From: a virus
Lineage: Duplodnaviria > Heunggongvirae > Uroviricota > Caudoviricetes
Length of the DNA: 46,881 bases
Reading direction: 5' to 3' (one strand)
IMG/VR virus record: IMGVR_UViG_3300018065_000012
The notes under the pieces are model-generated. The model was not told the origin of the DNA. It saw only the letters and a list, made by a program, of their open reading frames with translations, and made no database searches. How positions within the stretch are numbered: the stretch's first letter is position 1; every line of letters begins with the position of its first letter. The position numbers were made by a program, and so were the translations under genes. Shown here in pieces: positions 1 through 46,881 of the stretch.

Positions 1-72
1 TTAACTGAAGTGCCTGAACTTGAGGTGGAATACGAGATTCGACCCAAGCGGCGAATCTTGCGCGGGAATTAA
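1..72 (+). CDS. 3' end of an upstream gene (partial, C-terminal 23 codons, stop TAA 70-72)
   Basis: Open frame from position 1 ending ...ILRGN*; a strong SD (AGGAGG, 81-86) for the next gene follows. Confidence 0.3.
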   Translation, partial: LTEVPELEVEYEIRPKRRILRGN

Positions 73-92
73 GTAGTCGGAGGAGGAATGGT

Positions 93-1103
93 TTGACGCG
101 AACCAACAAGGCAGGTGGGTTATTCCTGCCTGCCTTGTTCTATTGGAGAATAACTATGAGTGGCAAAAAAGGTTGTTTGCTTGGCTGGCTTATGGGCAAT
201 GGCGAGACAGGGACGCCAGACATTCCTAATCCGCCATCGCCGCCACCACCATCTGGAACAGGAAATATGAATAAAAAAGCACTCCTTATTGGTATCAATA
301 AATATCAAATGCCCGGAGCGAATCTGAATGGCTGTGTGAATGACGTAAACAATATGTGGGACATACTTGTAAACAAGCAAGGTTTTGAGCCTGATAACAT
401 CCGCATGGTTACAGATGAACGCGCAACCAAGGCAAATATTCTTTCCCGTCTTGAATGGCTTGTAGCTGGTTCGAAGGCTGGTGATTTGCTTATCTTTCAG
501 TATAGCGGACACGGTTCCCAAGTGAGAGATAGGAACGGGGATGAACTGAATGACCACATGGATGAAATACTTTGCCCGACAGATTTGGATTGGGATGACC
601 CACTGACTGATGATATTGTGGCAACTTATTTCAAGCGCATTCCTAAAGGTGCGTTCCTGACGTTCATTTGTGATGCTTGTCACTCTGGGACAATGGATAG
701 GAGTCTCGTTTCTCCCAATAGCAATCCACACCCAACGAAGGAACGTTTCTTGCCACCACCGGCAGACATCTTAGCGCGGTCAAGAGGCAGAGATTTGAAA
801 ACCAAAAAGGTTGGTTGCAGAAGTTTGTTCAAGAGCAATGGAAACGTAACATATTCTGAGCAACGGCATATGCTTCTCTCCGGTTGTCGTGATGATCAAA
901 CAAGCGCCGATGCTTTTATTGATGGAAAGTATCAAGGCGCAATGACGGCAAGCTTGTTGAAGATGTTGAAAACGCACCCAGATGCTTCTTGGGTACGTGT
1001 TCACGAAGAGATGTTGAAGTATTTGTCAGGTAGTTTTTCTCAGGTGCCTCAATTGAGTGGGCCAAAGCCTGAATTGGAAGCAAAACCTTTTTCAAAGAGC
1101 TGA
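93..1103 (+). CDS. Metacaspase-like peptidase (C14 caspase fold) with an N-terminal hydrophobic segment and a Pro-rich linker
   Basis: ORF-track protein has KKALLIGINKY..., the catalytic His in QYSGHGSQ and the catalytic Cys in FICDACHSG, matching the caspase/metacaspase His-Cys dyad. TTG start sits 6 nt after AGGAGG; an alternative ATG is at 156. The N-terminus carries a hydrophobic stretch then PNPPSPPPPSG. Confidence 0.7.
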   Translation: MTRTNKAGGLFLPALFYWRITMSGKKGCLLGWLMGNGETGTPDIPNPPSPPPPSGTGNMNKKALLIGINKYQMPGANLNGCVNDVNNMWDILVNKQGFEPDNIRMVTDERATKANILSRLEWLVAGSKAGDLLIFQYSGHGSQVRDRNGDELNDHMDEILCPTDLDWDDPLTDDIVATYFKRIPKGAFLTFICDACHSGTMDRSLVSPNSNPHPTKERFLPPPADILARSRGRDLKTKKVGCRSLFKSNGNVTYSEQRHMLLSGCRDDQTSADAFIDGKYQGAMTASLLKMLKTHPDASWVRVHEEMLKYLSGSFSQVPQLSGPKPELEAKPFSKS

Positions 1104-1106
1104 AAA

Positions 1107-1481
1107 ATGAATCATGAAGAGATTGCCGAGCGGATAGCAAAAAGCTTTTCTTCTGCAAGTTTCAAAAAGATCATGTATTACGAGAAAGCCCCTCGCGGGT
1201 ATTTCTTTCTTTTGACGTGGCGTTACAATTTGGGGACTACGCCAAAAATAGACGATGTGAAAACTGCTATTGAAAAGATGAAGAAAGATTTTAATACGGA
1301 CTTTGCCAAAGTCAAGAAGTTTGGCGCGTTCAGCGAAACATCATCTTCAGGGCATGCTTTGACGGGTCGCGGCTTGAGGATGGAGTATTCTGTCTCCTCT
1401 ACTTTGTCAATTGAAGAACCGGAAAGAAACAAGATCATTGACCAATTGGAAAAGATGGGCTTTGATTGGGGAAACAAATGA
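1107..1481 (+). CDS. hypothetical protein
   Basis: 124-aa ORF starting 4 nt after the upstream stop; no recognisable motif. Confidence 0.5.
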   Translation: MNHEEIAERIAKSFSSASFKKIMYYEKAPRGYFFLLTWRYNLGTTPKIDDVKTAIEKMKKDFNTDFAKVKKFGAFSETSSSGHALTGRGLRMEYSVSSTLSIEEPERNKIIDQLEKMGFDWGNK

Positions 1482-1618
1482 AAGTAAAACCAGAGCACAA
1501 GTATTTCAAAAACAACGCTCAAGTTGTGAAAAAGACAGCGAATGTCAAACAGGAAGAAGGCGCAGGACAAAAAGTTGGAGCACCTGTCAAAGTCGAAATC
1601 AAAGATGAAAAGGAATAA
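1478..1618 (+). CDS. small Lys-rich hypothetical protein (46 aa)
   Basis: ATG overlaps the upstream TGA (ATGA). The ORF exactly fills the gap to the next gene (stop 1616-1618, next start 1621). It is below the ORF-track size cutoff. Confidence 0.35.
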   Translation: MKVKPEHKYFKNNAQVVKKTANVKQEEGAGQKVGAPVKVEIKDEKE

Positions 1619-1620
1619 CA

Positions 1621-1890
1621 ATGGCGGATAAAAAAAGCTGGTTCAATGTGATCATTGGCGCTTTGGGAACACTTCTTAATTGGTTTTTGCGGAGAAAGCA
1701 GAACCAGCAAGTTGATCAACAACAGGAACAGAACCAGCAGGATGTTCAGAACGAAGAAGGCAAGGTTGATGGAGAGCACCAAGAAATCGACAATGGGCCT
1801 TCAGATGTAACAACGACGCCTGATGGTGGTTTGAACTTTGATGAGTTCAATAAGGGCGAAAATAAAGATGAAAAGGAGAAAGAGAAATGA
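1621..1890 (+). CDS. small membrane protein (N-terminal TM helix, Gln/Glu-rich tail)
   Basis: WFNVIIGALGTLLNWFL hydrophobic helix followed by a QQ/E-rich region. Its stop overlaps the start of the next lipoprotein gene (ATGA). Confidence 0.5.
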   Translation: MADKKSWFNVIIGALGTLLNWFLRRKQNQQVDQQQEQNQQDVQNEEGKVDGEHQEIDNGPSDVTTTPDGGLNFDEFNKGENKDEKEKEK

Positions 1891-2282
1891 GATGGTTAGT
1901 CCTTTTGCTTCCGTTGTTGCTTGTGGGTTGTATTAACGTTAAGGTGGAAATGCCCAAGGAAGTAGAAAAGAAATACGTCTTTGAAAGATACCCGACCTAT
2001 CCGGTTGCTGAAAAACCAAAGCTTGAAAACGTCCGTGGTGCAGAAATGCATCCTTGGAAAGACGCAGCGACGTTTGCCGGTGCAAAATTGAAAGGTGCAG
2101 ACAAAACGAAGTTTGATGAACTTTCAACCAAGGCCAAAACAGATGAAAAAAATGGTCTGAAGAAAATCAAGGATGGCTACGACGGCTTAATCAAGTGGGG
2201 AAAGAAAAACGAAGCGACGGTTAAATCGTATAATGAATTTGCTGAAAAGAAAAACGAACGACTCAAAGACAAGGAGAAATGA
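1887..2282 (+). CDS. putative lipoprotein (lipobox LLVGC)
   Basis: MRWLVLLLPLLLVGC signal peptide with a lipobox, then a Lys-rich mature part. Overlaps the upstream membrane-protein gene (embedded/overlapping arrangement). Confidence 0.55.
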   Translation: MRWLVLLLPLLLVGCINVKVEMPKEVEKKYVFERYPTYPVAEKPKLENVRGAEMHPWKDAATFAGAKLKGADKTKFDELSTKAKTDEKNGLKKIKDGYDGLIKWGKKNEATVKSYNEFAEKKNERLKDKEK

Positions 2283-2283
2283 G

Positions 2284-2502
2284 ATGCGTAAATTGGTGGT
2301 ATTTCTTGCTATTGTTGCAGTAATGATCGTGGGTTGCGGCGAGGTTGAAGAGGTTAAGCCGGAGACGAAACCGGAGCCAACAGTAGAGAAAAAGGCCGAA
2401 GAACCCAAGGCAGAAGAGAAAAAAGAAGAACCCAAAGTAGAACAGCCGAAGGTGGAAAAGAAGGCCGAAGAACCCAAGGCAGAACCCAAGGCAGAAAAAT
2501 AA
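2284..2502 (+). CDS. putative lipoprotein (lipobox MIVGC) with EPKAEEKK repeats
   Basis: ATG at 2284 preceded by AAGGAG. MRKLVVFLAIVAVMIVGC signal/lipobox. C-terminal Pro/Glu/Lys-rich repeats. Confidence 0.5.
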   Translation: MRKLVVFLAIVAVMIVGCGEVEEVKPETKPEPTVEKKAEEPKAEEKKEEPKVEQPKVEKKAEEPKAEPKAEK

Positions 2503-2525
2503 TTTACATTTTTTCTAAAAAGAAC

Positions 2526-2554
2526 TTGAAAGTTTGCCGTCATAAGTGTATAAT
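2526..2554 (+). promoter_or_regulatory. sigma70-like promoter TTGAAA-N17-TATAAT (copy 1 of a repeated promoter motif)
   Basis: TTGAAA 2526-2531, 17-nt spacer, TATAAT 2549-2554. Same architecture at 3639, 33608 and 40655. Confidence 0.6.
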
Positions 2555-2583
2555 GTATTGATTGGATTGATCTTTTACAAACG

Positions 2584-2658
2584 TTGCGGAGTGGAGAAGT
2601 AGAATCTCGTCTGGCTCATAACCAGAAGGTCGCTGGTGCAATTCCAGCCTCCGCTACC
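2584..2658 (+). tRNA. tRNA-Met(CAU)-like (possibly initiator or Ile2 type); position 1:72 unpaired
   Basis: Cloverleaf by eye: D-stem GAGA/TCTC, anticodon stem TCTGG/CCAGA with loop CUCAUAA, variable AGGTC, T-arm GCTGG-TGCAATT-CCAGC, acceptor GCGGAG/CTCCGC, ends ACCA. The T-loop is non-canonical (G55). Confidence 0.5.
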
Positions 2659-2665
2659 AGACTGA

Positions 2666-2688
2666 CAAGTGGGTTAGTTCCACTTTTT
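2666..2688 (+). terminator. rho-independent terminator-like hairpin (AAGTGG-GTTAGTT-CCACTT + TTTTT)
   Basis: 6-bp stem, 7-nt loop, followed by T5, immediately after the tRNA-Met-like gene. Confidence 0.45.
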
Positions 2689-2689
2689 G

Positions 2690-3062
2690 GTTAGCTCAGT
2701 GCCGATTAATGGCTAAACAGGGAAACCCCGCTGAGCTTTGAAAACAGTTCTCGCTGAAGCCGAAATATCAAAGGGCGCTTTGCGGGACGGGCCTCCGAGA
2801 ACACACGACGCAGTTCTCATGGGAGCCGTGCGAGGACTTAATATTTAAGGTGAGTGAAATGTTTTGTTTTAGATTTGCCGAACAATCTGCCTCGTTACTC
2901 ATGCGAAAGCATGAGCGCGGTATTGCCGCGTCGGGGCGACTTATTTTGTCACCCAGTTTGACAAAACAAGAAGTCGTCCTGAATACGAATGATACCAGTT
3001 GACAAGGTTCGGCGAATGAAGAAAAATGAACGCCGGACCTTGAAAAGTTCGGCGTTTTTTTG
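2690..3062 (+). other. non-coding or structured region of about 370 nt (possible small RNA); an alternative 47-aa ORF lies at 2861-3004
   Basis: No long + ORF. Multiple hairpins: AGCTCAG...CTGAGCT, CTCATGC-GAAA-GCATGAG (GNRA tetraloop), CGCGG-TATTG-CCGCG, TTGTCA...TGACAA. Ends in a strong terminator. An ATG at 2861 with AAGGTGAG SD gives a 47-aa ORF that cannot be excluded. Confidence 0.3.
3030..3062 (+). terminator. rho-independent terminator (AACGCCGGAC...GTTCGGCGTT + T7)
   Basis: GC-rich imperfect inverted repeat followed by TTTTTTT. Confidence 0.6.
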
Positions 3063-3095
3063 TTGGCTAAATATAAAAGGAAGTGGGGGTGCGTC

Positions 3096-3632
3096 ATGAA
3101 GCGGGTTTTACTGCTCGGAAGAAACGGAAGAATCCTTGATGTAGTCTGCTGGAAGGCAGCGATCAATCTGACGTACTTCCGTGGATGCGGAAGGGATGTC
3201 GTGTTCCCGCTTGAATATCATGATGTTGAGGTTCGTTCTCAATATCAGTCTTTCAAGCTTCCGGCGGTTATGATTCTGCTTGGCAACCGTGACCGCTACC
3301 CGAATAGTGACGTGCTTCCGCTGTCCCGTTCAAATGTGTTGCTTCGGGATGAATACACGTGCCAGTACTGCGGAAAGAAATTGTCTTTCACAAGCGGTAC
3401 GATCGACCACGTTTTTCCGCTGTGCAAGGGCGGCACCAATACGTGGAGAAATGTGGTTGCGTGTTGCGAAGACTGTAACAACGAAAAGGATGACTTGAGA
3501 CTGGAACAGTACACGAAGCAGACGGGTAAGAAGCTGAAGAAAAAGCCACGGACTCCAAGCCGTGGGGTGCTGTTCAGGTCTTATGTTGAAAAGGAAGGTT
3601 ACGGCTGTTGGAAACCTTACATCAGCGTGTAA
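3096..3632 (+). CDS. HNH homing endonuclease
   Basis: CQYCGKK ... TIDHVFPLCKGG...N...VACCEDCNNEK: an HNH/zinc-finger nuclease motif. ATG at 3096 with AAGGAAG SD; the ORF-track frame starts at 3060. Confidence 0.8.
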   Translation: MKRVLLLGRNGRILDVVCWKAAINLTYFRGCGRDVVFPLEYHDVEVRSQYQSFKLPAVMILLGNRDRYPNSDVLPLSRSNVLLRDEYTCQYCGKKLSFTSGTIDHVFPLCKGGTNTWRNVVACCEDCNNEKDDLRLEQYTKQTGKKLKKKPRTPSRGVLFRSYVEKEGYGCWKPYISV

Positions 3633-3638
3633 TTTTCC

Positions 3639-3667
3639 TTGAAAATGTTCTTTGACAATTGTATAAC
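3639..3667 (+). promoter_or_regulatory. sigma70-like promoter TTGAAA-N17-TATAAC (copy 2), upstream of tRNA cluster 1
   Basis: TTGAAA 3639-3644, 17-nt spacer, TATAAC 3662-3667. Same motif family as 2526. Confidence 0.55.
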
Positions 3668-3680
3668 GTAATAGCGGAAT

Positions 3681-3757
3681 TGGAGCTGTAGCTCAACTGG
3701 TCAGAGTATCGGACTGTCGATCCGAGGGTTGCGGGTTCGAGTCCCGTCAGCTCCGCC
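3681..3757 (+). tRNA. tRNA-Asp(GUC)
   Basis: Acceptor GGAGCTG/CAGCTCC, D GCTC/GAGT, anticodon stem TCGGA/TCCGA loop CUGUCGA, T-arm GCGGG-TTCGAGT-CCCGT, discriminator G, CCA. Confidence 0.8.
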
Positions 3758-3765
3758 AGATGACA

Positions 3766-3793
3766 ACGCAGTGGGGAATTCCCCACTGCTTTT
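3766..3793 (+). promoter_or_regulatory. inter-tRNA hairpin CAGTGGGG-AATT-CCCCACTG followed by CTTTTGG (processing or terminator-like)
   Basis: Perfect 8-bp stem with a 4-nt loop between two tRNA genes. Confidence 0.4.
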
Positions 3794-3869
3794 GGGCGGT
3801 TAGTTCAGTTGGTAGAACGCATGGATCACAACCATGAGGTCACTGGTTCAAGTCCAGTACCGCCCACCA
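3794..3869 (+). tRNA. tRNA-Val(CAC)
   Basis: Acceptor GGGCGGT/ACCGCCC, D GTTC/GAAC, anticodon stem CATGG/CCATG loop AUCACAA, T-arm ACTGG-TTCAAGT-CCAGT, A73, CCA. Anchored to ORF-track ATG 3834. Confidence 0.8.
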
Positions 3870-3877
3870 GAAACAAA

Positions 3878-3954
3878 CGGAAGGTTAAGGTATTTGATTC
3901 CGAGTCCTTGGTTGAATTATATGCGTTATGCGCCAGCTTTGGGTTGGCCTTCCG
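3878..3954 (+). other. 77-nt element enclosed by a perfect 7-bp helix CGGAAGG/CCTTCCG (structured RNA or degenerate tRNA-like)
   Basis: tRNA-sized unit with an acceptor-like closing helix, but the interior does not fold into a canonical cloverleaf. Confidence 0.25.
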
Positions 3955-3964
3955 TGAATAAAAT

Positions 3965-4036
3965 CCAGCACGCTTCAGTGATGGGATACTTCTCCATTTT
4001 AGGAAAAAAAGCAACCTGTCGCGTTTTTTGGTGCTG
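3965..4036 (+). ncRNA. Bracketed tRNA-array element A (minimal copy of the module-bracketed family)
   Basis: 5' module CCAGCAC-GCTTCAGTG...GATACTTC, 3' module GCGTTTTTTGGTGCTGG. Terminal helix CCAGCAC/GTGCTGG. No tRNA-like insert. Confidence 0.55.
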
Positions 4037-4041
4037 GTTTA

Positions 4042-4117
4042 TGGCCCTGTGATGTAATTGGAAACATGTCAGGTTTTCAGCCTGATTTTTGGGGTTCGAG
4101 TCCCCACAGGGTCACCA
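4042..4117 (+). tRNA. tRNA-Glu(UUC)
   Basis: Acceptor GGCCCTG/CAGGGTC (G2-U71), D ATGT/ACAT, anticodon stem TCAGG/CCTGA loop UUUUCAG, T-arm TGGGG-TTCGAGT-CCCCA, A73, CCA. Confidence 0.8.
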
Positions 4118-4127
4118 AAAAATAATT

Positions 4128-4261
4128 CCAGTACGCTTCAGTGAAGAGATACTTCGACTTGTAATCGAGAGGTTGCGGGTTCGAGTCCCGTCGGTTTGCT
4201 TCGGCAAACTGTAGCTCAATTGGCAGAGCGCTAAATACCTCTTTGCGTTTTTTGGTACTGG
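4128..4261 (+). ncRNA. Bracketed element B carrying a circularly permuted tRNA-Thr(UGU)-like core
   Basis: Order in DNA: 5' module, anticodon arm TTCGA-CUUGUAA-TCGAG, variable AGGTT, T-arm GCGGG-TTCGAGT-CCCGT, acceptor 3' strand CGGTTTG, then C-TTCG-G cap, acceptor 5' strand CAAACTG, TA, D-arm GCTC-AATTGGCA-GAGC, G26, 3' module. The D-arm, anticodon loop and variable loop are identical to the genuine tRNA-Thr(UGU) at 12586. Confidence 0.55.
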
Positions 4262-4269
4262 AATTTTTC

Positions 4270-4346
4270 GGGGATGAAGACGAAGTGGACGAGTCACTGC
4301 CCTGTCACGGCAGAGTAAGCGGGTTCAAGTCCCGTCATTCCCGCCA
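4270..4346 (+). tRNA. tRNA-Asp(GUC), second divergent copy
   Basis: Acceptor GGGGATG/CATTCCC (G4-U69), 3-bp D-stem, anticodon stem CTGCC/GGCAG loop CUGUCAC, T-arm GCGGG-TTCAAGT-CCCGT, G73, CCA. Confidence 0.7.
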
Positions 4347-4355
4347 AGTTTACGT

Positions 4356-4430
4356 TCCGGCGTGGCCCAACGGTAGGGCAGCTGGCTGTTAACCAGTTCA
4401 TTGGAAGTTCGACTCTTCCCGCCGGAGCCA
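4356..4430 (+). tRNA. tRNA-Asn(GUU)
   Basis: Acceptor TCCGGCG/CGCCGGA, D GCCC/GGGC, anticodon stem GCTGG/CCAGT loop CUGUUAA, T-arm GGAAG-TTCGACT-CTTCC, G73, CCA. Confidence 0.8.
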
Positions 4431-4433
4431 TTT

Positions 4434-4520
4434 GCGCAAGTGCTGGAACAGGTAGACAGGCCAGTTTGAGGGACTGGTGTCCGAAAGGGCGTGGGAGTTC
4501 GAATCTCCCCTTGCGCACCA
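4434..4520 (+). tRNA. tRNA-Leu(GAG), class II
   Basis: Acceptor GCGCAAG/CTTGCGC, anticodon stem CCAGT/ACTGG loop UUGAGGG, long variable arm TGTCCGAAAGGGCGT, T-arm GGGAG-TTCGAAT-CTCCC, A73, CCA. Confidence 0.8.
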
Positions 4521-4628
4521 AATAATTTTTTGATAAAGTGCAATAGGAAAGGAGAAACAACAAATGCTTGATCTCACTTGTACCAAAGGGGGTCTGCCAT
4601 GTTAGAGCCTTAACGAAAGGAGCTAAAC

Positions 4629-5018
4629 ATGAGCAGAACCTTCAAGAAGTACCCACGGCACTGGTATAGGCGTCCAAGCGGACGTAAGAGAGCGCTGGTG
4701 AATGGGGTAAGGAAACGGGCTGTGCCTCCCGACCCTTACGATGATATTCACCCCGACAGACAGTGCTTTAGTGCAGACAAAGTTGGTTTGGAGTTGCACA
4801 AGTTGGGATGGAGCAACGAAAAGATTGCCAAGCGTTTGAGTTGGAGATTCAAAGTTCCTTACTTGGTGATTTGGCACAGCATTATCCCCGACAAACCGTT
4901 TGATTGGTGGTGGTCTTGCAAGTGTAAGGAATGCAATGAAAAATACCAAGCTTGGCGGGAGTGGCGCGGAGGAATGCGTCTTTATTCTTGGGATGAGTTG
5001 GCAGTGGAACGCGGCTGA
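4629..5018 (+). CDS. hypothetical protein (basic N-terminus, Trp/Cys-rich)
   Basis: ATG with AAAGGAG SD; 129 aa; no motif recognised. Confidence 0.5.
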   Translation: MSRTFKKYPRHWYRRPSGRKRALVNGVRKRAVPPDPYDDIHPDRQCFSADKVGLELHKLGWSNEKIAKRLSWRFKVPYLVIWHSIIPDKPFDWWWSCKCKECNEKYQAWREWRGGMRLYSWDELAVERG

Positions 5019-5036
5019 GACAAGGAAGAATAGCGG

Positions 5037-5119
5037 TGTGACGAAACTGGTAAACGTGCATGGCTTAGAACCATGTGCCCTTTGTGGGCTTGAGGGTTCG
5101 ACTCCCTTCACCGCTACCA
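5037..5119 (+). tRNA. tRNA-Leu(UAG), class II
   Basis: Acceptor AGCGGTG/CACCGCT, anticodon stem CATGG/CCATG loop CUUAGAA, variable arm TGCCCTTTGTGGGCT, T-arm GAGGG-TTCGACT-CCCTT, A73, CCA. Confidence 0.8.
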
Positions 5120-5135
5120 TTTGAGGAAAGAGCAA

Positions 5136-5894
5136 ATGACAGATATCATTGTTCTGACTCACAACAAGGAAGAGAAAACCTGTCGTTGTTTTGAATCCAT
5201 TGCGTTGAATACAAAAAATTATCGGGTGCTTTGGGTTGACAATGGCTCAGAAGAAGCAAGCATTCAAAAGGTTTTGCCGTTTGCTGAAAAGCTTGAAAAC
5301 TTTCGCTTGATGCGCAACAAGGAAAATGAAGGGTTTTCAAAAGGGGTCAATTGCGCCTTGCGTCTTTTCTTGTTTGACGGATTATCTGATCACCTTATCT
5401 TGCTGAACAATGACGTTGTTGTGACGAAAGGTTGGCTTGATCATTTGATTGCTGCGATGAAGAAATCAGGTTTGGATGCAATTGGCCCAGTGACATCAGA
5501 CAATTGTCAACAAAGCCTTGAAGCATTACGGCCTCAATTGAGTAGAAAATTGCCGGAGTTCACGGACGAAACGACAGAGGAAAAAGCGAGAATATTATAT
5601 GAGGACGCAGGTAGTGCAGTTTATCCGGTGACTTCAATCTTGACTTTTTTCTGTGTGTTGTTTCGCAGGGAAACGGTTGAACAAATCGGGTTGCTTGATG
5701 AAAACATTTTCGCCTACGGTGAAGATAACGATTATTGTGAGCGAATGAAACGCACGGGGAAGAAAATGGGATTAGCTGTTGGAATTTACGTTGAGCATGA
5801 TCACGGCGCAACGGCTCAGTTGTTTGGAGACAGCTGGAAAGAGAAACAAATGAAAAAGGCTTCGGCGTATATCCAGCAGAAATATAATCTTTAG
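5136..5894 (+). CDS. Family 2 glycosyltransferase (GT-A fold)
   Basis: IIVLTHN...VDNGS...LLNNDVVV... and YGEDNDYCERM (DxD/ED motifs typical of GT2). ATG 5136 with GAGGAAAG SD; the ORF-track frame opens at TTG 5121. Confidence 0.7.
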   Translation: MTDIIVLTHNKEEKTCRCFESIALNTKNYRVLWVDNGSEEASIQKVLPFAEKLENFRLMRNKENEGFSKGVNCALRLFLFDGLSDHLILLNNDVVVTKGWLDHLIAAMKKSGLDAIGPVTSDNCQQSLEALRPQLSRKLPEFTDETTEEKARILYEDAGSAVYPVTSILTFFCVLFRRETVEQIGLLDENIFAYGEDNDYCERMKRTGKKMGLAVGIYVEHDHGATAQLFGDSWKEKQMKKASAYIQQKYNL

Positions 5895-5981
5895 GCGTTG
5901 TGGTGAAACTGGCAGACACGCATGATTCAGGGTCATGTTCCCTTTTTGGGAGTGAGGGTTCGACTCCCTCCAACGCCACCA
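5894..5981 (+). tRNA. tRNA-Leu(CAG), class II
   Basis: Acceptor GGCGTTG/CAACGCC, anticodon stem CATGA/TCATG loop UUCAGGG, variable arm TTCCCTTTTTGGGAG, T-arm GAGGG-TTCGACT-CCCTC, A73, CCA. The first G overlaps the upstream stop codon. Confidence 0.8.
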
Positions 5982-5983
5982 TC

Positions 5984-6058
5984 GGCCCTATGGAGTAATC
6001 GGAAACTCACCAGATTCTCAGTCTGGAATTCAGGGTTCGAGTCCCTGTAGGGTCACCA
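5984..6058 (+). tRNA. tRNA-Glu(CUC)
   Basis: Acceptor GGCCCTA/TAGGGTC, D GAGT/ACTC, anticodon stem CCAGA/TCTGG loop UUCUCAG, T-arm CAGGG-TTCGAGT-CCCTG, A73, CCA. Confidence 0.8.
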
Positions 6059-6089
6059 GCTTCGGATTATGAATTGCTTAAAAGATAAA

Positions 6090-6166
6090 GGGCGATTAGC
6101 TCAGCTGGACAGAGCACTTGCTCGACAAGCAAGGGGTCAGTGGTTCGAGTCCACTATCGCCCACCA
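6090..6166 (+). tRNA. tRNA-Val(GAC)
   Basis: Acceptor GGGCGAT/ATCGCCC, D GCTC/GAGC, anticodon stem CTTGC/GCAAG loop UCGACAA (C33 is unusual), T-arm AGTGG-TTCGAGT-CCACT, A73, CCA. Anchored to ORF-track frames 6069/6118. Confidence 0.75.
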
Positions 6167-6177
6167 TTGTAGGAATC

Positions 6178-6255
6178 GGACGCGTAGCTCAGATTGGTCA
6201 GAGCACTTCTCTTACAAGGAAGGGGTCACAGGTTCGAGTCCTGTCGCGTCCACCA
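6178..6255 (+). tRNA. tRNA-Val(UAC)
   Basis: Acceptor GGACGCG/CGCGTCC, D GCTC/GAGC, anticodon stem CTTCT/GGAAG loop CUUACAA, T-arm ACAGG-TTCGAGT-CCTGT, A73, CCA. Confidence 0.8.
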
Positions 6256-6273
6256 AATGAAAGGCGGTGGAAA

Positions 6274-6507
6274 ATGGAAAACAAGGCGCTACCAAAGATC
6301 AAACTACGGGCCGTAAAAGAACCACAAAAAGAAAAGGCTCCAAAGAACACGTATTTGCTCACCATGCGCTTTCCAATCACCGCACTTGACGATGTTGAAG
6401 CGCGCGAACGTGCTTGGAAGCATATGAAGTTTCATAACTTTGTTAAGCTTGATGCAAAGCTTCAACGTGTTCGTGACAAGAAGGCACCGGAGAAAGTAAA
6501 TCTATGA
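6274..6507 (+). CDS. hypothetical protein (77 aa, Lys-rich)
   Basis: ATG 6274 after the tRNA. The ORF-track entry 6118-6507 begins inside tRNA genes, so the shorter start was chosen. Confidence 0.45.
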   Translation: MENKALPKIKLRAVKEPQKEKAPKNTYLLTMRFPITALDDVEARERAWKHMKFHNFVKLDAKLQRVRDKKAPEKVNL

Positions 6508-6932
6508 TTACAGTGACGTGTAATGGCTGTTTTGACGGGTTGCATCCCGGCCACTTGTTTTATCTTGGTTATTGTCGAGCGCAAGGTGACCGTTTGGTCG
6601 TTGGGATCAATTCCGATGAATACATAGCCAACAAGAAAAGAACAAAGCCGTATTTTGATGCTAAGCAACGTAAAGAAGTATTGCTGGCGCTCAACATTGC
6701 TGAAGATGTAATTGTGTTTGATGAACCGAATCCAAACGAATTCATCCGTAAGGTTCATCCGCAAGTGCATTGTACGGGTGAAGAATACGGCTATGAATGT
6801 GCTGAGTCAGTAATTTGTAATGAGCTTGGAATCAAATTGGTATTGGTTCCAAGAACGGCAATATGGTCAACGGGAAGTTTACCGTTGATTGGAATGAAAT
6901 GGGTTGCTGATTTTATGAATAGCGGAAAATGA
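6504..6932 (+). CDS. Nucleotidyltransferase of the HldE/RfaE domain II type (heptose-1-phosphate adenylyltransferase-like or cytidylyltransferase)
   Basis: VTCNGCFDGLHPGHLFYL is the HxGH nucleotidyltransferase signature as in RfaE/HldE and TagD. ATGA overlap with the upstream gene. Confidence 0.7.
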   Translation: MITVTCNGCFDGLHPGHLFYLGYCRAQGDRLVVGINSDEYIANKKRTKPYFDAKQRKEVLLALNIAEDVIVFDEPNPNEFIRKVHPQVHCTGEEYGYECAESVICNELGIKLVLVPRTAIWSTGSLPLIGMKWVADFMNSGK

Positions 6933-6946
6933 ACGTGGAGGGGAAA

Positions 6947-7306
6947 ATGGGCAAAAACTCGCAAGATAAAGGTGATTTGAGCAAGGTTATGATCATAGGT
7001 GCCTTGATGAAGAAAGACAAAAAGGTACTTGATACAATTGGAGAAAATCACAGATTTGATCTTGCGTTTTATGAAGAAGGGACAAGATGTTTCAAAACGG
7101 TTCAATGCAAAACAGGACAGTACAAAAACGGTTGCGTGATTTTTCCTACTTGTAGTGTTGTCAAGAATTCCAAAACTGGAAAACACGAAAGAAGGACTTA
7201 TAAAGGTCAAGTGGACTTTTTTTGGAGTGTATTGTCAAAAGAAAGAAAAGTGTTATCTTGTCCCGGAGAAAATTGCCGGTCAATCTTACACGTACTTAAG
7301 AGTTGA
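6947..7306 (+). CDS. hypothetical protein
   Basis: ATG 6947 with GGAGGGG SD (ORF-track frame from 6929); ends at 7306. Confidence 0.45.
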   Translation: MGKNSQDKGDLSKVMIIGALMKKDKKVLDTIGENHRFDLAFYEEGTRCFKTVQCKTGQYKNGCVIFPTCSVVKNSKTGKHERRTYKGQVDFFWSVLSKERKVLSCPGENCRSILHVLKS

Positions 7307-7363
7307 AAAACCAAAAGTCAAATGCAACAGGATAAACCGAGCTGAAGATTATGAATTATAATC

Positions 7364-7455
7364 GGGGGGATGGCTGAGCGGCTTAAAGCGCACGGTTGCT
7401 AACCGTGTGGGCGTTAGTAGCGTCTCGTGGGTTCGAATCCCACTCCCCCCGCCAT
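7364..7455 (+). tRNA. tRNA-Ser(GCU), class II
   Basis: Acceptor GGGGGGA/TCCCCCC, anticodon stem CACGG/CCGTG loop UUGCUAA, long variable arm, T-arm GTGGG-TTCGAAT-CCCAC, G73, CCA. Confidence 0.8.
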
Positions 7456-7460
7456 TCAAG

Positions 7461-7521
7461 GAGGGCTAAACCAGTGAGGTGTTAAAGCCTCCGCAGGTTC
7501 GAATCCTGTCCCCTCCGCCAC
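7461..7521 (+). pseudogene. 61-nt tRNA-like mini-element (acceptor helix, T-arm and CCA, but no D-arm)
   Basis: GGAGGG(C)...GCAGG-TTCGAAT-CCTGT-CCCCTCC-G-CCA. Interior has a GAGG-UGUUAAAG-CCUC hairpin. Too short for a tRNA. Confidence 0.3.
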
Positions 7522-7542
7522 TTTCAAAGAAAGGAGACAAGT

Positions 7543-7698
7543 GTGTCAGATGCCAAAAAGTCTCGCAAACTGGAACGCATCAAAAGGCGCATGGAAAACG
7601 TCGTTGACGACTGCGAATCGCTTTTGAAGATTTGCAATGGCGACTTGCGCATGAAAGAATTGCGGGACAAAGCACTTGAGTTTTACAAGCTTATTTAA
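7543..7698 (+). CDS. small helical hypothetical protein (51 aa)
   Basis: GTG start 5-6 nt after AAAGGAGA. ...SRKLERIKRRMENVVDDCESLLKICNGDLRMKELRDKALEFYKLI*. The stop abuts tRNA-Ser(UGA). Confidence 0.35.
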   Translation: MSDAKKSRKLERIKRRMENVVDDCESLLKICNGDLRMKELRDKALEFYKLI

Positions 7699-7789
7699 GG
7701 AAGGTTGGCAGAGTGGTTGAATGCGCTGGTTTTGAAAACCAGTGGGCGTCAAAAACGTCTCATGGGTTCGAATCCCATACCTTCCTCCA
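7699..7789 (+). tRNA. tRNA-Ser(UGA), class II
   Basis: Acceptor GGAAGGT/ACCTTCC, anticodon stem CTGGT/ACCAG loop UUUGAAA, long variable arm, T-arm ATGGG-TTCGAAT-CCCAT, U73, CCA. Anchored to ORF-track TTG 7705. Confidence 0.8.
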
Positions 7790-7803
7790 TATATGAAATT
7801 GAT

Positions 7804-7944
7804 ATGAGACAAAACTTGACTTTGACTGACCGGATTTGTATTGTTGTCTTTGTATCGTTGATGATTCTGATGCAACCATTATGGGTTGCGTTGAGAATTC
7901 TTCAATGGTTGATCCGGTTTTGGAAACCTGACTTTCATTGGTAA
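7804..7944 (+). CDS. small hydrophobic protein (46 aa, single TM helix)
   Basis: MRQNLTLTDRICIVVFVSLMILMQPLWVALRILQWLIRFWKPDFHW; in frame with ORF-track entry 7705-7944, starting after the tRNA. Confidence 0.4.
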   Translation: MRQNLTLTDRICIVVFVSLMILMQPLWVALRILQWLIRFWKPDFHW

Positions 7945-7947
7945 TGT

Positions 7948-8024
7948 GTGCCCGTGGCTCAAATGGATAGAGCACCTGACTACGGATCAGGAGGTTGTAG
8001 GTTCGAGTCCTACCGGGCATGCCA
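7948..8024 (+). tRNA. tRNA-Arg(ACG)
   Basis: Acceptor GTGCCCG/CGGGCAT, D GCTC/GAGC, anticodon stem CCTGA/TCAGG loop CUACGGA, T-arm GTAGG-TTCGAGT-CCTAC, G73, CCA. Confidence 0.8.
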
Positions 8025-8041
8025 ACTCAAAGGAATTGCAA

Positions 8042-8122
8042 ATGAAATTCTTTGATGGAACATGGGGATGTTTGATTTGGATTGTTTTGATAGGCGGTTT
8101 ACTGGTTTACTACTTGGCCTGA
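8042..8122 (+). CDS. tiny hydrophobic ORF (26 aa)
   Basis: AAAGGAA SD then ATG. MKFFDGTWGCLIWIVLIGGLLVYYLA*. Confidence 0.25.
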   Translation: MKFFDGTWGCLIWIVLIGGLLVYYLA

Positions 8123-8134
8123 TTGGAATTCTAT

Positions 8135-8211
8135 GGTGAGAGTAGCTCAGATGGTAGAGCGTCTGGTTGTGGTCCAGAAAGTCGCGGGTTCAAGTCCCGT
8201 CTCTCACCCCA
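8135..8211 (+). tRNA. tRNA-His(GUG) with genomically encoded G-1
   Basis: G-1 pairs with C73. Acceptor GTGAGAG/CTCTCAC, D GCTC/GAGC, anticodon stem TCTGG/CCAGA loop UUGUGGU, T-arm GCGGG-TTCAAGT-CCCGT, CCA. Confidence 0.8.
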
Positions 8212-8232
8212 ATATCAACGAAAGGATGAAAT

Positions 8233-8430
8233 TTGAAATGGATAATCTTAATCCTGTTCATGTATATGATAATTGCTATGATATTTTTTCTGCATGAATG
8301 TTCTAAAATACAAAAGCATGTTCCGCCAAAACGTCTTCGACACTGTTCGGTTTACAGGACGCTTCAATGGTTTGAAGCAATTGTTCGAAGCGTTTTATGG
8401 CCGGTTGTGTTGATATTGAATATCTTTTAG
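8233..8430 (+). CDS. hypothetical small membrane protein (65 aa, TTG start)
   Basis: ORF-track frame. Strongly hydrophobic N-terminus (WIILILFMYMIIAMIFFL). Confidence 0.3.
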   Translation: MKWIILILFMYMIIAMIFFLHECSKIQKHVPPKRLRHCSVYRTLQWFEAIVRSVLWPVVLILNIF

Positions 8431-8520
8431 GAAGGGTGGCTGAGCGGCTTAAGGCACTGGTTTCGAAAACCAGCGGACGCCAAAAGCGTCCCGTGGGTTC
8501 AAATCCCATCCCTTCCTCCA
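8430..8520 (+). tRNA. tRNA-Ser(CGA), class II
   Basis: Acceptor GGAAGGG/CCCTTCC, anticodon stem CTGGT/ACCAG loop UUCGAAA, long variable arm, T-arm GTGGG-TTCAAAT-CCCAT, U73, CCA. Confidence 0.8.
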
Positions 8521-8536
8521 TTGTAGGGAACAATCG

Positions 8537-8683
8537 ATGTTCGCTTGGTTTAAGAAATTGTTTTGTAAGAAAGAGGAAGCGCCAGAAGTAGTGGGCTTGA
8601 AAAAGTTTGAGCATCACGCTGAAATCACACTTGAATATAGCGATGGCAAAAGGGTAACACTTTGCGTTCGCAAAGGAGAATAA
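8537..8683 (+). CDS. small hypothetical protein (48 aa)
   Basis: ATG 8537. MFAWFKKLFCKKEEAPEVVGLKKFEHHAEITLEYSDGKRVTLCVRKGE*. Confidence 0.35.
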   Translation: MFAWFKKLFCKKEEAPEVVGLKKFEHHAEITLEYSDGKRVTLCVRKGE

Positions 8684-8758
8684 TCATGGATCATTCAGTT
8701 ACTTCCCGGAGCGGCGAAAGCACGATGGGGCGCAGGCCGCGTGAACCGGGAGGGATTT

Positions 8759-9016
8759 ATGAATCCAGAACGTCGGAGAAAAGGGTTGCTGAAGGTTTGG
8801 AAACTGATGCGGATTTGGCGTAATTATCATGATGGCGATAAAGAATACGCCAATGATGGGTTGATTGCGCAAGGGCATGAGAAAAACCGGAAGCCGTGCT
8901 CTTGTATGATGTGTTGCAATCGTCGCCGTTCAGGTTTTAGTAAGGGAAAAGAAAAGCTTACAAGACAGGAGCGAAAATCAGAAAACAGTTTCAAGGATCA
9001 ACTGGATGAATTGTAG
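8759..9016 (+). CDS. hypothetical basic protein with a Cys cluster (85 aa)
   Basis: ATG 8759 after GGGAGGG (ORF-track frame from 8741). CSCMMCC motif. An alternative out-of-frame 45-aa ORF at 8686-8823 with AAAGGAG SD overlaps it. Confidence 0.45.
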   Translation: MNPERRRKGLLKVWKLMRIWRNYHDGDKEYANDGLIAQGHEKNRKPCSCMMCCNRRRSGFSKGKEKLTRQERKSENSFKDQLDEL

Positions 9017-9104
9017 AGGGGTGTGGTAATTGGTAGCCAGCTGGTTTGGAACACCAGTGTGCCCTAATAAGGCATTGCGGGTTCAAATCCCGTCCCCTCT
9101 GCCA
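9015..9104 (+). tRNA. tRNA-Ser(GGA), class II
   Basis: Acceptor AGAGGGG/CCCCTCT, D TGGT/GCCA, anticodon stem CTGGT/ACCAG loop UUGGAAC, long variable arm, T-arm GCGGG-TTCAAAT-CCCGT, G73, CCA. Confidence 0.75.
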
Positions 9105-9118
9105 CTTTTGAACGATGC

Positions 9119-9194
9119 TGAGGGATAGCTCAATTGGTAGAGCACTTGGCTCTGGTCCAAGCGGTTGCAGGTTCGAATCCTGTTCCCTCTGCCA
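9119..9194 (+). tRNA. tRNA-Gln(CUG) (U1/U72 unpaired, G73)
   Basis: Acceptor TGAGGGA/TCCCTCT, D GCTC/GAGC, anticodon stem CTTGG/CCAAG loop CUCUGGU, T-arm GCAGG-TTCGAAT-CCTGT. Confidence 0.75.
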
Positions 9195-9199
9195 TTTTA

Positions 9200-9274
9200 T
9201 GGCCCGTAGTATAATTGGCAATACACAAGGTTTTGGTCCTTGTATTCCACGTTCGAGTCGTGGCGGGCCAGCCA
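9200..9274 (+). tRNA. tRNA-Gln(UUG) (U1-A72, G73)
   Basis: Acceptor TGGCCCG/CGGGCCA, D GTAT/ATAC, anticodon stem CAAGG/CCTTG loop UUUUGGU, T-arm CCACG-TTCGAGT-CGTGG, CCA. Confidence 0.8.
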
Positions 9275-9276
9275 AC

Positions 9277-9354
9277 GGGACGGTAGCTCAATTTGGTTAG
9301 AGCATCTGCCTTTTAAGCAGGAGGTTGTGGGTTCGAGTCCCACCCGTCTCACCA
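9277..9354 (+). tRNA. tRNA-Lys(UUU)
   Basis: Acceptor GGGACGG/CCGTCTC, D GCTC/GAGC, anticodon stem TCTGC/GCAGG loop CUUUUAA, T-arm GTGGG-TTCGAGT-CCCAC, A73, CCA. Anchored to ORF-track TTG 9325. Confidence 0.8.
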
Positions 9355-9372
9355 ATCTTGAAAGGAGGAACA

Positions 9373-10317
9373 TTGAAGTTTTTTGTAACAGGCGTCTATG
9401 GATTCATCGGCAGTTGCTTTGCAAGAATGTTGATTGAAGAAACTAATCACACGGTTGTTGGTTTTGGCCGGAACACTGATCAAAGAAATAAAGGCCGAAT
9501 CAAAAGCATTATCAGCAGTGAACGTTTCAACCTTATCAATGGCGACCTTGCTGGGGATATAAGTGGATTGCTTGAAGGCGTTGACGTTGTAGTTCATTTT
9601 GCGGCAAAGACTTTTGTGGACCATTCAGTGAAAGACCCTGAACCGTTTGTCCGCAGCAATATTATTGGCAGTTATCAACTTTTGGAACAAGCACGGATTT
9701 ACAAGCCCAAACGCTTCATTCACATTTCAACGGATGAAGTGTATGGCGCGTGTTTAGAAGGGTCTTACAGTGAGGATTCTCCGCTGAATCCGACAAATCC
9801 ATATTCAGCGACAAAAGCAGCTGCGGACGTTTTGGCAACAGGCTACTTTCATACGTACGGGGTGAACGTTATTATCACTCGCACTGAAAACAATGTTGGT
9901 CCGTTCCAGCACCCGCAAAAGGTTCTCCCGACGTTTGTAAGGAAAGCATTGGCTGGTGAGTTGTTGCCGGTTTACGGGGATGGAAAGCACGTAAGACAAT
10001 GGCTTCACGTAAAAGACCATTGCTATGCCGTTTTGCTTTTGATTGAAAAAGGACAGATTGGAGACATTTATCATATTGCTGGCTCAAAGGAATTGCAAAA
10101 CATCGAGTTGGCAAAAATGGTTTTGAAAATCTTGAAAAAGCCGGAAGACGCTTTTGAGTTTATTCCGGACAATGAGATTCGGCCCAATCATGACCGGCGT
10201 TATGCGATTGATTCATCCAAGCTTCGAGCGTTGGGTTGGGAACCAAAGTTTGATCGTGATGAAACCATTCGCAAAACGGTTGAATGGTACGTTAAAAATC
10301 AAAACTGGTTGGTGTAA
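9373..10317 (+). CDS. NDP-sugar 4,6-dehydratase (dTDP-glucose 4,6-dehydratase/RfbB-like, extended SDR)
   Basis: KFFVTGVYGFIGS Rossmann motif, YSATKAAAD (YxxxK), VRQWLHVKDHC. Start chosen at TTG 9373 after AAAGGAGG. The ORF-track frame (9325) opens inside tRNA-Lys. Confidence 0.75.
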   Translation: MKFFVTGVYGFIGSCFARMLIEETNHTVVGFGRNTDQRNKGRIKSIISSERFNLINGDLAGDISGLLEGVDVVVHFAAKTFVDHSVKDPEPFVRSNIIGSYQLLEQARIYKPKRFIHISTDEVYGACLEGSYSEDSPLNPTNPYSATKAAADVLATGYFHTYGVNVIITRTENNVGPFQHPQKVLPTFVRKALAGELLPVYGDGKHVRQWLHVKDHCYAVLLLIEKGQIGDIYHIAGSKELQNIELAKMVLKILKKPEDAFEFIPDNEIRPNHDRRYAIDSSKLRALGWEPKFDRDETIRKTVEWYVKNQNWLV

Positions 10318-10322
10318 ATTAT

Positions 10323-10399
10323 GGACGTATAGCTCAGTTGGTTAGAGCACTCGCCTGATAAGTGAGAGGCCGCTGGTTCGAATCCAGCTACGTCCACCA
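10323..10399 (+). tRNA. tRNA-Ile(GAU)
   Basis: Acceptor GGACGTA/TACGTCC, D GCTC/GAGC, anticodon stem CTCGC/GTGAG loop CUGAUAA, T-arm GCTGG-TTCGAAT-CCAGC, A73, CCA. Confidence 0.8.
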
Positions 10400-10603
10400 A
10401 CTTTATTTGCTCTCATAGGAAGGTCAGGACACCACTGCTGAAGGTAGGAGACAATTGTCGCTCGCACTACTGAGGGTGCAACACAAATAGGCTCCGTTTG
10501 GACTGGGTGAGCAGCAGGAAGGAGCGGGTTGTGGCAAAGATGAATGACAGATTGGAAAACAAAATCCTGCCTACTGTAGAATCTGTCGATGAGAGCATTT
10601 TGT

Positions 10604-10681
10604 GGGTGCGTAGCAAACATTGGTTTTGCAGCGGACTCTTAATCCGTCTTAATGTGGGTTCGATTCCCACCGCACCTACCA
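10604..10681 (+). tRNA. tRNA-Lys(CUU)
   Basis: Acceptor GGGTGCG/CGCACCT, D GCAA/TTGC, anticodon stem GCGGA/TCCGT loop CUCUUAA, T-arm GTGGG-TTCGATT-CCCAC, A73, CCA. Anchored to ORF-track 10498 frame. Confidence 0.75.
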
Positions 10682-10686
10682 ACTTT

Positions 10687-10762
10687 GCTCCCGTAGCTCA
10701 GCTGGACAGAGCGGGACTTTCCTAAAGTTCAGGTCGCAGGTTCGAATCCTGCCGGGAGTACC
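10687..10762 (+). tRNA. tRNA-Arg(CCU)
   Basis: Acceptor GCTCCCG/CGGGAGT, D GCTC/GAGC, anticodon stem GGACT/AGTTC loop UUCCUAA, T-arm GCAGG-TTCGAAT-CCTGC, A73, CCA. Confidence 0.8.
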
Positions 10763-10765
10763 AAA

Positions 10766-11188
10766 ATGATGATTGAAGAAAAACATAAAGACCTTTTTAC
10801 AGTGAGTGATGATTATCACCTTGCTCATTGTATCGCTACTGACATGAGAATGGGCGCTGGAATTGCGTTGCCAATGCAAAAGAAATTTAGATTGAGGGCG
10901 AAAATAAGAAACAGCAACGAATCCATATTGAGTCCAACTTGTATTTTGACTGGTCGCGTTTTCAATTTGATTACAAAACGGCGCAGCAGCGGAAAGCCGA
11001 CCTATCAATCGCTTCAAGCAAGCTTAGTAAAGATGCGTGAAATCATAGAACAAAAAGGCGTTACAAAACTTGCAATGCCAAAAATTGGTTGTGGCCTTGA
11101 TCGTCTTAATTGGGCCGTTGTGCGTCAAATGCTTGAAGATATTTTTTATGGTTTGGAGATCGAAATACTGGTTTGCGTTTGGAAATGA
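10766..11188 (+). CDS. Macro domain protein (ADP-ribose binding or processing)
   Basis: HLAHCIATDMRMGAGIA ... VTKLAMPKIGCGLDRLNW match conserved macro-domain motifs. Confidence 0.6.
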   Translation: MMIEEKHKDLFTVSDDYHLAHCIATDMRMGAGIALPMQKKFRLRAKIRNSNESILSPTCILTGRVFNLITKRRSSGKPTYQSLQASLVKMREIIEQKGVTKLAMPKIGCGLDRLNWAVVRQMLEDIFYGLEIEILVCVWK

Positions 11189-11191
11189 AAT

Positions 11192-11267
11192 GGGGGATTA
11201 GCTCAGTTGGGAGAGCGTTTGACTGGCAGTCAAAAGGTCACGAGTTCGAGTCTCGTATCCTCCACCA
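11192..11267 (+). tRNA. tRNA-Ala(GGC) with G3-U70
   Basis: Acceptor GGGGGAT/ATCCTCC, D GCTC/GAGC, anticodon stem TTTGA/TCAAA loop CUGGCAG, T-arm ACGAG-TTCGAGT-CTCGT, A73, CCA. Confidence 0.8.
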
Positions 11268-11272
11268 CTTGT

Positions 11273-11349
11273 GCTCCCGTAGCTCAAATGGATAGAGTCC
11301 CTGTCTTCTAAACAGGATGTTGCAGGTTCGAGTCCTGCCGGGAGTGCCA
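11273..11349 (+). tRNA. tRNA-Arg(UCU)
   Basis: Acceptor GCTCCCG/CGGGAGT, D GCTC/GAGT, anticodon stem CCTGT/ACAGG loop CUUCUAA, T-arm GCAGG-TTCGAGT-CCTGC, G73, CCA. Confidence 0.8.
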
Positions 11350-11363
11350 ACTTGGAGAACAAA

Positions 11364-11555
11364 ATGGAATTCAGATGGTGGCCGTGCAGGTTGGCAAATG
11401 ATTTTTGTGAGTTGTTGAAAATTCCCGCATATGTTTTAGCATTGCCACTGAAACTGATTGAACATTATCAAGAGACGATTTGGAAAAATTACGCAACTCA
11501 ATCTGACCGGGCGTATACGACAACGGAAATTTCAGATGAAGATTTGGCGGTGTAG
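11364..11555 (+). CDS. hypothetical protein (63 aa)
   Basis: ATG 11364 (ORF-track TTG 11352). The stop lies inside the first 10 nt of the next tRNA. Confidence 0.4.
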   Translation: MEFRWWPCRLANDFCELLKIPAYVLALPLKLIEHYQETIWKNYATQSDRAYTTTEISDEDLAV

Positions 11556-11623
11556 CTCAGTCTGGACAGAGCATCGGATTCATACCCCGAAGGCCACTGG
11601 TTCGATTCCAGTCACCGCTACCA
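11546..11623 (+). tRNA. tRNA-Met(CAU) (initiator-like anticodon stem ...CCCGA; could be Ile2/k2C type)
   Basis: Acceptor GGCGGTG/CACCGCT, D GCTC/GAGC, anticodon stem TCGGA/CCCGA (A31/C39 mismatch) loop UUCAUAC, T-arm ACTGG-TTCGATT-CCAGT, A73, CCA. Confidence 0.7.
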
Positions 11624-11628
11624 ATTTT

Positions 11629-11716
11629 GGGCGAGTGGAGGAATTGGTATACTCGCGGGATTTAAAATCCCGTGGACTAATAGTCCATGAGGGTTCGAGT
11701 CCCTCCTCGCCTACCA
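11629..11716 (+). tRNA. tRNA-Leu(UAA), class II
   Basis: Acceptor GGGCGAG/CTCGCCT, 3-bp D-stem GAG/CTC, anticodon stem CGGGA/TCCCG loop UUUAAAA, variable arm TGGACTAATAGTCCAT, T-arm GAGGG-TTCGAGT-CCCTC, A73, CCA. Anchored to ORF-track ATG 11687. Confidence 0.8.
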
Positions 11717-11734
11717 CTTGACAGGAGAATTTCA

Positions 11735-12289
11735 ATGCCCAACGAGTATTTGTTTGAGTGCCGCGTTCCGAAACATTACTTTGTAACGTCTGGAGCAGGC
11801 CAAATAACGCAGGATGCGGGAGCTGATCATTATGAAACAGGTTCCTATGATTTGGCTTTGCTGGATGCTTCAATTGAGAACTTCAACGTTGTGAAGTATA
11901 CCAGTGTAGTCCCTAAAAATGCGGAAGAAATCCCTTTGGATGAAGCCAAAAAGTATTTCCGTCACGGCGCGGTGCTTGAATGCATCATGGCTCAAATGAA
12001 CGGCCCGCAAGGTGAACATCTTTGCGCTGGCGTAGGAAGATGCAAATGCAAAGTCAATGGAAGCTACATCGGTGGCTTTGCGGCTGAGTATGAAGGCAAT
12101 GCTTCGACAGAGAAAGCAGAAAAAATCCTTGAAAAAGATTTACAAGGCATTGTTGACAGGCGCTATGGAAAAAGTGGTGAAATGTTTGATCTTGAGTTCA
12201 CAATAAGAGATTTGGTTGTTGACGACGAATACGGCACTGTTTTGGCCGCTATTTGCTTTATCACGTACGAATTTCCGGTGATAGGATAG
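11735..12289 (+). CDS. Pyruvoyl-dependent arginine decarboxylase (PdaD)-like
   Basis: Recalled similarity to archaeal PdaD: VPKHYFVTSGAGQ (cf. NTVSLVAGSSEG), ALLDASIENFNVVKYTSVVP (cf. ALLNAGIGNVNLIRISSIMP, Ser-Ser self-cleavage region), AAEYEGNASTEKAEKIL (cf. IMEYEGKCSKKEAEK). ATG 11735 with GGAGA SD; the ORF-track frame begins inside the tRNA. Confidence 0.5.
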   Translation: MPNEYLFECRVPKHYFVTSGAGQITQDAGADHYETGSYDLALLDASIENFNVVKYTSVVPKNAEEIPLDEAKKYFRHGAVLECIMAQMNGPQGEHLCAGVGRCKCKVNGSYIGGFAAEYEGNASTEKAEKILEKDLQGIVDRRYGKSGEMFDLEFTIRDLVVDDEYGTVLAAICFITYEFPVIG

Positions 12290-12294
12290 AATGT

Positions 12295-12381
12295 GGCAGC
12301 GTGGTGAAATTGGTATACACGCGTGATTCAAAATCACGTCCGGGCAACCGGGTGAGGGTTCGAGTCCCTCCGCTGCTACCA
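12295..12381 (+). tRNA. tRNA-Leu(CAA), class II
   Basis: Acceptor GGCAGCG/CGCTGCT, anticodon stem CGTGA/TCACG loop UUCAAAA, variable arm TCCGGGCAACCGGGT, T-arm GAGGG-TTCGAGT-CCCTC, A73, CCA. Confidence 0.8.
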
Positions 12382-12388
12382 AACTAAA

Positions 12389-12595
12389 ATGAAAGACAAA
12401 AGCGTAATCCCAGAAGGCATTTATTGTCACGGCGTAAATGGCGTCTGCCCATATTGGTCCTCAAGGGAGGACAAACCAGAGCAGGAAAATGGATACTGTT
12501 CTTTTCTTGAAATGGGCGATTGGAACGATGAGCCTTTGACCCTTTTGTGGGATCAAGTGAAAGAATGCGGAATAAATGATGATTGGCCAACATAG
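12389..12595 (+). CDS. hypothetical protein (68 aa, Cys/Trp-containing)
   Basis: ATG 7 nt after the tRNA CCA. The stop lies inside the next tRNA. Confidence 0.45.
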   Translation: MKDKSVIPEGIYCHGVNGVCPYWSSREDKPEQENGYCSFLEMGDWNDEPLTLLWDQVKECGINDDWPT

Positions 12596-12661
12596 CTCAA
12601 TTGGCAGAGCAGGGCACTTGTAATGCTCAGGTTGTGGGTTCGAATCCCTCTGTTGGCTCCA
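12586..12661 (+). tRNA. tRNA-Thr(UGU)
   Basis: Acceptor GCCAACA/TGTTGGC, D GCTC-AATTGGCA-GAGC, anticodon stem GGGCA/TGCTC loop CUUGUAA, variable AGGTT, T-arm GTGGG-TTCGAAT-CCCTC, U73, CCA. Confidence 0.8.
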
Positions 12662-12677
12662 CTTCAAAGGGGAAATT

Positions 12678-13073
12678 ATGATTTGGATTTTTCTTATTGT
12701 TGCCGTTTATATTTTCATTGATGTTTGTATCCGACAACGCCCAAAAAAGGTTGATATATACAAGCAACATTTGATAGCAGACAGGGAACAAGCAGAAGAC
12801 ATTTCGAGAAAACGAGAAGCCATTTGGGAAAGGTCAAAGGAAAAGAGAGAAAAATACGAGAAGGAAATCAAAACACAACAAAAAATTGGGAGAAATCTTT
12901 TCAAGGCGTTTGAGCTGATTGGTTGGTTTCGAGACGAACATAACAGACGATGGATTACGCCTTGCGGTGTTTTAGAAGACGTTGAGATTTATTTTTCTAC
13001 GAAACTTTATGTTCATACAGCGATTTACCTTTTGAAGAAGAAAAACTTGTTTGCTGCCGTGGCTCAGTGGTAG
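12678..13073 (+). CDS. membrane protein (N-terminal TM helix, charged coiled C-terminal part)
   Basis: MIWIFLIVAVYIFIDVCI followed by a K/E/R-rich region. The last 21 nt overlap tRNA-Thr(GGU). Confidence 0.5.
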   Translation: MIWIFLIVAVYIFIDVCIRQRPKKVDIYKQHLIADREQAEDISRKREAIWERSKEKREKYEKEIKTQQKIGRNLFKAFELIGWFRDEHNRRWITPCGVLEDVEIYFSTKLYVHTAIYLLKKKNLFAAVAQW

Positions 13074-13127
13074 AGCACGTCCTTGGTAAGGACGAGGTCA
13101 TGGGTTCGAGTCCCATCGGCAGCTCCA
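13053..13127 (+). tRNA. tRNA-Thr(GGU)
   Basis: Acceptor GCTGCCG/CGGCAGC, D GCTC/GAGC, anticodon stem CGTCC/GGACG loop UUGGUAA, T-arm ATGGG-TTCGAGT-CCCAT, U73, CCA. Confidence 0.8.
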
Positions 13128-13167
13128 AGCCTTTATCACCCCGCTATTTACGTTATGCAAATCATGG

Positions 13168-13244
13168 GCCACCTTAGCACAATTTGGCGGTGCGCTGCTT
13201 TCGTAAGGCAGAGGTTCCCGGTTCGAATCCGGGAGGTGGCTCCA
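13168..13244 (+). tRNA. tRNA-Thr(CGU)
   Basis: Acceptor GCCACCT/AGGTGGC, D GCAC/GTGC, anticodon stem CTGCT/GGCAG loop UUCGUAA, T-arm CCCGG-TTCGAAT-CCGGG, U73, CCA. Confidence 0.8.
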
Positions 13245-13424
13245 TATTTCTCTTTTCTGTAAAATTCCTCACAACGTTCATTCCTTTGTCGCAATTCCAT
13301 TCCTGACAAAAACTTACCAGCAAGAACTATTTTCTATCAATTGTCGCTAACTGCTTCTTTTTTTTTATATTTTGCAGTTAGTAGATGGTATAGACTTCCC
13401 GCGTGGATTTCGTGAGGTCAAAGG

Positions 13425-14399
13425 ATGAAACAATACATTGTTACTGGACGCTTCTTTGCGGGACCGTTGAAGCGATCAATCCCGGTAAATGCATATTTCT
13501 ATGAATATGAGGAACAATCAAAGCTGGTAATGACAAATGCTCCGGACAGTAGCAATTTGTCGAATCAGCTCCTAACAAAATTTAATTACAGCGATGGAGA
13601 TTCAGTAGGTTGGTTCAAAAGCCTTGTTCATGTTCATCATGTTAATTACATTGTCTATCTTCAAGACCTGCCAGAAAGCGTTTTGGACCTTACGGGTCCA
13701 GATGGTATTCTTGATGCAAGCGATGTAAACAATGATTCGTCCGTAACGGGAACGACGGTCAAGGATGCGCTTGAAAATCTCGCAGCAGGTGCATTGGTCA
13801 TTGTCGACATCCTTGCAAACCGTCCGGCGTTTGGAGTTCAAGGGCGGGCGTTTTGGGCAACAGATACTCAACAATTTTTCATTGATACAGGAACTTCTTG
13901 GGATTTAGTTTCTGGCGGTGGTTCAGGTTTTGTTCTGAATCGAGACTTGGACTATTTCAACGGGAACACTTCACCACTCAGAGCAGATGCAGATGTTTAC
14001 GGCTTTGAAGATGCGGCTTCGTTTCTTCCTTCTGTTGATAATGATGTGATTTTCAAAGTTGCTTCTCAGTTGGCATATGCAAATTTGAATACGACGACGA
14101 TTTTCTTACTCTATTTTATGTCAACGTCTGAAGTGGGAAAGAATATTGTGCTGAAATTTGATTACACTGTACACGACAACGGAGAAGCTTACAATGCGGG
14201 TACGGCTTACAGTTCAAGTCATACAGTTGCGACGCCAAACAATGCAAACATGGCAACGATAACTGCGATTACAATACCAAACGCCAATATCACGTCAAGC
14301 ACGGTAGAAGTCGAATGTCGACTAACGCGTGCGGGAACAGACGTTTCCGATACACACTTAGGTGATTTTATTCTCAAACAGCTCTTGGTCACAGGGTAA
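13425..14399 (+). CDS. putative virion structural protein (324 aa)
   Basis: First gene of the structural block, preceded by a 180-nt intergenic region; Asn/Thr/Ser-rich. No motif recognised. Confidence 0.5.
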   Translation: MKQYIVTGRFFAGPLKRSIPVNAYFYEYEEQSKLVMTNAPDSSNLSNQLLTKFNYSDGDSVGWFKSLVHVHHVNYIVYLQDLPESVLDLTGPDGILDASDVNNDSSVTGTTVKDALENLAAGALVIVDILANRPAFGVQGRAFWATDTQQFFIDTGTSWDLVSGGGSGFVLNRDLDYFNGNTSPLRADADVYGFEDAASFLPSVDNDVIFKVASQLAYANLNTTTIFLLYFMSTSEVGKNIVLKFDYTVHDNGEAYNAGTAYSSSHTVATPNNANMATITAITIPNANITSSTVEVECRLTRAGTDVSDTHLGDFILKQLLVTG

Positions 14400-14414
14400 G
14401 GAGGGTCTTAACAA

Positions 14415-17288
14415 ATGTCATTCAGGGAACGACTCATCGGATCAAGAGTTGACAGCGTAGGTGTACAAGTCTCCGTTGTTGACTCAAGATTGGATTCGGT
14501 TGTTGACTCGCGTGTAGCGATCGTTGACAGTCGAATTCAAGTCGGTGATTCGACGGTTTCGAGCGAGGTAACCTCTGTCGGAGTACAAGTGTCGGTTGTT
14601 GACTCGCGTTTGACCGTCGTAAACACTGAGACTACAACGATTGATTCGCGGGTGACTGTCGTCGACTCCCGCGTGGTTGTAATTGACGACGAATTATCGG
14701 TTGTTGATAGTAAGATTGATGTCATCGATACTGAAGTATCAACGCTTGATTCCCGCGTTGTTGTGGTCGATGACGAAGTATCAGTTGTTGACAGCAAGGT
14801 AACAAGTGGTTTCAACGGGACTGACCTGTCAATTACCAATAGCAAGATTGACAGTATTGGTACTGGCGGTGGCGGCGAATCGACGACACAATCGAAGGTT
14901 GACAGTGTTGGTGTTCAAGTTAGCGCTGTTGATTCACAGCTTGTCGTTACTGATTCTGTTGTTGACGTCATTGACAGCGAAGTTACATCAGTCGGCGTTC
15001 AGGTGACAGCGGTTGATTCTGTTCTAACGATTGTTGACTCCACGATTGTTGTCATCGATAGTGAAGTTACATCTGTCGGAACGCAGGTTTCAACAACTGA
15101 TTCACGGCTTGTTGTCGTCGATTCAATCGTTGATGTTATTGACAGCGAAGTTACGTCTGTCGGTACGCAGGTTTCAACGGTTGATAGTAAGATTGACGTC
15201 GTTGATACTGAATTATCAACGGTTGATTCACGCCTCACGGTTGTCGATTCCCGCGTTGTGGTGATTGACGACGAGGTTTCAACGGTAGGTTCCAACGTTC
15301 TGTCCGCGCATGTTGTAACGGACAGTAAGGTTGACAGTGTTGGAGCGCAAGTCAGCACGGTTGATAGCAAGTCCGACGTACAATCCGGCGCTATCAGCAC
15401 ACTGACTGGCATGGTCGATGCGTTGGATAACAACGTAATGGCCAAGTTAATCGTCCCGCCGGTTATCGTTCGTGACGAGACTTCAACCCGTACGATCAGG
15501 GTTTGGTTGTACCTGTACGATGCTGAAGGTACGATGATGGACCCCGACAGCAATCAAGCGTATTTGGAAGTGCTTGATGAAGCTGGGGCGACGGAACTTG
15601 CTCGTGGGTTGATGACGCGGAACGACATTGGTAGGTACTACAGAGATTGGACCATTGCAACGGGGCAATCACTGGAAGCCTATCAGCTTGTTGCTGACTA
15701 TGACGTAACTGGAAGCACGGTTTACCAGACGCGTTACAGTGAGGTCGTAGACGTTGATCCTGATGTCAGTTCTTCAATTGACAGCGTTGGAACGCAGGTA
15801 TCGGTTGTTGACTCCAGAGTCACGGTTGTCGATTCCCGCGTTGTTGTCATTGATACTGAACTGTCGGTTGTTGACAGTAAGATTGATGTTATCGACGACG
15901 AGGTATCGGTTGTTGATAGTAAAATTGACGTTATCGATACTGAGGTATCGGTTGTCAATTCAACAGTTGTTGTCATCGACAGCGAGATTACATCCGTTGG
16001 TGTTCAGGTTTCTACAACTGATTCCAGACTGGTTGTCGTTGACTCGATTGTTGACGTTATCGACAGCGAAGTTACATCAGTCGGTACACAGGTGACAGCG
16101 GTTGATTCTCGCATTGTTGTCGTTGACGACGAACTATCAACGGTTGATAGTAAGGTTGATGTCATTGATGGCGAGGTTGGCGCTGGTTTTGCAGCAACGA
16201 ACCTGTCGGTCGTTAACAGTAAGATTGACAGTGTTGGCGCTGGCGGCAGTAGCGAAAGCACAACACAGTCGAAGGTTGACAGTGTTGGCGTTCAGGTCAG
16301 TGCAGTCGACTCGCAACTGGTTGTTACCGATTCGGTTGTTGATGTCATTGACAGCGAAGTTACATCTGTTGGCGTTCAGGTTACAGCGACTGACTCACGG
16401 GTTACTGTTGTCGATTCACGGGTTGTCGTCATTGATACCGAACTGTCGGTTGTTGACAGTAAGATTGATGTCATCGACACTGAATTGTCAACGGTTGATT
16501 CGCGGGTTGTCGTCATTGATACTGAACTGTCAACGGTGGACTCCAAGGTTGACGTCATTGATGATGAGGTTTCGGCGCTTAACAGTACTGTACTTTCTGC
16601 CCACACTATCACGGATAGCAAAGTTGACAGCGTGGAAGTGGAAGTTCAAAGCGTTGGGACACAAGTGTCGACAACGGATTCCAGAGTCACGGTTGTCGAT
16701 TCGCAGGTCGTTGTTACGGATAGCAAGGTTGTCAGTGGCTTCAACGGGACTGACTTGTCCGTCACGAACAGTAAGGTTGATAGTTTGGCGTCCGTTGCGG
16801 CGACGTCTGTCCAGAAGGCAGAATTCAGGGCTTATATCTGGACAAATGCAAGTGCCAACCTTGTCGACGGTAGCAATGACTACACGGAAATTGCTGCTGG
16901 AACATCGCAGGAAACAAGCTGGGTTGACGCAGGTATTGTCGCCTCGTTGGTCGTCAATGCGCCTGAATCCGGAACAAAAACGGTCAAGGACTGCGAACTT
17001 GACCTTGGTTGGGCCGGACAGATGGATGCAAACGACGGTGACTCGAAATGGATGGTCGTCACGGGCGGTTCTGCAACGGTTACCAGTGCTGAAGATATTC
17101 CCGGCACAGAGGTTGCAGAAACGACCAGCAAGACCACGCGTTGGCGTACAGGGCAGTATGTTAACGCCAACGAAATGGGCACGATGCCCTTTACCCTCAT
17201 GTTGCTCGGTAAAGTGGACAACGGCGCAGACACAGTGACGCTCACTGGTTTGCTTGGCTCGACGGTTGCAGTTGTTTACGAGGTCTAA
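14415..17288 (+). CDS. Fibrous repeat protein (tail-fibre or whisker-like) built from tandem 11-aa (33-nt) VDS[RK]V-type repeats with a globular C-terminal domain
   Basis: 957 aa. Dozens of ...VVDSRVTVVDSRVVVIDTELSVVDSKIDVID... repeats. Large internal duplication (about 14430-15300 versus 15780-16620). Non-repetitive C-terminus 16800-17288. Confidence 0.7.
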   Translation: MSFRERLIGSRVDSVGVQVSVVDSRLDSVVDSRVAIVDSRIQVGDSTVSSEVTSVGVQVSVVDSRLTVVNTETTTIDSRVTVVDSRVVVIDDELSVVDSKIDVIDTEVSTLDSRVVVVDDEVSVVDSKVTSGFNGTDLSITNSKIDSIGTGGGGESTTQSKVDSVGVQVSAVDSQLVVTDSVVDVIDSEVTSVGVQVTAVDSVLTIVDSTIVVIDSEVTSVGTQVSTTDSRLVVVDSIVDVIDSEVTSVGTQVSTVDSKIDVVDTELSTVDSRLTVVDSRVVVIDDEVSTVGSNVLSAHVVTDSKVDSVGAQVSTVDSKSDVQSGAISTLTGMVDALDNNVMAKLIVPPVIVRDETSTRTIRVWLYLYDAEGTMMDPDSNQAYLEVLDEAGATELARGLMTRNDIGRYYRDWTIATGQSLEAYQLVADYDVTGSTVYQTRYSEVVDVDPDVSSSIDSVGTQVSVVDSRVTVVDSRVVVIDTELSVVDSKIDVIDDEVSVVDSKIDVIDTEVSVVNSTVVVIDSEITSVGVQVSTTDSRLVVVDSIVDVIDSEVTSVGTQVTAVDSRIVVVDDELSTVDSKVDVIDGEVGAGFAATNLSVVNSKIDSVGAGGSSESTTQSKVDSVGVQVSAVDSQLVVTDSVVDVIDSEVTSVGVQVTATDSRVTVVDSRVVVIDTELSVVDSKIDVIDTELSTVDSRVVVIDTELSTVDSKVDVIDDEVSALNSTVLSAHTITDSKVDSVEVEVQSVGTQVSTTDSRVTVVDSQVVVTDSKVVSGFNGTDLSVTNSKVDSLASVAATSVQKAEFRAYIWTNASANLVDGSNDYTEIAAGTSQETSWVDAGIVASLVVNAPESGTKTVKDCELDLGWAGQMDANDGDSKWMVVTGGSATVTSAEDIPGTEVAETTSKTTRWRTGQYVNANEMGTMPFTLMLLGKVDNGADTVTLTGLLGSTVAVVYEV

Positions 17289-17304
17289 GTCAAAGCAAGA
17301 AAGG

Positions 17305-17338
17305 CTTGGGAAGGGCTTGAAATATAGCCCTTCCCAAG
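17305..17338 (+). promoter_or_regulatory. perfect 12-bp hairpin CTTGGGAAGGGC-(10 nt)-GCCCTTCCCAAG immediately after the fibre gene stop
   Basis: Perfect inverted repeat 17 nt downstream of TAA 17286-17288. No U-tract, so more likely a stability/processing element or a weak terminator. Confidence 0.45.
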
Positions 17339-17344
17339 TACAAT

Positions 17345-17653
17345 ATGAACGCAGACGATAAGTACAATTTCAAATTCTGCATTATTGGTCAAGAGACAAT
17401 AAGGCAAAAGTTGATGACAATTCGTTTTCTTCGATTGTCACAACAGCCAACGCTCGCGATTGATTCATTTAATGCGGAGAAAAAAGGCATCATTGAAACA
17501 GCCAAATTTGCTATCGTGTTCAGGCCGGAGAAAAAGAACGATCCAATAAAGGAAGTTGGCGCTCTGATTGATAATGGATGGCCTGAATTTCGTATTTTGG
17601 TTGAGGGTGATGACTTCCCGATGTGCGGTATACCATCGGACAATATTGCATGA
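17345..17653 (+). CDS. hypothetical protein (102 aa)
   Basis: ORF-track frame; weak RBS; function unknown. Confidence 0.4.
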   Translation: MNADDKYNFKFCIIGQETIRQKLMTIRFLRLSQQPTLAIDSFNAEKKGIIETAKFAIVFRPEKKNDPIKEVGALIDNGWPEFRILVEGDDFPMCGIPSDNIA

Positions 17654-17665
17654 AATGGAGATGAA

Positions 17666-18796
17666 ATGGGATTGTTTACAGCAGCACATTTCGTTCAAGT
17701 TGCGCCGTGTCGCAGTGGTTTGTACGAAACGACGCGTGAAATTTGCAAAGGACAAATTGAATTTCTGAATTGGGATGCCCGCATGGTAGACGTGACGGGC
17801 ATTTGCACGGCTGGCGGGAAACCGACAAAGAAAAAGGAAGAAAGAGGAGTTCCGCTTGCAAGCGTAAAATGGGCAAAAAAGAAAGCAGATGTTTTCTTTT
17901 TGCACACGGGAATTCCGACGAAAATAGAAGGTTCAAGACCAGCGCTTTACTTTGCTCATGGGATGCCGGAGTATACGTTTTATTCGCAAGTCATGCGCGA
18001 AGTTTCCCCGAGTGAAGCCATTCGGGAACAAAAGCTTAAAAACGCGAATCCGTTCTTTGGCAGTTGGGGTTTAATAGTTCAGATAGCCAAGAAAGACTGG
18101 ATGAAAGGTGCGGTCACCTTATGGCGAAGACATAAGCCATATTGGGAGCCATACTTTGAAAATGTCATTCTTGGAAATCACTTTTGTGATTTGGAACTGT
18201 TTAAGCCGGAAGGAGACAAGGCCGACTATGTTCAGCGGCCAGCAGAAAACGGCGGCTTGAATATTACTTTTGCCGATCATTGGCGTTACACGGCTTTCAA
18301 AGACCCGTTTCAAATATTGCATGGTGCCTATAAGTTTTGCAAGGAGACAAATTCGCGGATTCATTTATATGCCGTGCCCAAGGAAGAAGTAAGGGATATT
18401 CGTCACCCTTGGAATTCGATTATACACGGCGTCAGCGATGAACTGAAAGATACGATTGGTGGTTTTTATGCAGTCCACGCAGATATTGCTTCAGTTCATC
18501 GGGCAGCTGATTTATTGATTACGCCTTCTTGTGATGATACAAGAACAGTGATTGAAGCTTCGGCCTGTGGTTGTCCGGTCCTTGCAAGACATGGGACGGA
18601 AGCGGCAATTTTTCATTGTCGTATGGAAGACCCTGATGAGCTTTACAAGGCATTGAAAGACGTTTACTACAAGTTACAAGACGAGAAAAAGAAAAAGAGT
18701 ATAAAAGAACGATCAAGAGAATTGGTAACGCGCAACAACTTTTCATTGAAAGCTTGTGTGGAGAAGATCGAAACGGGGCTGGCTGAAGCCCTTTAA
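17666..18796 (+). CDS. GT-B fold glycosyltransferase (GT4-like)
   Basis: C-terminal domain with EASACGCPVLA (cf. the EAMACGxPVIA motif of GT1/GT4 glycosyltransferases); 376 aa. Confidence 0.55.
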   Translation: MGLFTAAHFVQVAPCRSGLYETTREICKGQIEFLNWDARMVDVTGICTAGGKPTKKKEERGVPLASVKWAKKKADVFFLHTGIPTKIEGSRPALYFAHGMPEYTFYSQVMREVSPSEAIREQKLKNANPFFGSWGLIVQIAKKDWMKGAVTLWRRHKPYWEPYFENVILGNHFCDLELFKPEGDKADYVQRPAENGGLNITFADHWRYTAFKDPFQILHGAYKFCKETNSRIHLYAVPKEEVRDIRHPWNSIIHGVSDELKDTIGGFYAVHADIASVHRAADLLITPSCDDTRTVIEASACGCPVLARHGTEAAIFHCRMEDPDELYKALKDVYYKLQDEKKKKSIKERSRELVTRNNFSLKACVEKIETGLAEAL

Positions 18797-18838
18797 TAAA
18801 GTGTCGCAGTGCGGTGAGCTTTTGATAATATCAAGAGC

Positions 18839-18872
18839 GAAACATTGTCTCAGTTGTAGCCAACAATGTTTC
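18839..18872 (+). promoter_or_regulatory. 10-bp perfect hairpin GAAACATTGT-(14 nt)-ACAATGTTTC in the intergenic region
   Basis: Inverted repeat between the GT gene and the next structural gene. Confidence 0.35.
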
Positions 18873-18990
18873 TTGCCGCAGGGAGAAATTGGAGAGAGAA
18901 GTAATTTGCACTTTTTCTTTCTTTCCCTGCCCGTGGTCCGCACTCCCATTTTATTCTGCATTAGTTGAAAATGCTCGAAGGAGATGAAAA

Positions 18991-21873
18991 ATGGGATTGA
19001 CTGGTTCTCAAAGGGCAGAGAAGGTTGGATTCACTTACACACCTACAAATTACATTCCTGTTCCAGTTTACAGTGAGTCGACAAACAAGGTATCTGCCCA
19101 TCTAAAAGGCATCGACAATGCCCTTGTCGGCAGTGGCGCTGTAAGTGCAGTCAACGTACCAACAGATACGAGTAATTTTGATCAAATACTTTCTTCTGCC
19201 GATACGAATGTTCAGTTGGCATTGGAAACGCTTGATAGTCTTGGTGGATATTTTCCTTTGAGTGCAAGTGCTGTTGGCGTTGTAACGGATAATTTCGACG
19301 ACATTCTTTCCTCTGCCGACGACACGGTTCAAAAAGCATTTGACACACTTGACGACCACGACCACTATTCTGAAGGGTTGTTTGAGGACCGTCCAGCACC
19401 AAGCACTGAAGGCCGTTGGTACAATGCAACAGACAACAGGCAGCTTTTCATCGACAACGGAACACAATGGAGAGAAGTTGCTGCTTTGGGGACGTCTGCT
19501 CCAACGATTTATGAACGTCACGTAGCGACGGCAGCGCAGACGGTCTTTGATCTTTCAAGCCATTACGATGTAGGCGTCAACGCGCTTCAGGTCTATGTAA
19601 ACGGTGAAAGACAAACTGTTGGCGCAAGCAATGATTATGTTGAAACGGATTCTGATACAATCACATTCAATGCGGGGTTGAACGCTTCTGATGAAGTAAT
19701 TTTCTTGCAGCACGCCGGTGGTGCCAAATCGATTATTACAGCGAGAACAGATTTCACGGCAACAGGTGGACAAACTGAATTCAATCTTTCATTCAGTTAT
19801 CGTCCCGGCTATCAAGACATCCTTGTTTATTCATCGGGTGTTGTTCAAAGAGTTGGTGCCAGCTATGACTATTTGGAAACAGATGAAACAACTGTAACGT
19901 TCAATTCTGGCCGTGCCCTCAATGAGCAAATTGCTATCATAAGGATTGGTTCAAACGATGCTGGTACAGTCGGGTTGTATGACAGACATGTTGCTACAGC
20001 AGGACAAACAGTTTTCAATTTGGCTGGTGCATATCCAACGGGTACAAATGCGTTGTTAGTGTTCAAAAATGGCGCATTGCTTTCGGTCACGGCTGACTAC
20101 ACTGAAACAGATGGCGATACGGTTACGCTTACCGCTCCTGCCAATCTCAGCGATGTTCTGATCTTCCGTATTCCTTATGGAGATACGGAAGTTGGAACAG
20201 GTGGCCCAGCGATCAACGTGACGACGGATACGAGTAATTTTGATCAAATACTTTCTTCTGCTGATACAACTGTTCAAGCGGCATTGGAAACGCTTGACAG
20301 TCTTGGTGGATATTTCCCACTTAGCGCAAGTGCGGTTGGAGTTGCAACAGATGATTTTGATGACTTCATTTTGACTTCTGCCGACGACACGGTTCAAAAA
20401 GCGTTGGATACACTGGATGACCATGACCATTATGTTGAAGGCTTGTTCTCAAATCGCCCCGCTGCTGGTATTGAAGGCCGTTGGTATTACGCTACTGATA
20501 CGGGTATTCTATATGCGGATAATGGAATTGCTTGGAGGGAAGTATCTGCCAACGTTGCCGCCAGTGCTGTGAGCGTCGCTACAAGCGGTTTTGGCGGTTT
20601 CATTCTTGATTCTGACGATGACACAGCTCAAAAAGCTTTCGATACGCTGGACGATCACGATCACTATGTTGAAGGATTATTGGATGATCGTCCTGCTTTT
20701 GGAATTGATGGGCGGTGGTACCGAGCAACTGATACAGGACAACTCTTTGTAGACAATGGTTCCTCTTGGAACGAAGTTGCTGCAATTGGTACTGGCGCTC
20801 CAACGTTATATGAGCGTCACGTTGCGACAGCGGCTCAAACAGTCTTCGATCTTTCGACCAATTATGATACGGGAGTAAACGCACTTCAGGTTTATCGTAA
20901 TGGAAACAGGCAGACTGTAGGGGCCACCAATGATTATGTAGAAACTGATTCCGATACGGTAACTTTTAATGTTGGTTTGGACGCCAGTGATGAAGTAATT
21001 TTCATTCAGTTCTCAGGCGGTGCAAAGACGGTCATTACAGCGCGTGCAGATTTTGCCGCTACCGCTGGACAAACCGTTTTTGATTTGCCGTTTACATATC
21101 GTCCCGGCTACCAAGACATTCAGGTGTATTCTGGTGGCTTAATTCAGCGTCTTGGCGGCAGTTATGATTATCTGGAAACGGATGCTGATACCATCACCTT
21201 CAATGTTGGGCGTGTTCTGAATGAAAACGTCACTGTCTTGAAGATGGGCGGCAATGAAGCTGGCACAGTCGGGTTGTATGAGAAACATGTAGCTACTGCC
21301 GCACAGACAGTTTTCAATTTGACAGGTACTTATCCTGTTGGCACACACTCTCTGCTCGTTTTTCAAGAAGGTGCGTTGCTTACGATTGGCGACGACTATA
21401 CTGAAACGGACGCTGACACGGTAACGTTGACTGTTGGTGCTACTGTTAGCGACGTACTTCTTTTCCGTGTGATGAATGGCGACACGGAACTTTCAGCGCA
21501 CGATATTGACTACCATAGTGATTATCCGACAGGTTTGCATCCGTATGAGGCGAGTACAGCGGGTGTGGGTAGTCCAAACATCTTGTTGGATTCCGAAAGC
21601 GGCTTGACGGTTTCCAATGTCGGAGCAGGAGCGGAAAACTACAACACGTTGCCTTCTGCTGTGGCTGGTTTGAAGTACACATTCATTTGCGAGAATGCCA
21701 ATGGTATTCGGGCAACTGCTGCGGCTGGCGATACGGTGCGTGTTGGCAGCAATGTGAGTGCTGCTGCTGGATACGCAAGGGCTACTACAGTTGGAAATGC
21801 TGTTACGCTTGTTGCTGTAGACTCAACACAATGGATAGCGACTTCTGTTGTCGGTGTATGGACTGTTGTGTAA
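18991..21873 (+). CDS. Large structural protein (960 aa) with an internal duplication of about 400 aa and Ig-like/beta-sandwich-type repeats
   Basis: GAAGGAGA SD. Repeated blocks such as ...YERHVATAAQTVFDLS..GVNALQVYVNGERQTVGASNDYVETDSDTITFN... occur twice (about 19500-20200 and 20800-21450), and the DTSNFDQILSSADT...HDHY motif occurs three times. Confidence 0.6.
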   Translation: MGLTGSQRAEKVGFTYTPTNYIPVPVYSESTNKVSAHLKGIDNALVGSGAVSAVNVPTDTSNFDQILSSADTNVQLALETLDSLGGYFPLSASAVGVVTDNFDDILSSADDTVQKAFDTLDDHDHYSEGLFEDRPAPSTEGRWYNATDNRQLFIDNGTQWREVAALGTSAPTIYERHVATAAQTVFDLSSHYDVGVNALQVYVNGERQTVGASNDYVETDSDTITFNAGLNASDEVIFLQHAGGAKSIITARTDFTATGGQTEFNLSFSYRPGYQDILVYSSGVVQRVGASYDYLETDETTVTFNSGRALNEQIAIIRIGSNDAGTVGLYDRHVATAGQTVFNLAGAYPTGTNALLVFKNGALLSVTADYTETDGDTVTLTAPANLSDVLIFRIPYGDTEVGTGGPAINVTTDTSNFDQILSSADTTVQAALETLDSLGGYFPLSASAVGVATDDFDDFILTSADDTVQKALDTLDDHDHYVEGLFSNRPAAGIEGRWYYATDTGILYADNGIAWREVSANVAASAVSVATSGFGGFILDSDDDTAQKAFDTLDDHDHYVEGLLDDRPAFGIDGRWYRATDTGQLFVDNGSSWNEVAAIGTGAPTLYERHVATAAQTVFDLSTNYDTGVNALQVYRNGNRQTVGATNDYVETDSDTVTFNVGLDASDEVIFIQFSGGAKTVITARADFAATAGQTVFDLPFTYRPGYQDIQVYSGGLIQRLGGSYDYLETDADTITFNVGRVLNENVTVLKMGGNEAGTVGLYEKHVATAAQTVFNLTGTYPVGTHSLLVFQEGALLTIGDDYTETDADTVTLTVGATVSDVLLFRVMNGDTELSAHDIDYHSDYPTGLHPYEASTAGVGSPNILLDSESGLTVSNVGAGAENYNTLPSAVAGLKYTFICENANGIRATAAAGDTVRVGSNVSAAAGYARATTVGNAVTLVAVDSTQWIATSVVGVWTVV

Positions 21874-21885
21874 GGAACTTGACTG

Positions 21886-22650
21886 ATGACAAAGACAGTA
21901 GTTCCAGCGCATAGTATTGATGCGTTGATGAACAAAAAACTGTTGCGGAATCTGGAAATTCATAGCAACGCTGCCGCTGCAATATCCAAAGTTGATATTG
22001 ATTCTGGTATTGTTGCTTCTGAGGATGGCACAACCGTAATGAAAGTCAGCAGTCCTATCACTGTTGACATTGCTGCTTCCGGTGTCAATGGTCTTGACAC
22101 GGGCAGCGAAGCAGTTTCAACGTGGTATTACCTTTATATCATTTACAATCCAACGACTGATACCGAAGCTGGACTATTTTCGATTTCTGCTTCGAGTCCT
22201 ACAATGCCAAGTGGGTATACGAAAAAACGTTTGGTCAGCGCCATTTACAATCAATCTGGTGGTGACTTCTTAACATTCAAACAAGAGAACTACGAGTTTT
22301 ATCTGCTTGGTCGGCAAAGCGTCATATACGGTGGAACTGCTACGGCTTGGACTCCTCTAACAATGAGCAGTTATGTTCCAAGTAATATTTGTCGCACGGC
22401 TAAACTGAATTTGGTTGCTTTTTATGGCAGTACGAATGTTGGTACGGAATGGAGCCAACTTGCATGGAAAACAGGAACGGCTTGGACGCAGATTGATTGG
22501 CGTCGTGGAGTAAGTGGTGATTATATTGTGAATTCGCAAACATTTGATATACCATTGGACACGAAATCACCACCGACAATTTGGTATCGGAATTCAAATT
22601 CGGACTCACATTTTCGAGTATATGTCAACGGATGTAGATTGCAATTGTAG
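21886..22650 (+). CDS. Tandem paralog 1 of 6 (about 255-aa family, function unknown, probably virion-associated)
   Basis: Shared motifs: MTKTVVPAHSI, GLDTGSEAVSTWYYLYIIYNP, SSPTMPSGYTKKRL, PSNICRTAK, DIPLDTKSPPTIWY, C-terminal GCRLxL. Confidence 0.6.
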   Translation: MTKTVVPAHSIDALMNKKLLRNLEIHSNAAAAISKVDIDSGIVASEDGTTVMKVSSPITVDIAASGVNGLDTGSEAVSTWYYLYIIYNPTTDTEAGLFSISASSPTMPSGYTKKRLVSAIYNQSGGDFLTFKQENYEFYLLGRQSVIYGGTATAWTPLTMSSYVPSNICRTAKLNLVAFYGSTNVGTEWSQLAWKTGTAWTQIDWRRGVSGDYIVNSQTFDIPLDTKSPPTIWYRNSNSDSHFRVYVNGCRLQL

Positions 22651-22671
22651 AATCACTAAAGGACTTGACCG

Positions 22672-23439
22672 ATGACAAAGACAACAGTTCCAGCGCACAG
22701 TATGGAAGCGCTGATGAATAAAAAACTGTTGCGGAATCTGGAAATTCATAGCAACGCTGCCGCTGCGATTTCCAAGGTTGACATTGATTCTGGTCTTGTA
22801 GGCAGTGATGATGGAACGACTATAATGGAAGTTCCGAGTACCATTACGGTGGACATTGCGGCTTCAGGGGCTAATGGTCTTGATACAGGTTCAGAAGCGG
22901 TTTCGACTTGGTATTACTTGTACTTGATTTACAATCCAAGCACGGACACTGAGGCTGGATTGTTTTCAGCAAGCGCAAGCAGCCCCACGATGCCAAGTGG
23001 GTATACGAAGAAGCGTTTGATAAGCGCCGTCTATAATCATTCAGGTGGCGATTTTTTGACGTTCAGACAAGATGATTATGAATTTTATCAGCTTGGTTAT
23101 CAAAGTGTTTTAGCGGCTGGAACTGCTACGTCTTGGACTGCTGTTACAATGGGCAATTTTATTCCGAGTAATATTTGTCGCACAGCTAAAATGCTTGGGC
23201 TTGCTATTTACGGTGGTACGGCTGGCGTCAATAGCCGACAAAGCTATATTGCGTGGAAAACGGGAACAATTTGGACAGGTCTTATGTGGCGACGTGGGGC
23301 AAGTGGTGACCTTAATATCAATACGCAAACATTGGATATACCATTGGACACAAAATCACCGCCGACAATTTGGTATTATAACACACACGCAGCTTCAAAT
23401 TTTAATTTGTACGTTGTTGGATGTAGGCTGAACTTGTAA
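22672..23439 (+). CDS. Tandem paralog 2 of 6
   Basis: About 80% identical to paralog 1 by eye. Confidence 0.6.
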   Translation: MTKTTVPAHSMEALMNKKLLRNLEIHSNAAAAISKVDIDSGLVGSDDGTTIMEVPSTITVDIAASGANGLDTGSEAVSTWYYLYLIYNPSTDTEAGLFSASASSPTMPSGYTKKRLISAVYNHSGGDFLTFRQDDYEFYQLGYQSVLAAGTATSWTAVTMGNFIPSNICRTAKMLGLAIYGGTAGVNSRQSYIAWKTGTIWTGLMWRRGASGDLNINTQTLDIPLDTKSPPTIWYYNTHAASNFNLYVVGCRLNL

Positions 23440-23464
23440 AGAGAAATCTGGAAGAGGACTTGTA

Positions 23465-24229
23465 ATGACAAAGACAGTGCTTCCAGCGCATAGCATTGAA
23501 GTGGCGCTGAACGAAAAACTGTTGAAGGATTTGGAAATCGAATCCAATTCCTCAAACCCGACGTATCAGGTGGACATCAATTCTGGTATCGTTAGTAGTG
23601 AAGATGGAACTGTTGTGGTGGAGGTAACTTCACCAATTACAGTAGACATTACTGCTTCAGGAGTTAATGGACTCGATACGGGTTCAGAGGCAGTTTCAAC
23701 ATGGTATTATCTCTATATCATTTACAACTTGACAAGCGACACGGTTGCAGGACTTTTTTCGACAAGCGCAAGTTCGCCAACAATGCCGAGTGGGTACACA
23801 AAAAAGCGTTTGGTCAGTGCTATCTATAATCAATCTGGTGGTGATTTTTTGACCTTCAGACAAGATGATAACGAGTTTTATCTGCTTGGCTATCAAAGCA
23901 TCTTGTCTGGTGGAAGTGCTACCTCTTGGACTGCTGTAACGATGGGCAATTATGTTCCGAGCAATATTTGTCGCACGGTTAAACTCTCTTTGGTTTCCAC
24001 TTGGGGGGGGGCTGATGGCGGGTCAAAGGCTGCTTACCTTGGATGGAAAACAGGAACGATTTGGATGTCGTCTCGCTATCGTTACAGTTCCGGTGGTGAC
24101 TTGTATCGTAACTCGCATACATTTGATTTGCCATTAGACACAAAATCGCCACCGACGCTTTGGTATTATCAATCGTCATCAGTGTCAAGCCTCGCTTTGC
24201 TTGTTAATGGATGCAGACTGGATATATAA
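23465..24229 (+). CDS. Tandem paralog 3 of 6
   Basis: Same motif set; stop TAA overlaps the next start (TAATG). Confidence 0.6.
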   Translation: MTKTVLPAHSIEVALNEKLLKDLEIESNSSNPTYQVDINSGIVSSEDGTVVVEVTSPITVDITASGVNGLDTGSEAVSTWYYLYIIYNLTSDTVAGLFSTSASSPTMPSGYTKKRLVSAIYNQSGGDFLTFRQDDNEFYLLGYQSILSGGSATSWTAVTMGNYVPSNICRTVKLSLVSTWGGADGGSKAAYLGWKTGTIWMSSRYRYSSGGDLYRNSHTFDLPLDTKSPPTLWYYQSSSVSSLALLVNGCRLDI

Positions 24230-24987
24230 TGCCTGAAACTGAAATCAAAGCTGGACGCATTGACCCGTTGTTGACCAAGACGATGATACAGAGTCTTGAG
24301 ATACGTTGCAATTTTACGGACTTCGTTTACATTGACGCTGGCGTTGTCGGTTCAGATGACGGTGAGGAAATTATGGAAGTCACGGCCACTCTTTCTGTGG
24401 ATATTGACACGAACGGAGCGAACGGGCTGGACACAGGTTCACCAGCAGACAATACGTGGTATTATGTCTACGTCATAAGCAATTACACAACGGTTGCGGG
24501 TTTGCTTTCGACAAGTGCTTCTGCTCCGACAATGCCAAGTGGATATGTGAAGAAAAAAGCAGTAAGCAAATTGCGTCGTGGTACTGGCGCTTTTTACTTT
24601 GTAAGACAGTATAATGATTACGTGAAATATGCAAATAGGCTCAATGTCCTTACGAATGGAAGTGCGACATCTCGAACTCAAATCAGTCTGTCGAATTATG
24701 TTCCAGATGAAGCATACAGTGCCGACATCAATTGGAGATTCGAGCCTGATGGTACAAACATTCAAGCAAGCAGAGTGGGTTATGTTGAAGCCTTGAGTGG
24801 TTCGGCTCATCAGTGGTGTTACATGGGAATTGATGAGACGGCAAGCACAGTTTATCATTATCGCCAGTTTTGTCATATTGAATTACCGATGTATTATACC
24901 AGCCCAACAAGACTTTATTACTATCAAAGTGGTAGCGATGCTGATACTTCGCTTTGGGTTCAGGGATACAGATTGAAAGGGCTTTAG
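24229..24987 (+). CDS. Tandem paralog 4 of 6 (divergent)
   Basis: Retains GLDTGS...TWYY(V/L)Y...SAPTMPSGY(V/T)KK and C-terminal QGYRLKGL. The ORF track starts at 24211; the ATG at 24229 (TAATG junction) is preferred. Confidence 0.55.
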   Translation: MPETEIKAGRIDPLLTKTMIQSLEIRCNFTDFVYIDAGVVGSDDGEEIMEVTATLSVDIDTNGANGLDTGSPADNTWYYVYVISNYTTVAGLLSTSASAPTMPSGYVKKKAVSKLRRGTGAFYFVRQYNDYVKYANRLNVLTNGSATSRTQISLSNYVPDEAYSADINWRFEPDGTNIQASRVGYVEALSGSAHQWCYMGIDETASTVYHYRQFCHIELPMYYTSPTRLYYYQSGSDADTSLWVQGYRLKGL

Positions 24988-24991
24988 AGCA

Positions 24992-25744
24992 ATGGCTGAA
25001 ACAGTCGTACTTACAGAACGCATTCAGTCTGCATTGCTGAAGAAGGTAAATGGTCTTCGTGTCAGAGGAACAAGCGATACGGTTATAGCTATTGATTCGG
25101 GCGTTGTTGGTAGTGACGATGGTGACGTATGTATGGAAGTCACGTCCACAATTTCAGTGGATATTACGAATTCAGGTGCTAATGGATTGGATACGGGTGC
25201 GGCTGCGGCAAACACGTGGTATTACCTATTTTTGATTTATAATCCAACGACAGATACGGTTGCTGGATTGCTTTCAACGAGTCAAAGTTCGCCAACGATG
25301 CCTTTAGGATATACAAAGAAACGATGGATAAGTGCAGTGCGTCGAACCACTGTGTTGTTTCGATATACACAATGGAATGAAGAAATTTTGTTTGCTTACT
25401 ATATAGGCGTATTGAGCAATGGGAGTTCTACAAGCCGCACTCAAATCAGTTGCTCAAATTATGTTCCTGATGCTCATGCTTCTGCTTTTCTGGTTTTTGC
25501 AAATGCTACTTCATCAAATTTCCACGGAAGAGATATATGTACGATAGAGGAAGAAAGCGGCACCACGTACATGAGATTGTTCGCTGACTATGACGATGTT
25601 CCAACGCCGTTAAGTTTTATGAACCGAAACACTTGTAGCTGTTGGTTTCCAAACTATTATTCAACAGCCCGTGTGTACTATTACGTGAGTCATTCGCAAC
25701 AAGATTTAGACATTCTTATTCAAGGTTTCCAGTTGAGGTTATAA
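24992..25744 (+). CDS. Tandem paralog 5 of 6 (divergent)
   Basis: GANGLDTGAAAANTWYYLFLIYNPTTDT...SSPTMPLGYTKKR, C-terminal QGFQLRL. Confidence 0.55.
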   Translation: MAETVVLTERIQSALLKKVNGLRVRGTSDTVIAIDSGVVGSDDGDVCMEVTSTISVDITNSGANGLDTGAAAANTWYYLFLIYNPTTDTVAGLLSTSQSSPTMPLGYTKKRWISAVRRTTVLFRYTQWNEEILFAYYIGVLSNGSSTSRTQISCSNYVPDAHASAFLVFANATSSNFHGRDICTIEEESGTTYMRLFADYDDVPTPLSFMNRNTCSCWFPNYYSTARVYYYVSHSQQDLDILIQGFQLRL

Positions 25745-26499
25745 TGGCAGAGTTGGCCGTTGACATCAAGCGAATCAAGCAACTTCTGACAAAGAAGAAG
25801 TTGGACAATCTTGGAATCCAGTACAACAGTGCCAATGTTGTTCGGATTACAGATGGCGTTGTTGGAACTGATGATGGTGATGCTATCATGGAAGTCGGTT
25901 CTAACATCGACGTGGATATTTCAACGACTGGAGCAAACGCACTGGATACGGGTACGGTCAGCAATGATACTTGGTATTATCTCTTTCTCATTTTGAACCC
26001 GACGAATGGAACTGTTGCTGGATTGTTTTCATTGAGTGATACTGCCCCTACAATGCCTTCAGGATATACGAAGAAGCGACTTGTTAGTGTTCTTCGATAT
26101 TTCACAGCATCGTTTTCAAATTTCAGGCAATACAATTTTAGGGTGTACTATCCTCAAAATTATACCATCCTTTCTGGTGGGGGAAGCACGAGTCGGGTTC
26201 AACTAAACATAAGCAATTATGCGCCGAATGACTATACTCATTCTGCTCGACTTTTATTTATGGCGAACTGGAATAATGCTTTTGGAAACAGTGTAGTTTA
26301 TCTCGAAGCATTAAGTGGAAGCACCTATCATTACACAAGGGCTGGACTTTTTTCTGGTTCGTGGTGGTATAGATTCAGACAGACAAACGAAGCGGATGTA
26401 GGAATGATGTATGACAATCCCGTGCGTGTTTACTATTACACGGGCGATGCACAATGCCGATGCTCGATTTATGTCAAGGGCTACACGTTGAGATTATAA
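25744..26499 (+). CDS. Tandem paralog 6 of 6 (divergent)
   Basis: Starts at ATG 25744 (TAATG junction; the ORF-track frame opens at 25642). GANALDTGTVSNDTWYYLFLILNPTNGT...APTMPSGYTKKRL, C-terminal KGYTLRL. Confidence 0.55.
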   Translation: MAELAVDIKRIKQLLTKKKLDNLGIQYNSANVVRITDGVVGTDDGDAIMEVGSNIDVDISTTGANALDTGTVSNDTWYYLFLILNPTNGTVAGLFSLSDTAPTMPSGYTKKRLVSVLRYFTASFSNFRQYNFRVYYPQNYTILSGGGSTSRVQLNISNYAPNDYTHSARLLFMANWNNAFGNSVVYLEALSGSTYHYTRAGLFSGSWWYRFRQTNEADVGMMYDNPVRVYYYTGDAQCRCSIYVKGYTLRL

Positions 26500-26536
26500 C
26501 GTTTAGTAGAAGATACTCGAAAAGGAGAGAATAACA

Positions 26537-26752
26537 ATGGCACAGTGGTATGCACGGTACAATCAACTCGACAGTGACAAGGTGGAAGAAGCGGGATTTG
26601 TCGAGCAGTCGGAGCGTGATCGTTGGAGTGCTATGTCGGGCATGTCGGCTTGTGGTGGTTTCGATGATGAAATTCCGAACGACTTGATGGACATTGACGG
26701 CAACCCGAACTATTACTACAACACAGGCACGGGCGAAATTGTTCACCTGTAA
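26537..26752 (+). CDS. small acidic hypothetical protein (71 aa)
   Basis: AAAGGAGAG SD then ATG 26537. Confidence 0.5.
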   Translation: MAQWYARYNQLDSDKVEEAGFVEQSERDRWSAMSGMSACGGFDDEIPNDLMDIDGNPNYYYNTGTGEIVHL

Positions 26753-26819
26753 GTGTTGTGGGTTCTGAAAGGTTCTTGTCTGAAAGTCTATTCTTACGGC
26801 TGAGAAGTATGGAGAAGCA

Positions 26820-28055
26820 ATGCCGCATCTTTTGACTCAAGCCCAACAGAAGGAACAGGTGGCAGACCTTTCCTTGTATGTTGACCCTTCTGCATCGACC
26901 ATGACGGGGACAAATACTTCTGCTGTTACCAAGAAGTTGATTGACAGTGGCGGGGGTTTTTCGTCTTTGAAACCCCGTCAAGTAGTCGTCAATACCACTG
27001 ACCATACTGCTACAATTATTGATTACGTAGAAGATGACACGACACTCGTTTTGAAGAATCACATCTTTACCGCGACTTCAAAAGGCTATTCTATCGACAA
27101 CAATGCAGGAACTTCGGGTGACAAATTTAAGTATCCTCAATCAGCAATGGAAGCAGTACCAGAGACAATTGGCTTCTATCTTCATGTGTATCTTGCCGAT
27201 GGGACGTATAGCGAAATCGGAACAAGTGACATAGTGCTTGGTCGTGCAACAGTTTCAGATGCGTTTCTTTACATCAACAAAAAGATGGCGGCTGGTGGAC
27301 GTATTATAATCGAAGGCAACACGACGACTCCAGCCAACGTGCATTTTAACGGAACAACTCCATCTGCTGCTGCTGGTGTTTTAATTCAGAATGCTCAGAA
27401 AGTAGAAGTTGGAGGGTTGAAGGTATCCAACTGTACCTATGGGATTACTGCTGAAGAAAATTCATCTTTCAGGCTTTATGATGTTATTGCGACTGATTGT
27501 ACTTATGGAATTTCTTTGTTTGATGATTCGGATGGACAAGGTTGGCGGTTGATTTCTGGTCAAAGTGGGACAGGCAACACTTATGGCGTTTATATGGAGC
27601 GTGGATATTTCTACGTTTCCGATGAATCTGTTGGGTCAAGTTCATCCTCTTTGCGCTACAATGGATACAATATCTATCTAAAGACTTCGAGAATCAAAGT
27701 TATTGGAAATGCTACTGCCAATGTAAATCTTTCGGACTCGACAAATCAAGGCGTCTTTGCTACTGAAGGAAGTTCGCTTGAATTTGACCGCATTACAGTC
27801 GATAGTGCAGGGGCAGCGGGAATAGAGATAACATTTGAGAGCAGTGGAAGTGTAGCCAATTCTACTATCTCAAACAATACGGCTCAAGGAATTTTAGCGT
27901 TTAATAATTCCGTGATATACTCAGATACCAATACGGGTGCTGGAAGCACTTATGGTTTATCTGCTCAGAATGGTTCGGTAATCTCTAAGAATAGTACACA
28001 GCCTACGGGTACTGTAAGCAATGAACAAACGGTAAATGGTGGAGCGATTTACTAA
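26820..28055 (+). CDS. Tandem paralog 1 of 3: putative tailspike/depolymerase-like protein with right-handed beta-helix (pectate-lyase-like) repeats
   Basis: Conserved N-terminus (ADLSLYVD...TMTGTNTS...LKP.QVVVNT.D.TAT(I/V)(I/V)DY) followed by repeated (V/I)xNCTxGIxxxEN / NTYGxxxE beta-helix-like motifs; 411 aa. Confidence 0.55.
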   Translation: MPHLLTQAQQKEQVADLSLYVDPSASTMTGTNTSAVTKKLIDSGGGFSSLKPRQVVVNTTDHTATIIDYVEDDTTLVLKNHIFTATSKGYSIDNNAGTSGDKFKYPQSAMEAVPETIGFYLHVYLADGTYSEIGTSDIVLGRATVSDAFLYINKKMAAGGRIIIEGNTTTPANVHFNGTTPSAAAGVLIQNAQKVEVGGLKVSNCTYGITAEENSSFRLYDVIATDCTYGISLFDDSDGQGWRLISGQSGTGNTYGVYMERGYFYVSDESVGSSSSSLRYNGYNIYLKTSRIKVIGNATANVNLSDSTNQGVFATEGSSLEFDRITVDSAGAAGIEITFESSGSVANSTISNNTAQGILAFNNSVIYSDTNTGAGSTYGLSAQNGSVISKNSTQPTGTVSNEQTVNGGAIY

Positions 28056-28075
28056 ATAGGTGCAGGAGTTAGCGA

Positions 28076-29311
28076 ATGCCCCTTTTGACTCAAAACCAGA
28101 AAAAAGCGCAAGTTGCAGACCTGAGTTTGTATGTTGATAATTCTCAGTCCACAATGACAGGAACGAATACATCCGTTGTTTCCAATAAACTGATTGATTC
28201 GAGTGCAGATTTCTCGACGTTGAAACCGCATCAGGTAGTAGTGAACACAAGCGACCATACAGCGACAATCATTGACTATGTTGAAAACGATACTACAATA
28301 GTTCTGAAAGAGAATATTTTTACGGCGACTCCAAAGGGCTATTCCGTTGACAATCACACAGGTGCTTCAAGCGACAAATTCAAATATCCGCAATCGACAA
28401 TGGAATCTGTTCCTGCAAATATTGACTTTTATCTACACGTCTATATTGCTGACGGGACATACAGTGAGATTTCGGCAAGTGATATAGATACTATTCGTGG
28501 TAGCTTTGGAAAGGCTTTTCTTTTCATCAACAAAAGAATGAACGCTGGTGGGCGTATTGTTGTTGAAGGTAATACGACCACTCCCGCCAATGTTCTTTTC
28601 AATGGTACAACTCCATCGGCTGCTGTTGGTGTTCTTGTTCAAGATACTCAGAAGGTTGAAGTGAAAGGATTGAAAGTAACGAATTGTACGCATGGGATTG
28701 GTGTTGTCGAGAATTCTTTCTTGACTGTTTCCGATACCATTACAAACAGCAACAATAATGGGTTTACGGTCTATATGTACTCGTATGTTTTAGCCTCTCG
28801 GATAATTTCTGGCGAAAGTGGCGTTAAGAACACTTATGGTATATTGATGGAGTCGAGTACCTTCAATATTGACGATTCAGGTTCGGGAGCAAACTCGTCG
28901 TCGTTGCGTTACAACACTGACAACATCAATGCGTATTCTTCGACAGTCGCAGTTACAGGCAATGCTACCGCTAACGTTAATTTGTCCGATTCTACAAATT
29001 GGGGCGTCATTTTAAGAACATGCAATACAGCGATTCTTGACCGTGTTATTATTGACAGTGCGAGTTCTGGTGGGGCAATTCAAGTCAATTACGAAGGCAA
29101 TTTGAGTATCAGCAATTCTGTTATCTCAAACAATTCAACGAGAGGAATTACAGCTTATAGTAATTCCTTCGTATACTCAAGCAACAATACTGGTGCGGGT
29201 CAATCGTATGGTTTGGTTGCTCAACATGGTTCGGTTATTTTGAAGAACGGTACACAACCCACAGGAACAACGTCAAATGAACAAACATCAACAGGTGGAG
29301 CGATTTATTAA
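28076..29311 (+). CDS. Tandem paralog 2 of 3 (beta-helix tailspike-like)
   Basis: Same architecture; AGGAG SD. Confidence 0.55.
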   Translation: MPLLTQNQKKAQVADLSLYVDNSQSTMTGTNTSVVSNKLIDSSADFSTLKPHQVVVNTSDHTATIIDYVENDTTIVLKENIFTATPKGYSVDNHTGASSDKFKYPQSTMESVPANIDFYLHVYIADGTYSEISASDIDTIRGSFGKAFLFINKRMNAGGRIVVEGNTTTPANVLFNGTTPSAAVGVLVQDTQKVEVKGLKVTNCTHGIGVVENSFLTVSDTITNSNNNGFTVYMYSYVLASRIISGESGVKNTYGILMESSTFNIDDSGSGANSSSLRYNTDNINAYSSTVAVTGNATANVNLSDSTNWGVILRTCNTAILDRVIIDSASSGGAIQVNYEGNLSISNSVISNNSTRGITAYSNSFVYSSNNTGAGQSYGLVAQHGSVILKNGTQPTGTTSNEQTSTGGAIY

Positions 29312-29330
29312 GAAGGTGTAGGAGTCAGAA

Positions 29331-30569
29331 ATGCAGCATCTTTTAGTCAGAGCGCAACAGAAGGAAAAAGTCACAAGCCTTGACCTTTACGTTGATGCTT
29401 CTCAAACAACGACGACAGGAACCAACACATCTGTTGTTAGTGGAAAGCTGGTTGATTCCACCGCAGATTTTCGGTCTTTGAAACCGCATCAAGTGGTTGT
29501 CAACACAACTGATGGTACGGCTACGGTTGTCGACTATGCGGAAAACAGAACAACGTTGGTTTTGAAGAACCACATTTTCACAGCAACAAGCAAAGCATAT
29601 AGTATTGATGACCATACAGGTTCTTCAAGCGACAAATTCAAGTATCCTCAATCAGCTTTAGAAGCGATGCCTTCAACAATTGGTATTATTTCTCGTGTCT
29701 ATATTGCTGACGGTACATATAATGTGATGGGAACAACTGATGTAATTTGTAATCGTGGCGATGTTACAAAAGCTATCCTTTACGTCAACAAAAGTTTTAC
29801 TGCTGGTGGTCGTATAGACATTATAGGCAATGTATCAACTCCGGCGAATGTTGCTTTTAATGGTACAACTCCTTCTTCGAATGCTGGTGTATTCGTTCAA
29901 GGCAGTCAGAAAATAGAAGTTGAAGGAATCAAGGTAACGAATTGTGTGCATGGGATTACTGCTCAAGAAAAATCATCGGTAGAGGTTTTCGATACGATTA
30001 CAAATAGCAACACTTATGGGTTGTCTGTTTTTTCTCAATCGGTTATGGATTGTTTTAGGGTAATTTCTGGCGAGAGTGGTGCGGGAAATTCTTATGGCGC
30101 ATACCTCGAAGACAGCAATTGTTACATTGCAGATTCAGCTTCAGGAGCAAATTCGTCTTCGCTTCGTTATAATACGACAAACAATATCTATGCGGTGTTT
30201 TCAAGATTGAGGGCGTTGGGCAATGTTACTGCCAATGTGAACTTGTCCAATGCTACGGGATGGGGAGTAATTGCAAGCAGAGGCAGCACGGTAGATTTTG
30301 ACTATGTAACGATTGACAGTTCGGGTGCAGGGGGTTTTCAGGCTACATATGAGAGCAATGCCAGTTTAAGGGATTCCGTTGTTTCAAATAATACCACTTG
30401 GGGCATTTCAGCCGACCTTAATTCGTATGTGAACTCCCGTGATATGAGTGGTGCTGGAAATGATTATGGTTTGGTTTCTGAACTTGGCTCCGTTGTTCAG
30501 AAAGTCGGTACACAGCCCACAGGAGTATCAGGAAACGAATTGACAGCTACGGGCGGTACGATTATCTAA
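29331..30569 (+). CDS. Tandem paralog 3 of 3 (beta-helix tailspike-like)
   Basis: Same architecture; AGGAG SD. Confidence 0.55.
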   Translation: MQHLLVRAQQKEKVTSLDLYVDASQTTTTGTNTSVVSGKLVDSTADFRSLKPHQVVVNTTDGTATVVDYAENRTTLVLKNHIFTATSKAYSIDDHTGSSSDKFKYPQSALEAMPSTIGIISRVYIADGTYNVMGTTDVICNRGDVTKAILYVNKSFTAGGRIDIIGNVSTPANVAFNGTTPSSNAGVFVQGSQKIEVEGIKVTNCVHGITAQEKSSVEVFDTITNSNTYGLSVFSQSVMDCFRVISGESGAGNSYGAYLEDSNCYIADSASGANSSSLRYNTTNNIYAVFSRLRALGNVTANVNLSNATGWGVIASRGSTVDFDYVTIDSSGAGGFQATYESNASLRDSVVSNNTTWGISADLNSYVNSRDMSGAGNDYGLVSELGSVVQKVGTQPTGVSGNELTATGGTII

Positions 30570-30578
30570 GGAGAGAGT

Positions 30579-30872
30579 GTGGGGAAATTTATTCGCAAAA
30601 AAGCAGATGATGTTCTTATTACTCAGTTCCTTGGGACGTTGGATAATGAAGGGACGATGTTTGCCGATGGGTACTTGCAGGAATCAGGTGGTGGCAATAT
30701 GTTGCTTTCGAGTTTTCCAGCCAGTGCGACATGGAATGCAACGCAAGAAATCATTGACATTGGGGATACGAGCTACATTGACAATAATGGCGGTTGGGAT
30801 GATGGGAAATTCATTTACGACGGTTCATGGAGTCTGAATCCCAGTTACGTTCCTGAACCAGAAGATGAATAA
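30579..30872 (+). CDS. hypothetical protein (97 aa, GTG start)
   Basis: AAGGAGAGAG SD immediately upstream; Gly/Asp-rich. Confidence 0.45.
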   Translation: MGKFIRKKADDVLITQFLGTLDNEGTMFADGYLQESGGGNMLLSSFPASATWNATQEIIDIGDTSYIDNNGGWDDGKFIYDGSWSLNPSYVPEPEDE

Positions 30873-30877
30873 GATGA

Positions 30878-31063
30878 ATGCAAGTGATAAAGGCGATAAG
30901 AAAAAGAAAAATTTGCGCACAATGTTTGAAGATTCTTAATCCTCATTCCATACAATATTTTGTGGAGAAAGGATGCATCTGCGACGGGTGTTACAAACTG
31001 AATAAGTGGAAAGAAGAAAACCCAACGTCTTTAATACTTCCCTATTGCGGAAGGAGAATATGA
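30878..31063 (+). CDS. small Cys-rich (zinc-ribbon-like) protein (61 aa)
   Basis: CAQC...CICDGC...C pattern. The 3' end contains the GGAAGGAG RBS of the next gene. Confidence 0.4.
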   Translation: MQVIKAIRKRKICAQCLKILNPHSIQYFVEKGCICDGCYKLNKWKEENPTSLILPYCGRRI

Positions 31064-32521
31064 ATGAGCAGTAGAACACAACAGCGTGAAAAAAAGCGAA
31101 GGGAAAAACGGCAAAGGAAAAAAGAGAAAGATAGAGTTCAACAAACTGTTTCCCCAATGCCTCCAGAACAAAGAATAAGGCGACTGCCATACATTGTTCT
31201 CAAGTTGCTTACAGGCGCTAACATTGCTGAAAACTACAAGCTGAATAAAGATGCAGTTGCTATCATTTGGGACAACGATACTGATCATATCAGTAGTGAA
31301 GATTTCAAGATTGCTCAGAAAATAGCTGACGAACTTTTCAAGGAGCAAGTAAAAGAAAAAAGCTTGATGCCTACTATCAATACGCTTCCAGTTGGAATGA
31401 TGCTCCATAGGCTTGCTACGCAAAAAATCGAGCGTATGGTGCGGAACGAAACAGAAGGCAAAAAGAAAATCCTGTTTATCAAAGACAGAAGCGGATGTGG
31501 CTACTGGAGAATGTTAGTTCCTTCGCGTTACATGGATGCAGAAAACCTGTATATCGACATCACTGAATCGGAATTGGTCTTTGACTTTCTTTTGGAATAC
31601 GATACAATCGTCATTCAGCGTCTTTGCAATTGGCGTGAATATTACATCATTGAAAGACTGAAGCGGCACGGCAAGCGTATTGTTTACGACATTGATGATG
31701 ATATTTTTGACGTGCCTGTGGATAATCCCGCTGCTCGCTACGTGAAAAAAGATCAACACAAAGCGGCTTACGGAATTATGCGGCTTTGTGATGCGGTGAC
31801 GACAACCAGTGAGATTTTGAAAGAGCGTTTGAAGTGCCCTGAAACAACGGTTGTTATTCCAAACGCGATTGATCTTGAAGACGGTTACCCCGCGAAGTAT
31901 CGTCAAAGTGAAGACGGTATCAAACGTATTGTTTGGATGGGCGGTGGAAGTCATAGCAAGGATTGGCTTGAATGTTTTGAAGCTGTGGACAAGATTCTTC
32001 AAGAGCGCGAAGATGTTCGGCTTGTAATTTACGGGGATATACCACGGGCCTTGAGAGCAGCCCTTGCTACTGATGATAAACCATGGTTTACGAAAAGAAT
32101 TGAATTTGTACCGTTTCAAGCAGTTGAGACATATGTGGAATTGACAAAGGAAACAACGGCTGATTGCGCATTGGCTCCGTTATCCAATGAAAGTTTCAAC
32201 GCCGCAAAGAGTAATATCAAATGGTTGGAATACACGGCAATGGGGGTTCCAACTGTAGCCAGCAATGTAAGCCCGTACAAAGAACATATTGACAGCGGCA
32301 GAAACGGTGTCTTGGTTTCAAACACGGATGAATGGTATCGGGCAATTACAGCGTTTCTGGATGACCCAGAACTTTGTGCTAATGTTGTTGATGAAGCAGT
32401 GAAATCAGTTGACGAGCGTTTTGACGTAAAGAAAATTGTGCATGATTGGGAAGAAGTAATTTTGGGCCATGAGATGTATTCAGAAGAAAATCAACCACAG
32501 CTTGTAAACATCGAGACATGA
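31064..32521 (+). CDS. GT-B fold glycosyltransferase with a highly basic N-terminus
   Basis: C-terminal SNIKWLEYTAMGVPTVAS...GRNGVLV resembles the GT1/GT4 donor-binding domain. N-terminal KKRREKRQRKKEK. Confidence 0.55.
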   Translation: MSSRTQQREKKRREKRQRKKEKDRVQQTVSPMPPEQRIRRLPYIVLKLLTGANIAENYKLNKDAVAIIWDNDTDHISSEDFKIAQKIADELFKEQVKEKSLMPTINTLPVGMMLHRLATQKIERMVRNETEGKKKILFIKDRSGCGYWRMLVPSRYMDAENLYIDITESELVFDFLLEYDTIVIQRLCNWREYYIIERLKRHGKRIVYDIDDDIFDVPVDNPAARYVKKDQHKAAYGIMRLCDAVTTTSEILKERLKCPETTVVIPNAIDLEDGYPAKYRQSEDGIKRIVWMGGGSHSKDWLECFEAVDKILQEREDVRLVIYGDIPRALRAALATDDKPWFTKRIEFVPFQAVETYVELTKETTADCALAPLSNESFNAAKSNIKWLEYTAMGVPTVASNVSPYKEHIDSGRNGVLVSNTDEWYRAITAFLDDPELCANVVDEAVKSVDERFDVKKIVHDWEEVILGHEMYSEENQPQLVNIET

Positions 32522-32534
32522 AAAGGAGAAAACT

Positions 32535-32633
32535 ATGGTACAGCAAGCAAAAAAATTGATCACGAAATACAAAAAGTCACTCTCGCTAAAACGTGACAGG
32601 ATTGTTAAAAGAAAGCCAAAACCACAGGCATAA
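32535..32633 (+). CDS. tiny basic ORF (32 aa)
   Basis: AAAGGAGAAAACT then ATG. Fills the gap exactly; the stop lies 2 nt before the next ATG. Confidence 0.3.
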   Translation: MVQQAKKLITKYKKSLSLKRDRIVKRKPKPQA

Positions 32634-32635
32634 TT

Positions 32636-33571
32636 ATGACAAAGTATTTGGTTACTGGCGCGGCAGGTTTCATTGGTTCGCACCTTGTCGAAAATCTAAT
32701 CAAGCGTGGAGATAAAGTACGGGGTGTTGACAATTTTGCGACAGGTCGTCTTGAAAACATAAAGTCATTTCTCGATGATTTTGAATTTGTTGAAGGCGAT
32801 TTGAGAGAAGACAAAGTAGTTTCAGAAACAGTCAAAGACGTTGACGTAATCTTTCATGAAGCTGCAATTCCTTCTGTTCCCCGTTCTGTAGCCGACCCTT
32901 GGCTAAGTCACGAATCCAACGTTGATGTCACTTTGAAATTGCTAATGGCTTCGCGGGGGACGGTCAAGCGTTTGATTTATGCAGCGTCGTCTTCGGCCTA
33001 TGGTCAAAATCCACGATTGCCAAAAATTGAGAGTTTTCCAATTGCTCCAATTTCTCCGTATGCTGTAACGAAAGTCGTTGGCGAGTTGTATTGCAAAGTG
33101 TTTACTGAGATTTTTGAAGTTGAGACGATTTCTCTCCGGTATTTCAACGTTTTTGGTCCGCGTCAAAATCCAAAGTCACAGTATGCAGCGGTGATTCCAA
33201 AATTTATCGTTTCCATGTTGAGAGGAGAGCAACCACGTATTTATGGAGACGGTTTGCAATCCCGCGATTTTACATATGTCCAAAACGTCGTTGAAGCAAA
33301 TTTGTTAGCAGCGAAAGCAAAGAAGGCTTCAGGTCAGGTGTATAATATAGCCTGTGGACAACAGATTGATTTACTTACGTTGGTAACGAAAATCAATCAA
33401 CTTCTTGAAACAGAGATTGAACCAATTTTAGACCCGGAAAGAGCAGGCGACGTAAAGCATTCTTTGGCCGCTATTGATAATGCAAGGCGTGGATTGAAGT
33501 TTGAGCCGGTTGTGAGTTTTGATGAAGGTTTGGCAAAAACAGTTGATTGGTTTAAGTGTTGTCCTGAATAG
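32636..33571 (+). CDS. NAD-dependent sugar epimerase/dehydratase (UDP-sugar 4-epimerase-like, extended SDR)
   Basis: YLVTGAAGFIGSHL Rossmann motif, YAVTK (YxxxK), DGLQSRDFTYVQNVV. Confidence 0.75.
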   Translation: MTKYLVTGAAGFIGSHLVENLIKRGDKVRGVDNFATGRLENIKSFLDDFEFVEGDLREDKVVSETVKDVDVIFHEAAIPSVPRSVADPWLSHESNVDVTLKLLMASRGTVKRLIYAASSSAYGQNPRLPKIESFPIAPISPYAVTKVVGELYCKVFTEIFEVETISLRYFNVFGPRQNPKSQYAAVIPKFIVSMLRGEQPRIYGDGLQSRDFTYVQNVVEANLLAAKAKKASGQVYNIACGQQIDLLTLVTKINQLLETEIEPILDPERAGDVKHSLAAIDNARRGLKFEPVVSFDEGLAKTVDWFKCCPE

Positions 33572-33607
33572 TGTTATAAATTTTTGTTAAAAGTTTTAAG
33601 ATTTTCC

Positions 33608-33636
33608 TTGAAAACAAACGTCTAAGGTTGTATAAT
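33608..33636 (+). promoter_or_regulatory. sigma70-like promoter TTGAAA-N17-TATAAT (copy 3)
   Basis: TTGAAA 33608-33613, 17-nt spacer ending GGTTG, TATAAT 33631-33636. Confidence 0.6.
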
Positions 33637-33642
33637 GTATCG

Positions 33643-33847
33643 TTGAACAAAGGTCTTTTTGAAACTGGTGTAAAATGAATTTGGTCATAGCAAGCTCAAA
33701 CCATCCATGTCGATTCCCCGGACGCGGCGATGCCGCCCCAGCACGGGGTTGGTATGCGCCGTATTTCGGGCGTTTCGGGAGCTTGCTATGAGATAGGTAA
33801 CACAAAGTACTCAAGCAAGCCCCGAATGAAAATTCGGGGCTTTTTTA
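33643..33847 (+). ncRNA. candidate structured small RNA (about 200 nt) with its own promoter and terminator
   Basis: 13-bp perfect helix TCATAGCAAGCTC/GAGCTTGCTATGA enclosing GC-rich hairpins (CCCCG...CGGGG, GCGGC-GAT-GCCGC). Ends with a perfect terminator GCCCCGAA-TGAAAA-TTCGGGGC + T6 (33818-33847). A 38-aa ORF is possible but lacks an RBS. Confidence 0.45.
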
Positions 33848-33891
33848 TTGTTCTTTGACAACCAAATCGACAGCTTAACGCGGAAAAATTC

Positions 33892-33967
33892 GGGGATGTA
33901 GCTCAGTTGGGAGAGCGCTGCGTTCGCAATGCAGAGGTCAGGGGTTCGAATCCCCTCGTCTCCACCA
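33892..33967 (+). tRNA. tRNA-Ala(CGC) with G3-U70
   Basis: Acceptor GGGGATG/CGTCTCC, D GCTC/GAGC, anticodon stem CTGCG/TGCAG loop UUCGCAA, T-arm AGGGG-TTCGAAT-CCCCT, A73, CCA. Confidence 0.75.
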
Positions 33968-33975
33968 AATATAAT

Positions 33976-34052
<77 letters not shown>

Positions 34053-34054
34053 TT

Positions 34055-34130
34055 GGGGGCATAGCTCAGCTGGGAGAGCACAAGCTTTGCAAGCTTGGGG
34101 TCAGGAGTTCGAGTCTCCTTGCCTCCACCA
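34055..34130 (+). tRNA. tRNA-Ala(UGC) with G3-U70
   Basis: Acceptor GGGGGCA/TGCCTCC, D GCTC/GAGC, anticodon stem CAAGC/GCTTG loop UUUGCAA, T-arm AGGAG-TTCGAGT-CTCCT, A73, CCA. Confidence 0.8.
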
Positions 34131-34137
34131 AATACAA

Positions 34138-34271
34138 AAGGCACGCTTCAGTGAAGAGTTACTTCCCTTCGGCGGACGAAGTTCAGGTTCGATTCCTGAC
34201 CCTCCAACCATGATGGAGGGTAGTGTAATGGTAGCACGCGTAAAATATCTCTTTGCGTCTTTTGGTGCCTT
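34138..34271 (+). ncRNA. Bracketed element C1 with a permuted tRNA-like core (acceptor closed by an ACCATGA loop that encodes the discriminator and CCA)
   Basis: Terminal helix AAGGCAC/GTGCCTT; 5' module GCTTCAGTGAAGAGTTACTTC; T-arm TCAGG-TTCGATT-CCTGA; CCCTCCA-ACCATGA-TGGAGGG; D-arm GTGT-AATGGTA-GCAC; 3' module ...CTCTTTGCGTCTTTTGG. The anticodon region is aberrant. Confidence 0.5.
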
Positions 34272-34280
34272 TTATATTTT

Positions 34281-34388
34281 TCAGCACGCTTCAGTGATGA
34301 CATACTTCTTGGTTCAACTCCAACATCGCCCTCTATATGGGCGATGGTGCCACGTGGGTGGCGGTGTTGTTACGTTTTTTGGTGCTGA
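34281..34388 (+). ncRNA. Bracketed element C2 with a permuted tRNA-like core lacking an anticodon arm
   Basis: Terminal helix TCAGCAC/GTGCTGA; T-arm TTGG-TTCAACT-CCAA; acceptor CATCGCC-loop-GGCGATG; D-arm GCCA-CGTGGG-TGGC; 3' module CGTTTTTTGG. Confidence 0.5.
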
Positions 34389-34404
34389 ACTTTTTGAATA
34401 AATT

Positions 34405-34513
34405 CCGGCACGCTTCAGCGTGGGCTTACTTCTTTCTTAAAAAAAGAACCTGCCTGTTCGATTCAGGTGTTGGGTGGACCCGGTACAATTCGCTCATGCG
34501 TCTTTTGGTGCTG
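34405..34513 (+). ncRNA. Bracketed element C3 (anticodon-like arm and T-arm, degenerate acceptor and D parts)
   Basis: Terminal helix CCGGCAC/GTGCTGG (one G-U); TTCTTT-CUUAAAA-AAAGAA arm; T-arm GCCTG-TTCGATT-CAGGT; 3' module GCGTCTTTTGG. Confidence 0.45.
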
Positions 34514-34518
34514 GATTT

Positions 34519-34593
34519 AGCGGTGTTAGTGTATTGGTTGCACATTTGGTTCCCAGCCAGAAGGAGCCAGTTCGAGTCTGGTACACCGCTCCA
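34519..34593 (+). tRNA. tRNA-Gly(CCC)
   Basis: Acceptor GCGGTGT/ACACCGC, D GTGT/GCAC, anticodon stem TTTGG/CCAGA loop UUCCCAG, T-arm GCCAG-TTCGAGT-CTGGT, U73, CCA. Confidence 0.75.
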
Positions 34594-34596
34594 TTT

Positions 34597-34673
34597 GTCA
34601 AGGTAGCTCAGCACGGTAGAGCACTGGCCTGAAGAGCCGGGTGTCGTCGGTTCAAATCCGACCCTTGACGCCA
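34597..34673 (+). tRNA. tRNA-Phe(GAA)
   Basis: Acceptor GTCAAGG/CCTTGAC, D GCTC/GAGC, anticodon stem CTGGC/GCCGG loop CUGAAGA, T-arm GTCGG-TTCAAAT-CCGAC, G73, CCA. Confidence 0.8.
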
Positions 34674-34676
34674 CAC

Positions 34677-34752
34677 GCAGGCGCATGTTCCAAGGCTGGC
34701 GACGGGGATTCCAAATCCTTGTGGGTAGGTTCGATTCCTACCGTCTGCGCCA
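34677..34752 (+). tRNA. tRNA-Trp(CCA), copy 1
   Basis: Acceptor GCAGGCG/CGTCTGC, irregular D-arm, anticodon stem GGGGA/TCCTT loop UUCCAAA, T-arm GTAGG-TTCGATT-CCTAC, G73, CCA. Confidence 0.7.
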
Positions 34753-34755
34753 TAC

Positions 34756-34830
34756 AGGGCCATAGTTTAATTGGTAAAACGGGGGATTCCAAATCCTTTG
34801 ATGCGGGTTCGATTCCTGCTGGCCCTGCCA
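34756..34830 (+). tRNA. tRNA-Trp(CCA), copy 2 (identical anticodon arm, different body, A1-U72)
   Basis: Acceptor AGGGCCA/TGGCCCT, D GTTT/AAAC, anticodon stem GGGGA/TCCTT loop UUCCAAA, T-arm GCGGG-TTCGATT-CCTGC, G73, CCA. Confidence 0.7.
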
Positions 34831-34836
34831 ATCTGT

Positions 34837-34928
34837 GGAGAGTGTTCCCCACGGCAGACTGTAAATCTGTTGCCCATCAGAATAAGTGGGGTGGCGGCGA
34901 ATGGGTTCAATTCCCTCACTCTCCACCA
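34837..34928 (+). tRNA. atypical tRNA-Tyr(GUA)-like, 92 nt: 8-bp acceptor, no canonical D-arm, enlarged variable region (possible pseudo-tRNA)
   Basis: Acceptor GGAGAGTG/CACTCTCC; anticodon arm GCAGA-CUGUAAA-TCTGT; only TT-CCCC-ACG between the acceptor and anticodon stems; GTGGGG in the variable region could pair with CCCC; weak T-stem GGG/CCC; A73, CCA. Confidence 0.4.
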
Positions 34929-34932
34929 TTAA

Positions 34933-35018
34933 GGAGCGGTAGTCTAATTGGTAAGGCAGTGGGCTGTAAACCCACCGGCATTGCGCCATTGGAGGTTCGA
35001 GTCCTCCCCGCTCCACCA
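34933..35018 (+). tRNA. tRNA-Tyr(GUA), class II
   Basis: Acceptor GGAGCGG/CCGCTCC, D GTCT/AGGC, anticodon stem GTGGG/CCCAC loop CUGUAAA, variable arm CGGCATTGCGCCAT, T-arm GGAGG-TTCGAGT-CCTCC, A73, CCA. Confidence 0.8.
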
Positions 35019-35039
35019 TTTTTCTTTTTCAGCAAAAAT

Positions 35040-35061
35040 CTTTTATATTCGGTTGTATAAT
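35040..35061 (+). promoter_or_regulatory. weaker promoter-like site sharing the GGTTGTATAAT -10 element (no good -35)
   Basis: TATAAT 35056-35061 preceded by GGTTG as in the other promoters; the -35 region is CAAAAA. Confidence 0.3.
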
Positions 35062-35083
35062 ATAAGGGTAATTCTCACAGGGG

Positions 35084-35338
35084 ATGAATATGGAAACTCG
35101 GCCAGAAACGGGCAAAATGAAGTTTGGCGACGACTGGTCTGGAATATTCATCCGAGGCGACAATGCTTTCAATTATCATATGCAACTCAAAGAAGTTTTG
35201 AAAGACAATGGCGGTGAATTCGGCATTATTGCGAAACATACAATCCGAGATTTGATTGATCTTTTGGAATCTTGCGAAGAGCATAATGATATCAAACCGC
35301 AAAAATTGAAATCATTCGAGGAATGCCGTTATGAATGA
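35084..35338 (+). CDS. hypothetical protein (84 aa)
   Basis: ORF-track frame; overlaps the dCMP deaminase start by 8 nt. Confidence 0.45.
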   Translation: MNMETRPETGKMKFGDDWSGIFIRGDNAFNYHMQLKEVLKDNGGEFGIIAKHTIRDLIDLLESCEEHNDIKPQKLKSFEECRYE

Positions 35339-35786
35339 TAGACCATCCATTGACCAGACGATGATGGATATTGCAAAAACTTGGTCCTTTCGATCAAGAT
35401 GTTTACGGCGACAAGTGGGTTCAGTAATCGTAAAAGACAAACATGTTTTGACTTCTGGTTATAATGGCCCGCCAAAAGGGTTGCCTCATTGCGATGAATG
35501 TGGTGGTTGTTTGCGGCAAGAAATGGATTTGCCGTCAGGCGAACGTCAAGAACTTTGCAGAGGTTCTCACGCAGAATTGAATGCAATTATTCAAGCGGCA
35601 ATATTTGGGATAAGCGTAAAAGGCGCAACGCTGTATTGCACAAACTTTCCTTGTAACTTTTGTGCCAAAGCAATTGTTCAAGCTGAGATTAAAAAAGTCA
35701 TTTACGAAGATGACTATACGGAAGACGATAACATGGCAAAACAAATGCTTGAACATGTTGGAATTAAAATGGAGAAATTTGAATGA
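35331..35786 (+). CDS. cd: dCMP deaminase (cytidine/deoxycytidylate deaminase family)
   Basis: Zinc-binding HAELNAI and PCNFCAKAI (H[AC]E...PCxxC) motifs; size and context as in T4-type dCMP deaminases. Confidence 0.8.
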   Translation: MNDRPSIDQTMMDIAKTWSFRSRCLRRQVGSVIVKDKHVLTSGYNGPPKGLPHCDECGGCLRQEMDLPSGERQELCRGSHAELNAIIQAAIFGISVKGATLYCTNFPCNFCAKAIVQAEIKKVIYEDDYTEDDNMAKQMLEHVGIKMEKFE

Positions 35787-35962
35787 GCTGGAAAGATTTT
35801 CTTTACGGCGCGGCATCTGTTCTCGACTTGTCTGGTTCAATGGGCAATGCGCAAGTGAATGAAATTTTGCGCAAGTCTGACGCGGAAGCATTGAGGTCAG
35901 ATTGGGAAGCAGTTGGACAAGACATGTGGAAGGCGATTGAACAATCTGAAGATGTCGGGTGA
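35783..35962 (+). CDS. small acidic hypothetical protein (59 aa), translationally coupled to cd
   Basis: ATGA overlap with the cd stop; MSWKDFLYGAASVLDLSGSMGNAQVNEILRKSDAEALRSDWEAVGQDMWKAIEQSEDVG*. The stop lies inside the next tRNA. Confidence 0.45.
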   Translation: MSWKDFLYGAASVLDLSGSMGNAQVNEILRKSDAEALRSDWEAVGQDMWKAIEQSEDVG

Positions 35963-36038
35963 GCGCAGCTGGTGCTGTGAGTGGCCTGCAAAGCCATTTG
36001 GCCTTTGGGTCCAACTGGTTCGATTCCAGCATCCGACT
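35954..36038 (+). tRNA. tRNA-Sec-like (8/4 'allo-tRNA' architecture) tRNA with GCA (Cys) anticodon
   Basis: 8-bp acceptor GTCGGGTG/CATCCGAC; 6-bp D-stem CGCAGC/GCTGTG with 4-nt loop TGGT; 6-bp anticodon stem AGTGGC/GCCATT with loop CUGCAAA; long variable arm TGGCCTTTGGGTCCAA; 4-bp T-stem CTGG/CCAG with loop TTCGATT; U73; no encoded CCA. Confidence 0.5.
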
Positions 36039-36056
36039 CTAATTTGGAGAACATGA

Positions 36057-36311
36057 ATGCCAAAAAGAAGTTTCCCGCTCAAGATCAGTTTTGATCATGA
36101 AATTGATCGAGATACGATGTTTTTTCTTGCTGTAAAGTTTGCGAGAGAATATCCAAAAGCAGCGACACAAATAATTGGAGCATTGGAAGGGGAACGGAAA
36201 TATTGCAAGATCAATTGTCCGTTCCCTTTTGTATGTAGTGAGTTTCCTTGCAAAACGCTTTGTTGTAACGCAGACTGCTGCGACAACGGCCACGCTTATA
36301 GGATGAGCTGA
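36057..36311 (+). CDS. hypothetical Cys-rich protein (84 aa)
   Basis: GGAG SD. The C-terminus has CKINCPFPFVCSEFPCKTLCCNADCCDNGH. Confidence 0.45.
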   Translation: MPKRSFPLKISFDHEIDRDTMFFLAVKFAREYPKAATQIIGALEGERKYCKINCPFPFVCSEFPCKTLCCNADCCDNGHAYRMS

Positions 36312-36685
36312 TGCAATACGAACTTGAAAATGGTTACAAGGTTTGGGTGAACGCGAAGACTTACCGCTCGAAATTGAACAAGCAAGTTTGCATCAAATGT
36401 TTGAAACAGTATTGGCCAGATGCAGATTCCGTTTGGGATGTTCAAGCAGAACTGAAATGGGAAGAAGGCAGGTTGTATATTTGTCCTTGTTCTTCTGTTA
36501 ACGGGCGCGATGAAAACCGCAGAGCAGGCCGATACAACGAAGGCCGGTTGATCGAACACGACCCACCGGAAGCTTGCCCATTCAAAACAGAGCATCTTGT
36601 CAGTTGTAATAAACAAGGTTTCATCTATTATAAAAGCCGCATTGAGGAGTATTGCGAAAAGAATTTCAAAAAGGTGAAAAGGTGA
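36311..36685 (+). CDS. hypothetical protein (124 aa, Cys-containing)
   Basis: TGATG overlap with the upstream gene. Confidence 0.5.
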   Translation: MQYELENGYKVWVNAKTYRSKLNKQVCIKCLKQYWPDADSVWDVQAELKWEEGRLYICPCSSVNGRDENRRAGRYNEGRLIEHDPPEACPFKTEHLVSCNKQGFIYYKSRIEEYCEKNFKKVKR

Positions 36686-36873
36686 AGCTGATTGTAAAAT
36701 TTGTCGTCTTGATTGCTGGAAGTTATCTTTGCTATTTGTCTTGGGCTGAGCCAAAAACAATTATTTGGCTGTATGGAAATTATATCATGCCGGTTTTCTT
36801 TGCATGTATTCCGTTTTATGCAGCATGGTGGTGCTATCAAGACTTAAAGAGCGCCCGTAGCTCAGATGGATAG
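36682..36873 (+). CDS. small membrane protein (about 63 aa, two hydrophobic helices)
   Basis: GTG start overlapping the upstream TGA (GTGA). VKLIVKFVVLIAGSYLCYLSW...IMPVFFACIPFYAAWWCY. The 3' end overlaps tRNA-Arg(CCG). The ORF-track frame starts at 36652. Confidence 0.4.
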   Translation: MKLIVKFVVLIAGSYLCYLSWAEPKTIIWLYGNYIMPVFFACIPFYAAWWCYQDLKSARSSDG

Positions 36874-36927
36874 AGCGTCTGCCTCCGGAGCAGAAGGTCA
36901 CAGGTTCGAGTCCTGTCGGGCGTGCCA
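36851..36927 (+). tRNA. tRNA-Arg(CCG)
   Basis: Acceptor GCGCCCG/CGGGCGT, D GCTC/GAGC, anticodon stem TCTGC/GCAGA loop CUCCGGA, T-arm ACAGG-TTCGAGT-CCTGT, G73, CCA. Confidence 0.8.
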
Positions 36928-36946
36928 AACATACGAGGATGAAAGA

Positions 36947-37204
36947 ATGATAATCATGGAGCATGGAAACGTCGATAAACAAGTACCCAATCAAGGCGCG
37001 TGGGATATTCATGTTGCGGGGCAAGAAAAATATCCACTGGTGGTGATCCTTTGTCCCAAATGTCAAAAAGTATCTTGTCTCCGTAATCATACGATTCATC
37101 GCGACGGGACAGTTTCACCAAGCTTGGTCTGTCCAAGAGATGAATGTAATTTTCATGAAATGATCAAGTTGAAAGACTGGAAAGGGTTGCCTCAAAAATT
37201 GTAG
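36947..37204 (+). CDS. small zinc-ribbon-like protein (85 aa)
   Basis: ATG 36947 after GAGGATGAAAGA (the ORF-track frame from 36866 opens inside the tRNA). CPKCQ...CPRDEC. Confidence 0.45.
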   Translation: MIIMEHGNVDKQVPNQGAWDIHVAGQEKYPLVVILCPKCQKVSCLRNHTIHRDGTVSPSLVCPRDECNFHEMIKLKDWKGLPQKL

Positions 37205-37207
37205 TTT

Positions 37208-37283
37208 GGGCCGGTAACTCAATTGGTAGAGAACCGTTCTTATACAGCGGTAGTCGTTGGTTCGAATCCAACCCGGCCTACCA
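37208..37283 (+). tRNA. tRNA-Ile(UAU)
   Basis: Acceptor GGGCCGG/CCGGCCT, D ACTC/GAGA (3 bp), anticodon stem CCGTT/AGCGG loop CUUAUAC, T-arm GTTGG-TTCGAAT-CCAAC, A73, CCA. Anchored to ORF-track TTG 37223. Confidence 0.75.
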
Positions 37284-37304
37284 AATTCAAGATGGAGTGG
37301 AATT

Positions 37305-37559
37305 ATGAAAGAGGGACGCATAAGCAAAGGTGGCGTGGGAAATCCTCCAACAAGACCAAGACCCAAGCCACCAAAGGGACAAGGAGGCTCTCAAAAGTTG
37401 AAAGAAGTTTTGGAAGCCCTTGAATTCTATGCTGATGAAAGCAATTGGAAAAACGGGACGTCAGTTCATTACGAATGGGCGACGTTTGCTGAGTTGGATG
37501 AAGGCAAACGGGCAAGAAAAGCACTTGAAAAATATCGGGGTGTAGGAAAGTCTGGTTAA
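37305..37559 (+). CDS. hypothetical protein (84 aa)
   Basis: ATG 37305 after GGAGTGG (the ORF-track frame starts at 37257 inside the tRNA). The last 24 nt overlap tRNA-Pro(CGG). Confidence 0.4.
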   Translation: MKEGRISKGGVGNPPTRPRPKPPKGQGGSQKLKEVLEALEFYADESNWKNGTSVHYEWATFAELDEGKRARKALEKYRGVGKSG

Positions 37560-37613
37560 TCCGCTACGTTCGGGACGTAGAGATCGCCGGTTCAAATCCG
37601 GCCACCCCGACCA
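37536..37613 (+). tRNA. tRNA-Pro(CGG)
   Basis: Acceptor CGGGGTG/CACCCCG, D GGAA/ATCC (3 bp), anticodon stem CTACG/CGTAG loop UUCGGGA, T-arm GCCGG-TTCAAAT-CCGGC, A73, CCA. Confidence 0.8.
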
Positions 37614-37629
37614 CTTTAGGAAAAGGCTG

Positions 37630-37764
37630 ATGAACGATCCAAAAGCTTATCAATACACAGGCTCATTGAGTGACAAGTTCTTTATTGTGTTGATCATTTT
37701 AGCAATGATTTCTGTTCCTATTTTTATTATAATTGCGTTTTTGTATTGGGTTCCAAGGAGCTAA
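37630..37764 (+). CDS. small single-TM membrane protein (44 aa)
   Basis: AGGAAAAGG SD then ATG 37630. MNDPKAYQYTGSLSDKFFIVLIILAMISVPIFIIIAFLYWVPRS*. The stop lies 1 nt before the next ATG. Confidence 0.4.
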   Translation: MNDPKAYQYTGSLSDKFFIVLIILAMISVPIFIIIAFLYWVPRS

Positions 37765-37765
37765 A

Positions 37766-38008
37766 ATGCTTTACACGGTTGGCGAGACAGAAAAATACGA
37801 GCAATATATAAAAGAGCAAGGCACGATTTCAAAGGCAGTTGGTGGCTCAGTTTGGAGTTCAAAAGAAGCCGCGCAAAAGTATTTGAAAGAAAGAGGGTTG
37901 CTTGGAAAATTTACTGTTTACGGCATTGACGCCGGTTGGAATGATACTGAATATACAGGTAATCCTTGGCGTGATTTGAAAATTGTTGCAAAAATAATTG
38001 AACTTTGA
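37766..38008 (+). CDS. hypothetical protein (80 aa)
   Basis: ATG 37766 after AAGGAG (the ORF-track frame starts at 37733). Confidence 0.5.
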   Translation: MLYTVGETEKYEQYIKEQGTISKAVGGSVWSSKEAAQKYLKERGLLGKFTVYGIDAGWNDTEYTGNPWRDLKIVAKIIEL

Positions 38009-38082
38009 GCGGGTGTAGCTTAATGGTAAAGCTCCAGCCTTCCAAGCTGATCACGTGGGTTCGATTCCCATCGCCCGCTCCA
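38009..38082 (+). tRNA. tRNA-Gly(UCC)
   Basis: Acceptor GCGGGTG/CGCCCGC, D GCTT/AAGC, anticodon stem CCAGC/GCTGA (C27/A43 mismatch) loop CUUCCAA, T-arm GTGGG-TTCGATT-CCCAT, U73, CCA. Confidence 0.7.
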
Positions 38083-38087
38083 TTTAA

Positions 38088-38161
38088 GCGGCTGTAGCTC
38101 AGTGGTAGAGCGCAAGGTTGCCAATCTTGCTACGAGGGTTCGATTCCCTTCAGCCGCTCCA
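38088..38161 (+). tRNA. tRNA-Gly(GCC)
   Basis: Acceptor GCGGCTG/CAGCCGC, D GCTC/GAGC, anticodon stem CAAGG/TCTTG loop UUGCCAA, T-arm GAGGG-TTCGATT-CCCTT, U73, CCA. Confidence 0.8.
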
Positions 38162-38223
38162 AAATTAAAGATGAAACGGAGATATATGATGAGCCAATCA
38201 CCTTTTGTTCGGGGGATTACATC

Positions 38224-38481
38224 ATGGACGCTCCAAAATGCGAACATCTGTTACCATTTTTGCAAGCTCAAACGCGGCTGATAACAAAACATTTGGGCGA
38301 GCATAAATGGTTCCAAAAAATTGAAAGTGAAAATGAAGCAGTTGGAGATTTCATTGAAAAGTTTGGGTGGGTAATGCGAGAATTCTTTTGTGGTTATTGT
38401 TGTGAACATCGTTATGAATGCGACATTGCCATAGAATACGATTTCTTGCCGCCAGAGAGGAAAAAGCAAAATGACCCTTGA
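38224..38481 (+). CDS. hypothetical protein (85 aa, Cys/His-containing)
   Basis: ORF-track frame; a GGGGGA lies upstream. Confidence 0.4.
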   Translation: MDAPKCEHLLPFLQAQTRLITKHLGEHKWFQKIESENEAVGDFIEKFGWVMREFFCGYCCEHRYECDIAIEYDFLPPERKKQNDP

Positions 38482-39274
38482 AGAAGCACGCAAACTTGTT
38501 TTGAAATCATTCAACAAAAGTGATTTCTATTACAACCATCAATCGCCGCATGGCTATACAAACTTCATTGACGGGATGGCGTGGGTTGGTTTATTGTGCG
38601 GCGCATGTCATCTTGTGGATGACAAAGAGTTGGCGGCATTAGCAGAAAACTACTTGAGAATGCTTTTGAAAGTTGGACCGGATGCAAGAAATTATGCGCC
38701 GATGAAAGTAAGAGACGACTGGATCAAATCTGAAACAGCTCCCGGATTTTGGTACCGTAAAAAGCCGCAGTCCTTCGCGGGGCCAGCGGCTTTATTGTTT
38801 GCTATCAACTGCGGCGCAAAATTGGATAACCCCTTCAACATTGAATCACGTGCCAAGTGGATGCGTTTCTTAAATCCATTCTTTGGTTATCTTGTGCGTT
38901 GGTTTCATTGGTTCAGACAGCATATCAATAGTCAGTTTATCGCTCATTTGATTAACGATTCCAAACCGCCAAGCTCAATGCTTTGGTTGTGCGAGGAAAA
39001 TCCTTTTTTCAGCGCTATTGCTGGAATTGAATGCAGTGTTGAATACCCGAAATCATGGAGCCGGTTTCAAAAGTATGAAACAAAAGACGTGGACGATATT
39101 CAACCGCTGAAAAACCGGAAACCATCAGCTTGGATTTTCAGAAGTTGGCCCAAGGCCGAATACACTGGCGCACTTCCTTACGCGGGCAGTGCTTATACGC
39201 CAACGGCAATGGTTGTTGGTGAATATTTGCAACAGCATTTGAGGAAGAAAAATGCCAAAGTACAAGACAGTTGA
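38471..39274 (+). CDS. hypothetical protein (267 aa, Trp/Phe-rich)
   Basis: Overlaps the upstream gene by 11 nt. No motif recognised. Confidence 0.5.
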   Translation: MTLEEARKLVLKSFNKSDFYYNHQSPHGYTNFIDGMAWVGLLCGACHLVDDKELAALAENYLRMLLKVGPDARNYAPMKVRDDWIKSETAPGFWYRKKPQSFAGPAALLFAINCGAKLDNPFNIESRAKWMRFLNPFFGYLVRWFHWFRQHINSQFIAHLINDSKPPSSMLWLCEENPFFSAIAGIECSVEYPKSWSRFQKYETKDVDDIQPLKNRKPSAWIFRSWPKAEYTGALPYAGSAYTPTAMVVGEYLQQHLRKKNAKVQDS

Positions 39275-39491
39275 GGAACTTGCGCAAGCATTCCAAACAG
39301 GTGAGTTTGGAGCAGATGGTCAAGTTATCAAGATTGAATCGGATGACATAAACGCTTCATTGGTTCGGGTAACTTGCGCAGAGGAAAGTCCTGACGAGTT
39401 TGAAATAATGTTCGAAGGATACGTACAAGGCGGTTATACAAAAGTGAAAAACGAGCTTGGGCCGTCTTTTGGAAGAGCGAAAAAAGAATGA
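39252..39491 (+). CDS. hypothetical acidic protein (79 aa)
   Basis: Overlaps the upstream gene by 23 nt. Confidence 0.45.
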   Translation: MPKYKTVEELAQAFQTGEFGADGQVIKIESDDINASLVRVTCAEESPDEFEIMFEGYVQGGYTKVKNELGPSFGRAKKE

Positions 39492-39494
39492 CGT

Positions 39495-39571
39495 CGGGGT
39501 GTGGCTCAGCTTGGTAGAGCGCTTGACTGGGGGTCAAGAGGTCGCTGGTTCAAATCCAGTCACCCCGACCA
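39495..39571 (+). tRNA. tRNA-Pro(GGG)
   Basis: Acceptor CGGGGTG/CACCCCG, D GCTC/GAGC, anticodon stem CTTGA/TCAAG loop CUGGGGG, T-arm GCTGG-TTCAAAT-CCAGT, A73, CCA. Confidence 0.8.
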
Positions 39572-39586
39572 TTTTGGAAACGGATA

Positions 39587-39814
39587 ATGATAGACAAAAA
39601 GCAAATAGAAATCGAAACACTAAAGCATAAAGTCAACGAACAAAAAGCGTTCATAATGCATTTGAAACGACTTTATGGCAGCGCGAGGCGGTGGGAACTT
39701 TCAAGAACGACACAGTGCCACAAGTGCCACGTCGACGCGGATGCTGAATTTTTTGCATTCATGAGAGCAATGCCTCATATTGAATGGGACAACTGGGGAA
39801 ACGCTAAAAAATGA
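39587..39814 (+). CDS. hypothetical protein (75 aa)
   Basis: ORF-track frame; Cys/His pairs (CHKCH). Confidence 0.45.
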   Translation: MIDKKQIEIETLKHKVNEQKAFIMHLKRLYGSARRWELSRTTQCHKCHVDADAEFFAFMRAMPHIEWDNWGNAKK

Positions 39815-40113
39815 GTTGGGCGAAGTATGCAAAAGAAACGTTGAAAAAGGGTCTTGACGCGGCTGTAAAGCCTCGTGGAAGCTCAATGAAGCCAAAGATT
39901 GAAAGTGGTGACGTTGTAACCATTGCCCCTTGTGACCCGTTCAGACTCAAGGTGGATGATATTGTTTTGGTTACAGTAAAAGGGAAAGACTATTTGCATT
40001 TGATCAAGGCGGTTGATAGCAAAAGGTTTTTGATTGGAAACAATCGTGGCGGGATAAATGGCTGGGTTGGCTGGAACTCAATTCATGGAAAAGCGGTAGA
40101 GGTTTCAAAATGA
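39811..40113 (+). CDS. S24/S26-like serine peptidase fold protein (LexA/UmuD/signal-peptidase-like catalytic domain only)
   Basis: GSSMKPKIESGDVVTI (cf. GDSMxPxxxxGDxxxV) and a downstream Lys in HLIKAV. ATGA overlap with the upstream gene. Confidence 0.45.
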   Translation: MSWAKYAKETLKKGLDAAVKPRGSSMKPKIESGDVVTIAPCDPFRLKVDDIVLVTVKGKDYLHLIKAVDSKRFLIGNNRGGINGWVGWNSIHGKAVEVSK

Positions 40114-40646
40114 TTCGACGTATCAACTTGTACGCTGGCCCATGTGCAGGAAAGTCGACCATTGCGGCGCATGTGTTTTCTCATTTCAGAGCCAAGCAAG
40201 TCAACATTGAGCTTGTGACAGAATATGTGAAATCTTGGGCATATGAAGAGCGCAAAATTACATCGTATGATCAATTGTACTTACTCGCAAAACAGTTGCG
40301 GCAAGAGGATTTAATTTTGCGAAACGGAGTTGACCTAATCGTAACGGATTCCCCGATTTTACTTTCTGCTTGTTACGCGCAGAAATATGGGTTTCCAAGC
40401 GTTTCTGCGTTGCGGGAAATTGCTGCTGAGTTTGAGAAAACATACCCGTCGTTAAACATTTTTATCGAACGCGGAAGGACGCCTTACAATCAAAGTGGTC
40501 GTTACGAGACTTACGAACAAGCAGTTGAGATGGATGCGGCAATTGAAAAAACCATTTTTGCTGCTGGGGTTAAAGAGTTGTTCAGCGTATCATTGGATAC
40601 TGAAATAATTATCAAATTGATTGAAACAAAGTTAGAGACTTTTTAA
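40110..40646 (+). CDS. P-loop NTPase (predicted kinase/AAA-like ATPase)
   Basis: Walker A GPCAGKST near the N-terminus. ATGA overlap with the upstream gene. Confidence 0.55.
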   Translation: MIRRINLYAGPCAGKSTIAAHVFSHFRAKQVNIELVTEYVKSWAYEERKITSYDQLYLLAKQLRQEDLILRNGVDLIVTDSPILLSACYAQKYGFPSVSALREIAAEFEKTYPSLNIFIERGRTPYNQSGRYETYEQAVEMDAAIEKTIFAAGVKELFSVSLDTEIIIKLIETKLETF

Positions 40647-40654
40647 TTTTTCCC

Positions 40655-40682
40655 TTGAAAGCTGTCGGCTTGGTTGTATAAT
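40655..40682 (+). promoter_or_regulatory. sigma70-like promoter TTGAAA-N16-TATAAT (copy 4)
   Basis: TTGAAA 40655-40660, spacer ending GGTTG, TATAAT 40677-40682. Confidence 0.55.
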
Positions 40683-40705
40683 AAAACAGTGGTCCAGCAA
40701 ATAAT

Positions 40706-40770
40706 TCGACACGCTTCAGCGCAAAGATACTTCTTGGTATAGAAAAGCTTTGCTCGATTTTTGGTGTCGA
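40706..40770 (+). ncRNA. Bracketed element D (minimal copy) in its own promoter-to-hairpin unit
   Basis: Terminal helix TCGACAC/GTGTCGA; 5' module GCTTCAGCGCAAAGATACTTC; inner helix GCAAAG/CTTTGC; 3' module TCGATTTTTGG. Confidence 0.55.
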
Positions 40771-40781
40771 TTTTCTTAATA

Positions 40782-40842
40782 GGCTCGGGGCGGAACCTAT
40801 CACACCACACCAAATTGGATCGCCTCTATACTGCCCCGAGCC
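40782..40842 (+). terminator. long hairpin GGCTCGGGGC-(41 nt)-GCCCCGAGCC followed by a U-rich TTCTCTT (terminator-like)
   Basis: Perfect 10-bp GC-rich inverted repeat downstream of element D. Confidence 0.4.
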
Positions 40843-41002
40843 TTCTCTTAATATATTGATATGAACGGAATTACACTTGCGTCAAACACCTTACCCATTA
40901 TTTTTTTATATTTTTCCTTATAGTAGAGGACGCTATTATTGTGTTCGGCTGAGGTTGTGTAAATACGATTCTCCAAGAATCTTAAGACGTGACGGGTAGA
41001 CA

Positions 41003-41494
41003 ATGAGAAAGTGGCGCGTAATCCGAGATTTTTACCTTGGAGAGTCTGATCGCATCAAAGCGAGAAATCCGAATGAAGACAATTTCATGCTTTATGAAGG
41101 CACAATTATCTATGAGGCAGAAAATACCGATCGCGTAGTCATCAATGGAAAAGTTTATCATTTCAGAATTGGAACAGTTTTTACTCGCTTTTGCGTTCTT
41201 GAAGAAACACTTCCAGAATCGGTTACAGGCGACACAATGCCGGGTGGGGTGTTACCAGCGGACCTTGTTTGGAAAGGTCCAAGTGATCTGACCACCATCA
41301 TCGCCGGGAAACGATATCAAACCCCAGATAGATTTTTTGAGGAGAGTCTCGTTGTTGCAATTCGTGGTTTGATTGTTGCCGATGAAAATGTCGATGGATT
41401 CACAATCATCGACGACCAAACATTTGAAATGAAAGAAACCTACACAAAACCGAAGGATTGGATCATGTGTGGGTATGTTAAGAAAAGCTCATGA
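41003..41494 (+). CDS. hypothetical protein (163 aa)
   Basis: ORF-track frame; its stop overlaps the start of the collagen-like gene (ATGA). Confidence 0.5.
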   Translation: MRKWRVIRDFYLGESDRIKARNPNEDNFMLYEGTIIYEAENTDRVVINGKVYHFRIGTVFTRFCVLEETLPESVTGDTMPGGVLPADLVWKGPSDLTTIIAGKRYQTPDRFFEESLVVAIRGLIVADENVDGFTIIDDQTFEMKETYTKPKDWIMCGYVKKSS

Positions 41495-44400
41495 CACGTA
41501 GCCTTCTCAGCCAATCACTCCAAGTCGATGCTTCCGCAACTTATGATGATACTATAGCTTCAGTACATACTCAACCTGTTGCGGAAGGTCAAGCCAATCT
41601 TGAAGGTGATCTGAATGTTCTTCGTACGTTATTGAAGAATTTGATCGGAGAACCTGATTGGTATGACCCCGCTGAATTATCGATGAAGGAACTTGCTGAT
41701 AAGTTCCTGATGGAAGCACTCCATCAGAGTGGTTTTGAAAATGTCACGGTTGGAACGGGAACCAGCACAACAGTTTTTGATGGCCCAATCAAGTCAATCG
41801 CGAATCACAACAATGGTCAAGGTTCTTCCACTGTTGAGGGCGTCGTCGTTGACTCGGAAAGGGCATATCGACTCTTTATTCGAGACCATGATTCAGGCGA
41901 CCCAATTTCAGACGGCAGCGGAAATGCAGTTTATGGCCGTTTGAGTTTTGGCGCTGGTACATATACGATAAGTTGGCACACCTTCAATGGTGGTTCTGAG
42001 TCAACTTACAACTTCACTTCCCCTATCGACCTTGATCTTGCGTTTGTCGCTGTTTCAAGGCAGTTCAAAAATCTTGATTGGAATCATTTTCTTGACGTTG
42101 AATTTTATGACATCGGTATCGGCGGCATTGGTTCGCAAGGTAACCAAGGAAATCAAGGTGACGTTGGCATCGATGGAGTTCAGGGGCCGCAAGGAAACAC
42201 GGGTATTGACGGCGTTCAAGGCGGCCAAGGACGCCAAGGAAATCAAGGCGAAGTTGGTGAGTCTGGCGTTCAAGGTTATCAGGGTTGGCAAGGTACCATT
42301 GGAGTTGATGGCGTTCAAGGAGCGCAAGGAAATCAAGGAAATATTGGTATCGACGGTGTTCAAGGCGCACAAGGCAATCAGGGTGACATTGGTACAGACG
42401 GTGTCCAAGGTGGTCAAGGCGTTCAGGGTTGGCAGGGAACGGGTGATACAGGCCCGCAAGGAAACGACGGTGTTCAGGGCTGGCAAGGTGATTTTGGAGC
42501 GCAAGGTAATCAAGGCGACGAGGGCACAGGCAATCAGGGCAACCAAGGGCCAGCAGGAATTGATGGACAGCAAGGTGCTCAAGGTGATGTAGGTATTCAG
42601 GGCTATCAAGGCAATCAGGGCTTCATCGGCGTTCAAGGATTTTCTCCGCAAGGTTGGCAAGGCCCACAAGGTGGAATTGGCGTTGATGGCGTCCAAGGAA
42701 ATCAAGGACGACAAGGTAATCAGGGCAACGCTGGCGACACTGGCGGGCAAGGTCGTCAGGGTGCGCAAGGCGCTGTCGGTGCTGATGGATTCCAAGGAAA
42801 TCAAGGCGACATAGGCGTTGATGGAGTTCAAGGGCCGCAAGGCAATGTTGGTTTGCAAGGCGTTCAAGGATGGCAAGGCGACCAAGGCGTTGACGGTGTT
42901 CAGGGCAACCAAGGTAATCAGGGTGATGTTGGCTCTGATGGTGCTGACGGTGCGCAAGGCCGTCAGGGAAATCAGGGTCAAGTTGGTGACATCGGCGCAC
43001 AAGGAGCGCAAGGCTGGCAAGGACTTCAAGGTATTGACGGAGTCCAAGGCAATCAGGGTGTTGCGGGTGACATCGGTTTCCAAGGCGCACAGGGTTATCA
43101 AGGAACAGGCGTACAAGGTAGTCAGGGAAACCAAGGAGACATCGGTGTTGACGGTGTTCAGGGAACGCAAGGCAATCAAGGTGACATCGGTGTTGATGGA
43201 GTTCAGGGGCCGCAGGGTGACGTTGGTATTGACGGTGTCCAAGGCGTTCAAGGTTCGCAAGGCAATCAAGGTCAAGTTGGAGATACCGGAGCGCAGGGTA
43301 ACCAAGGACGCCAAGGAAATCAAGGTCAAGTTGGAGATACAGGCTCTCAAGGCAACCAAGGAGATATCGGCGTTCAGGGTGCGCAGGGCAATCAAGGACT
43401 TCAGGGTGACCAAGGCGTAGATGGTGTTCAGGGCAGTCAAGGTAACCAAGGCGACATTGGTGTTGATGGAGTACAGGGTGCGCAGGGCAATCAAGGACTT
43501 CAGGGCGACCAAGGAATTGACGGAGTTCAAGGCACTCAAGGTTGGCAAGGTATAGTTGGCTTCCAAGGTAATCAGGGTTTGCAAGGGATAGACGGTGTTC
43601 AAGGTAATCAAGGTTCGCAAGGAAATCAAGGTCAAGTTGGAGATACGGGTTCGCAAGGAACACAGGGCAACCAAGGAGATGTAGGACAAGACGGCGTTCA
43701 AGGGAACCAAGGCCGTCAAGGAAATCAGGGCGACATCGGTGTTGACGGTGTTCAGGGCAGTCAAGGTAATCAGGGCGCTGTTGGCGTTGATGGAGTCCAA
43801 GGCGTGCAGGGCGATGTCGGTTCTGATGGAGTCCAAGGTGTTCAGGGAAATCAGGGTTGGCAAGGAGATGTCGGCATTGATGGCGTTCAAGGCCCACAAG
43901 GTAACGTGGGTGTCGACGGCGTTCAAGGCGTACAAGGCTCTCAGGGTTGGCAGGGAATTGACGGAGTTCAAGGCGTACAAGGTTGGCAAGGACTTCAAGG
44001 CGACCAAGGAATAGATGGCGTTCAGGGCAATCAGGGAAATCAGGGTTCACAAGGCAATCAGGGTGAAGTAGGCGATACTGGAACACAAGGGACGCAGGGC
44101 AACCAAGGCATTATTGGACAAGATGGAGTTCAGGGTAACCAAGGTCGTCAAGGGAATCAAGGTGCTATCGGTGTTGATGGCGTTCAAGGCAATCAGGGGA
44201 ATCAAGGCGACCAAGGGATAGATGGAGTACAGGGTAATCAAGGTTGGCAAGGAACGGGCGACACAGGGGCGCAAGGCAGTCAAGGCAATCAGGGTTGGCA
44301 AGGTGAATTTGGCCCACAAGGAGATGAAGGCACAGGCAATCAGGGTTCACAGGGGCCAGCGGGAATTGATGGTACACAGGGTTTCCAAGGTTCTGACGGT

Positions 44401-46881
44401 ACGCAAGGTTGGCAAGGCAATCAAGGTTATTTGGGGCCACAGGGTTATTCTCCGCAAGGTTGGCAAGGAGCGCAGGGAAATCAAGGCGATATTGGTTCTG
44501 ATGGAGTTCAGGGCGTACAAGGAAATCAAGGGGACGTAGGTGATACAGGCATTCAAGGAAATCAAGGCAATCAGGGCGATATCGGTATTGATGGAATCCA
44601 AGGGCCACAGGGGAATCAAGGTAATCAGGGCGCAGTTGGTGTTGATGGCGTCCAAGGCGTTCAAGGAAACCAAGGTGACGTAGGTGATACAGGTAGTCAG
44701 GGGGCGCAGGGCAACCAAGGCATTATTGGACAAGACGGAGTTCAGGGCAACCAAGGTTCACAAGGAAACCAAGGTCAAGTTGGCGATACAGGCTCTCAAG
44801 GAAATACTGGTGCTGATGGAGTTCAAGGCAATCAAGGAGCGCAGGGGAACCAAGGCTTACAAGGCGATACTGGCGATACAGGCGTACAAGGAAATCAAGG
44901 TTGGCAGGGTGTTGTTGGCGCTGATGGAGTTCAAGGTGCGCAAGGGGACGTAGGTGCGGATGGCGTACAAGGCAATCAGGGTTGGCAAGGTGCTATCGGT
45001 GTTGATGGAGTTCAGGGCAGTCAAGGAAATCAGGGCGATATTGGTGCGGATGGTGTTCAGGGTTCACAAGGGAATCAAGGCGTTGTTGGTTCTGATGGAG
45101 TCCAAGGCGTTCAAGGCAACCAAGGCGACGTAGGCGATACGGGCATTCAGGGTTCACAAGGTTCGCAGGGCAACGTTGGTCAGGACGGGGTTCAGGGAAA
45201 TCAGGGAGCGCAAGGAAATCAAGGTCAGGTTGGAGATACAGGTTCGCAAGGTAATCAGGGCTGGCAAGGAACAGGCGATACAGGCGTACAAGGAGTGCAG
45301 GGAAACCAAGGCGATGTTGGCTCTGATGGAGTTCAAGGCGCACAAGGTGACGTAGGAGATACAGGCGCTCAAGGTAATCAGGGCGCAGTTGGTGCGGATG
45401 GAGTCCAAGGGAATCAGGGAAGTCAAGGAGACGCTGGTACTGATGGCGTACAAGGCAATCAGGGGAATCAGGGTTCTATTGGCGTCGATGGGGTTCGGGG
45501 TAATCAGGGACGACAAGGTAATCAGGGCAATGCTGGCGACACAGGCACACAGGGGAATCAGGGCAACCAAGGAAATGTCGGTCAGACAGGCGTACAAGGG
45601 AGTCAGGGAAACCAAGGCGATGAAGGTACTGACGGGGCGCAAGGCAATCAAGGCAATACAGGCGCACAAGGGAATCAGGGCAACCAAGGAAACGTAGGAC
45701 AAGACGGTGTTCAGGGAAATCAGGGAAACCAAGGCGATGAAGGTTTCCAAGGTTATCAAGGGACAAATCCCGGTGTTCAAGGGCCGCAAGGTTGGCAAGG
45801 ACAAGATGGCCTCGGCGCTGCTGCTACTCTTGGAGAGTTGTACGCAAAGGATTATGGAACAGGACAAACGCTGGATACCGTCAACACGTGGGAAGTGGTT
45901 GAAGCCCTTGCGACGGCTGGCAATAGTTACAACACCACTCTAAGCACCGTAAACCATACCATTACAGTGTTGAAAACGGCACTGTATAACATGGATTGGC
46001 AAATATCGTTCAGTGGCACAGCAAACCATCAAATGGAGTTTGCTGTCTTTGTAAACAATGTTGCTCAGAATGACACGTATCAAGAACGAAAACTGAATGC
46101 AAATGGTGATACAGGCAATGTTGGCGGCACTGCAATTCTGTCATTGACTGCTAACGACGTTGTTGATTTGCGTGTTCGGGATACGACATCTTCTGGAAGC
46201 ATCACTGTAAATCATGCGAATCTTAACGTTGATGAAATTGTTGGTGTTGGGCCGCAAGGAGTTCAGGGCGCACAAGGCAATGATGGAGTTCAGGGAAATC
46301 AAGGTAATGTAGGTGATACAGGCGATACAGGAGCGCAAGGAAATCAAGGTTGGCAAGGTGATGCTGGCACGGACGGCGTACAGGGAAATCAAGGCAATCA
46401 GGGCTGGCAAGGAACGGGCGATACAGGAGCGCAAGGAAATCAAGGAGATGTAGGACAAGATGGAGTCCAAGGCAATCAGGGTAATCAAGGGGATGTAGGC
46501 ACTGATGGTTCACAAGGAAATCAAGGCTTACAAGGCGATACTGGCGATACAGGTGCACAAGGAAATCAAGGTAATGTAGGTGATACAGGCGTTCAAGGCG
46601 CGCAGGGTCGTCAAGGGAATCAGGGCGACATTGGCGATACAGGAGCGCAGGGGAATCAAGGAAACGTAGGACAAGATGGAGTTCAGGGAAATCAAGGCAA
46701 TCAAGGATGGCAAGGTACGGGTGATACAGGGCCACAAGGGTATCAAGGTTGGCAGGGAGATGAAGGTTCACAAGGCAATCAAGGATGGCAAGGTTGGCAA
46801 GCAAGCGGTGGCGAAGAAAGAGCGTTGTTCTGTTGTTCGTTCTTTACTTCAAAGCGGTCATACATTGAGTATTCACAAACA
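41491..46881 (+). CDS. Giant collagen-like (Gly-X-Y) protein, open at the window end (more than 1796 aa): N-terminal 210-aa non-collagen domain, about 1200 aa of GXY triplets, an internal 150-aa C1q/BclA-CTD-like globular insert, then GXY resumes
   Basis: Read in frame from ATG 41491 with no stop to 46881. It is absent from the ORF track, which appears to list only stop-closed ORFs. Translation from 42121 is GGIGSQGNQGNQGDVGIDGVQGPQGNTGID...; the insert at about 45790-46250 has beta-rich TNF/C1q-like sequence (...ITVLKTALYNMDWQISFSGTANHQMEFAVFVNN...DLRVRDTTSSGSITVNHANLNV). Confidence 0.75.
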   Translation, partial: MTRSLLSQSLQVDASATYDDTIASVHTQPVAEGQANLEGDLNVLRTLLKNLIGEPDWYDPAELSMKELADKFLMEALHQSGFENVTVGTGTSTTVFDGPIKSIANHNNGQGSSTVEGVVVDSERAYRLFIRDHDSGDPISDGSGNAVYGRLSFGAGTYTISWHTFNGGSESTYNFTSPIDLDLAFVAVSRQFKNLDWNHFLDVEFYDIGIGGIGSQGNQGNQGDVGIDGVQGPQGNTGIDGVQGGQGRQGNQGEVGESGVQGYQGWQGTIGVDGVQGAQGNQGNIGIDGVQGAQGNQGDIGTDGVQGGQGVQGWQGTGDTGPQGNDGVQGWQGDFGAQGNQGDEGTGNQGNQGPAGIDGQQGAQGDVGIQGYQGNQGFIGVQGFSPQGWQGPQGGIGVDGVQGNQGRQGNQGNAGDTGGQGRQGAQGAVGADGFQGNQGDIGVDGVQGPQGNVGLQGVQGWQGDQGVDGVQGNQGNQGDVGSDGADGAQGRQGNQGQVGDIGAQGAQGWQGLQGIDGVQGNQGVAGDIGFQGAQGYQGTGVQGSQGNQGDIGVDGVQGTQGNQGDIGVDGVQGPQGDVGIDGVQGVQGSQGNQGQVGDTGAQGNQGRQGNQGQVGDTGSQGNQGDIGVQGAQGNQGLQGDQGVDGVQGSQGNQGDIGVDGVQGAQGNQGLQGDQGIDGVQGTQGWQGIVGFQGNQGLQGIDGVQGNQGSQGNQGQVGDTGSQGTQGNQGDVGQDGVQGNQGRQGNQGDIGVDGVQGSQGNQGAVGVDGVQGVQGDVGSDGVQGVQGNQGWQGDVGIDGVQGPQGNVGVDGVQGVQGSQGWQGIDGVQGVQGWQGLQGDQGIDGVQGNQGNQGSQGNQGEVGDTGTQGTQGNQGIIGQDGVQGNQGRQGNQGAIGVDGVQGNQGNQGDQGIDGVQGNQGWQGTGDTGAQGSQGNQGWQGEFGPQGDEGTGNQGSQGPAGIDGTQGFQGSDGTQGWQGNQGYLGPQGYSPQGWQGAQGNQGDIGSDGVQGVQGNQGDVGDTGIQGNQGNQGDIGIDGIQGPQGNQGNQGAVGVDGVQGVQGNQGDVGDTGSQGAQGNQGIIGQDGVQGNQGSQGNQGQVGDTGSQGNTGADGVQGNQGAQGNQGLQGDTGDTGVQGNQGWQGVVGADGVQGAQGDVGADGVQGNQGWQGAIGVDGVQGSQGNQGDIGADGVQGSQGNQGVVGSDGVQGVQGNQGDVGDTGIQGSQGSQGNVGQDGVQGNQGAQGNQGQVGDTGSQGNQGWQGTGDTGVQGVQGNQGDVGSDGVQGAQGDVGDTGAQGNQGAVGADGVQGNQGSQGDAGTDGVQGNQGNQGSIGVDGVRGNQGRQGNQGNAGDTGTQGNQGNQGNVGQTGVQGSQGNQGDEGTDGAQGNQGNTGAQGNQGNQGNVGQDGVQGNQGNQGDEGFQGYQGTNPGVQGPQGWQGQDGLGAAATLGELYAKDYGTGQTLDTVNTWEVVEALATAGNSYNTTLSTVNHTITVLKTALYNMDWQISFSGTANHQMEFAVFVNNVAQNDTYQERKLNANGDTGNVGGTAILSLTANDVVDLRVRDTTSSGSITVNHANLNVDEIVGVGPQGVQGAQGNDGVQGNQGNVGDTGDTGAQGNQGWQGDAGTDGVQGNQGNQGWQGTGDTGAQGNQGDVGQDGVQGNQGNQGDVGTDGSQGNQGLQGDTGDTGAQGNQGNVGDTGVQGAQGRQGNQGDIGDTGAQGNQGNVGQDGVQGNQGNQGWQGTGDTGPQGYQGWQGDEGSQGNQGWQGWQASGGEERALFCCSFFTSKRSYIEYSQT

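Follow-up and report, generated by a model that had tools for sequence, protein, structure and literature searches.

A phage gene with a selenocysteine tRNA-like 8/4 fold and a cysteine anticodon is probably a working tRNA-Cys

Introduction

What is the role of a phage tRNA that has the body of a selenocysteine tRNA but the anticodon of a cysteine tRNA? The question is raised by an 85-nt gene in a viral DNA of 46,881 nucleotides (IMG/VR record IMGVR_UViG_3300018065_000012; this whole stretch is referred to below as the window). The original prediction, made by a model from the letters alone, described a tRNA-Sec-like 8/4 scaffold with a GCA anticodon and proposed that it might recode UGA as Cys or might simply serve as the Cys tRNA of the phage. 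The precedent on which it drew, Sec-like tRNA-Cys variants in a few bacterial lineages, is real: selC* tRNA-Cys, known from anaerobic bacteria, combines a Sec-like body with U73 and has either GCA or UCA as its anticodon (Mukai et al., 2017, Nucleic Acids Res, PMC5389517). The same study described allo-tRNAs with 8/4 or 9/3 helices, among which the phage 8/4 tRNAs were for Ser and His only (PMC5389517). A phage 8/4 tRNA-Cys is reported neither there nor in a 2020 review, and no other report was found in the part of the literature that was covered. Here we describe the anatomy, relatives and surroundings of the window gene and weigh what it may do.

Results

The gene has an 8/4 Sec-like fold

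The window is a same-strand stretch and most likely belongs to a huge phage. Its genes include PHROG matches to structural, tail and HNH proteins, a dCMP deaminase and sugar-modifying enzymes, and DNA identical to the window was found in several metagenomes on contigs of up to 338 kb, so that the phage genome is at least 338 kb. The tRNA gene (Table 1) was 100% identical in four independent assemblies, demonstrating that it is real, and it is well formed. The four identical copies are uninformative on selection.

Structure scoring with ARAGORN and with a Sec model was among the checks proposed in the original prediction. The result showed that ARAGORN calls the gene tRNA-Cys(gca) and draws it with eight acceptor and four T-stem pairs, and that the Rfam tRNA-Sec model RF01852 matches it above the gathering threshold (60.6 bits against 47; E = 5.8e-10 over the whole window). 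In clan competition the tRNA-Sec model beat an overlapping match of clan CL00001, which is unnamed and unscored in the output. The minimum free energy (MFE) fold is also the 8/4 cloverleaf, at −37.6 kcal/mol, compared with −34.5 kcal/mol when position 8 was forced to be unpaired (7/5), a cost of 3.1 kcal/mol; the z-score of the fold against shuffles was −2.5. The eighth acceptor pair, G8-C, has an ensemble probability of 0.99, and the least certain pair is the sixth of the anticodon stem, an A-U pair with a probability of 0.40. ARAGORN, the Rfam tRNA-Sec model and free-energy folding thus agree on an 8/4 Sec-like fold. The extent and anatomy originally predicted were right, with an anticodon stem of 5–6 bp, and the Sec/allo-tRNA-like architecture with a GCA anticodon was borne out.

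The acceptor stem includes one G.U pair and is joined to the D stem by the linker AG (35962–35963). Acceptor and T stems give a stacked helix of 12 bp, split 8/4, and the anticodon GCA lies at 35988–35990. Neither the D loop TGGT (G18G19-type) nor the T loop TTCGATT is disrupted, and the two could therefore make their normal contact. The discriminator is followed by CTAATT instead of CCA.

Table 1. Features of the tRNA-Cys locus (window coordinates)
Feature	Position	Strand	Basis
tRNA-Cys(GCA) gene, 8/4 Sec-like cloverleaf, G1 to U73, 85 nt, no encoded CCA	35954..36038	+	ARAGORN, Rfam, MFE
Acceptor stem, 5′ strand GTCGGGTG, 8 bp with 36030–36037	35954..35961	+	Rfam alignment, folding, ARAGORN
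Acceptor stem, 3′ strand CATCCGAC (36030–36037), and discriminator U73 (T at 36038)	36030..36038	+	
D arm, Sec-type: 6-bp stem CGCAGC/GCTGTG (35964–69/35974–79), 4-nt loop TGGT	35964..35979	+	
Anticodon arm, 5–6 bp, (A)GTGGC/GCCAT(T), loop CTGCAAA, A36-A37-A38	35980..35998	+	
Variable arm, long, 16 nt, 4–6-bp stem, loop TTTG	35999..36014	+	
T arm: 4-bp stem CTGG/CCAG, loop TTCGATT	36015..36029	+	
dCMP deaminase gene, upstream	35331..35786	+	Pfam PF00383, E 8.7e-23; PHROG 174, E 1.7e-45
59-aa ORF, start overlaps the dCMP deaminase stop (ATGA)	35783..35962	+	
GGAG ribosome-binding site (36046–36049) and 84-aa ORF (36057–36311), Cys-rich, 8 Cys	36046..36311	+	

The fold is shared by a small viral family

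Scans with variable-gap patterns over IMG/VR and the JGI metagenomes retrieved five other viral contigs with 8/4 tRNA(GCA) genes carrying U73 (L002, L310, L065, L342 and L324), all of them inside tRNA arrays. The family has six members only, and the D-loop core, anticodon loop and T loop were held constant in the patterns that retrieved them. In a hand-made structural alignment, used for all pair counts since MAFFT misaligned the T stem and L324, each of the 24 proposed pairs was standard in all six sequences, the six D-stem pairs among them, and most positions showed two to four pair types. The eighth acceptor pair reads GC/GC/GC/AT/GC/TG across the six and hence covaries, while G1-C72 and U73 are invariant. 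These data indicate, at the level of sequence comparison, that the 8/4 architecture is kept by compensatory change in the viral family and that the structure is under selection.

The best Rfam model for the five other members was likewise tRNA-Sec, at 38–43 bits, below gathering; their variable regions are 7–11 nt long compared to 16 nt in the window tRNA, which is therefore the most Sec-like of the six. The L002 copy was missed both by ARAGORN and by Rfam at the gathering threshold. Only 4 of the 30 tRNAs that neighbour the 8/4 tRNA-Cys in these other arrays have an encoded CCA, suggesting that CCA-less genes are normal there.

Searches for relatives of the phage itself gave little. When the locus and the tRNA were compared by BLAST with 50,697 phage records, the outcome was unrelated tRNA-Arg matches or nothing; relatives of the dCMP deaminase in IMG/VR were at most 44% identical, and tBLASTx of their loci found no further genes in common. 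With no close phage relative in the collections searched, true orthologues of the window tRNA could not be aligned.

The gene supplies the only Cys anticodon of a complete set

ARAGORN found 47 tRNA genes in the window, in two arrays (2585–13244 and 33892–39571). Rfam at the gathering threshold confirmed 46 of these, 45 with the general tRNA model and one, at 35953–36038, with tRNA-Sec. According to both programs the gene under study is the sole tRNA-Cys and bears the sole Cys anticodon. The earlier statement that no standard tRNA-Cys occurs elsewhere in the window thus held: a second tRNA-Cys was not found in the 46.9 kb by ARAGORN or Rfam, and about 9 kb upstream, in a genome of at least 338 kb, was without any tRNA. 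In a manual table drawn up under standard wobble rules, the 47 anticodons read all 61 sense codons, but only if the window tRNA-Cys is counted. The ORFs of the window contain 149 Cys codons (87 TGT and 62 TGC), and no other tRNA of the 47 has a Cys anticodon, which points to a need for the gene. Taken together, these results suggest that the gene is probably a working phage tRNA-Cys on a selC*/allo-tRNA-type 8/4 scaffold, which would decode UGU and UGC and complete the sense-codon set.

The tRNA overlaps one small gene and precedes another

The overlap of the tRNA with the end of an ORF coupled to the dCMP deaminase gene had been predicted correctly: the last codons of the 59-aa ORF, GTC GGG TGA, are nucleotides 1–9 of the tRNA, and the stop TGA is nucleotides 7–9. 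This ORF has homologues (P0002–P0004) that share the core SDAEALRSDWEAVGQDMWKA, as well as weak PHROG matches, and homologues occur in other phage tRNA regions. The conserved core indicates that the ORF is a member of a real protein family. On the other side, the GGAG site of the Cys-rich 84-aa ORF lies 8 nt past the tRNA 3′ end. Several ORFs near the tRNA are Cys-rich.

This arrangement has consequences for the neighbours. Cleavage by RNase P would deprive the upstream 59-aa ORF of its stop codon, the mRNA being cut just before it, and processing would leave the 84-aa ORF with a short leader bearing the GGAG at 36046–49. More speculatively, the tRNA may double as a cistron separator.

The exact placement of the gene, with a stop codon on one side and a ribosome-binding site on the other, would also be expected if the locus were a tRNA-like element with no part in translation, that is, a decaying xenologous gene, an RNase P/Z signal that parts the flanking genes or a decoy for tRNA-directed nucleases of the host. 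In line with this, CCA is encoded by 46 of the 47 window tRNA genes and this gene is the single exception, implying that it could have been acquired recently or could be decaying. Furthermore, it stands about 0.8–0.9 kb from the neighbouring tRNAs, and neither a promoter nor a terminator of its own was found, in a scan that was itself uninformative. However, all helices are intact, without a mismatch except for the one G.U, and the T-loop/D-loop contacts are conserved. Its loss would leave Cys as the one amino acid missing from an otherwise complete set, and the architecture is held by compensatory change in five viral contigs where CCA-less neighbours are usual. Phage T4 likewise has CCA-less tRNA genes, whose products rely on RNase BN and the CCA-adding enzyme of the host for maturation. 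We therefore regard a non-translational role as unlikely.

Identity elements suggest cysteine rather than serine

The bacterial Cys identity set consists of U73, G34-C35-A36, C3-G70 and G2-C71; U73 and G34-C35-A36 are the major determinants, and U73 alone gives minihelices Cys identity (PMC9976931). The window tRNA has U73, GCA and C3-G70, and its 2:71 pair is U-A, not G2-C71. Among Ser- or Ala-type elements, G3:U70, G73 and G2-C71 are missing, and U73 and the large variable arm are present. As the anticodon agrees with the Cys determinants, charging by CysRS would leave no mismatch between identity and anticodon. Two features run against a Cys assignment: SerRS, too, could be attracted by the combination of U73 with a variable arm of 16 nt, and G2-C71, replaced here by U-A, is a determinant of both bacterial Cys and Ser tRNAs.

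The gene could accordingly be read as a serine-accepting or dual-identity allo-tRNA, recognized by SerRS through its long variable arm and either placing Ser at Cys codons or providing Ser-tRNA for tRNA-dependent conversion. The 8/4 fold, the Sec-type D arm and the stem-bearing 16-nt variable arm are in keeping with this, and a long variable arm with either G73 or U73 was regarded as Ser-like by Mukai et al., who showed that 8/4 allo-tRNAs inserted Ser at Leu codons (PMC5389517). C72 and R4-Y69 also agree with the bacterial Ser set (PMC9976931), and U73 is found in two tRNA-Ser genes of the same phage (7699–7789 and 8430–8520), implying that the host SerRS probably tolerates it. Against it, the strong CysRS determinants U73 and GCA are present (PMC9976931), whereas the tRNA lacks two members of the Ser set, G2-C71 and G73. 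The five other 8/4 members retain U73, GCA and G1-C72 with variable regions of a length that cannot serve SerRS. In addition, Ser insertion in E. coli was achieved by a G73 allo-tRNA variant only (PMC5389517), and Ser at all Cys codons would harm the phage's own Cys-rich proteins. Serine acceptance is thus quite improbable.

We also considered whether phages keep a lineage of Sec-shaped 8/4 tRNA-Cys of their own, with at least six members here, whose fold is functionally distinct from that of host tRNA-Cys. Such a fold might allow escape from host tRNA-directed nucleases or regulators. Alternatively, it might engage a SelB-like factor or a Ser-to-Sec/Cys conversion, by which the tRNA might be routed to a subset of the UGU/UGC codons in the adjoining Cys-rich proteins. 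The gene would then be more than a further adaptor for Cys. We hold this for a long shot.

UGA is used as a stop codon

The other half of the original prediction, that the tRNA might recode UGA as Cys, was not supported, and stop reassignment was not supported either. G34 reads C or U in the third position of a codon but not A, so that UGA is unreadable; TGA is the commonest stop in the window (23 of 48 ORFs); and conserved enzymes gave full-length Pfam matches under the standard code. The search that had been suggested for sel and SepRS genes was negative: no selA, selB, selD, SelB-like, SepRS, CysRS or any other aminoacyl-tRNA synthetase gene was found in the window or in about 9 kb upstream.

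A broader form of the idea is a recoding tRNA that works with selenocysteine machinery, either by suppressing UGA with Cys or as a SelB-delivered tRNA-Sec whose Cys anticodon serves special UGU/UGC codons. The top Rfam match is tRNA-Sec, bacterial selC* genes adjoin selB* and cysS* (PMC5389517), and an anaerobic ribonucleotide reductase upstream would fit the sort of anaerobic host in which Sec systems occur. Nevertheless, the anticodon, the stop codon usage and the absence of sel, selB-like and cysS-like genes from the region covered all speak against it, as do a discriminator U where tRNA-Sec has G73 and an acceptor/T helix of 12 bp instead of 13. Recoding is hence highly improbable.

The 7/5 viral tRNA-Cys and the origin of the gene

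Viral contigs commonly carry tRNA-Cys genes with a long variable arm (e.g. L045, L037 and L056). The 7-bp acceptor, discriminator and trailer of the window tRNA (GTCGGGT...ATCCGAC-T-CTA) are identical in L045, L109 and L121. The L045-type tRNA-Cys is a 7/5 tRNA with a long variable arm and an overall length equal to that of the window tRNA, and it scored 55.8 bits on the general tRNA model. These viral 7/5 genes have GCA, U73, the long variable arm and a location on large viral contigs in common with the window tRNA. They differ in having a 7/5 helix, U8, a class-II-type D arm and a match to the general model, whereas in the window tRNA G8 is paired, the T stem has 4 bp and the D arm is of Sec type.

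This likeness, above all in acceptor, discriminator, trailer and length, and the good score of the L045 type on the general model are what would favour an ordinary 7/5 tRNA-Cys for which the 8/4 drawing is an artefact, with position 8 unpaired and an A.C mismatch at 49:65, but such a fold, which the original prediction had set against its own proposal, is barely credible: it costs 3.1 kcal/mol, G8 replaces the near-universal U8 and is paired with C, ARAGORN draws 8/4, the Sec model wins over the overlapping clan match, the 6-bp D stem with its 4-nt loop is not of the L045 type, and across the family the eighth pair covaries while 49:65 forms in none of the six.

As the only CCA-less tRNA gene of the 47, the tRNA-Cys probably joined the genome independently of the other 46. 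The occurrence of CCA-less arrays elsewhere, together with the identity of acceptor, discriminator and trailer with those of L045, L109 and L121, suggests that its source was probably another phage lineage. Descent by duplication of another window tRNA was considered and rejected: the best identity was 62%, and the D arm is shared with no paralogue.

Discussion

Comparison with known tRNAs

By structure the window gene falls under the definition of selC* tRNA-Cys and has an 8/4 allo-type fold; it is neither a tRNA-Sec nor a canonical tRNA-Cys. [quoted passage not shown] It differs in that it lies in a phage tRNA array and not on the chromosome of an anaerobic bacterium, has no selB*, cysS* or sel genes nearby (46.9-kb window and about 9 kb upstream), is a plain 8/4 tRNA lacking the A51a bulge seen in the delta-proteobacterial type, and stands as the sole Cys tRNA in its set instead of an extra one. 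Genomes with selC* tRNA-Cys, by comparison, also bear the selenocysteine apparatus (selA/B/C/D), and selB* or cysS* often follows downstream.

A scan of genome collections found selC*-like GCA genes to be widespread among bacteria, with examples in Nitrospirota, Thermodesulfovibrionales, Desulfomonilaceae, Syntrophobacteraceae and Bacillota; similar genes in Cloacimonadota carry G73. Most of the bacterial genes retrieved are 8/5. Strict 8/4 genes with a long variable arm numbered two among the retrieved bacterial-genome and metagenome loci, L256 (a contig of an Actinomycetota MAG) and L298 (an unbinned metagenome contig), and both encode CCA whereas the window tRNA does not. The phage studied here was not among the hits of these metagenome and genome scans, which yielded bacterial selC*-like genes of mixed geometry.

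With the 8/4 allo-tRNAs the window tRNA shares a 12-bp helix split 8/4, a Sec-type D arm with a long stem and a tetraloop, a long variable arm and a location in a phage tRNA cluster; allo-tRNAs, however, mostly have Ser (or Ala) identity with a mismatched anticodon, whereas here Cys elements go with a Cys anticodon. Bacterial tRNA-Sec shares the 8-bp acceptor, the 6-bp D stem with a 4-nt loop, the 6-bp anticodon stem, the long variable arm and A36-A37-A38, but has UCA instead of GCA, G73 instead of U73 and a helix of 13 bp (8/5) instead of 12 (8/4). A canonical bacterial tRNA-Cys has a 7/5 helix, U8, a D stem of 3–4 bp and a variable loop of 4–5 nt, none of which is found in the window tRNA.

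A proposed route to decoding

What has been published about 8/4 tRNAs and Cys identity suggests how a working tRNA-Cys would be made and used. The gene would be transcribed together with the small genes that surround it on the same strand, RNase P would cut at 35953/35954, and the 3′ trailer would be removed by RNase Z/BN-type processing. Because CCA is not encoded, extra host steps would be needed, and the host CCA-adding enzyme would complete a product predicted to begin at G35954 and to end in ...CCGACUCCA. CysRS would then charge the tRNA through U73 and G34-C35-A36, and EF-Tu would deliver it to the ribosome at UGU and UGC. The stacked helix of 12 bp has the canonical length and would thus fit normal handling by RNase P and EF-Tu. 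E. coli processes and charges natural 8/4 allo-tRNAs, and its EF-Tu and ribosomes use them (PMC5389517). An in vitro assay of the same study, set up with the selC* tRNA-Cys of D. tiedjei, found the CysRS of this species functional; in E. coli, an engineered variant of this CysRS charged the selC* tRNA-Cys(UCA) of D. biacutus (PMC5389517).

Significance

The original alternative that the gene is simply the Cys tRNA of the phage, with U73, GCA and the sole Cys anticodon, is therefore the better supported one. Although the fold is already known and the mechanism is not new, the gene widens the range of selC*-type tRNA-Cys beyond anaerobic bacteria to include phages, and adds Cys to Ser and His among the phage 8/4 tRNAs. 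In annotation, genes of this kind can be labelled tRNA-Sec or, like the L002 copy, missed, so estimates of phage codon coverage may wrongly lack Cys. Natural scaffolds as compact as these (76–85 nt, U73, GCA) are of interest for engineering orthogonal Cys or Sec tRNAs. If the preferred reading is true, a natural 8/4 tRNA would be the only adaptor that a gene set encodes for a standard amino acid, and not a suppressor or a toxin-linked oddity, and the 7/5 rule would be dispensable for routine decoding.

Long-variable-arm and 8/4 tRNA genes in viral contigs

Scanning of viral contigs showed that tRNA-Cys(GCA) genes with a long variable arm but an otherwise canonical 7/5 fold are frequent, with at least 64 distinct sequences at no fewer than 103 loci (L028-L146). 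Among the matches listed, ARAGORN called every one of these sequences tRNA-Cys, and 63 of the 64 distinct sequences carry U73. To our knowledge, such tRNA-Cys genes have not been described in viral contigs. Their closest match in an isolated phage is annotated as tRNA-Tyr, a similarity hinting that they may be derived from class-II tRNAs. In the tRNA arrays of three of these contigs (L045, L037 and L056), the long-arm tRNA-Cys is found together with tRNA-Asn and tRNA-Thr genes of unusual length (85-87 nt), which are accompanied by copies of normal length.

The 8/4 tRNA-Cys gene at 536-616 of contig L002, a relative of the window tRNA-Cys, was detected neither by ARAGORN nor by Rfam at the gathering threshold, and genes of this kind are easily omitted from phage tRNA inventories. 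Typical tRNA-Sec genes (UCA anticodon, G73) were found on viral contigs L147-L152 and L154-L158. In L147, L148, L154 and L156 the gene lies about 150 nt or less from one end of the contig, where integration of a prophage at the host selC would be expected to place it; in L149, L150, L152, L155 and L157 it lies kilobases away from both ends.

Phage tRNA regions retrieved through the family of the 59-aa ORF that overlaps the window tRNA-Cys, or through tRNA scans (L345, L343 and L324), also contain fragments of a group I intron and of a tmRNA, a tRNA with the amber-reading anticodon CUA, and a match to the bacterial small SRP RNA (49.5 bits). Within these regions, too, a protein with an RF-1 domain adjoins a homologue of the 59-aa ORF, followed after 8 nt by a tRNA-His gene.

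Coordinates of features in the window and in related contigs
Feature	Sequence	Coordinates	Remark
7/5 long-variable-arm tRNA-Cys(GCA), examples	L045	7424-7509	
	L037	1179-1262	
	L056	345-428	
Long (85-87 nt) tRNA-Asn/tRNA-Thr genes	L045	7599-7685, 12383-12467	
	L037	1352-1438, 5808-5892	
	L056	1440-1526	
Notable features of other phage tRNA regions	L345	3162-3259, 8985-9058	
	L343	2465-3120, 6498-6650	
	L324	7040-7131	
Non-standard tRNA, called tRNA-Trp(CCA)	Window	34677-34752	ARAGORN
NrdD and radical-SAM activase	L347	5033-7649	~2-5 kb upstream of window start

The tRNA gene set of the window

The window carries 47 tRNA genes (2585-39571), which represent all 20 amino acids and, under standard wobble rules, read all 61 sense codons; an Ile-UAU tRNA and two CAU tRNAs are among them. 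The 3′ CCA is encoded in all but one (46/47). The non-standard tRNA that ARAGORN calls tRNA-Trp(CCA) sits immediately 5′ of a canonical tRNA-Trp (34756-34830). Its acceptor, which begins at 34677, is 7 bp long, and its D arm is aberrant. No Rfam model matched it at the gathering threshold, the top match being the tRNA-Sec model (32.8 bits). It could be a duplicate that has degenerated, or else a further non-canonical tRNA.

Other genes of the phage and indications of its host

Collagen triple-helix repeats (Pfam E 4.8e-194) make up most of the giant ORF at 41491-46881, which accounts for the GC-rich, purine-skewed final 5 kb of the window. The ORF exceeds 1797 aa within the window and extends past its end, and is called at 1894 aa in contig L003. 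Tandem ORFs occur at 21886-25744 and 26820-30569: five of ~250-258 aa, one of which weakly matches the Mtd second domain, and three of ~411 aa that contain beta-helix domains. They resemble arrayed paralogues of receptor-binding or tail-fibre proteins.

Cys makes up 8/84, 7/124 and 8/151 residues in genes flanking the tRNA-Cys (36057-36685 and 35331-35786), compared with 1.4% overall, which may be a coincidence.

The discriminator of bacterial tRNA-Ser is usually G73. Two of the four tRNA-Ser genes in the window (7699-7789 and 8430-8520; anticodons UGA and CGA) have U73 instead, which suggests that G73 is not required by the host SerRS. In addition, contig L347, which reaches upstream of the window, encodes NrdD, a ribonucleotide reductase of the anaerobic class III, together with a radical-SAM activase; these genes point to an anaerobic or facultative host for the phage.

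Follow-up and report, generated by a model that had tools for sequence, protein, structure and literature searches.

According to the textbook rule, bacteria need lysidine to read the codon AUA. A gene for an isoleucine tRNA that carries the anticodon UAU itself, located in a tRNA array of an uncultured jumbo myovirus, therefore raises the questions of whether this anticodon is genuine, how AUA is read by the phage and how exceptional such a tRNA is. The window analyzed here, i.e., the whole stretch of 46,881 nucleotides (∼47 kb), was examined together with its flanks and belongs to a genome that measures 338 kb or more, since identical genes recur on metagenomic contigs, the longest of which is 338 kb.

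The window encodes a real tRNA-Ile with a UAU anticodon, a predicted direct reader of AUA, and this tRNA is fairly ordinary among phages. With a probability of roughly three in four, we consider it to be a functional tRNA-Ile of the elongator kind that reads AUA through its unedited UAU anticodon, within a complete tRNA set that lacks a tRNA-Ile2(CAU) in the sequence seen. The features discussed in the text are collected in Table 1.

Table 1. Features of the window, with the evidence for each
Feature	Position	Strand	Evidence or remark
tRNA array 1 (32 tRNA genes)	2585-13244	+	ARAGORN, Rfam
Initiator-type tRNA(CAU)	2585-2659	+	ARAGORN; Rfam 57.5 bits; compared with E. coli metZ and T5 tRNA-fMet
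tRNA-Ile(GAU), AUU/AUC reader	10323-10399	+	ARAGORN; Rfam 76.8 bits; sequence
Elongator-type tRNA-Met(CAU)	11546-11623	+	ARAGORN; Rfam 65.5 bits; compared with E. coli metT and ileX
tRNA array 2 (15 tRNA genes, including tRNA-Ile(UAU))	33892-39571	+	ARAGORN, Rfam
Two tRNA-like genes	34676-34752, 34836-34925	+	Rfam tRNA-Sec 37.6 and 28.9 bits, below threshold
SelC*-like tRNA-Cys(GCA)	35953-36039	+	Rfam tRNA-Sec 60.6 bits (gathering score 47)
tRNA-Ile(UAU)	37208-37283	+	ARAGORN, Rfam, MFE fold, acceptor-stem parse, orthologue covariation
Caspase-like Peptidase_C14, HNH endonuclease, Macro/DarG-like domain protein	156-1103, 3096-3632, 10766-11188		In or around the array
Pyruvoyl-dependent arginine decarboxylase	11687-12289	+	Pfam PvlArgDC 111 bits
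957-aa protein	14415-17288		Made of 'VDS' repeats
Six tandem paralogues of ∼250 aa	21886-26499	+	Tail-fibre-like PHROG hits
Three tandem paralogues of ∼411 aa	26820-30569	+	Faint beta-helix hits
151-aa deaminase	35331-35786		ComEB/dCMP deaminase 108 bits, TadA 29.5 bits
Giant ORF	41491-46881	+	Runs past the window end; no Pfam hit

Anatomy and conservation of the tRNA-Ile(UAU) gene

ARAGORN predicted a 76-nt canonical tRNA-Ile(tat) at this locus, with the anticodon at position 34. The Rfam family RF00005 covered positions 37208-37280 over the whole model, with 60.2 bits and an E value of ∼1e-10, versus a gathering score of 29. In the Rfam alignment the anticodon loop is the 7-nt CUUAUAC, in which U33 is followed by UAU at positions 34-36 and by A37, and the MFE fold yields a cloverleaf identical to that of ARAGORN and Rfam. 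The UAU anticodon, as originally proposed from the letters of the sequence, is thus upheld by all three approaches. The same sequence-only reading had considered that the anticodon loop might be shifted by one nucleotide on automated folding. No such shift was seen, and the objection fails because the Rfam alignment, which fixes UAU at positions 34-36, and the MFE fold agree on the register.

The acceptor stem consists of G1:U72, G2:C71, G3:C70, C4:G69, C5:G68, G6:C67 and G7:C66, the discriminator is A73, the CCA is encoded in the gene, and the pair U12:A23 is present. The D stem of 3-4 bp contains an A10/A25 mismatch and closes an 8-nt D loop, while the variable loop measures 5 nt and the acceptor/T configuration is 7/5. 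In terms of canonical elongator features, the 7-bp acceptor is accompanied by a 5-bp T stem, U33, a purine at position 37 and a GTTCGAATC-type T loop. The tRNA departs from the E. coli IleRS identity set at two places: C instead of A occupies position 38, and the 29:41 pair is G:C instead of C:G. It likewise lacks the C34 that defines tRNA-Ile2, position 34 being T in the window gene as well as in each of the three orthologues. Near nucleotide relatives were sought by BLAST against phages and E. coli genomes, which returned generic tRNA similarity only (Lys, Arg, Phe).

According to Mukai et al. 2017 (PMC5389517), UAU ranks among the predominant anticodons of allo-tRNAs, and some members of this class lie in tRNA clusters of phages. 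An allo-tRNA is recognized by its 8/4 or 9/3 configuration, its extended variable arm and its elongated D stem, which is capped by a tetraloop. Such an identity was considered for the tRNA-Ile(UAU) and is excluded by its 7/5 fold, its 5-nt variable loop and its 3-4 bp D stem.

Related contigs were reached through homologues of a 267-aa marker protein, encoded next to the array. A tRNA-Ile(tat) is present in all three related contigs that have the marker protein inside a tRNA array (L131, L132 and L134, in which this protein is 72%, 70% and 48% identical, respectively, to that of the window). The four tRNA sequences were aligned and subjected to a covariation test with 500 shuffles and slid controls. 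In the alignment, 98.8% of the cells pair, and compensatory changes were found in 13 of the 21 stem pairs. None of the 500 shuffles matched the observed pairing and covariation values, and the slid controls paired in 28-46% of the cells. Invariant among the four orthologues are the CUUAUA loop, U12:A23, A73 and the pairs 4:69 and 5:68. The latter are the sole invariant pairs of the acceptor stem; both are C:G and correspond to the E. coli TilS determinants C4:G69 and C5:G68, as found in E. coli ileX. The pattern, in an alignment of four sequences only, suggests that the tRNA takes part in translation and that its identity elements are conserved.

The tRNA arrays and their CAU members

In cultured phages (INPHARED), megablast of positions 36000-40000 gave no match, and in IMG/VR both the exact tRNA pattern and the neighbouring 267-aa protein were absent. 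Contigs with homologues of the marker protein encode a T4-like sheath, tube, baseplate and prohead protease, and the ORFs of the window include tail-fibre-like paralogues, glycosyltransferases and epimerases, among others.

According to ARAGORN, the window contains 47 tRNA genes, which share the + strand and are distributed between two arrays; the CCA is encoded in 46 of them. In array 1 the tRNA genes are interspersed with small ORFs, which encode HNH, glycosyltransferase, epimerase, Macro domain and PvlArgDC proteins. The two arrays together comprise 44 distinct anticodons, by which all 61 sense codons are covered. The four-codon boxes each have G34, U34 and C34 tRNAs, with the exception of the Arg CGN box (ACG and CCG), and every NNR pair has a U34 and a C34 tRNA. 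The AUN box is served by GAU, UAU and CAU, such that UAU is simply the U34 member of this box in a full phage set. The tRNA-Ile(GAU) carries bacterial tRNA-Ile1-like elements, namely C4:G69, U12:A23, C29:G41, A37, A38 and A73.

The 151-aa deaminase encoded in the array was considered as a phage TadA acting on tRNA-Arg(ACG), and was rejected in view of its much higher score against ComEB/dCMP deaminase. Since tRNA-Arg(ACG) needs the host TadA and the array deaminase is dCMP-deaminase-like, the set still depends on modification enzymes of the host, and a rationale of autonomy is weakened accordingly.

Two CAU tRNAs had been reported in the sequence-only reading, one of them with an unpaired 1:72 position. 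Both are present, the first starting at 2585 rather than 2584 and having U opposite U at 1:72. Their identities had been regarded as unassignable from sequence. They were classed here against E. coli metT, ileX and metZ and the annotated T5 tRNAs, and the stem pairs distinguish an initiator-type tRNA at 2585 from an elongator Met-type tRNA at 11546.

In the initiator-type tRNA, the U1xU72 mismatch is combined with A73 and an encoded CCA, whereas E. coli metZ has C1xA72 instead. The CAU tRNA of L134 and the annotated phage T5 tRNA-fMet have U1xU72 as well, and the acceptor of the window's tRNA (TGCGG...CCGCU) matches that of the T5 tRNA-fMet. Its D stem has A11:U24, with G10 A11 G12 A13 paired to U22 C23 U24 C25, whereas the tRNA at 11546 has C11:G24. 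Its anticodon stem, with U29:A41, G30:C40 and G31:C39, contains two of the three initiator G:C pairs, and the T5 initiator only G30:C40. The CAU tRNA of L134 resembles the window's tRNA in these initiator features too. Both the T loop (UGCAAUU, position 55 being G) and the 7-nt D loop (AGUAGAA, without the conserved G18-G19) are unusual, so that the usual tertiary pairs between the D and T loops would be altered.

The elongator-type tRNA combines G1:U72, G2:C71, C3:G70, G4:C69 and G5:C68 with the loop UUCAUAC, A73 and an encoded CCA. The TilS elements C4:G69 and C5:G68, which the sequence-only reading had proposed to look for in the CAU tRNAs, are absent from both of them and present in the UAU tRNA. 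On the basis of these comparisons, the tRNA at 2585 can with reasonable confidence be taken as an initiator and that at 11546 as an elongator tRNA-Met. With the two CAU tRNAs so assigned, there is no lysidine-dependent AUA reader in the sequence examined: a lysidine-dependent tRNA-Ile2(CAU) was found neither in the window nor in its flanks, and the 10 kb before the window start and the ∼2.4 kb beyond its end contain neither a tilS-like gene nor another tRNA.

Occurrence of UAU tRNAs and the reading of AUA

A genomically encoded UAU anticodon had been described as rare. This holds for classical bacteria, among which nine tilS-less species with a tRNA-Ile(TAT) were listed, plus a few bearing both systems (Taniguchi et al. 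2013, PMC3575796); neither phages, as seen in IMG/VR, nor candidate-phyla bacteria, as seen in a genome scan, conform to it. Known examples for comparison include bacterial precedents in which UAU reads AUA with no need of lysidine (PMC3575796), and UAU tRNAs are numerous in phage loci as well. Using the UAU-specific search pattern CTTATA-N12-16-GGTTCGAATCC, at least 120 loci were matched in IMG/VR; ARAGORN confirmed a tRNA-Ile(tat) in 98 of the 120 matches listed, and among these matches the UAU tRNAs form at least 71 sequence clusters. A less biased IMG/VR sample, seeded on the T-arm plus ACCA, comprised 120 loci with 681 tRNAs. Twelve of these loci (10%) contain a tat tRNA, and the sample includes 22 gat and 55 cat tRNAs. 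UAU tRNA-Ile is therefore rare in classical bacteria and not rare in phages.

Among species-representative genomes, at least 120 loci matched the UAU pattern, and a tat tRNA was present in 102 of the 120 matches listed, mostly in Patescibacteria, Chloroflexota and Mucilaginibacter, with a few archaea. Canonical tRNA-Ile(UAU) genes occur here (loci L264-L383) in numerous species-level genomes, namely of Patescibacteria (Saccharibacteria and Paceibacterota among them), Chloroflexota and Mucilaginibacter, far beyond the nine species of 2013.

Three cultured proteobacterial phages, T5, Xanthomonas phage Xoo-sp13 and Aeromonas phage 65, contain CAU tRNAs and no UAU tRNA. T5 was ruled out as a carrier of tRNA-Ile(UAU), since its annotation gives a tRNA-Ile2(CAU). 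A concatenate of eight recurrent IMG/VR UAU tRNAs was without a near match in cultured phages, and a literature search returned nothing usable on phage tRNA-Ile(UAU) or anticodon censuses.

The phage itself makes use of the codon: AUA accounts for 99 of the 12,187 codons in 50 + strand ORFs of the window (8.1 per 1000, or 15% of the Ile codons) and is present in 36 of these ORFs. It would be read through a U34:A Watson-Crick pair by the unedited UAU anticodon. The use of UAU rather than CAU would render AUA decoding free of TilS capacity during infection. That a UAU anticodon risks misreading AUG is a legitimate concern and a fair point of the initial reading; the dedicated C34 tRNA-Met would presumably compete for AUG and so keep misreading in check, because each NNG codon in the set has its own C34 reader.

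No IleRS gene was found in the sequence examined, and charging would be carried out by the host IleRS, presumably via A35, U36, A37, A73, C4:G69 and U12:A23. In systems of the Mycoplasma mobile type, the IleRS has Arg or Lys at the position of E. coli Trp905, or is of eukaryote type, U34 is unmodified and the ribosome rejects AUG. The E. coli IleRS (Trp905) handles UAU tRNAs poorly, and Arg variants accept UAU (PMC3575796); charging of the phage tRNA thus hinges on the IleRS of its own host, which would probably be of the UAU-tolerant type. The presence of CAU without UAU tRNAs in T5, Xoo-sp13 and Aeromonas phage 65 fits such an IleRS constraint, and hints that the host of the present phage has a UAU-tolerant enzyme.

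The M. mobile tRNA-Ile2(UAU) (PMC3575796) resembles the phage tRNA in its gene-encoded UAU and in the lysidine-free reading of AUA, which the phage tRNA would share, as well as in the lack of a companion tRNA-Ile(CAU), as far as the phage set was examined. In contrast, M. mobile possesses a co-adapted IleRS (Arg865) and ribosome and no tilS, whereas the phage tRNA relies on the IleRS and ribosome of the host. E. coli ileX with TilS, like the T5 tRNA-Ile2(CAU), performs the same AUA job, and the phage tRNA shares A73, C4:G69 and C5:G68 with ileX. Unlike ileX, however, it has U at position 34 and hence no lysidine target, and its body is no more similar to ileX than to other tRNAs. The same-strand array and the coverage of the whole code are shared with the near-complete sets of jumbo phage XacN1 (56 tRNAs for 20 amino acids) and cluster M mycobacteriophages (PMC7950403); the window phage differs in its lineage, which is an uncultured one, in its 44 anticodons with their regular G/U/C34 layout and in its non-canonical tRNAs.

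Several other explanations of the gene were weighed. The decoding of AUA might be redundant, if the TilS substrate tRNA-Ile2 were the tRNA at 11546 or some CAU tRNA beyond the sequence and the UAU tRNA only a back-up. Both AUA systems coexist in some bacteria (PMC3575796), the annotated T5 tRNA-Ile2(CAU) has U4:A69, which indicates that the E. coli TilS rule is not universal, and most of the genome of at least 338 kb lies outside the sequence seen, where a tRNA-Ile2(CAU), tilS or ileS could be located. We nevertheless regard redundancy as unlikely. The tRNA at 11546 has G4:C69 and G5:C68 together with the Met-like G2:C71 and C3:G70, and its assignment as Ile2 would leave an otherwise complete set without an elongator Met; moreover, the CAU tRNAs of L132 and L134 are likewise of Met or initiator type, and the flanks are without tilS. 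The tRNA could alternatively be a supplement to codon usage, supplied because the host reads AUA poorly, rather than part of a strategy of autonomy. This is possible, though we doubt it: the AUA use of 8.1 per 1000 codons would agree with it, and 54 of the 98 IMG/VR UAU loci listed have four tRNAs or fewer and most are without a GAU or CAU tRNA, so that UAU is often carried alone. In the window, however, the gene belongs to a complete series of 44 anticodons, in which common codons have tRNAs as well, and this is not selective supplementation. It is very improbable, finally, that the locus is a decoy or a non-translational RNA (bait for an anticodon nuclease or a tRNA-like regulatory element) or a decaying pseudogene; the A10/A25 mismatch in the D stem and the non-consensus position 38 might be so interpreted, but the 60-bit cloverleaf is complete with its encoded CCA, compensatory changes keep all four stems across the clade, and the anticodon loop is invariant.

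The origin of the tRNA is a separate matter. Both C4:G69 and C5:G68 occur in 27 of 80 (34%) IMG/VR UAU tRNAs versus 82 of 574 (14%) others (Fisher p ∼8e-5). We tentatively put forward, as a rather speculative proposal, that many phage tRNA-Ile(UAU) might be C34-to-U34 derivatives of tRNA-Ile2, in which the surface that binds the synthetase and TilS has been kept and which have been selected to escape the host TilS. When an nhmmer profile of the four orthologues with masked anticodons was used as a test of descent, ileX scored 34.1 and metT 29.7, with Val, Arg and Lys tRNAs as the top matches. The pairs 4:69 and 5:68 are suggestive of descent from tRNA-Ile2, to which overall body similarity lends no support. 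If it were true, phage UAU tRNAs would mark hosts with an IleRS and ribosome that tolerate unmodified UAU.

With an elongator tRNA-Ile that reads AUA directly as the preferred reading, the textbook requirement for lysidine appears to be routinely bypassed on phage genomes. The advance is a modest one, given that this kind of UAU tRNA was already known in bacteria, as were full tRNA sets in jumbo phages, and that UAU tRNAs turned out to be common in viral contigs. A conserved natural family of UAU tRNA-Ile with likely identity elements is now available, whose charging and AUA/AUG fidelity can be studied in TilS-bearing hosts, and which is relevant to AUA codon reassignment and to the self-sufficiency of jumbo-phage translation.

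Non-canonical tRNAs and neighbouring genes

The non-canonical tRNAs at 34676-36039, including the SelC*-like tRNA-Cys, are more unusual than the tRNA-Ile(UAU). The SelC*-like tRNA-Cys is the only GCA tRNA and the sole Cys-codon reader of the set. Its acceptor measures 8-9 bp and its D stem 6 bp, the latter capped by a tetraloop; the variable arm is long, the T stem has 4 bp, the discriminator is U73, and CCA is not encoded. Judged by this predicted structure, it would fit the 'SelC* tRNA-Cys' class that Mukai et al. 2017 (PMC5389517) reported from anaerobic Firmicutes, Thermodesulfobacteria, Nitrospirae and deltaproteobacteria, and it may offer a hint of the host. An anaerobic ribonucleotide reductase (NrdD) and its activase are encoded immediately upstream of the window (L128, 5033-7649), which suggests an anaerobic host.

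One of the two tRNA-like genes has the anticodon CCA and the other apparently GUA, the latter with a 9-bp acceptor and a 3-bp T stem, i.e., an allo-tRNA-like 9/3 configuration. Each directly precedes a canonical tRNA whose anticodon is identical to its own (Trp at 34756 and Tyr at 34933, respectively).

Among the related contigs, the array of L132 includes a tRNA with a CUA anticodon (11721-11795; an amber suppressor, designated 'Pyl' by ARAGORN), which hints at stop-codon recoding in part of the phage group; the window itself contains no suppressor tRNA. L134 (GCA_014728035.1, WJMJ01000060.1) carries a tRNA array and a phage sheath gene, and was binned in a MAG labelled Candidatus Lokiarchaeota. 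This binning is probably an artefact, because the initiator tRNA of the contig is of bacterial type with a 1:72 mismatch.

Several protein-coding genes of the window were also of interest. The tandem paralogues that together span 21886-30569 look like diversified receptor-binding proteins. The high-GC, purine-rich stretch at 42000-46881 is part of the giant ORF at the window end, which has 53% GC and a strong purine skew and reaches 1894 aa on contig L001. The arginine decarboxylase, an agmatine-making enzyme encoded inside the array, is also present in the relative whose marker protein is 72% identical (L131, 6972-7523).

Follow-up and report, generated by a model that had tools for sequence, protein, structure and literature searches.

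Collagen-like tail fibres of phages are trimeric triple helices with trimerisation domains as caps (PMC3368898), and collagen shafts linked with TNF- or C1q-like domains occur among the fibres of injection systems derived from phage tails (PMC12923769). The EPclA-D proteins of Escherichia coli O157 prophages, for which capped trimeric helices were demonstrated, are built of an N-terminal anchor, a collagen rod and a globular cap (PMC3368898). The same modular design, with a C1q-like end, is found in the phage-encoded "Collagen triple helix repeat" proteins of uncultured phages (BFVD entries such as A0A6J5Q2Q7 and A0A6J5MA04).

Here we analyse a window of 46,881 nucleotides (IMG/VR record IMGVR_UViG_3300018065_000012), the end of which carries a gene of comparable design. 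Its product contains, in order, an N-terminal domain (aa 1-210), a collagen segment of 1,232 residues, an insert of 144, a second collagen segment of 184 and an orphan C-terminal domain of 124. We think it fairly probable that the product is a single chain of a homotrimer, a flexible and very long adhesion fibre on the virions of a very large tailed phage.

Organization of the fibre gene

Frame 1 of the plus strand is open from position 41491 to the end of the window (1,797 codons). The complete gene, present in the near-identical contig L001 (10489-16173), encodes 1,894 aa, and its stop lies 97 codons past the window. The last ~30 nt of the window differ from L001, which reflects either contig-end noise or a variant. 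The frame last meets a stop at 41479-41481, upstream of the gene, and its first start thereafter is the ATG at 41491; this ATG overlaps the TGA of an upstream 163-aa ORF as ATGA. The original prediction, made from the window alone, had proposed a giant collagen-like ORF of more than 1796 aa, start-coupled to the upstream gene. Both points agree with the overlap and the open frame, and the first also with a Pfam Collagen match (PF01391; E=4.8e-194, 628.8 bits against a cut-off of 27.2) and 465 Gly-X-Y triplets. The list of ORFs had been said to miss the gene because it runs off the window, and the list indeed states that ORFs crossing an end are omitted; the extension to the stop, proposed as a check, was achieved with L001.

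The upstream ORF keeps its position in related phages, where it has 160-161 aa. A sigma-70-like promoter match before this ORF may drive a two-gene unit including the fibre gene, but it is only a hint, since the region has no more such sites than expected from shuffling.

Table 1. Features of the fibre locus (window coordinates)
Feature	Position (nt)	Strand	Remarks
Sigma-70-like promoter match, upstream of the 163-aa ORF	40655..40682	+	TTGAAA-16-TATAAT, 11/12; L001 9653-9680 (window = +31002)
Upstream 163-aa ORF	41003..41494	+	No Pfam or PHROG match; stop overlaps collagen start (ATGA)
Collagen-like fibre gene	41491..46881	+	Cut at codon 1797 by the contig/window end
N-terminal non-collagen domain (aa 1-210)	41491..42120	+	Presumed virion-attachment module; invariant GE(P/T)(N/D)WYD motif
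Collagen-like block 1 (aa 211-1442)	42121..45816	+	~352 nm if triple-helical; underlying 15-residue (45-nt) period
Break cluster 1 (aa ~315-390)	42433..42660	+	Three breaks, GTGDTG ... DEGTGNQG ... GFSPQG; conserved in orthologues
Break cluster 2 (aa ~920-990)	44248..44460	+	Three breaks; conserved in orthologues
C1q/TNF/BclA-type jelly-roll knob (aa 1443-1586, 144 aa)	45817..46248	+	All-beta; sub-threshold Pfam BclA_C match
Collagen-like block 2 (aa 1587-1770)	46249..46800	+	~53 nm if triple-helical; two G-T-G-D-T-G breaks
C-terminal globular domain, first 27 codons (aa 1771-1894 in L001)	46801..46881	+	Contig L001
Largest minus-strand ORF, 650 aa	42055..44007	-	Leu-rich, low complexity; artefact, complement of GGN-NNN-CAR repeats
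Other minus-strand ORFs	42623-44086, 45154-45867, 46223-46804 and others	-	Artefacts, complement of GGN-NNN-CAR repeats

N-terminal domain, genomic setting and proposed function

The N-terminal domain shares 79-83% identity with the orthologues L007 and L011 and ~50% with P0001 and P0002, two 363-aa proteins in which it is fused to a non-collagen distal part. Profile searches revealed distant relatives (hhalign probabilities 97.8% and 93.6%), and L013, L014, L016, L017 and L024 have related N-termini with different distal parts. All of these non-orthologous carriers lie in phage structural regions, and the family is confined to viral contigs. On sequence comparison, the domain is reused as a swappable module, and it defines a virus-only family of putative N-terminal anchors (GE(P/T)NWYD motif). 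The domain had no match in Pfam, PDB or GenBank phages and only sub-threshold ones in PHROG (E 0.012-0.07, unknown function), and no homology to a known tail-fibre attachment domain was found in these four collections. Neither this domain nor the C-terminal one matches a characterised anchor or receptor-binding family, a point against the fibre reading.

We propose that the N-terminal domain, a conserved module, attaches the fibre to the particle. The two collagen segments (1,416 residues together) would form a Gly-X-Y triple helix of ~405 nm in total, held mainly by Gln at Y rather than by proline, and the two conserved clusters of one-residue breaks could serve as kinks or hinges. A C1q/TNF-type knob, probably inserted in this lineage at 87% of the rod length, would add a trimeric ligand-binding bead, while the conserved 124-aa C-terminal domain would be the distal tip and probably also nucleate trimers. 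Such a fibre would make the first, reversible contact with the host surface. The original suggestion of a tail fibre or surface filament is compatible with everything found here.

As for the site of attachment, we slightly favour the tail over the head or neck; distant relatives of the N-terminal domain occur in both kinds of module, so neither site is singled out. In L016 the gene order is head protease, head structural protein, N-domain relative and head-tail adaptor; in L017 it is portal, major head protein and N-domain relative. A protease-like gene is upstream of the relative in L024, and the relative of L014 lies 5.5 kb upstream of the portal gene. These head-module relatives match most of the domain (~residues 18-204), at an identity of only 23-27% and in two or three independent lineages. 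On the other hand, in L031 and L030 the N-terminal motif belongs to a gene at position X of the classic order tape-measure, tail-protein, X, endolysin, and a neighbour of the L013 gene has weak tail-fibre matches. The relative in the tail-fibre slot shares only the first ~65 residues of the domain and the fuller relatives are in head modules, which makes the tail assignment weak.

It is possible that the product is a variant of the virion fibre whose N-terminal domain sits on the capsid or connector: a head "hair", whisker or head filament of the SPP1 gp12 or phi29 gp8.5 type, though with a length of hundreds of nanometres. SPP1 gp12 is a precedent for a collagen-like protein that binds the capsid (PMC7602432). 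This placement is opposed by the low identity of the head-module relatives and by the tail-slot genes, and head genes are not adjacent in the window's own phage. In addition, the fold of the knob is one used by known phage receptor-binding proteins, and among the knob's structurally solved phage relatives most are tail proteins or receptor-binding domains, the exception being the capsid-vertex spike P5 of PRD1. More doubtful is a collagen "hair" or head filament of ~0.4 micrometres, stabilised by Gln with hardly any proline, perhaps glycosylated, and bearing a trimeric mid-rod knob. If real, it would have a triple helix longer than that of vertebrate fibrillar collagen and would correspond, in a phage, to the BclA nap or to mimivirus fibrils; its knob would need an unusual topology, either a side-mounted bead or a hairpin junction of two triple helices.

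The window comes from a phage-like contig of 338 kb that encodes 47 tRNAs, numerous glycosyltransferases and further fibre-like proteins. In the window itself these include Mtd-like tail-fibre paralogues, a tail-needle-like heptad protein and beta-helix paralogues, which favours the fibre reading; fibre-like genes lie 11-27 kb upstream of the collagen gene. Around the fibre gene no tail or head module was recognisable, a position that counts against the fibre reading; the neighbours are tRNAs, nucleotide-metabolism genes and glycosyltransferases. In three related phages this neighbourhood is conserved and includes a triple-GT2 glycosyltransferase of ~1,005 aa besides sugar-nucleotide enzymes.

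These accessory, non-structural surroundings would also suit a glycosylated, collagen-like protein of the surface or matrix, similar to the BclA nap, made in the infected cell or exported, which would change the host envelope, aggregation or superinfection. The closest knob relative (P0003) also adjoins an epimerase, and BclA, the closest characterised knob-plus-collagen analogue, is a glycosylated cell-surface nap (PMC8968730). We judge such a non-virion role unlikely: inspection of the N-terminus revealed neither signal peptide nor anchor motif, relatives of the N-domain come exclusively from viral contigs, where they sit in structural regions, and sites for BclA-type O-glycosylation are sparse, because Thr occupies just 5% of the Y positions.

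Collagen-like rod, knob and coding strand

The triplets, counted in runs of five or more, comprise 1,395 residues with strict Gly at every third position. The Y positions are mainly Q (63%), followed by D (12%) and V (8%), and the X positions are led by N (23%), V (18%) and D (13%), in keeping with the four residues that the original prediction had named as frequent. Proline makes up 1.0% of the repeat residues, K+R number 10 against 127 D+E, and 20 of the 465 triplets are GDT and none GPT. The triplets had been described as uninterrupted, from about 42100 to 45790 and again from 46250. The two blocks stand with slightly different limits (Table 1), but the stretch 46801-46881 is not collagen, and 11 one-residue breaks were found, in the forms G-T-G-D-T-G, G-F/Y-S-P-Q-G and G-T-N-P-G. 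Six of the 11 fall in the two clusters, which are identical to each other at 69 of 95 positions and are both carried by the orthologues. Total collagen length is similar in the insert-less orthologue (~1,352 versus 1,416 residues).

The rod lacks the usual helix-stabilising composition (imino acids at X and Y, charge pairs, glycosylated Thr), a trait that is typical of collagens but not strictly defining. The scarcity of proline and the 24 Trp at X positions make the stability of a triple helix uncertain, which counts against the fibre reading. The atypical composition does not exclude a helix, because Gln-rich bacterial collagens exist (PMC8968730). Alternatively, the region might be disordered, as a Q/N-rich spacer, or adopt a different glycine-dependent fold, for instance that of the polyproline-II bundle domains of some phage adhesins (bioRxiv 10.1101/2023.11.25.568672); the absence of a hydroxylase context and the frequency of Trp, Val and Ile at X and Y would agree with this. 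We find it improbable, as the strict glycine spacing is kept across orthologues at 66% nucleotide identity, the types of breaks match those of true collagens, and low-Pro, Gln-rich bacterial collagens are known to fold (PMC8968730). Furthermore, polyproline-II bundles would need glycine far above one-third and turn segments, both absent here, and the adjoining fold caps collagen stalks in C1q, collagen VIII/X, EDA and BclA.

The interruption between the blocks had been taken for a beta-rich C1q/TNF/BclA-like insert of roughly 150 aa, and it proved to be an all-beta domain of very similar size. The predicted fold (monomer model) is a ten-strand jelly-roll superposable on the gC1q, TNF and BclA C-terminal domains. 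In a search of Pfam BclA_C (PF18573) the knob scored 21.7 bits (E=1.9e-4), below the curated gathering threshold of 38 bits, whereas 31 of 53 members of its family match at E<=0.01 (best 7.6e-9). By these scores, the knob belongs to a related, more divergent family rather than to the curated BclA_C family. In 122 of the 150 best relatives the domain is terminal, which suits a distal tip that binds or trimerises; here it is followed by the second collagen segment and another domain, and it is absent from the orthologues L011 and L007. Solved C1q, TNF-ligand and BclA-type relatives of the knob are homotrimers, and on this basis it would form a homotrimer about a three-fold axis. Both chain ends of C1q/TNF domains lie on the same face of the trimer, so the path by which the second triple helix leaves the knob is puzzling, and this too weighs against the fibre reading. 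The C-terminal domain, which lay beyond the view of the original prediction, had no match in PDB, Pfam, PHROG or GenBank phages, and the orthologues were its sole relatives found.

Amino acid identity to the L011 orthologue, which is 66.5% identical in nucleotides, is 74% in the plus frame and 30-62% in the five others. Relative to the L007 orthologue, the differences at first, second and third codon positions number 42/17/100 in the N-terminal domain and 101/80/283 in the collagen, mainly third positions of the plus frame. Judging from these substitutions, the plus frame is under purifying selection. Since it is the conserved one, the minus-strand ORFs are artefacts, as had been predicted. 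Six assemblies or samples yielded the same sequence, and two separate assemblies are in agreement across the knob (99.975% over 15.9 kb). Exact internal repeats reach 32 nt at most, much less than a read length, so the gene is not an assembly chimera. Mis-assembled repeats with a knob joined from another gene, or a real minus-strand gene, might be read from the assemblies L002-L006 ending inside the gene and from the frameshift that splits the L007 orthologue, but such an artefact is very improbable given this agreement, the short repeats, the plus-frame conservation and the Leu-rich, low-complexity minus-strand ORFs.

Comparison with known fibres and collagen-like proteins

Should the rod fold as predicted, it would rank among the longest collagen triple helices of any virus or prokaryote. 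Gln at Y, essentially without proline, could then hold a helix of such length, which would inform work on triple-helix stability and the design of hydroxylation-free recombinant collagens. The knob, specific to this lineage, would offer a clean natural case of domain insertion into a triple helix, with insert-less orthologues for comparison. For phage biology, the gene suggests that huge phages carry capture fibres of great length and flexibility.

In Bacillus, the collagen regions of Bcl proteins span 27-1,158 residues (PMC8968730), against 1,416 here, and the knob of the fibre is internal. Its BclA_C score also separates it from BclA, ExsFA/BxpB and F-BclA of the exosporium and endospore appendages. 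A BclA-type exosporium nap glycoprotein was rejected as an identification in view of the phage-like contig, the lack of an exosporium-targeting N-terminus and the lack of GPT-type Thr-rich repeats. Metazoan C1q, cerebellin/C1ql, adiponectin, collagen VIII/X NC1 and ectodysplasin A all have a terminal head on short, proline- or hydroxyproline-rich stalks, and identity to the knob is only 5-14%.

The vertex spike P5 of PRD1, a tailless membrane-containing phage, has a C-terminal knob and a collagen-like stretch of only a few triplets, and no sequence similarity to it was detected in the fibre protein. SPP1 gp12 and phi29 gp8.5 are trimeric, fibrous, capsid-attached proteins, of which gp12 is collagen-like (PMC7602432), and their gene position after the major head protein is that of the distant N-domain relatives in L016, L017 and L024. 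However, gp12 is small, with few triplets and no knob, the fibre gene is not near head genes, and the likeness is one of build and gene position.

The same knob family, with Gly-X-Y on both sides, occurs in the metagenomic proteins P0003, P0006, P0027, P0028, P0069 and P0081. The knob of P0003 is 46% identical to that of the fibre, and P0027, from a phage contig with a terminase, has three or more knobs strung along the collagen. These proteins are uncharacterised and much shorter (20-115 triplets), with GPT/GPQ-type collagen and different terminal domains; of the 150 best family representatives, only 6 have a knob within collagen.

Collagen proteins of uncultured tailed phages in BFVD, also uncharacterised, share the knob fold (TM 0.74-0.82). 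Compared with these and with the EPcl proteins, the rod described here is several times longer and has 1% proline, the knob is internal, there is an extra orphan C-terminal domain, and the gene lies outside a tail module; PfN, PCoil and PfC domains were not detected with Pfam. The unusual traits are thus the length, the low proline with Gln at most Y positions, and the mid-rod knob. The basic picture is unchanged, as collagen-like fibres tipped with TNF- or C1q-like domains are already known in phages and phage-tail-like systems, and the fibre is an extreme, oddly built example of this known kind rather than a new system.

Full-length gene and its source

Translation of 41491-46881 gives 1,797 codons with zero stops, which agrees with the original prediction of a large ORF that was missed by the ORF track and continues past the window end; its absence from the ORF list is due solely to its running past the window end. 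The closest upstream in-frame stop lies at 41479-41481, and the first start codon that follows this stop is ATG 41491. The predicted coupling to the upstream gene was also found, as the TGA of a 163-aa ORF (41003-41494) overlaps the ATG of the collagen gene as ATGA.

With the upstream protein as query, this sequence was recovered from six assemblies or samples. One of these contigs, L002, matches the window at 100% identity and forms one end of a 338,319-bp contig (ENA ERZ27256780 k141_931436); the gene is therefore truncated where that contig stops. Contig L001, with 99.975% identity to the window across 15.9 kb, contains the entire gene, and the continuation to the stop gives a complete collagen-like protein of 1,894 aa; only the final ~30 nt of the window are slightly unlike L001. 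A circular join, with the ORF resuming at base 1, was rejected, since the sequence at the window start is unrelated and L001 supplies the true continuation.

Domains of the collagen-like protein and sugar-related genes of the phage
Feature	Protein position (aa)	Nucleotide position	Remark
N-terminal domain	1-210		full-length protein
Collagen block 1	211-1442	window 42121-45816	
Insert (knob)	1443-1586		full-length protein
Collagen block 2	1587-1770	window 46249-46800	
C-terminal globular domain	1771-1894		first 27 residues only inside window
GT2		window 5121-5894	
GDP-mannose-dehydratase-like		window 9325-10317	
GT1-like		window 17666-18796	
GT1-like		window 31064-32521	
NAD epimerase		window 32636-33571	
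Triple-GT2 protein		L001 18281-20492	just beyond window

The source is a very large uncultured phage. Its relatives, one of them of 103.5 kb, are catalogued in IMG/VR as viral genomes, and no close relative was found among GenBank phages with flanking DNA and N-terminal domain queries (tRNA matches or none); the same result was obtained with the C-terminal domain and with the distant relatives of the N-terminal domain from contigs L013, L016 and L017. The window encodes 47 tRNAs, all on the plus strand in ~17 kb (2585-13244 and 33892-39571), for all 20 amino acids; ~45 different anticodons are represented, and none of the tRNAs is a suppressor. This set is unusually complete even for a huge phage.

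Several fibre-like genes are also present in the window. Five or six tandem paralogues of ~250-285 aa (21886-26499), the first three with 73-78% DNA identity, weakly match a tail-fibre PHROG and the second domain of Mtd, the tropism protein of a Bordetella phage. Three tandem paralogues of 411-412 aa (26820-30569) have a right-handed beta-helix region and resemble tailspikes or depolymerases. Two further long fibrous-looking proteins are encoded at 14415-17288 and 18991-21873; one, of 957 aa, has 7-residue V-V-D-S-x-V-x repeats and tail-needle-like PHROG matches, and the other, of 960 aa, has Ig-like and structural-protein matches. In addition, a 315-aa member of the caspase family (Peptidase_C14), with a Pro-rich N-terminal stretch, is encoded at 156-1103. 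Upstream of the window there is an HNH endonuclease, and contig L008 carries, at 5984-8600, the anaerobic ribonucleotide reductase NrdD together with a radical-SAM activase-like gene; these two hint at an anaerobic host.

Collagen-like rod and inserted knob

The hundreds of Gly-X-Y triplets originally described were counted as 465 units in runs of at least five within the two collagen blocks, with a Pfam Collagen score of 628.8 bits. The stated abundance of Q, D, V and N was right, with Gln at 63% of Y positions and Asn, Val and Asp at 23%, 18% and 13% of X positions. The repeats are also strongly acidic, with 1% Pro and 24 Trp. The triplets are not uninterrupted, as had been claimed: they contain 11 short breaks, six of them in two clusters (aa ~315-390 and ~920-990) that are 69/95 identical to one another and are both kept in orthologues.

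The orthologue of contig L011, intact at 1,688 aa, and that of contig L007, split by a frameshift, share with the window protein the rod with its two break clusters, the C-terminal domain and, at 79-83% identity, the N-terminal domain; neither has the knob. The collagen total is similar, with ~1,352 residues in the knob-less orthologue versus 1,416 here. The knob is therefore a lineage-specific insertion into a continuous rod, at ~87% of the rod length. C1q/TNF domains have both chain ends on one face. Among the 150 best representatives of the knob family, 122 have the domain at the extreme C-terminus and six (P0003, P0006, P0027, P0028, P0069 and P0081) have Gly-X-Y on both of its sides; the knob-within-collagen arrangement is rare but recurrent.

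The proposed C1q/BclA-like nature of the insert is correct at the level of fold and superfamily, as indicated by the profile, BclA_C and model results; it did not extend to curated Pfam membership, the single protein scoring 21.7 bits against BclA_C, below the cut-off of 38. A word-indexed homologue search with the knob gave zero matches, and an exhaustive HMMER search of 50%-identity cluster representatives gave 1,628 relatives (E<=0.001). An alignment of 53 sequences was used for the profile search, the BclA_C scan and the AlphaFold model. Its profile matched gC1q chains (C1ql1, E~1e-3); the matches to collagen X NC1 and to ligands of the TNF family were weaker and not significant (E 0.5-1), and 31 of its 53 members matched BclA_C at E<=0.01. 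The alignment-based model reached a pLDDT of 95.5 and was used instead of the uninformative AF2 model of the single sequence (pLDDT 43). A PDB sequence search with the knob alone gave no meaningful match. Compared with solved structures, the model scored 17.2 with ExsFA, 16.6 with Ectodysplasin A, 16.1 with Cerebellin, 15.9 with F-BclA, 15.5 with BclA, 15.2 and 14.7 with the tail fibres of cyanophages A4 and A-1(L), 14.4 with Collagen VIII NC1, 12.8 with the TM4 gp23 receptor-binding domain and 11.9 with PRD1 P5. In a viral structure library there were 734 knob matches at E<=0.001, many from uncultured tailed phages, including several annotated as collagen-repeat proteins.

Putative virion fibre and alternative readings

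The best-supported reading is that the protein is a homotrimeric virion adhesion fibre, and a virion fibre is probable. The conserved, swappable N-terminal module would attach the fibre; the collagen-like rod, taken at 0.286 nm per residue, would span ~405 nm, with the two conserved break clusters as hinge-like sites; the knob may act as a lineage-specific, C1q-type binding bead within the rod; and the conserved distal domain would form the tip. The only relatives of this C-terminal domain are the orthologues, with no meaningful match in Pfam, PHROG, GenBank phages or PDB (single sequence and 3-sequence profile). That it is a second, divergent C1q-like copy was rejected (hhalign probability <1%).

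The N-terminal domain matches nothing in Pfam, PHROG or PDB (the last with a single sequence and a 4-sequence profile) and is absent from the 185,579 bacterial and archaeal genomes scanned; it is reused in further viral proteins. In two of these (P0001 and P0002, 363 aa, ~50% identical), it is joined directly to a non-collagen distal part, and a GE(P/T)(N/D)WYD core is invariant across more distant relatives. The gene contexts of these relatives conflict on head versus tail attachment. Relatives that align over the greater part of the domain are encoded within head-morphogenesis blocks (contigs L016, L017 and L024) or near a portal (L014). On the other hand, a relative of only its first ~65 residues (L031) occupies the position known from the classic gene order tape-measure, tail-protein, X, endolysin, and the neighbour of the L013 relative has weak tail-fibre matches. 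We lean slightly towards a tail fibre, since the solved structures among the knob's phage relatives are mostly those of tail proteins, tail fibres of the collagen type are common, and other fibre-like genes lie close by. An attachment to head or neck is a possible alternative, nearly as likely as the tail fibre.

The gene order of a 160-163-aa ORF, the collagen gene, small ORFs, ORFs of 252, ~140 and ~63 aa and a triple-GT2 glycosyltransferase of ~1,002-1,005 aa is kept in L001, L007 and L011. Genes for a GT1 and for an epimerase are located upstream, the window holds two sugar-nucleotide dehydratase/epimerases and several glycosyltransferases, and the closest knob relative (P0003) adjoins an epimerase. 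Such sugar-gene neighbours suggest that the fibre may be glycosylated; Thr is sparse in the collagen repeats. The upstream 163-aa ORF and the small downstream ORFs have no Pfam or PHROG match. A near-consensus sigma-70-like promoter match precedes the 163-aa ORF, such matches being no commoner than in shuffled sequence. Directly upstream of this site, an S24/CI-repressor-like ORF (100 aa) overlaps an AAA_28/thymidylate-kinase-like ORF (178 aa) at 39811-40646. In L007, radical-SAM, GT1-like and Ro60/TROVE plus vWA proteins follow the triple-GT2 gene (15077-18998).

It is unlikely that the product is a glycosylated surface protein outside the virion, and equally unlikely that the repeat fails to fold into a triple helix.

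An artefact is highly improbable. Minus-strand genes were rejected on the plus-frame conservation and the third-position bias of differences, as the original prediction had it: against the L007 orthologue, differences by codon position in the plus frame are 42/17/100 in the N-terminal domain and 101/80/283 in the collagen, and against L011 (980 aligned collagen codons, 66.5% nucleotide identity) amino-acid identity is 74.2% in the plus frame and 30-62% in the other five. The minus-strand translations are Leu-rich and of low complexity. Mis-assembly is very unlikely and a chimera was rejected, since the longest exact repeat within the gene is 32 nt and two assemblies, L001 and the window, are concordant through the insert. 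Contigs of five different assemblies (L002-L006) stop inside the collagen gene despite the shortness of this repeat, and short-read assemblers seem often to break at repeats of the collagen-like type. As assembled, the L007 gene (4953-9949) is split by a frameshift within the repeats into ORFs of 1,434 and 216 aa. Collagen-like repeats are also among the matches to virally encoded CRISPR-array predictions (PMC12607003).

Comparison with known fibres

The protein belongs to a known kind, the phage collagen-like fibres with TNF/C1q-type domains. Collagen-like tail fibres of phages are experimentally established (PMC3368898), the capsid-binding gp12 of SPP1 is collagen-like (PMC7602432), and phage-tail-like injection systems have fibres with collagen shafts and TNF- or C1q-like domains (PMC12923769). 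In PRD1 P5, collagen-like triplets are joined to a TNF-like knob. The Bacillus Bcl proteins have 27-1,158 collagen residues (PMC8968730), whereas the rod described here is longer. The fibre protein is set apart from the known ones by its scale, its composition, its mid-rod knob and its uncharacterised end domains.
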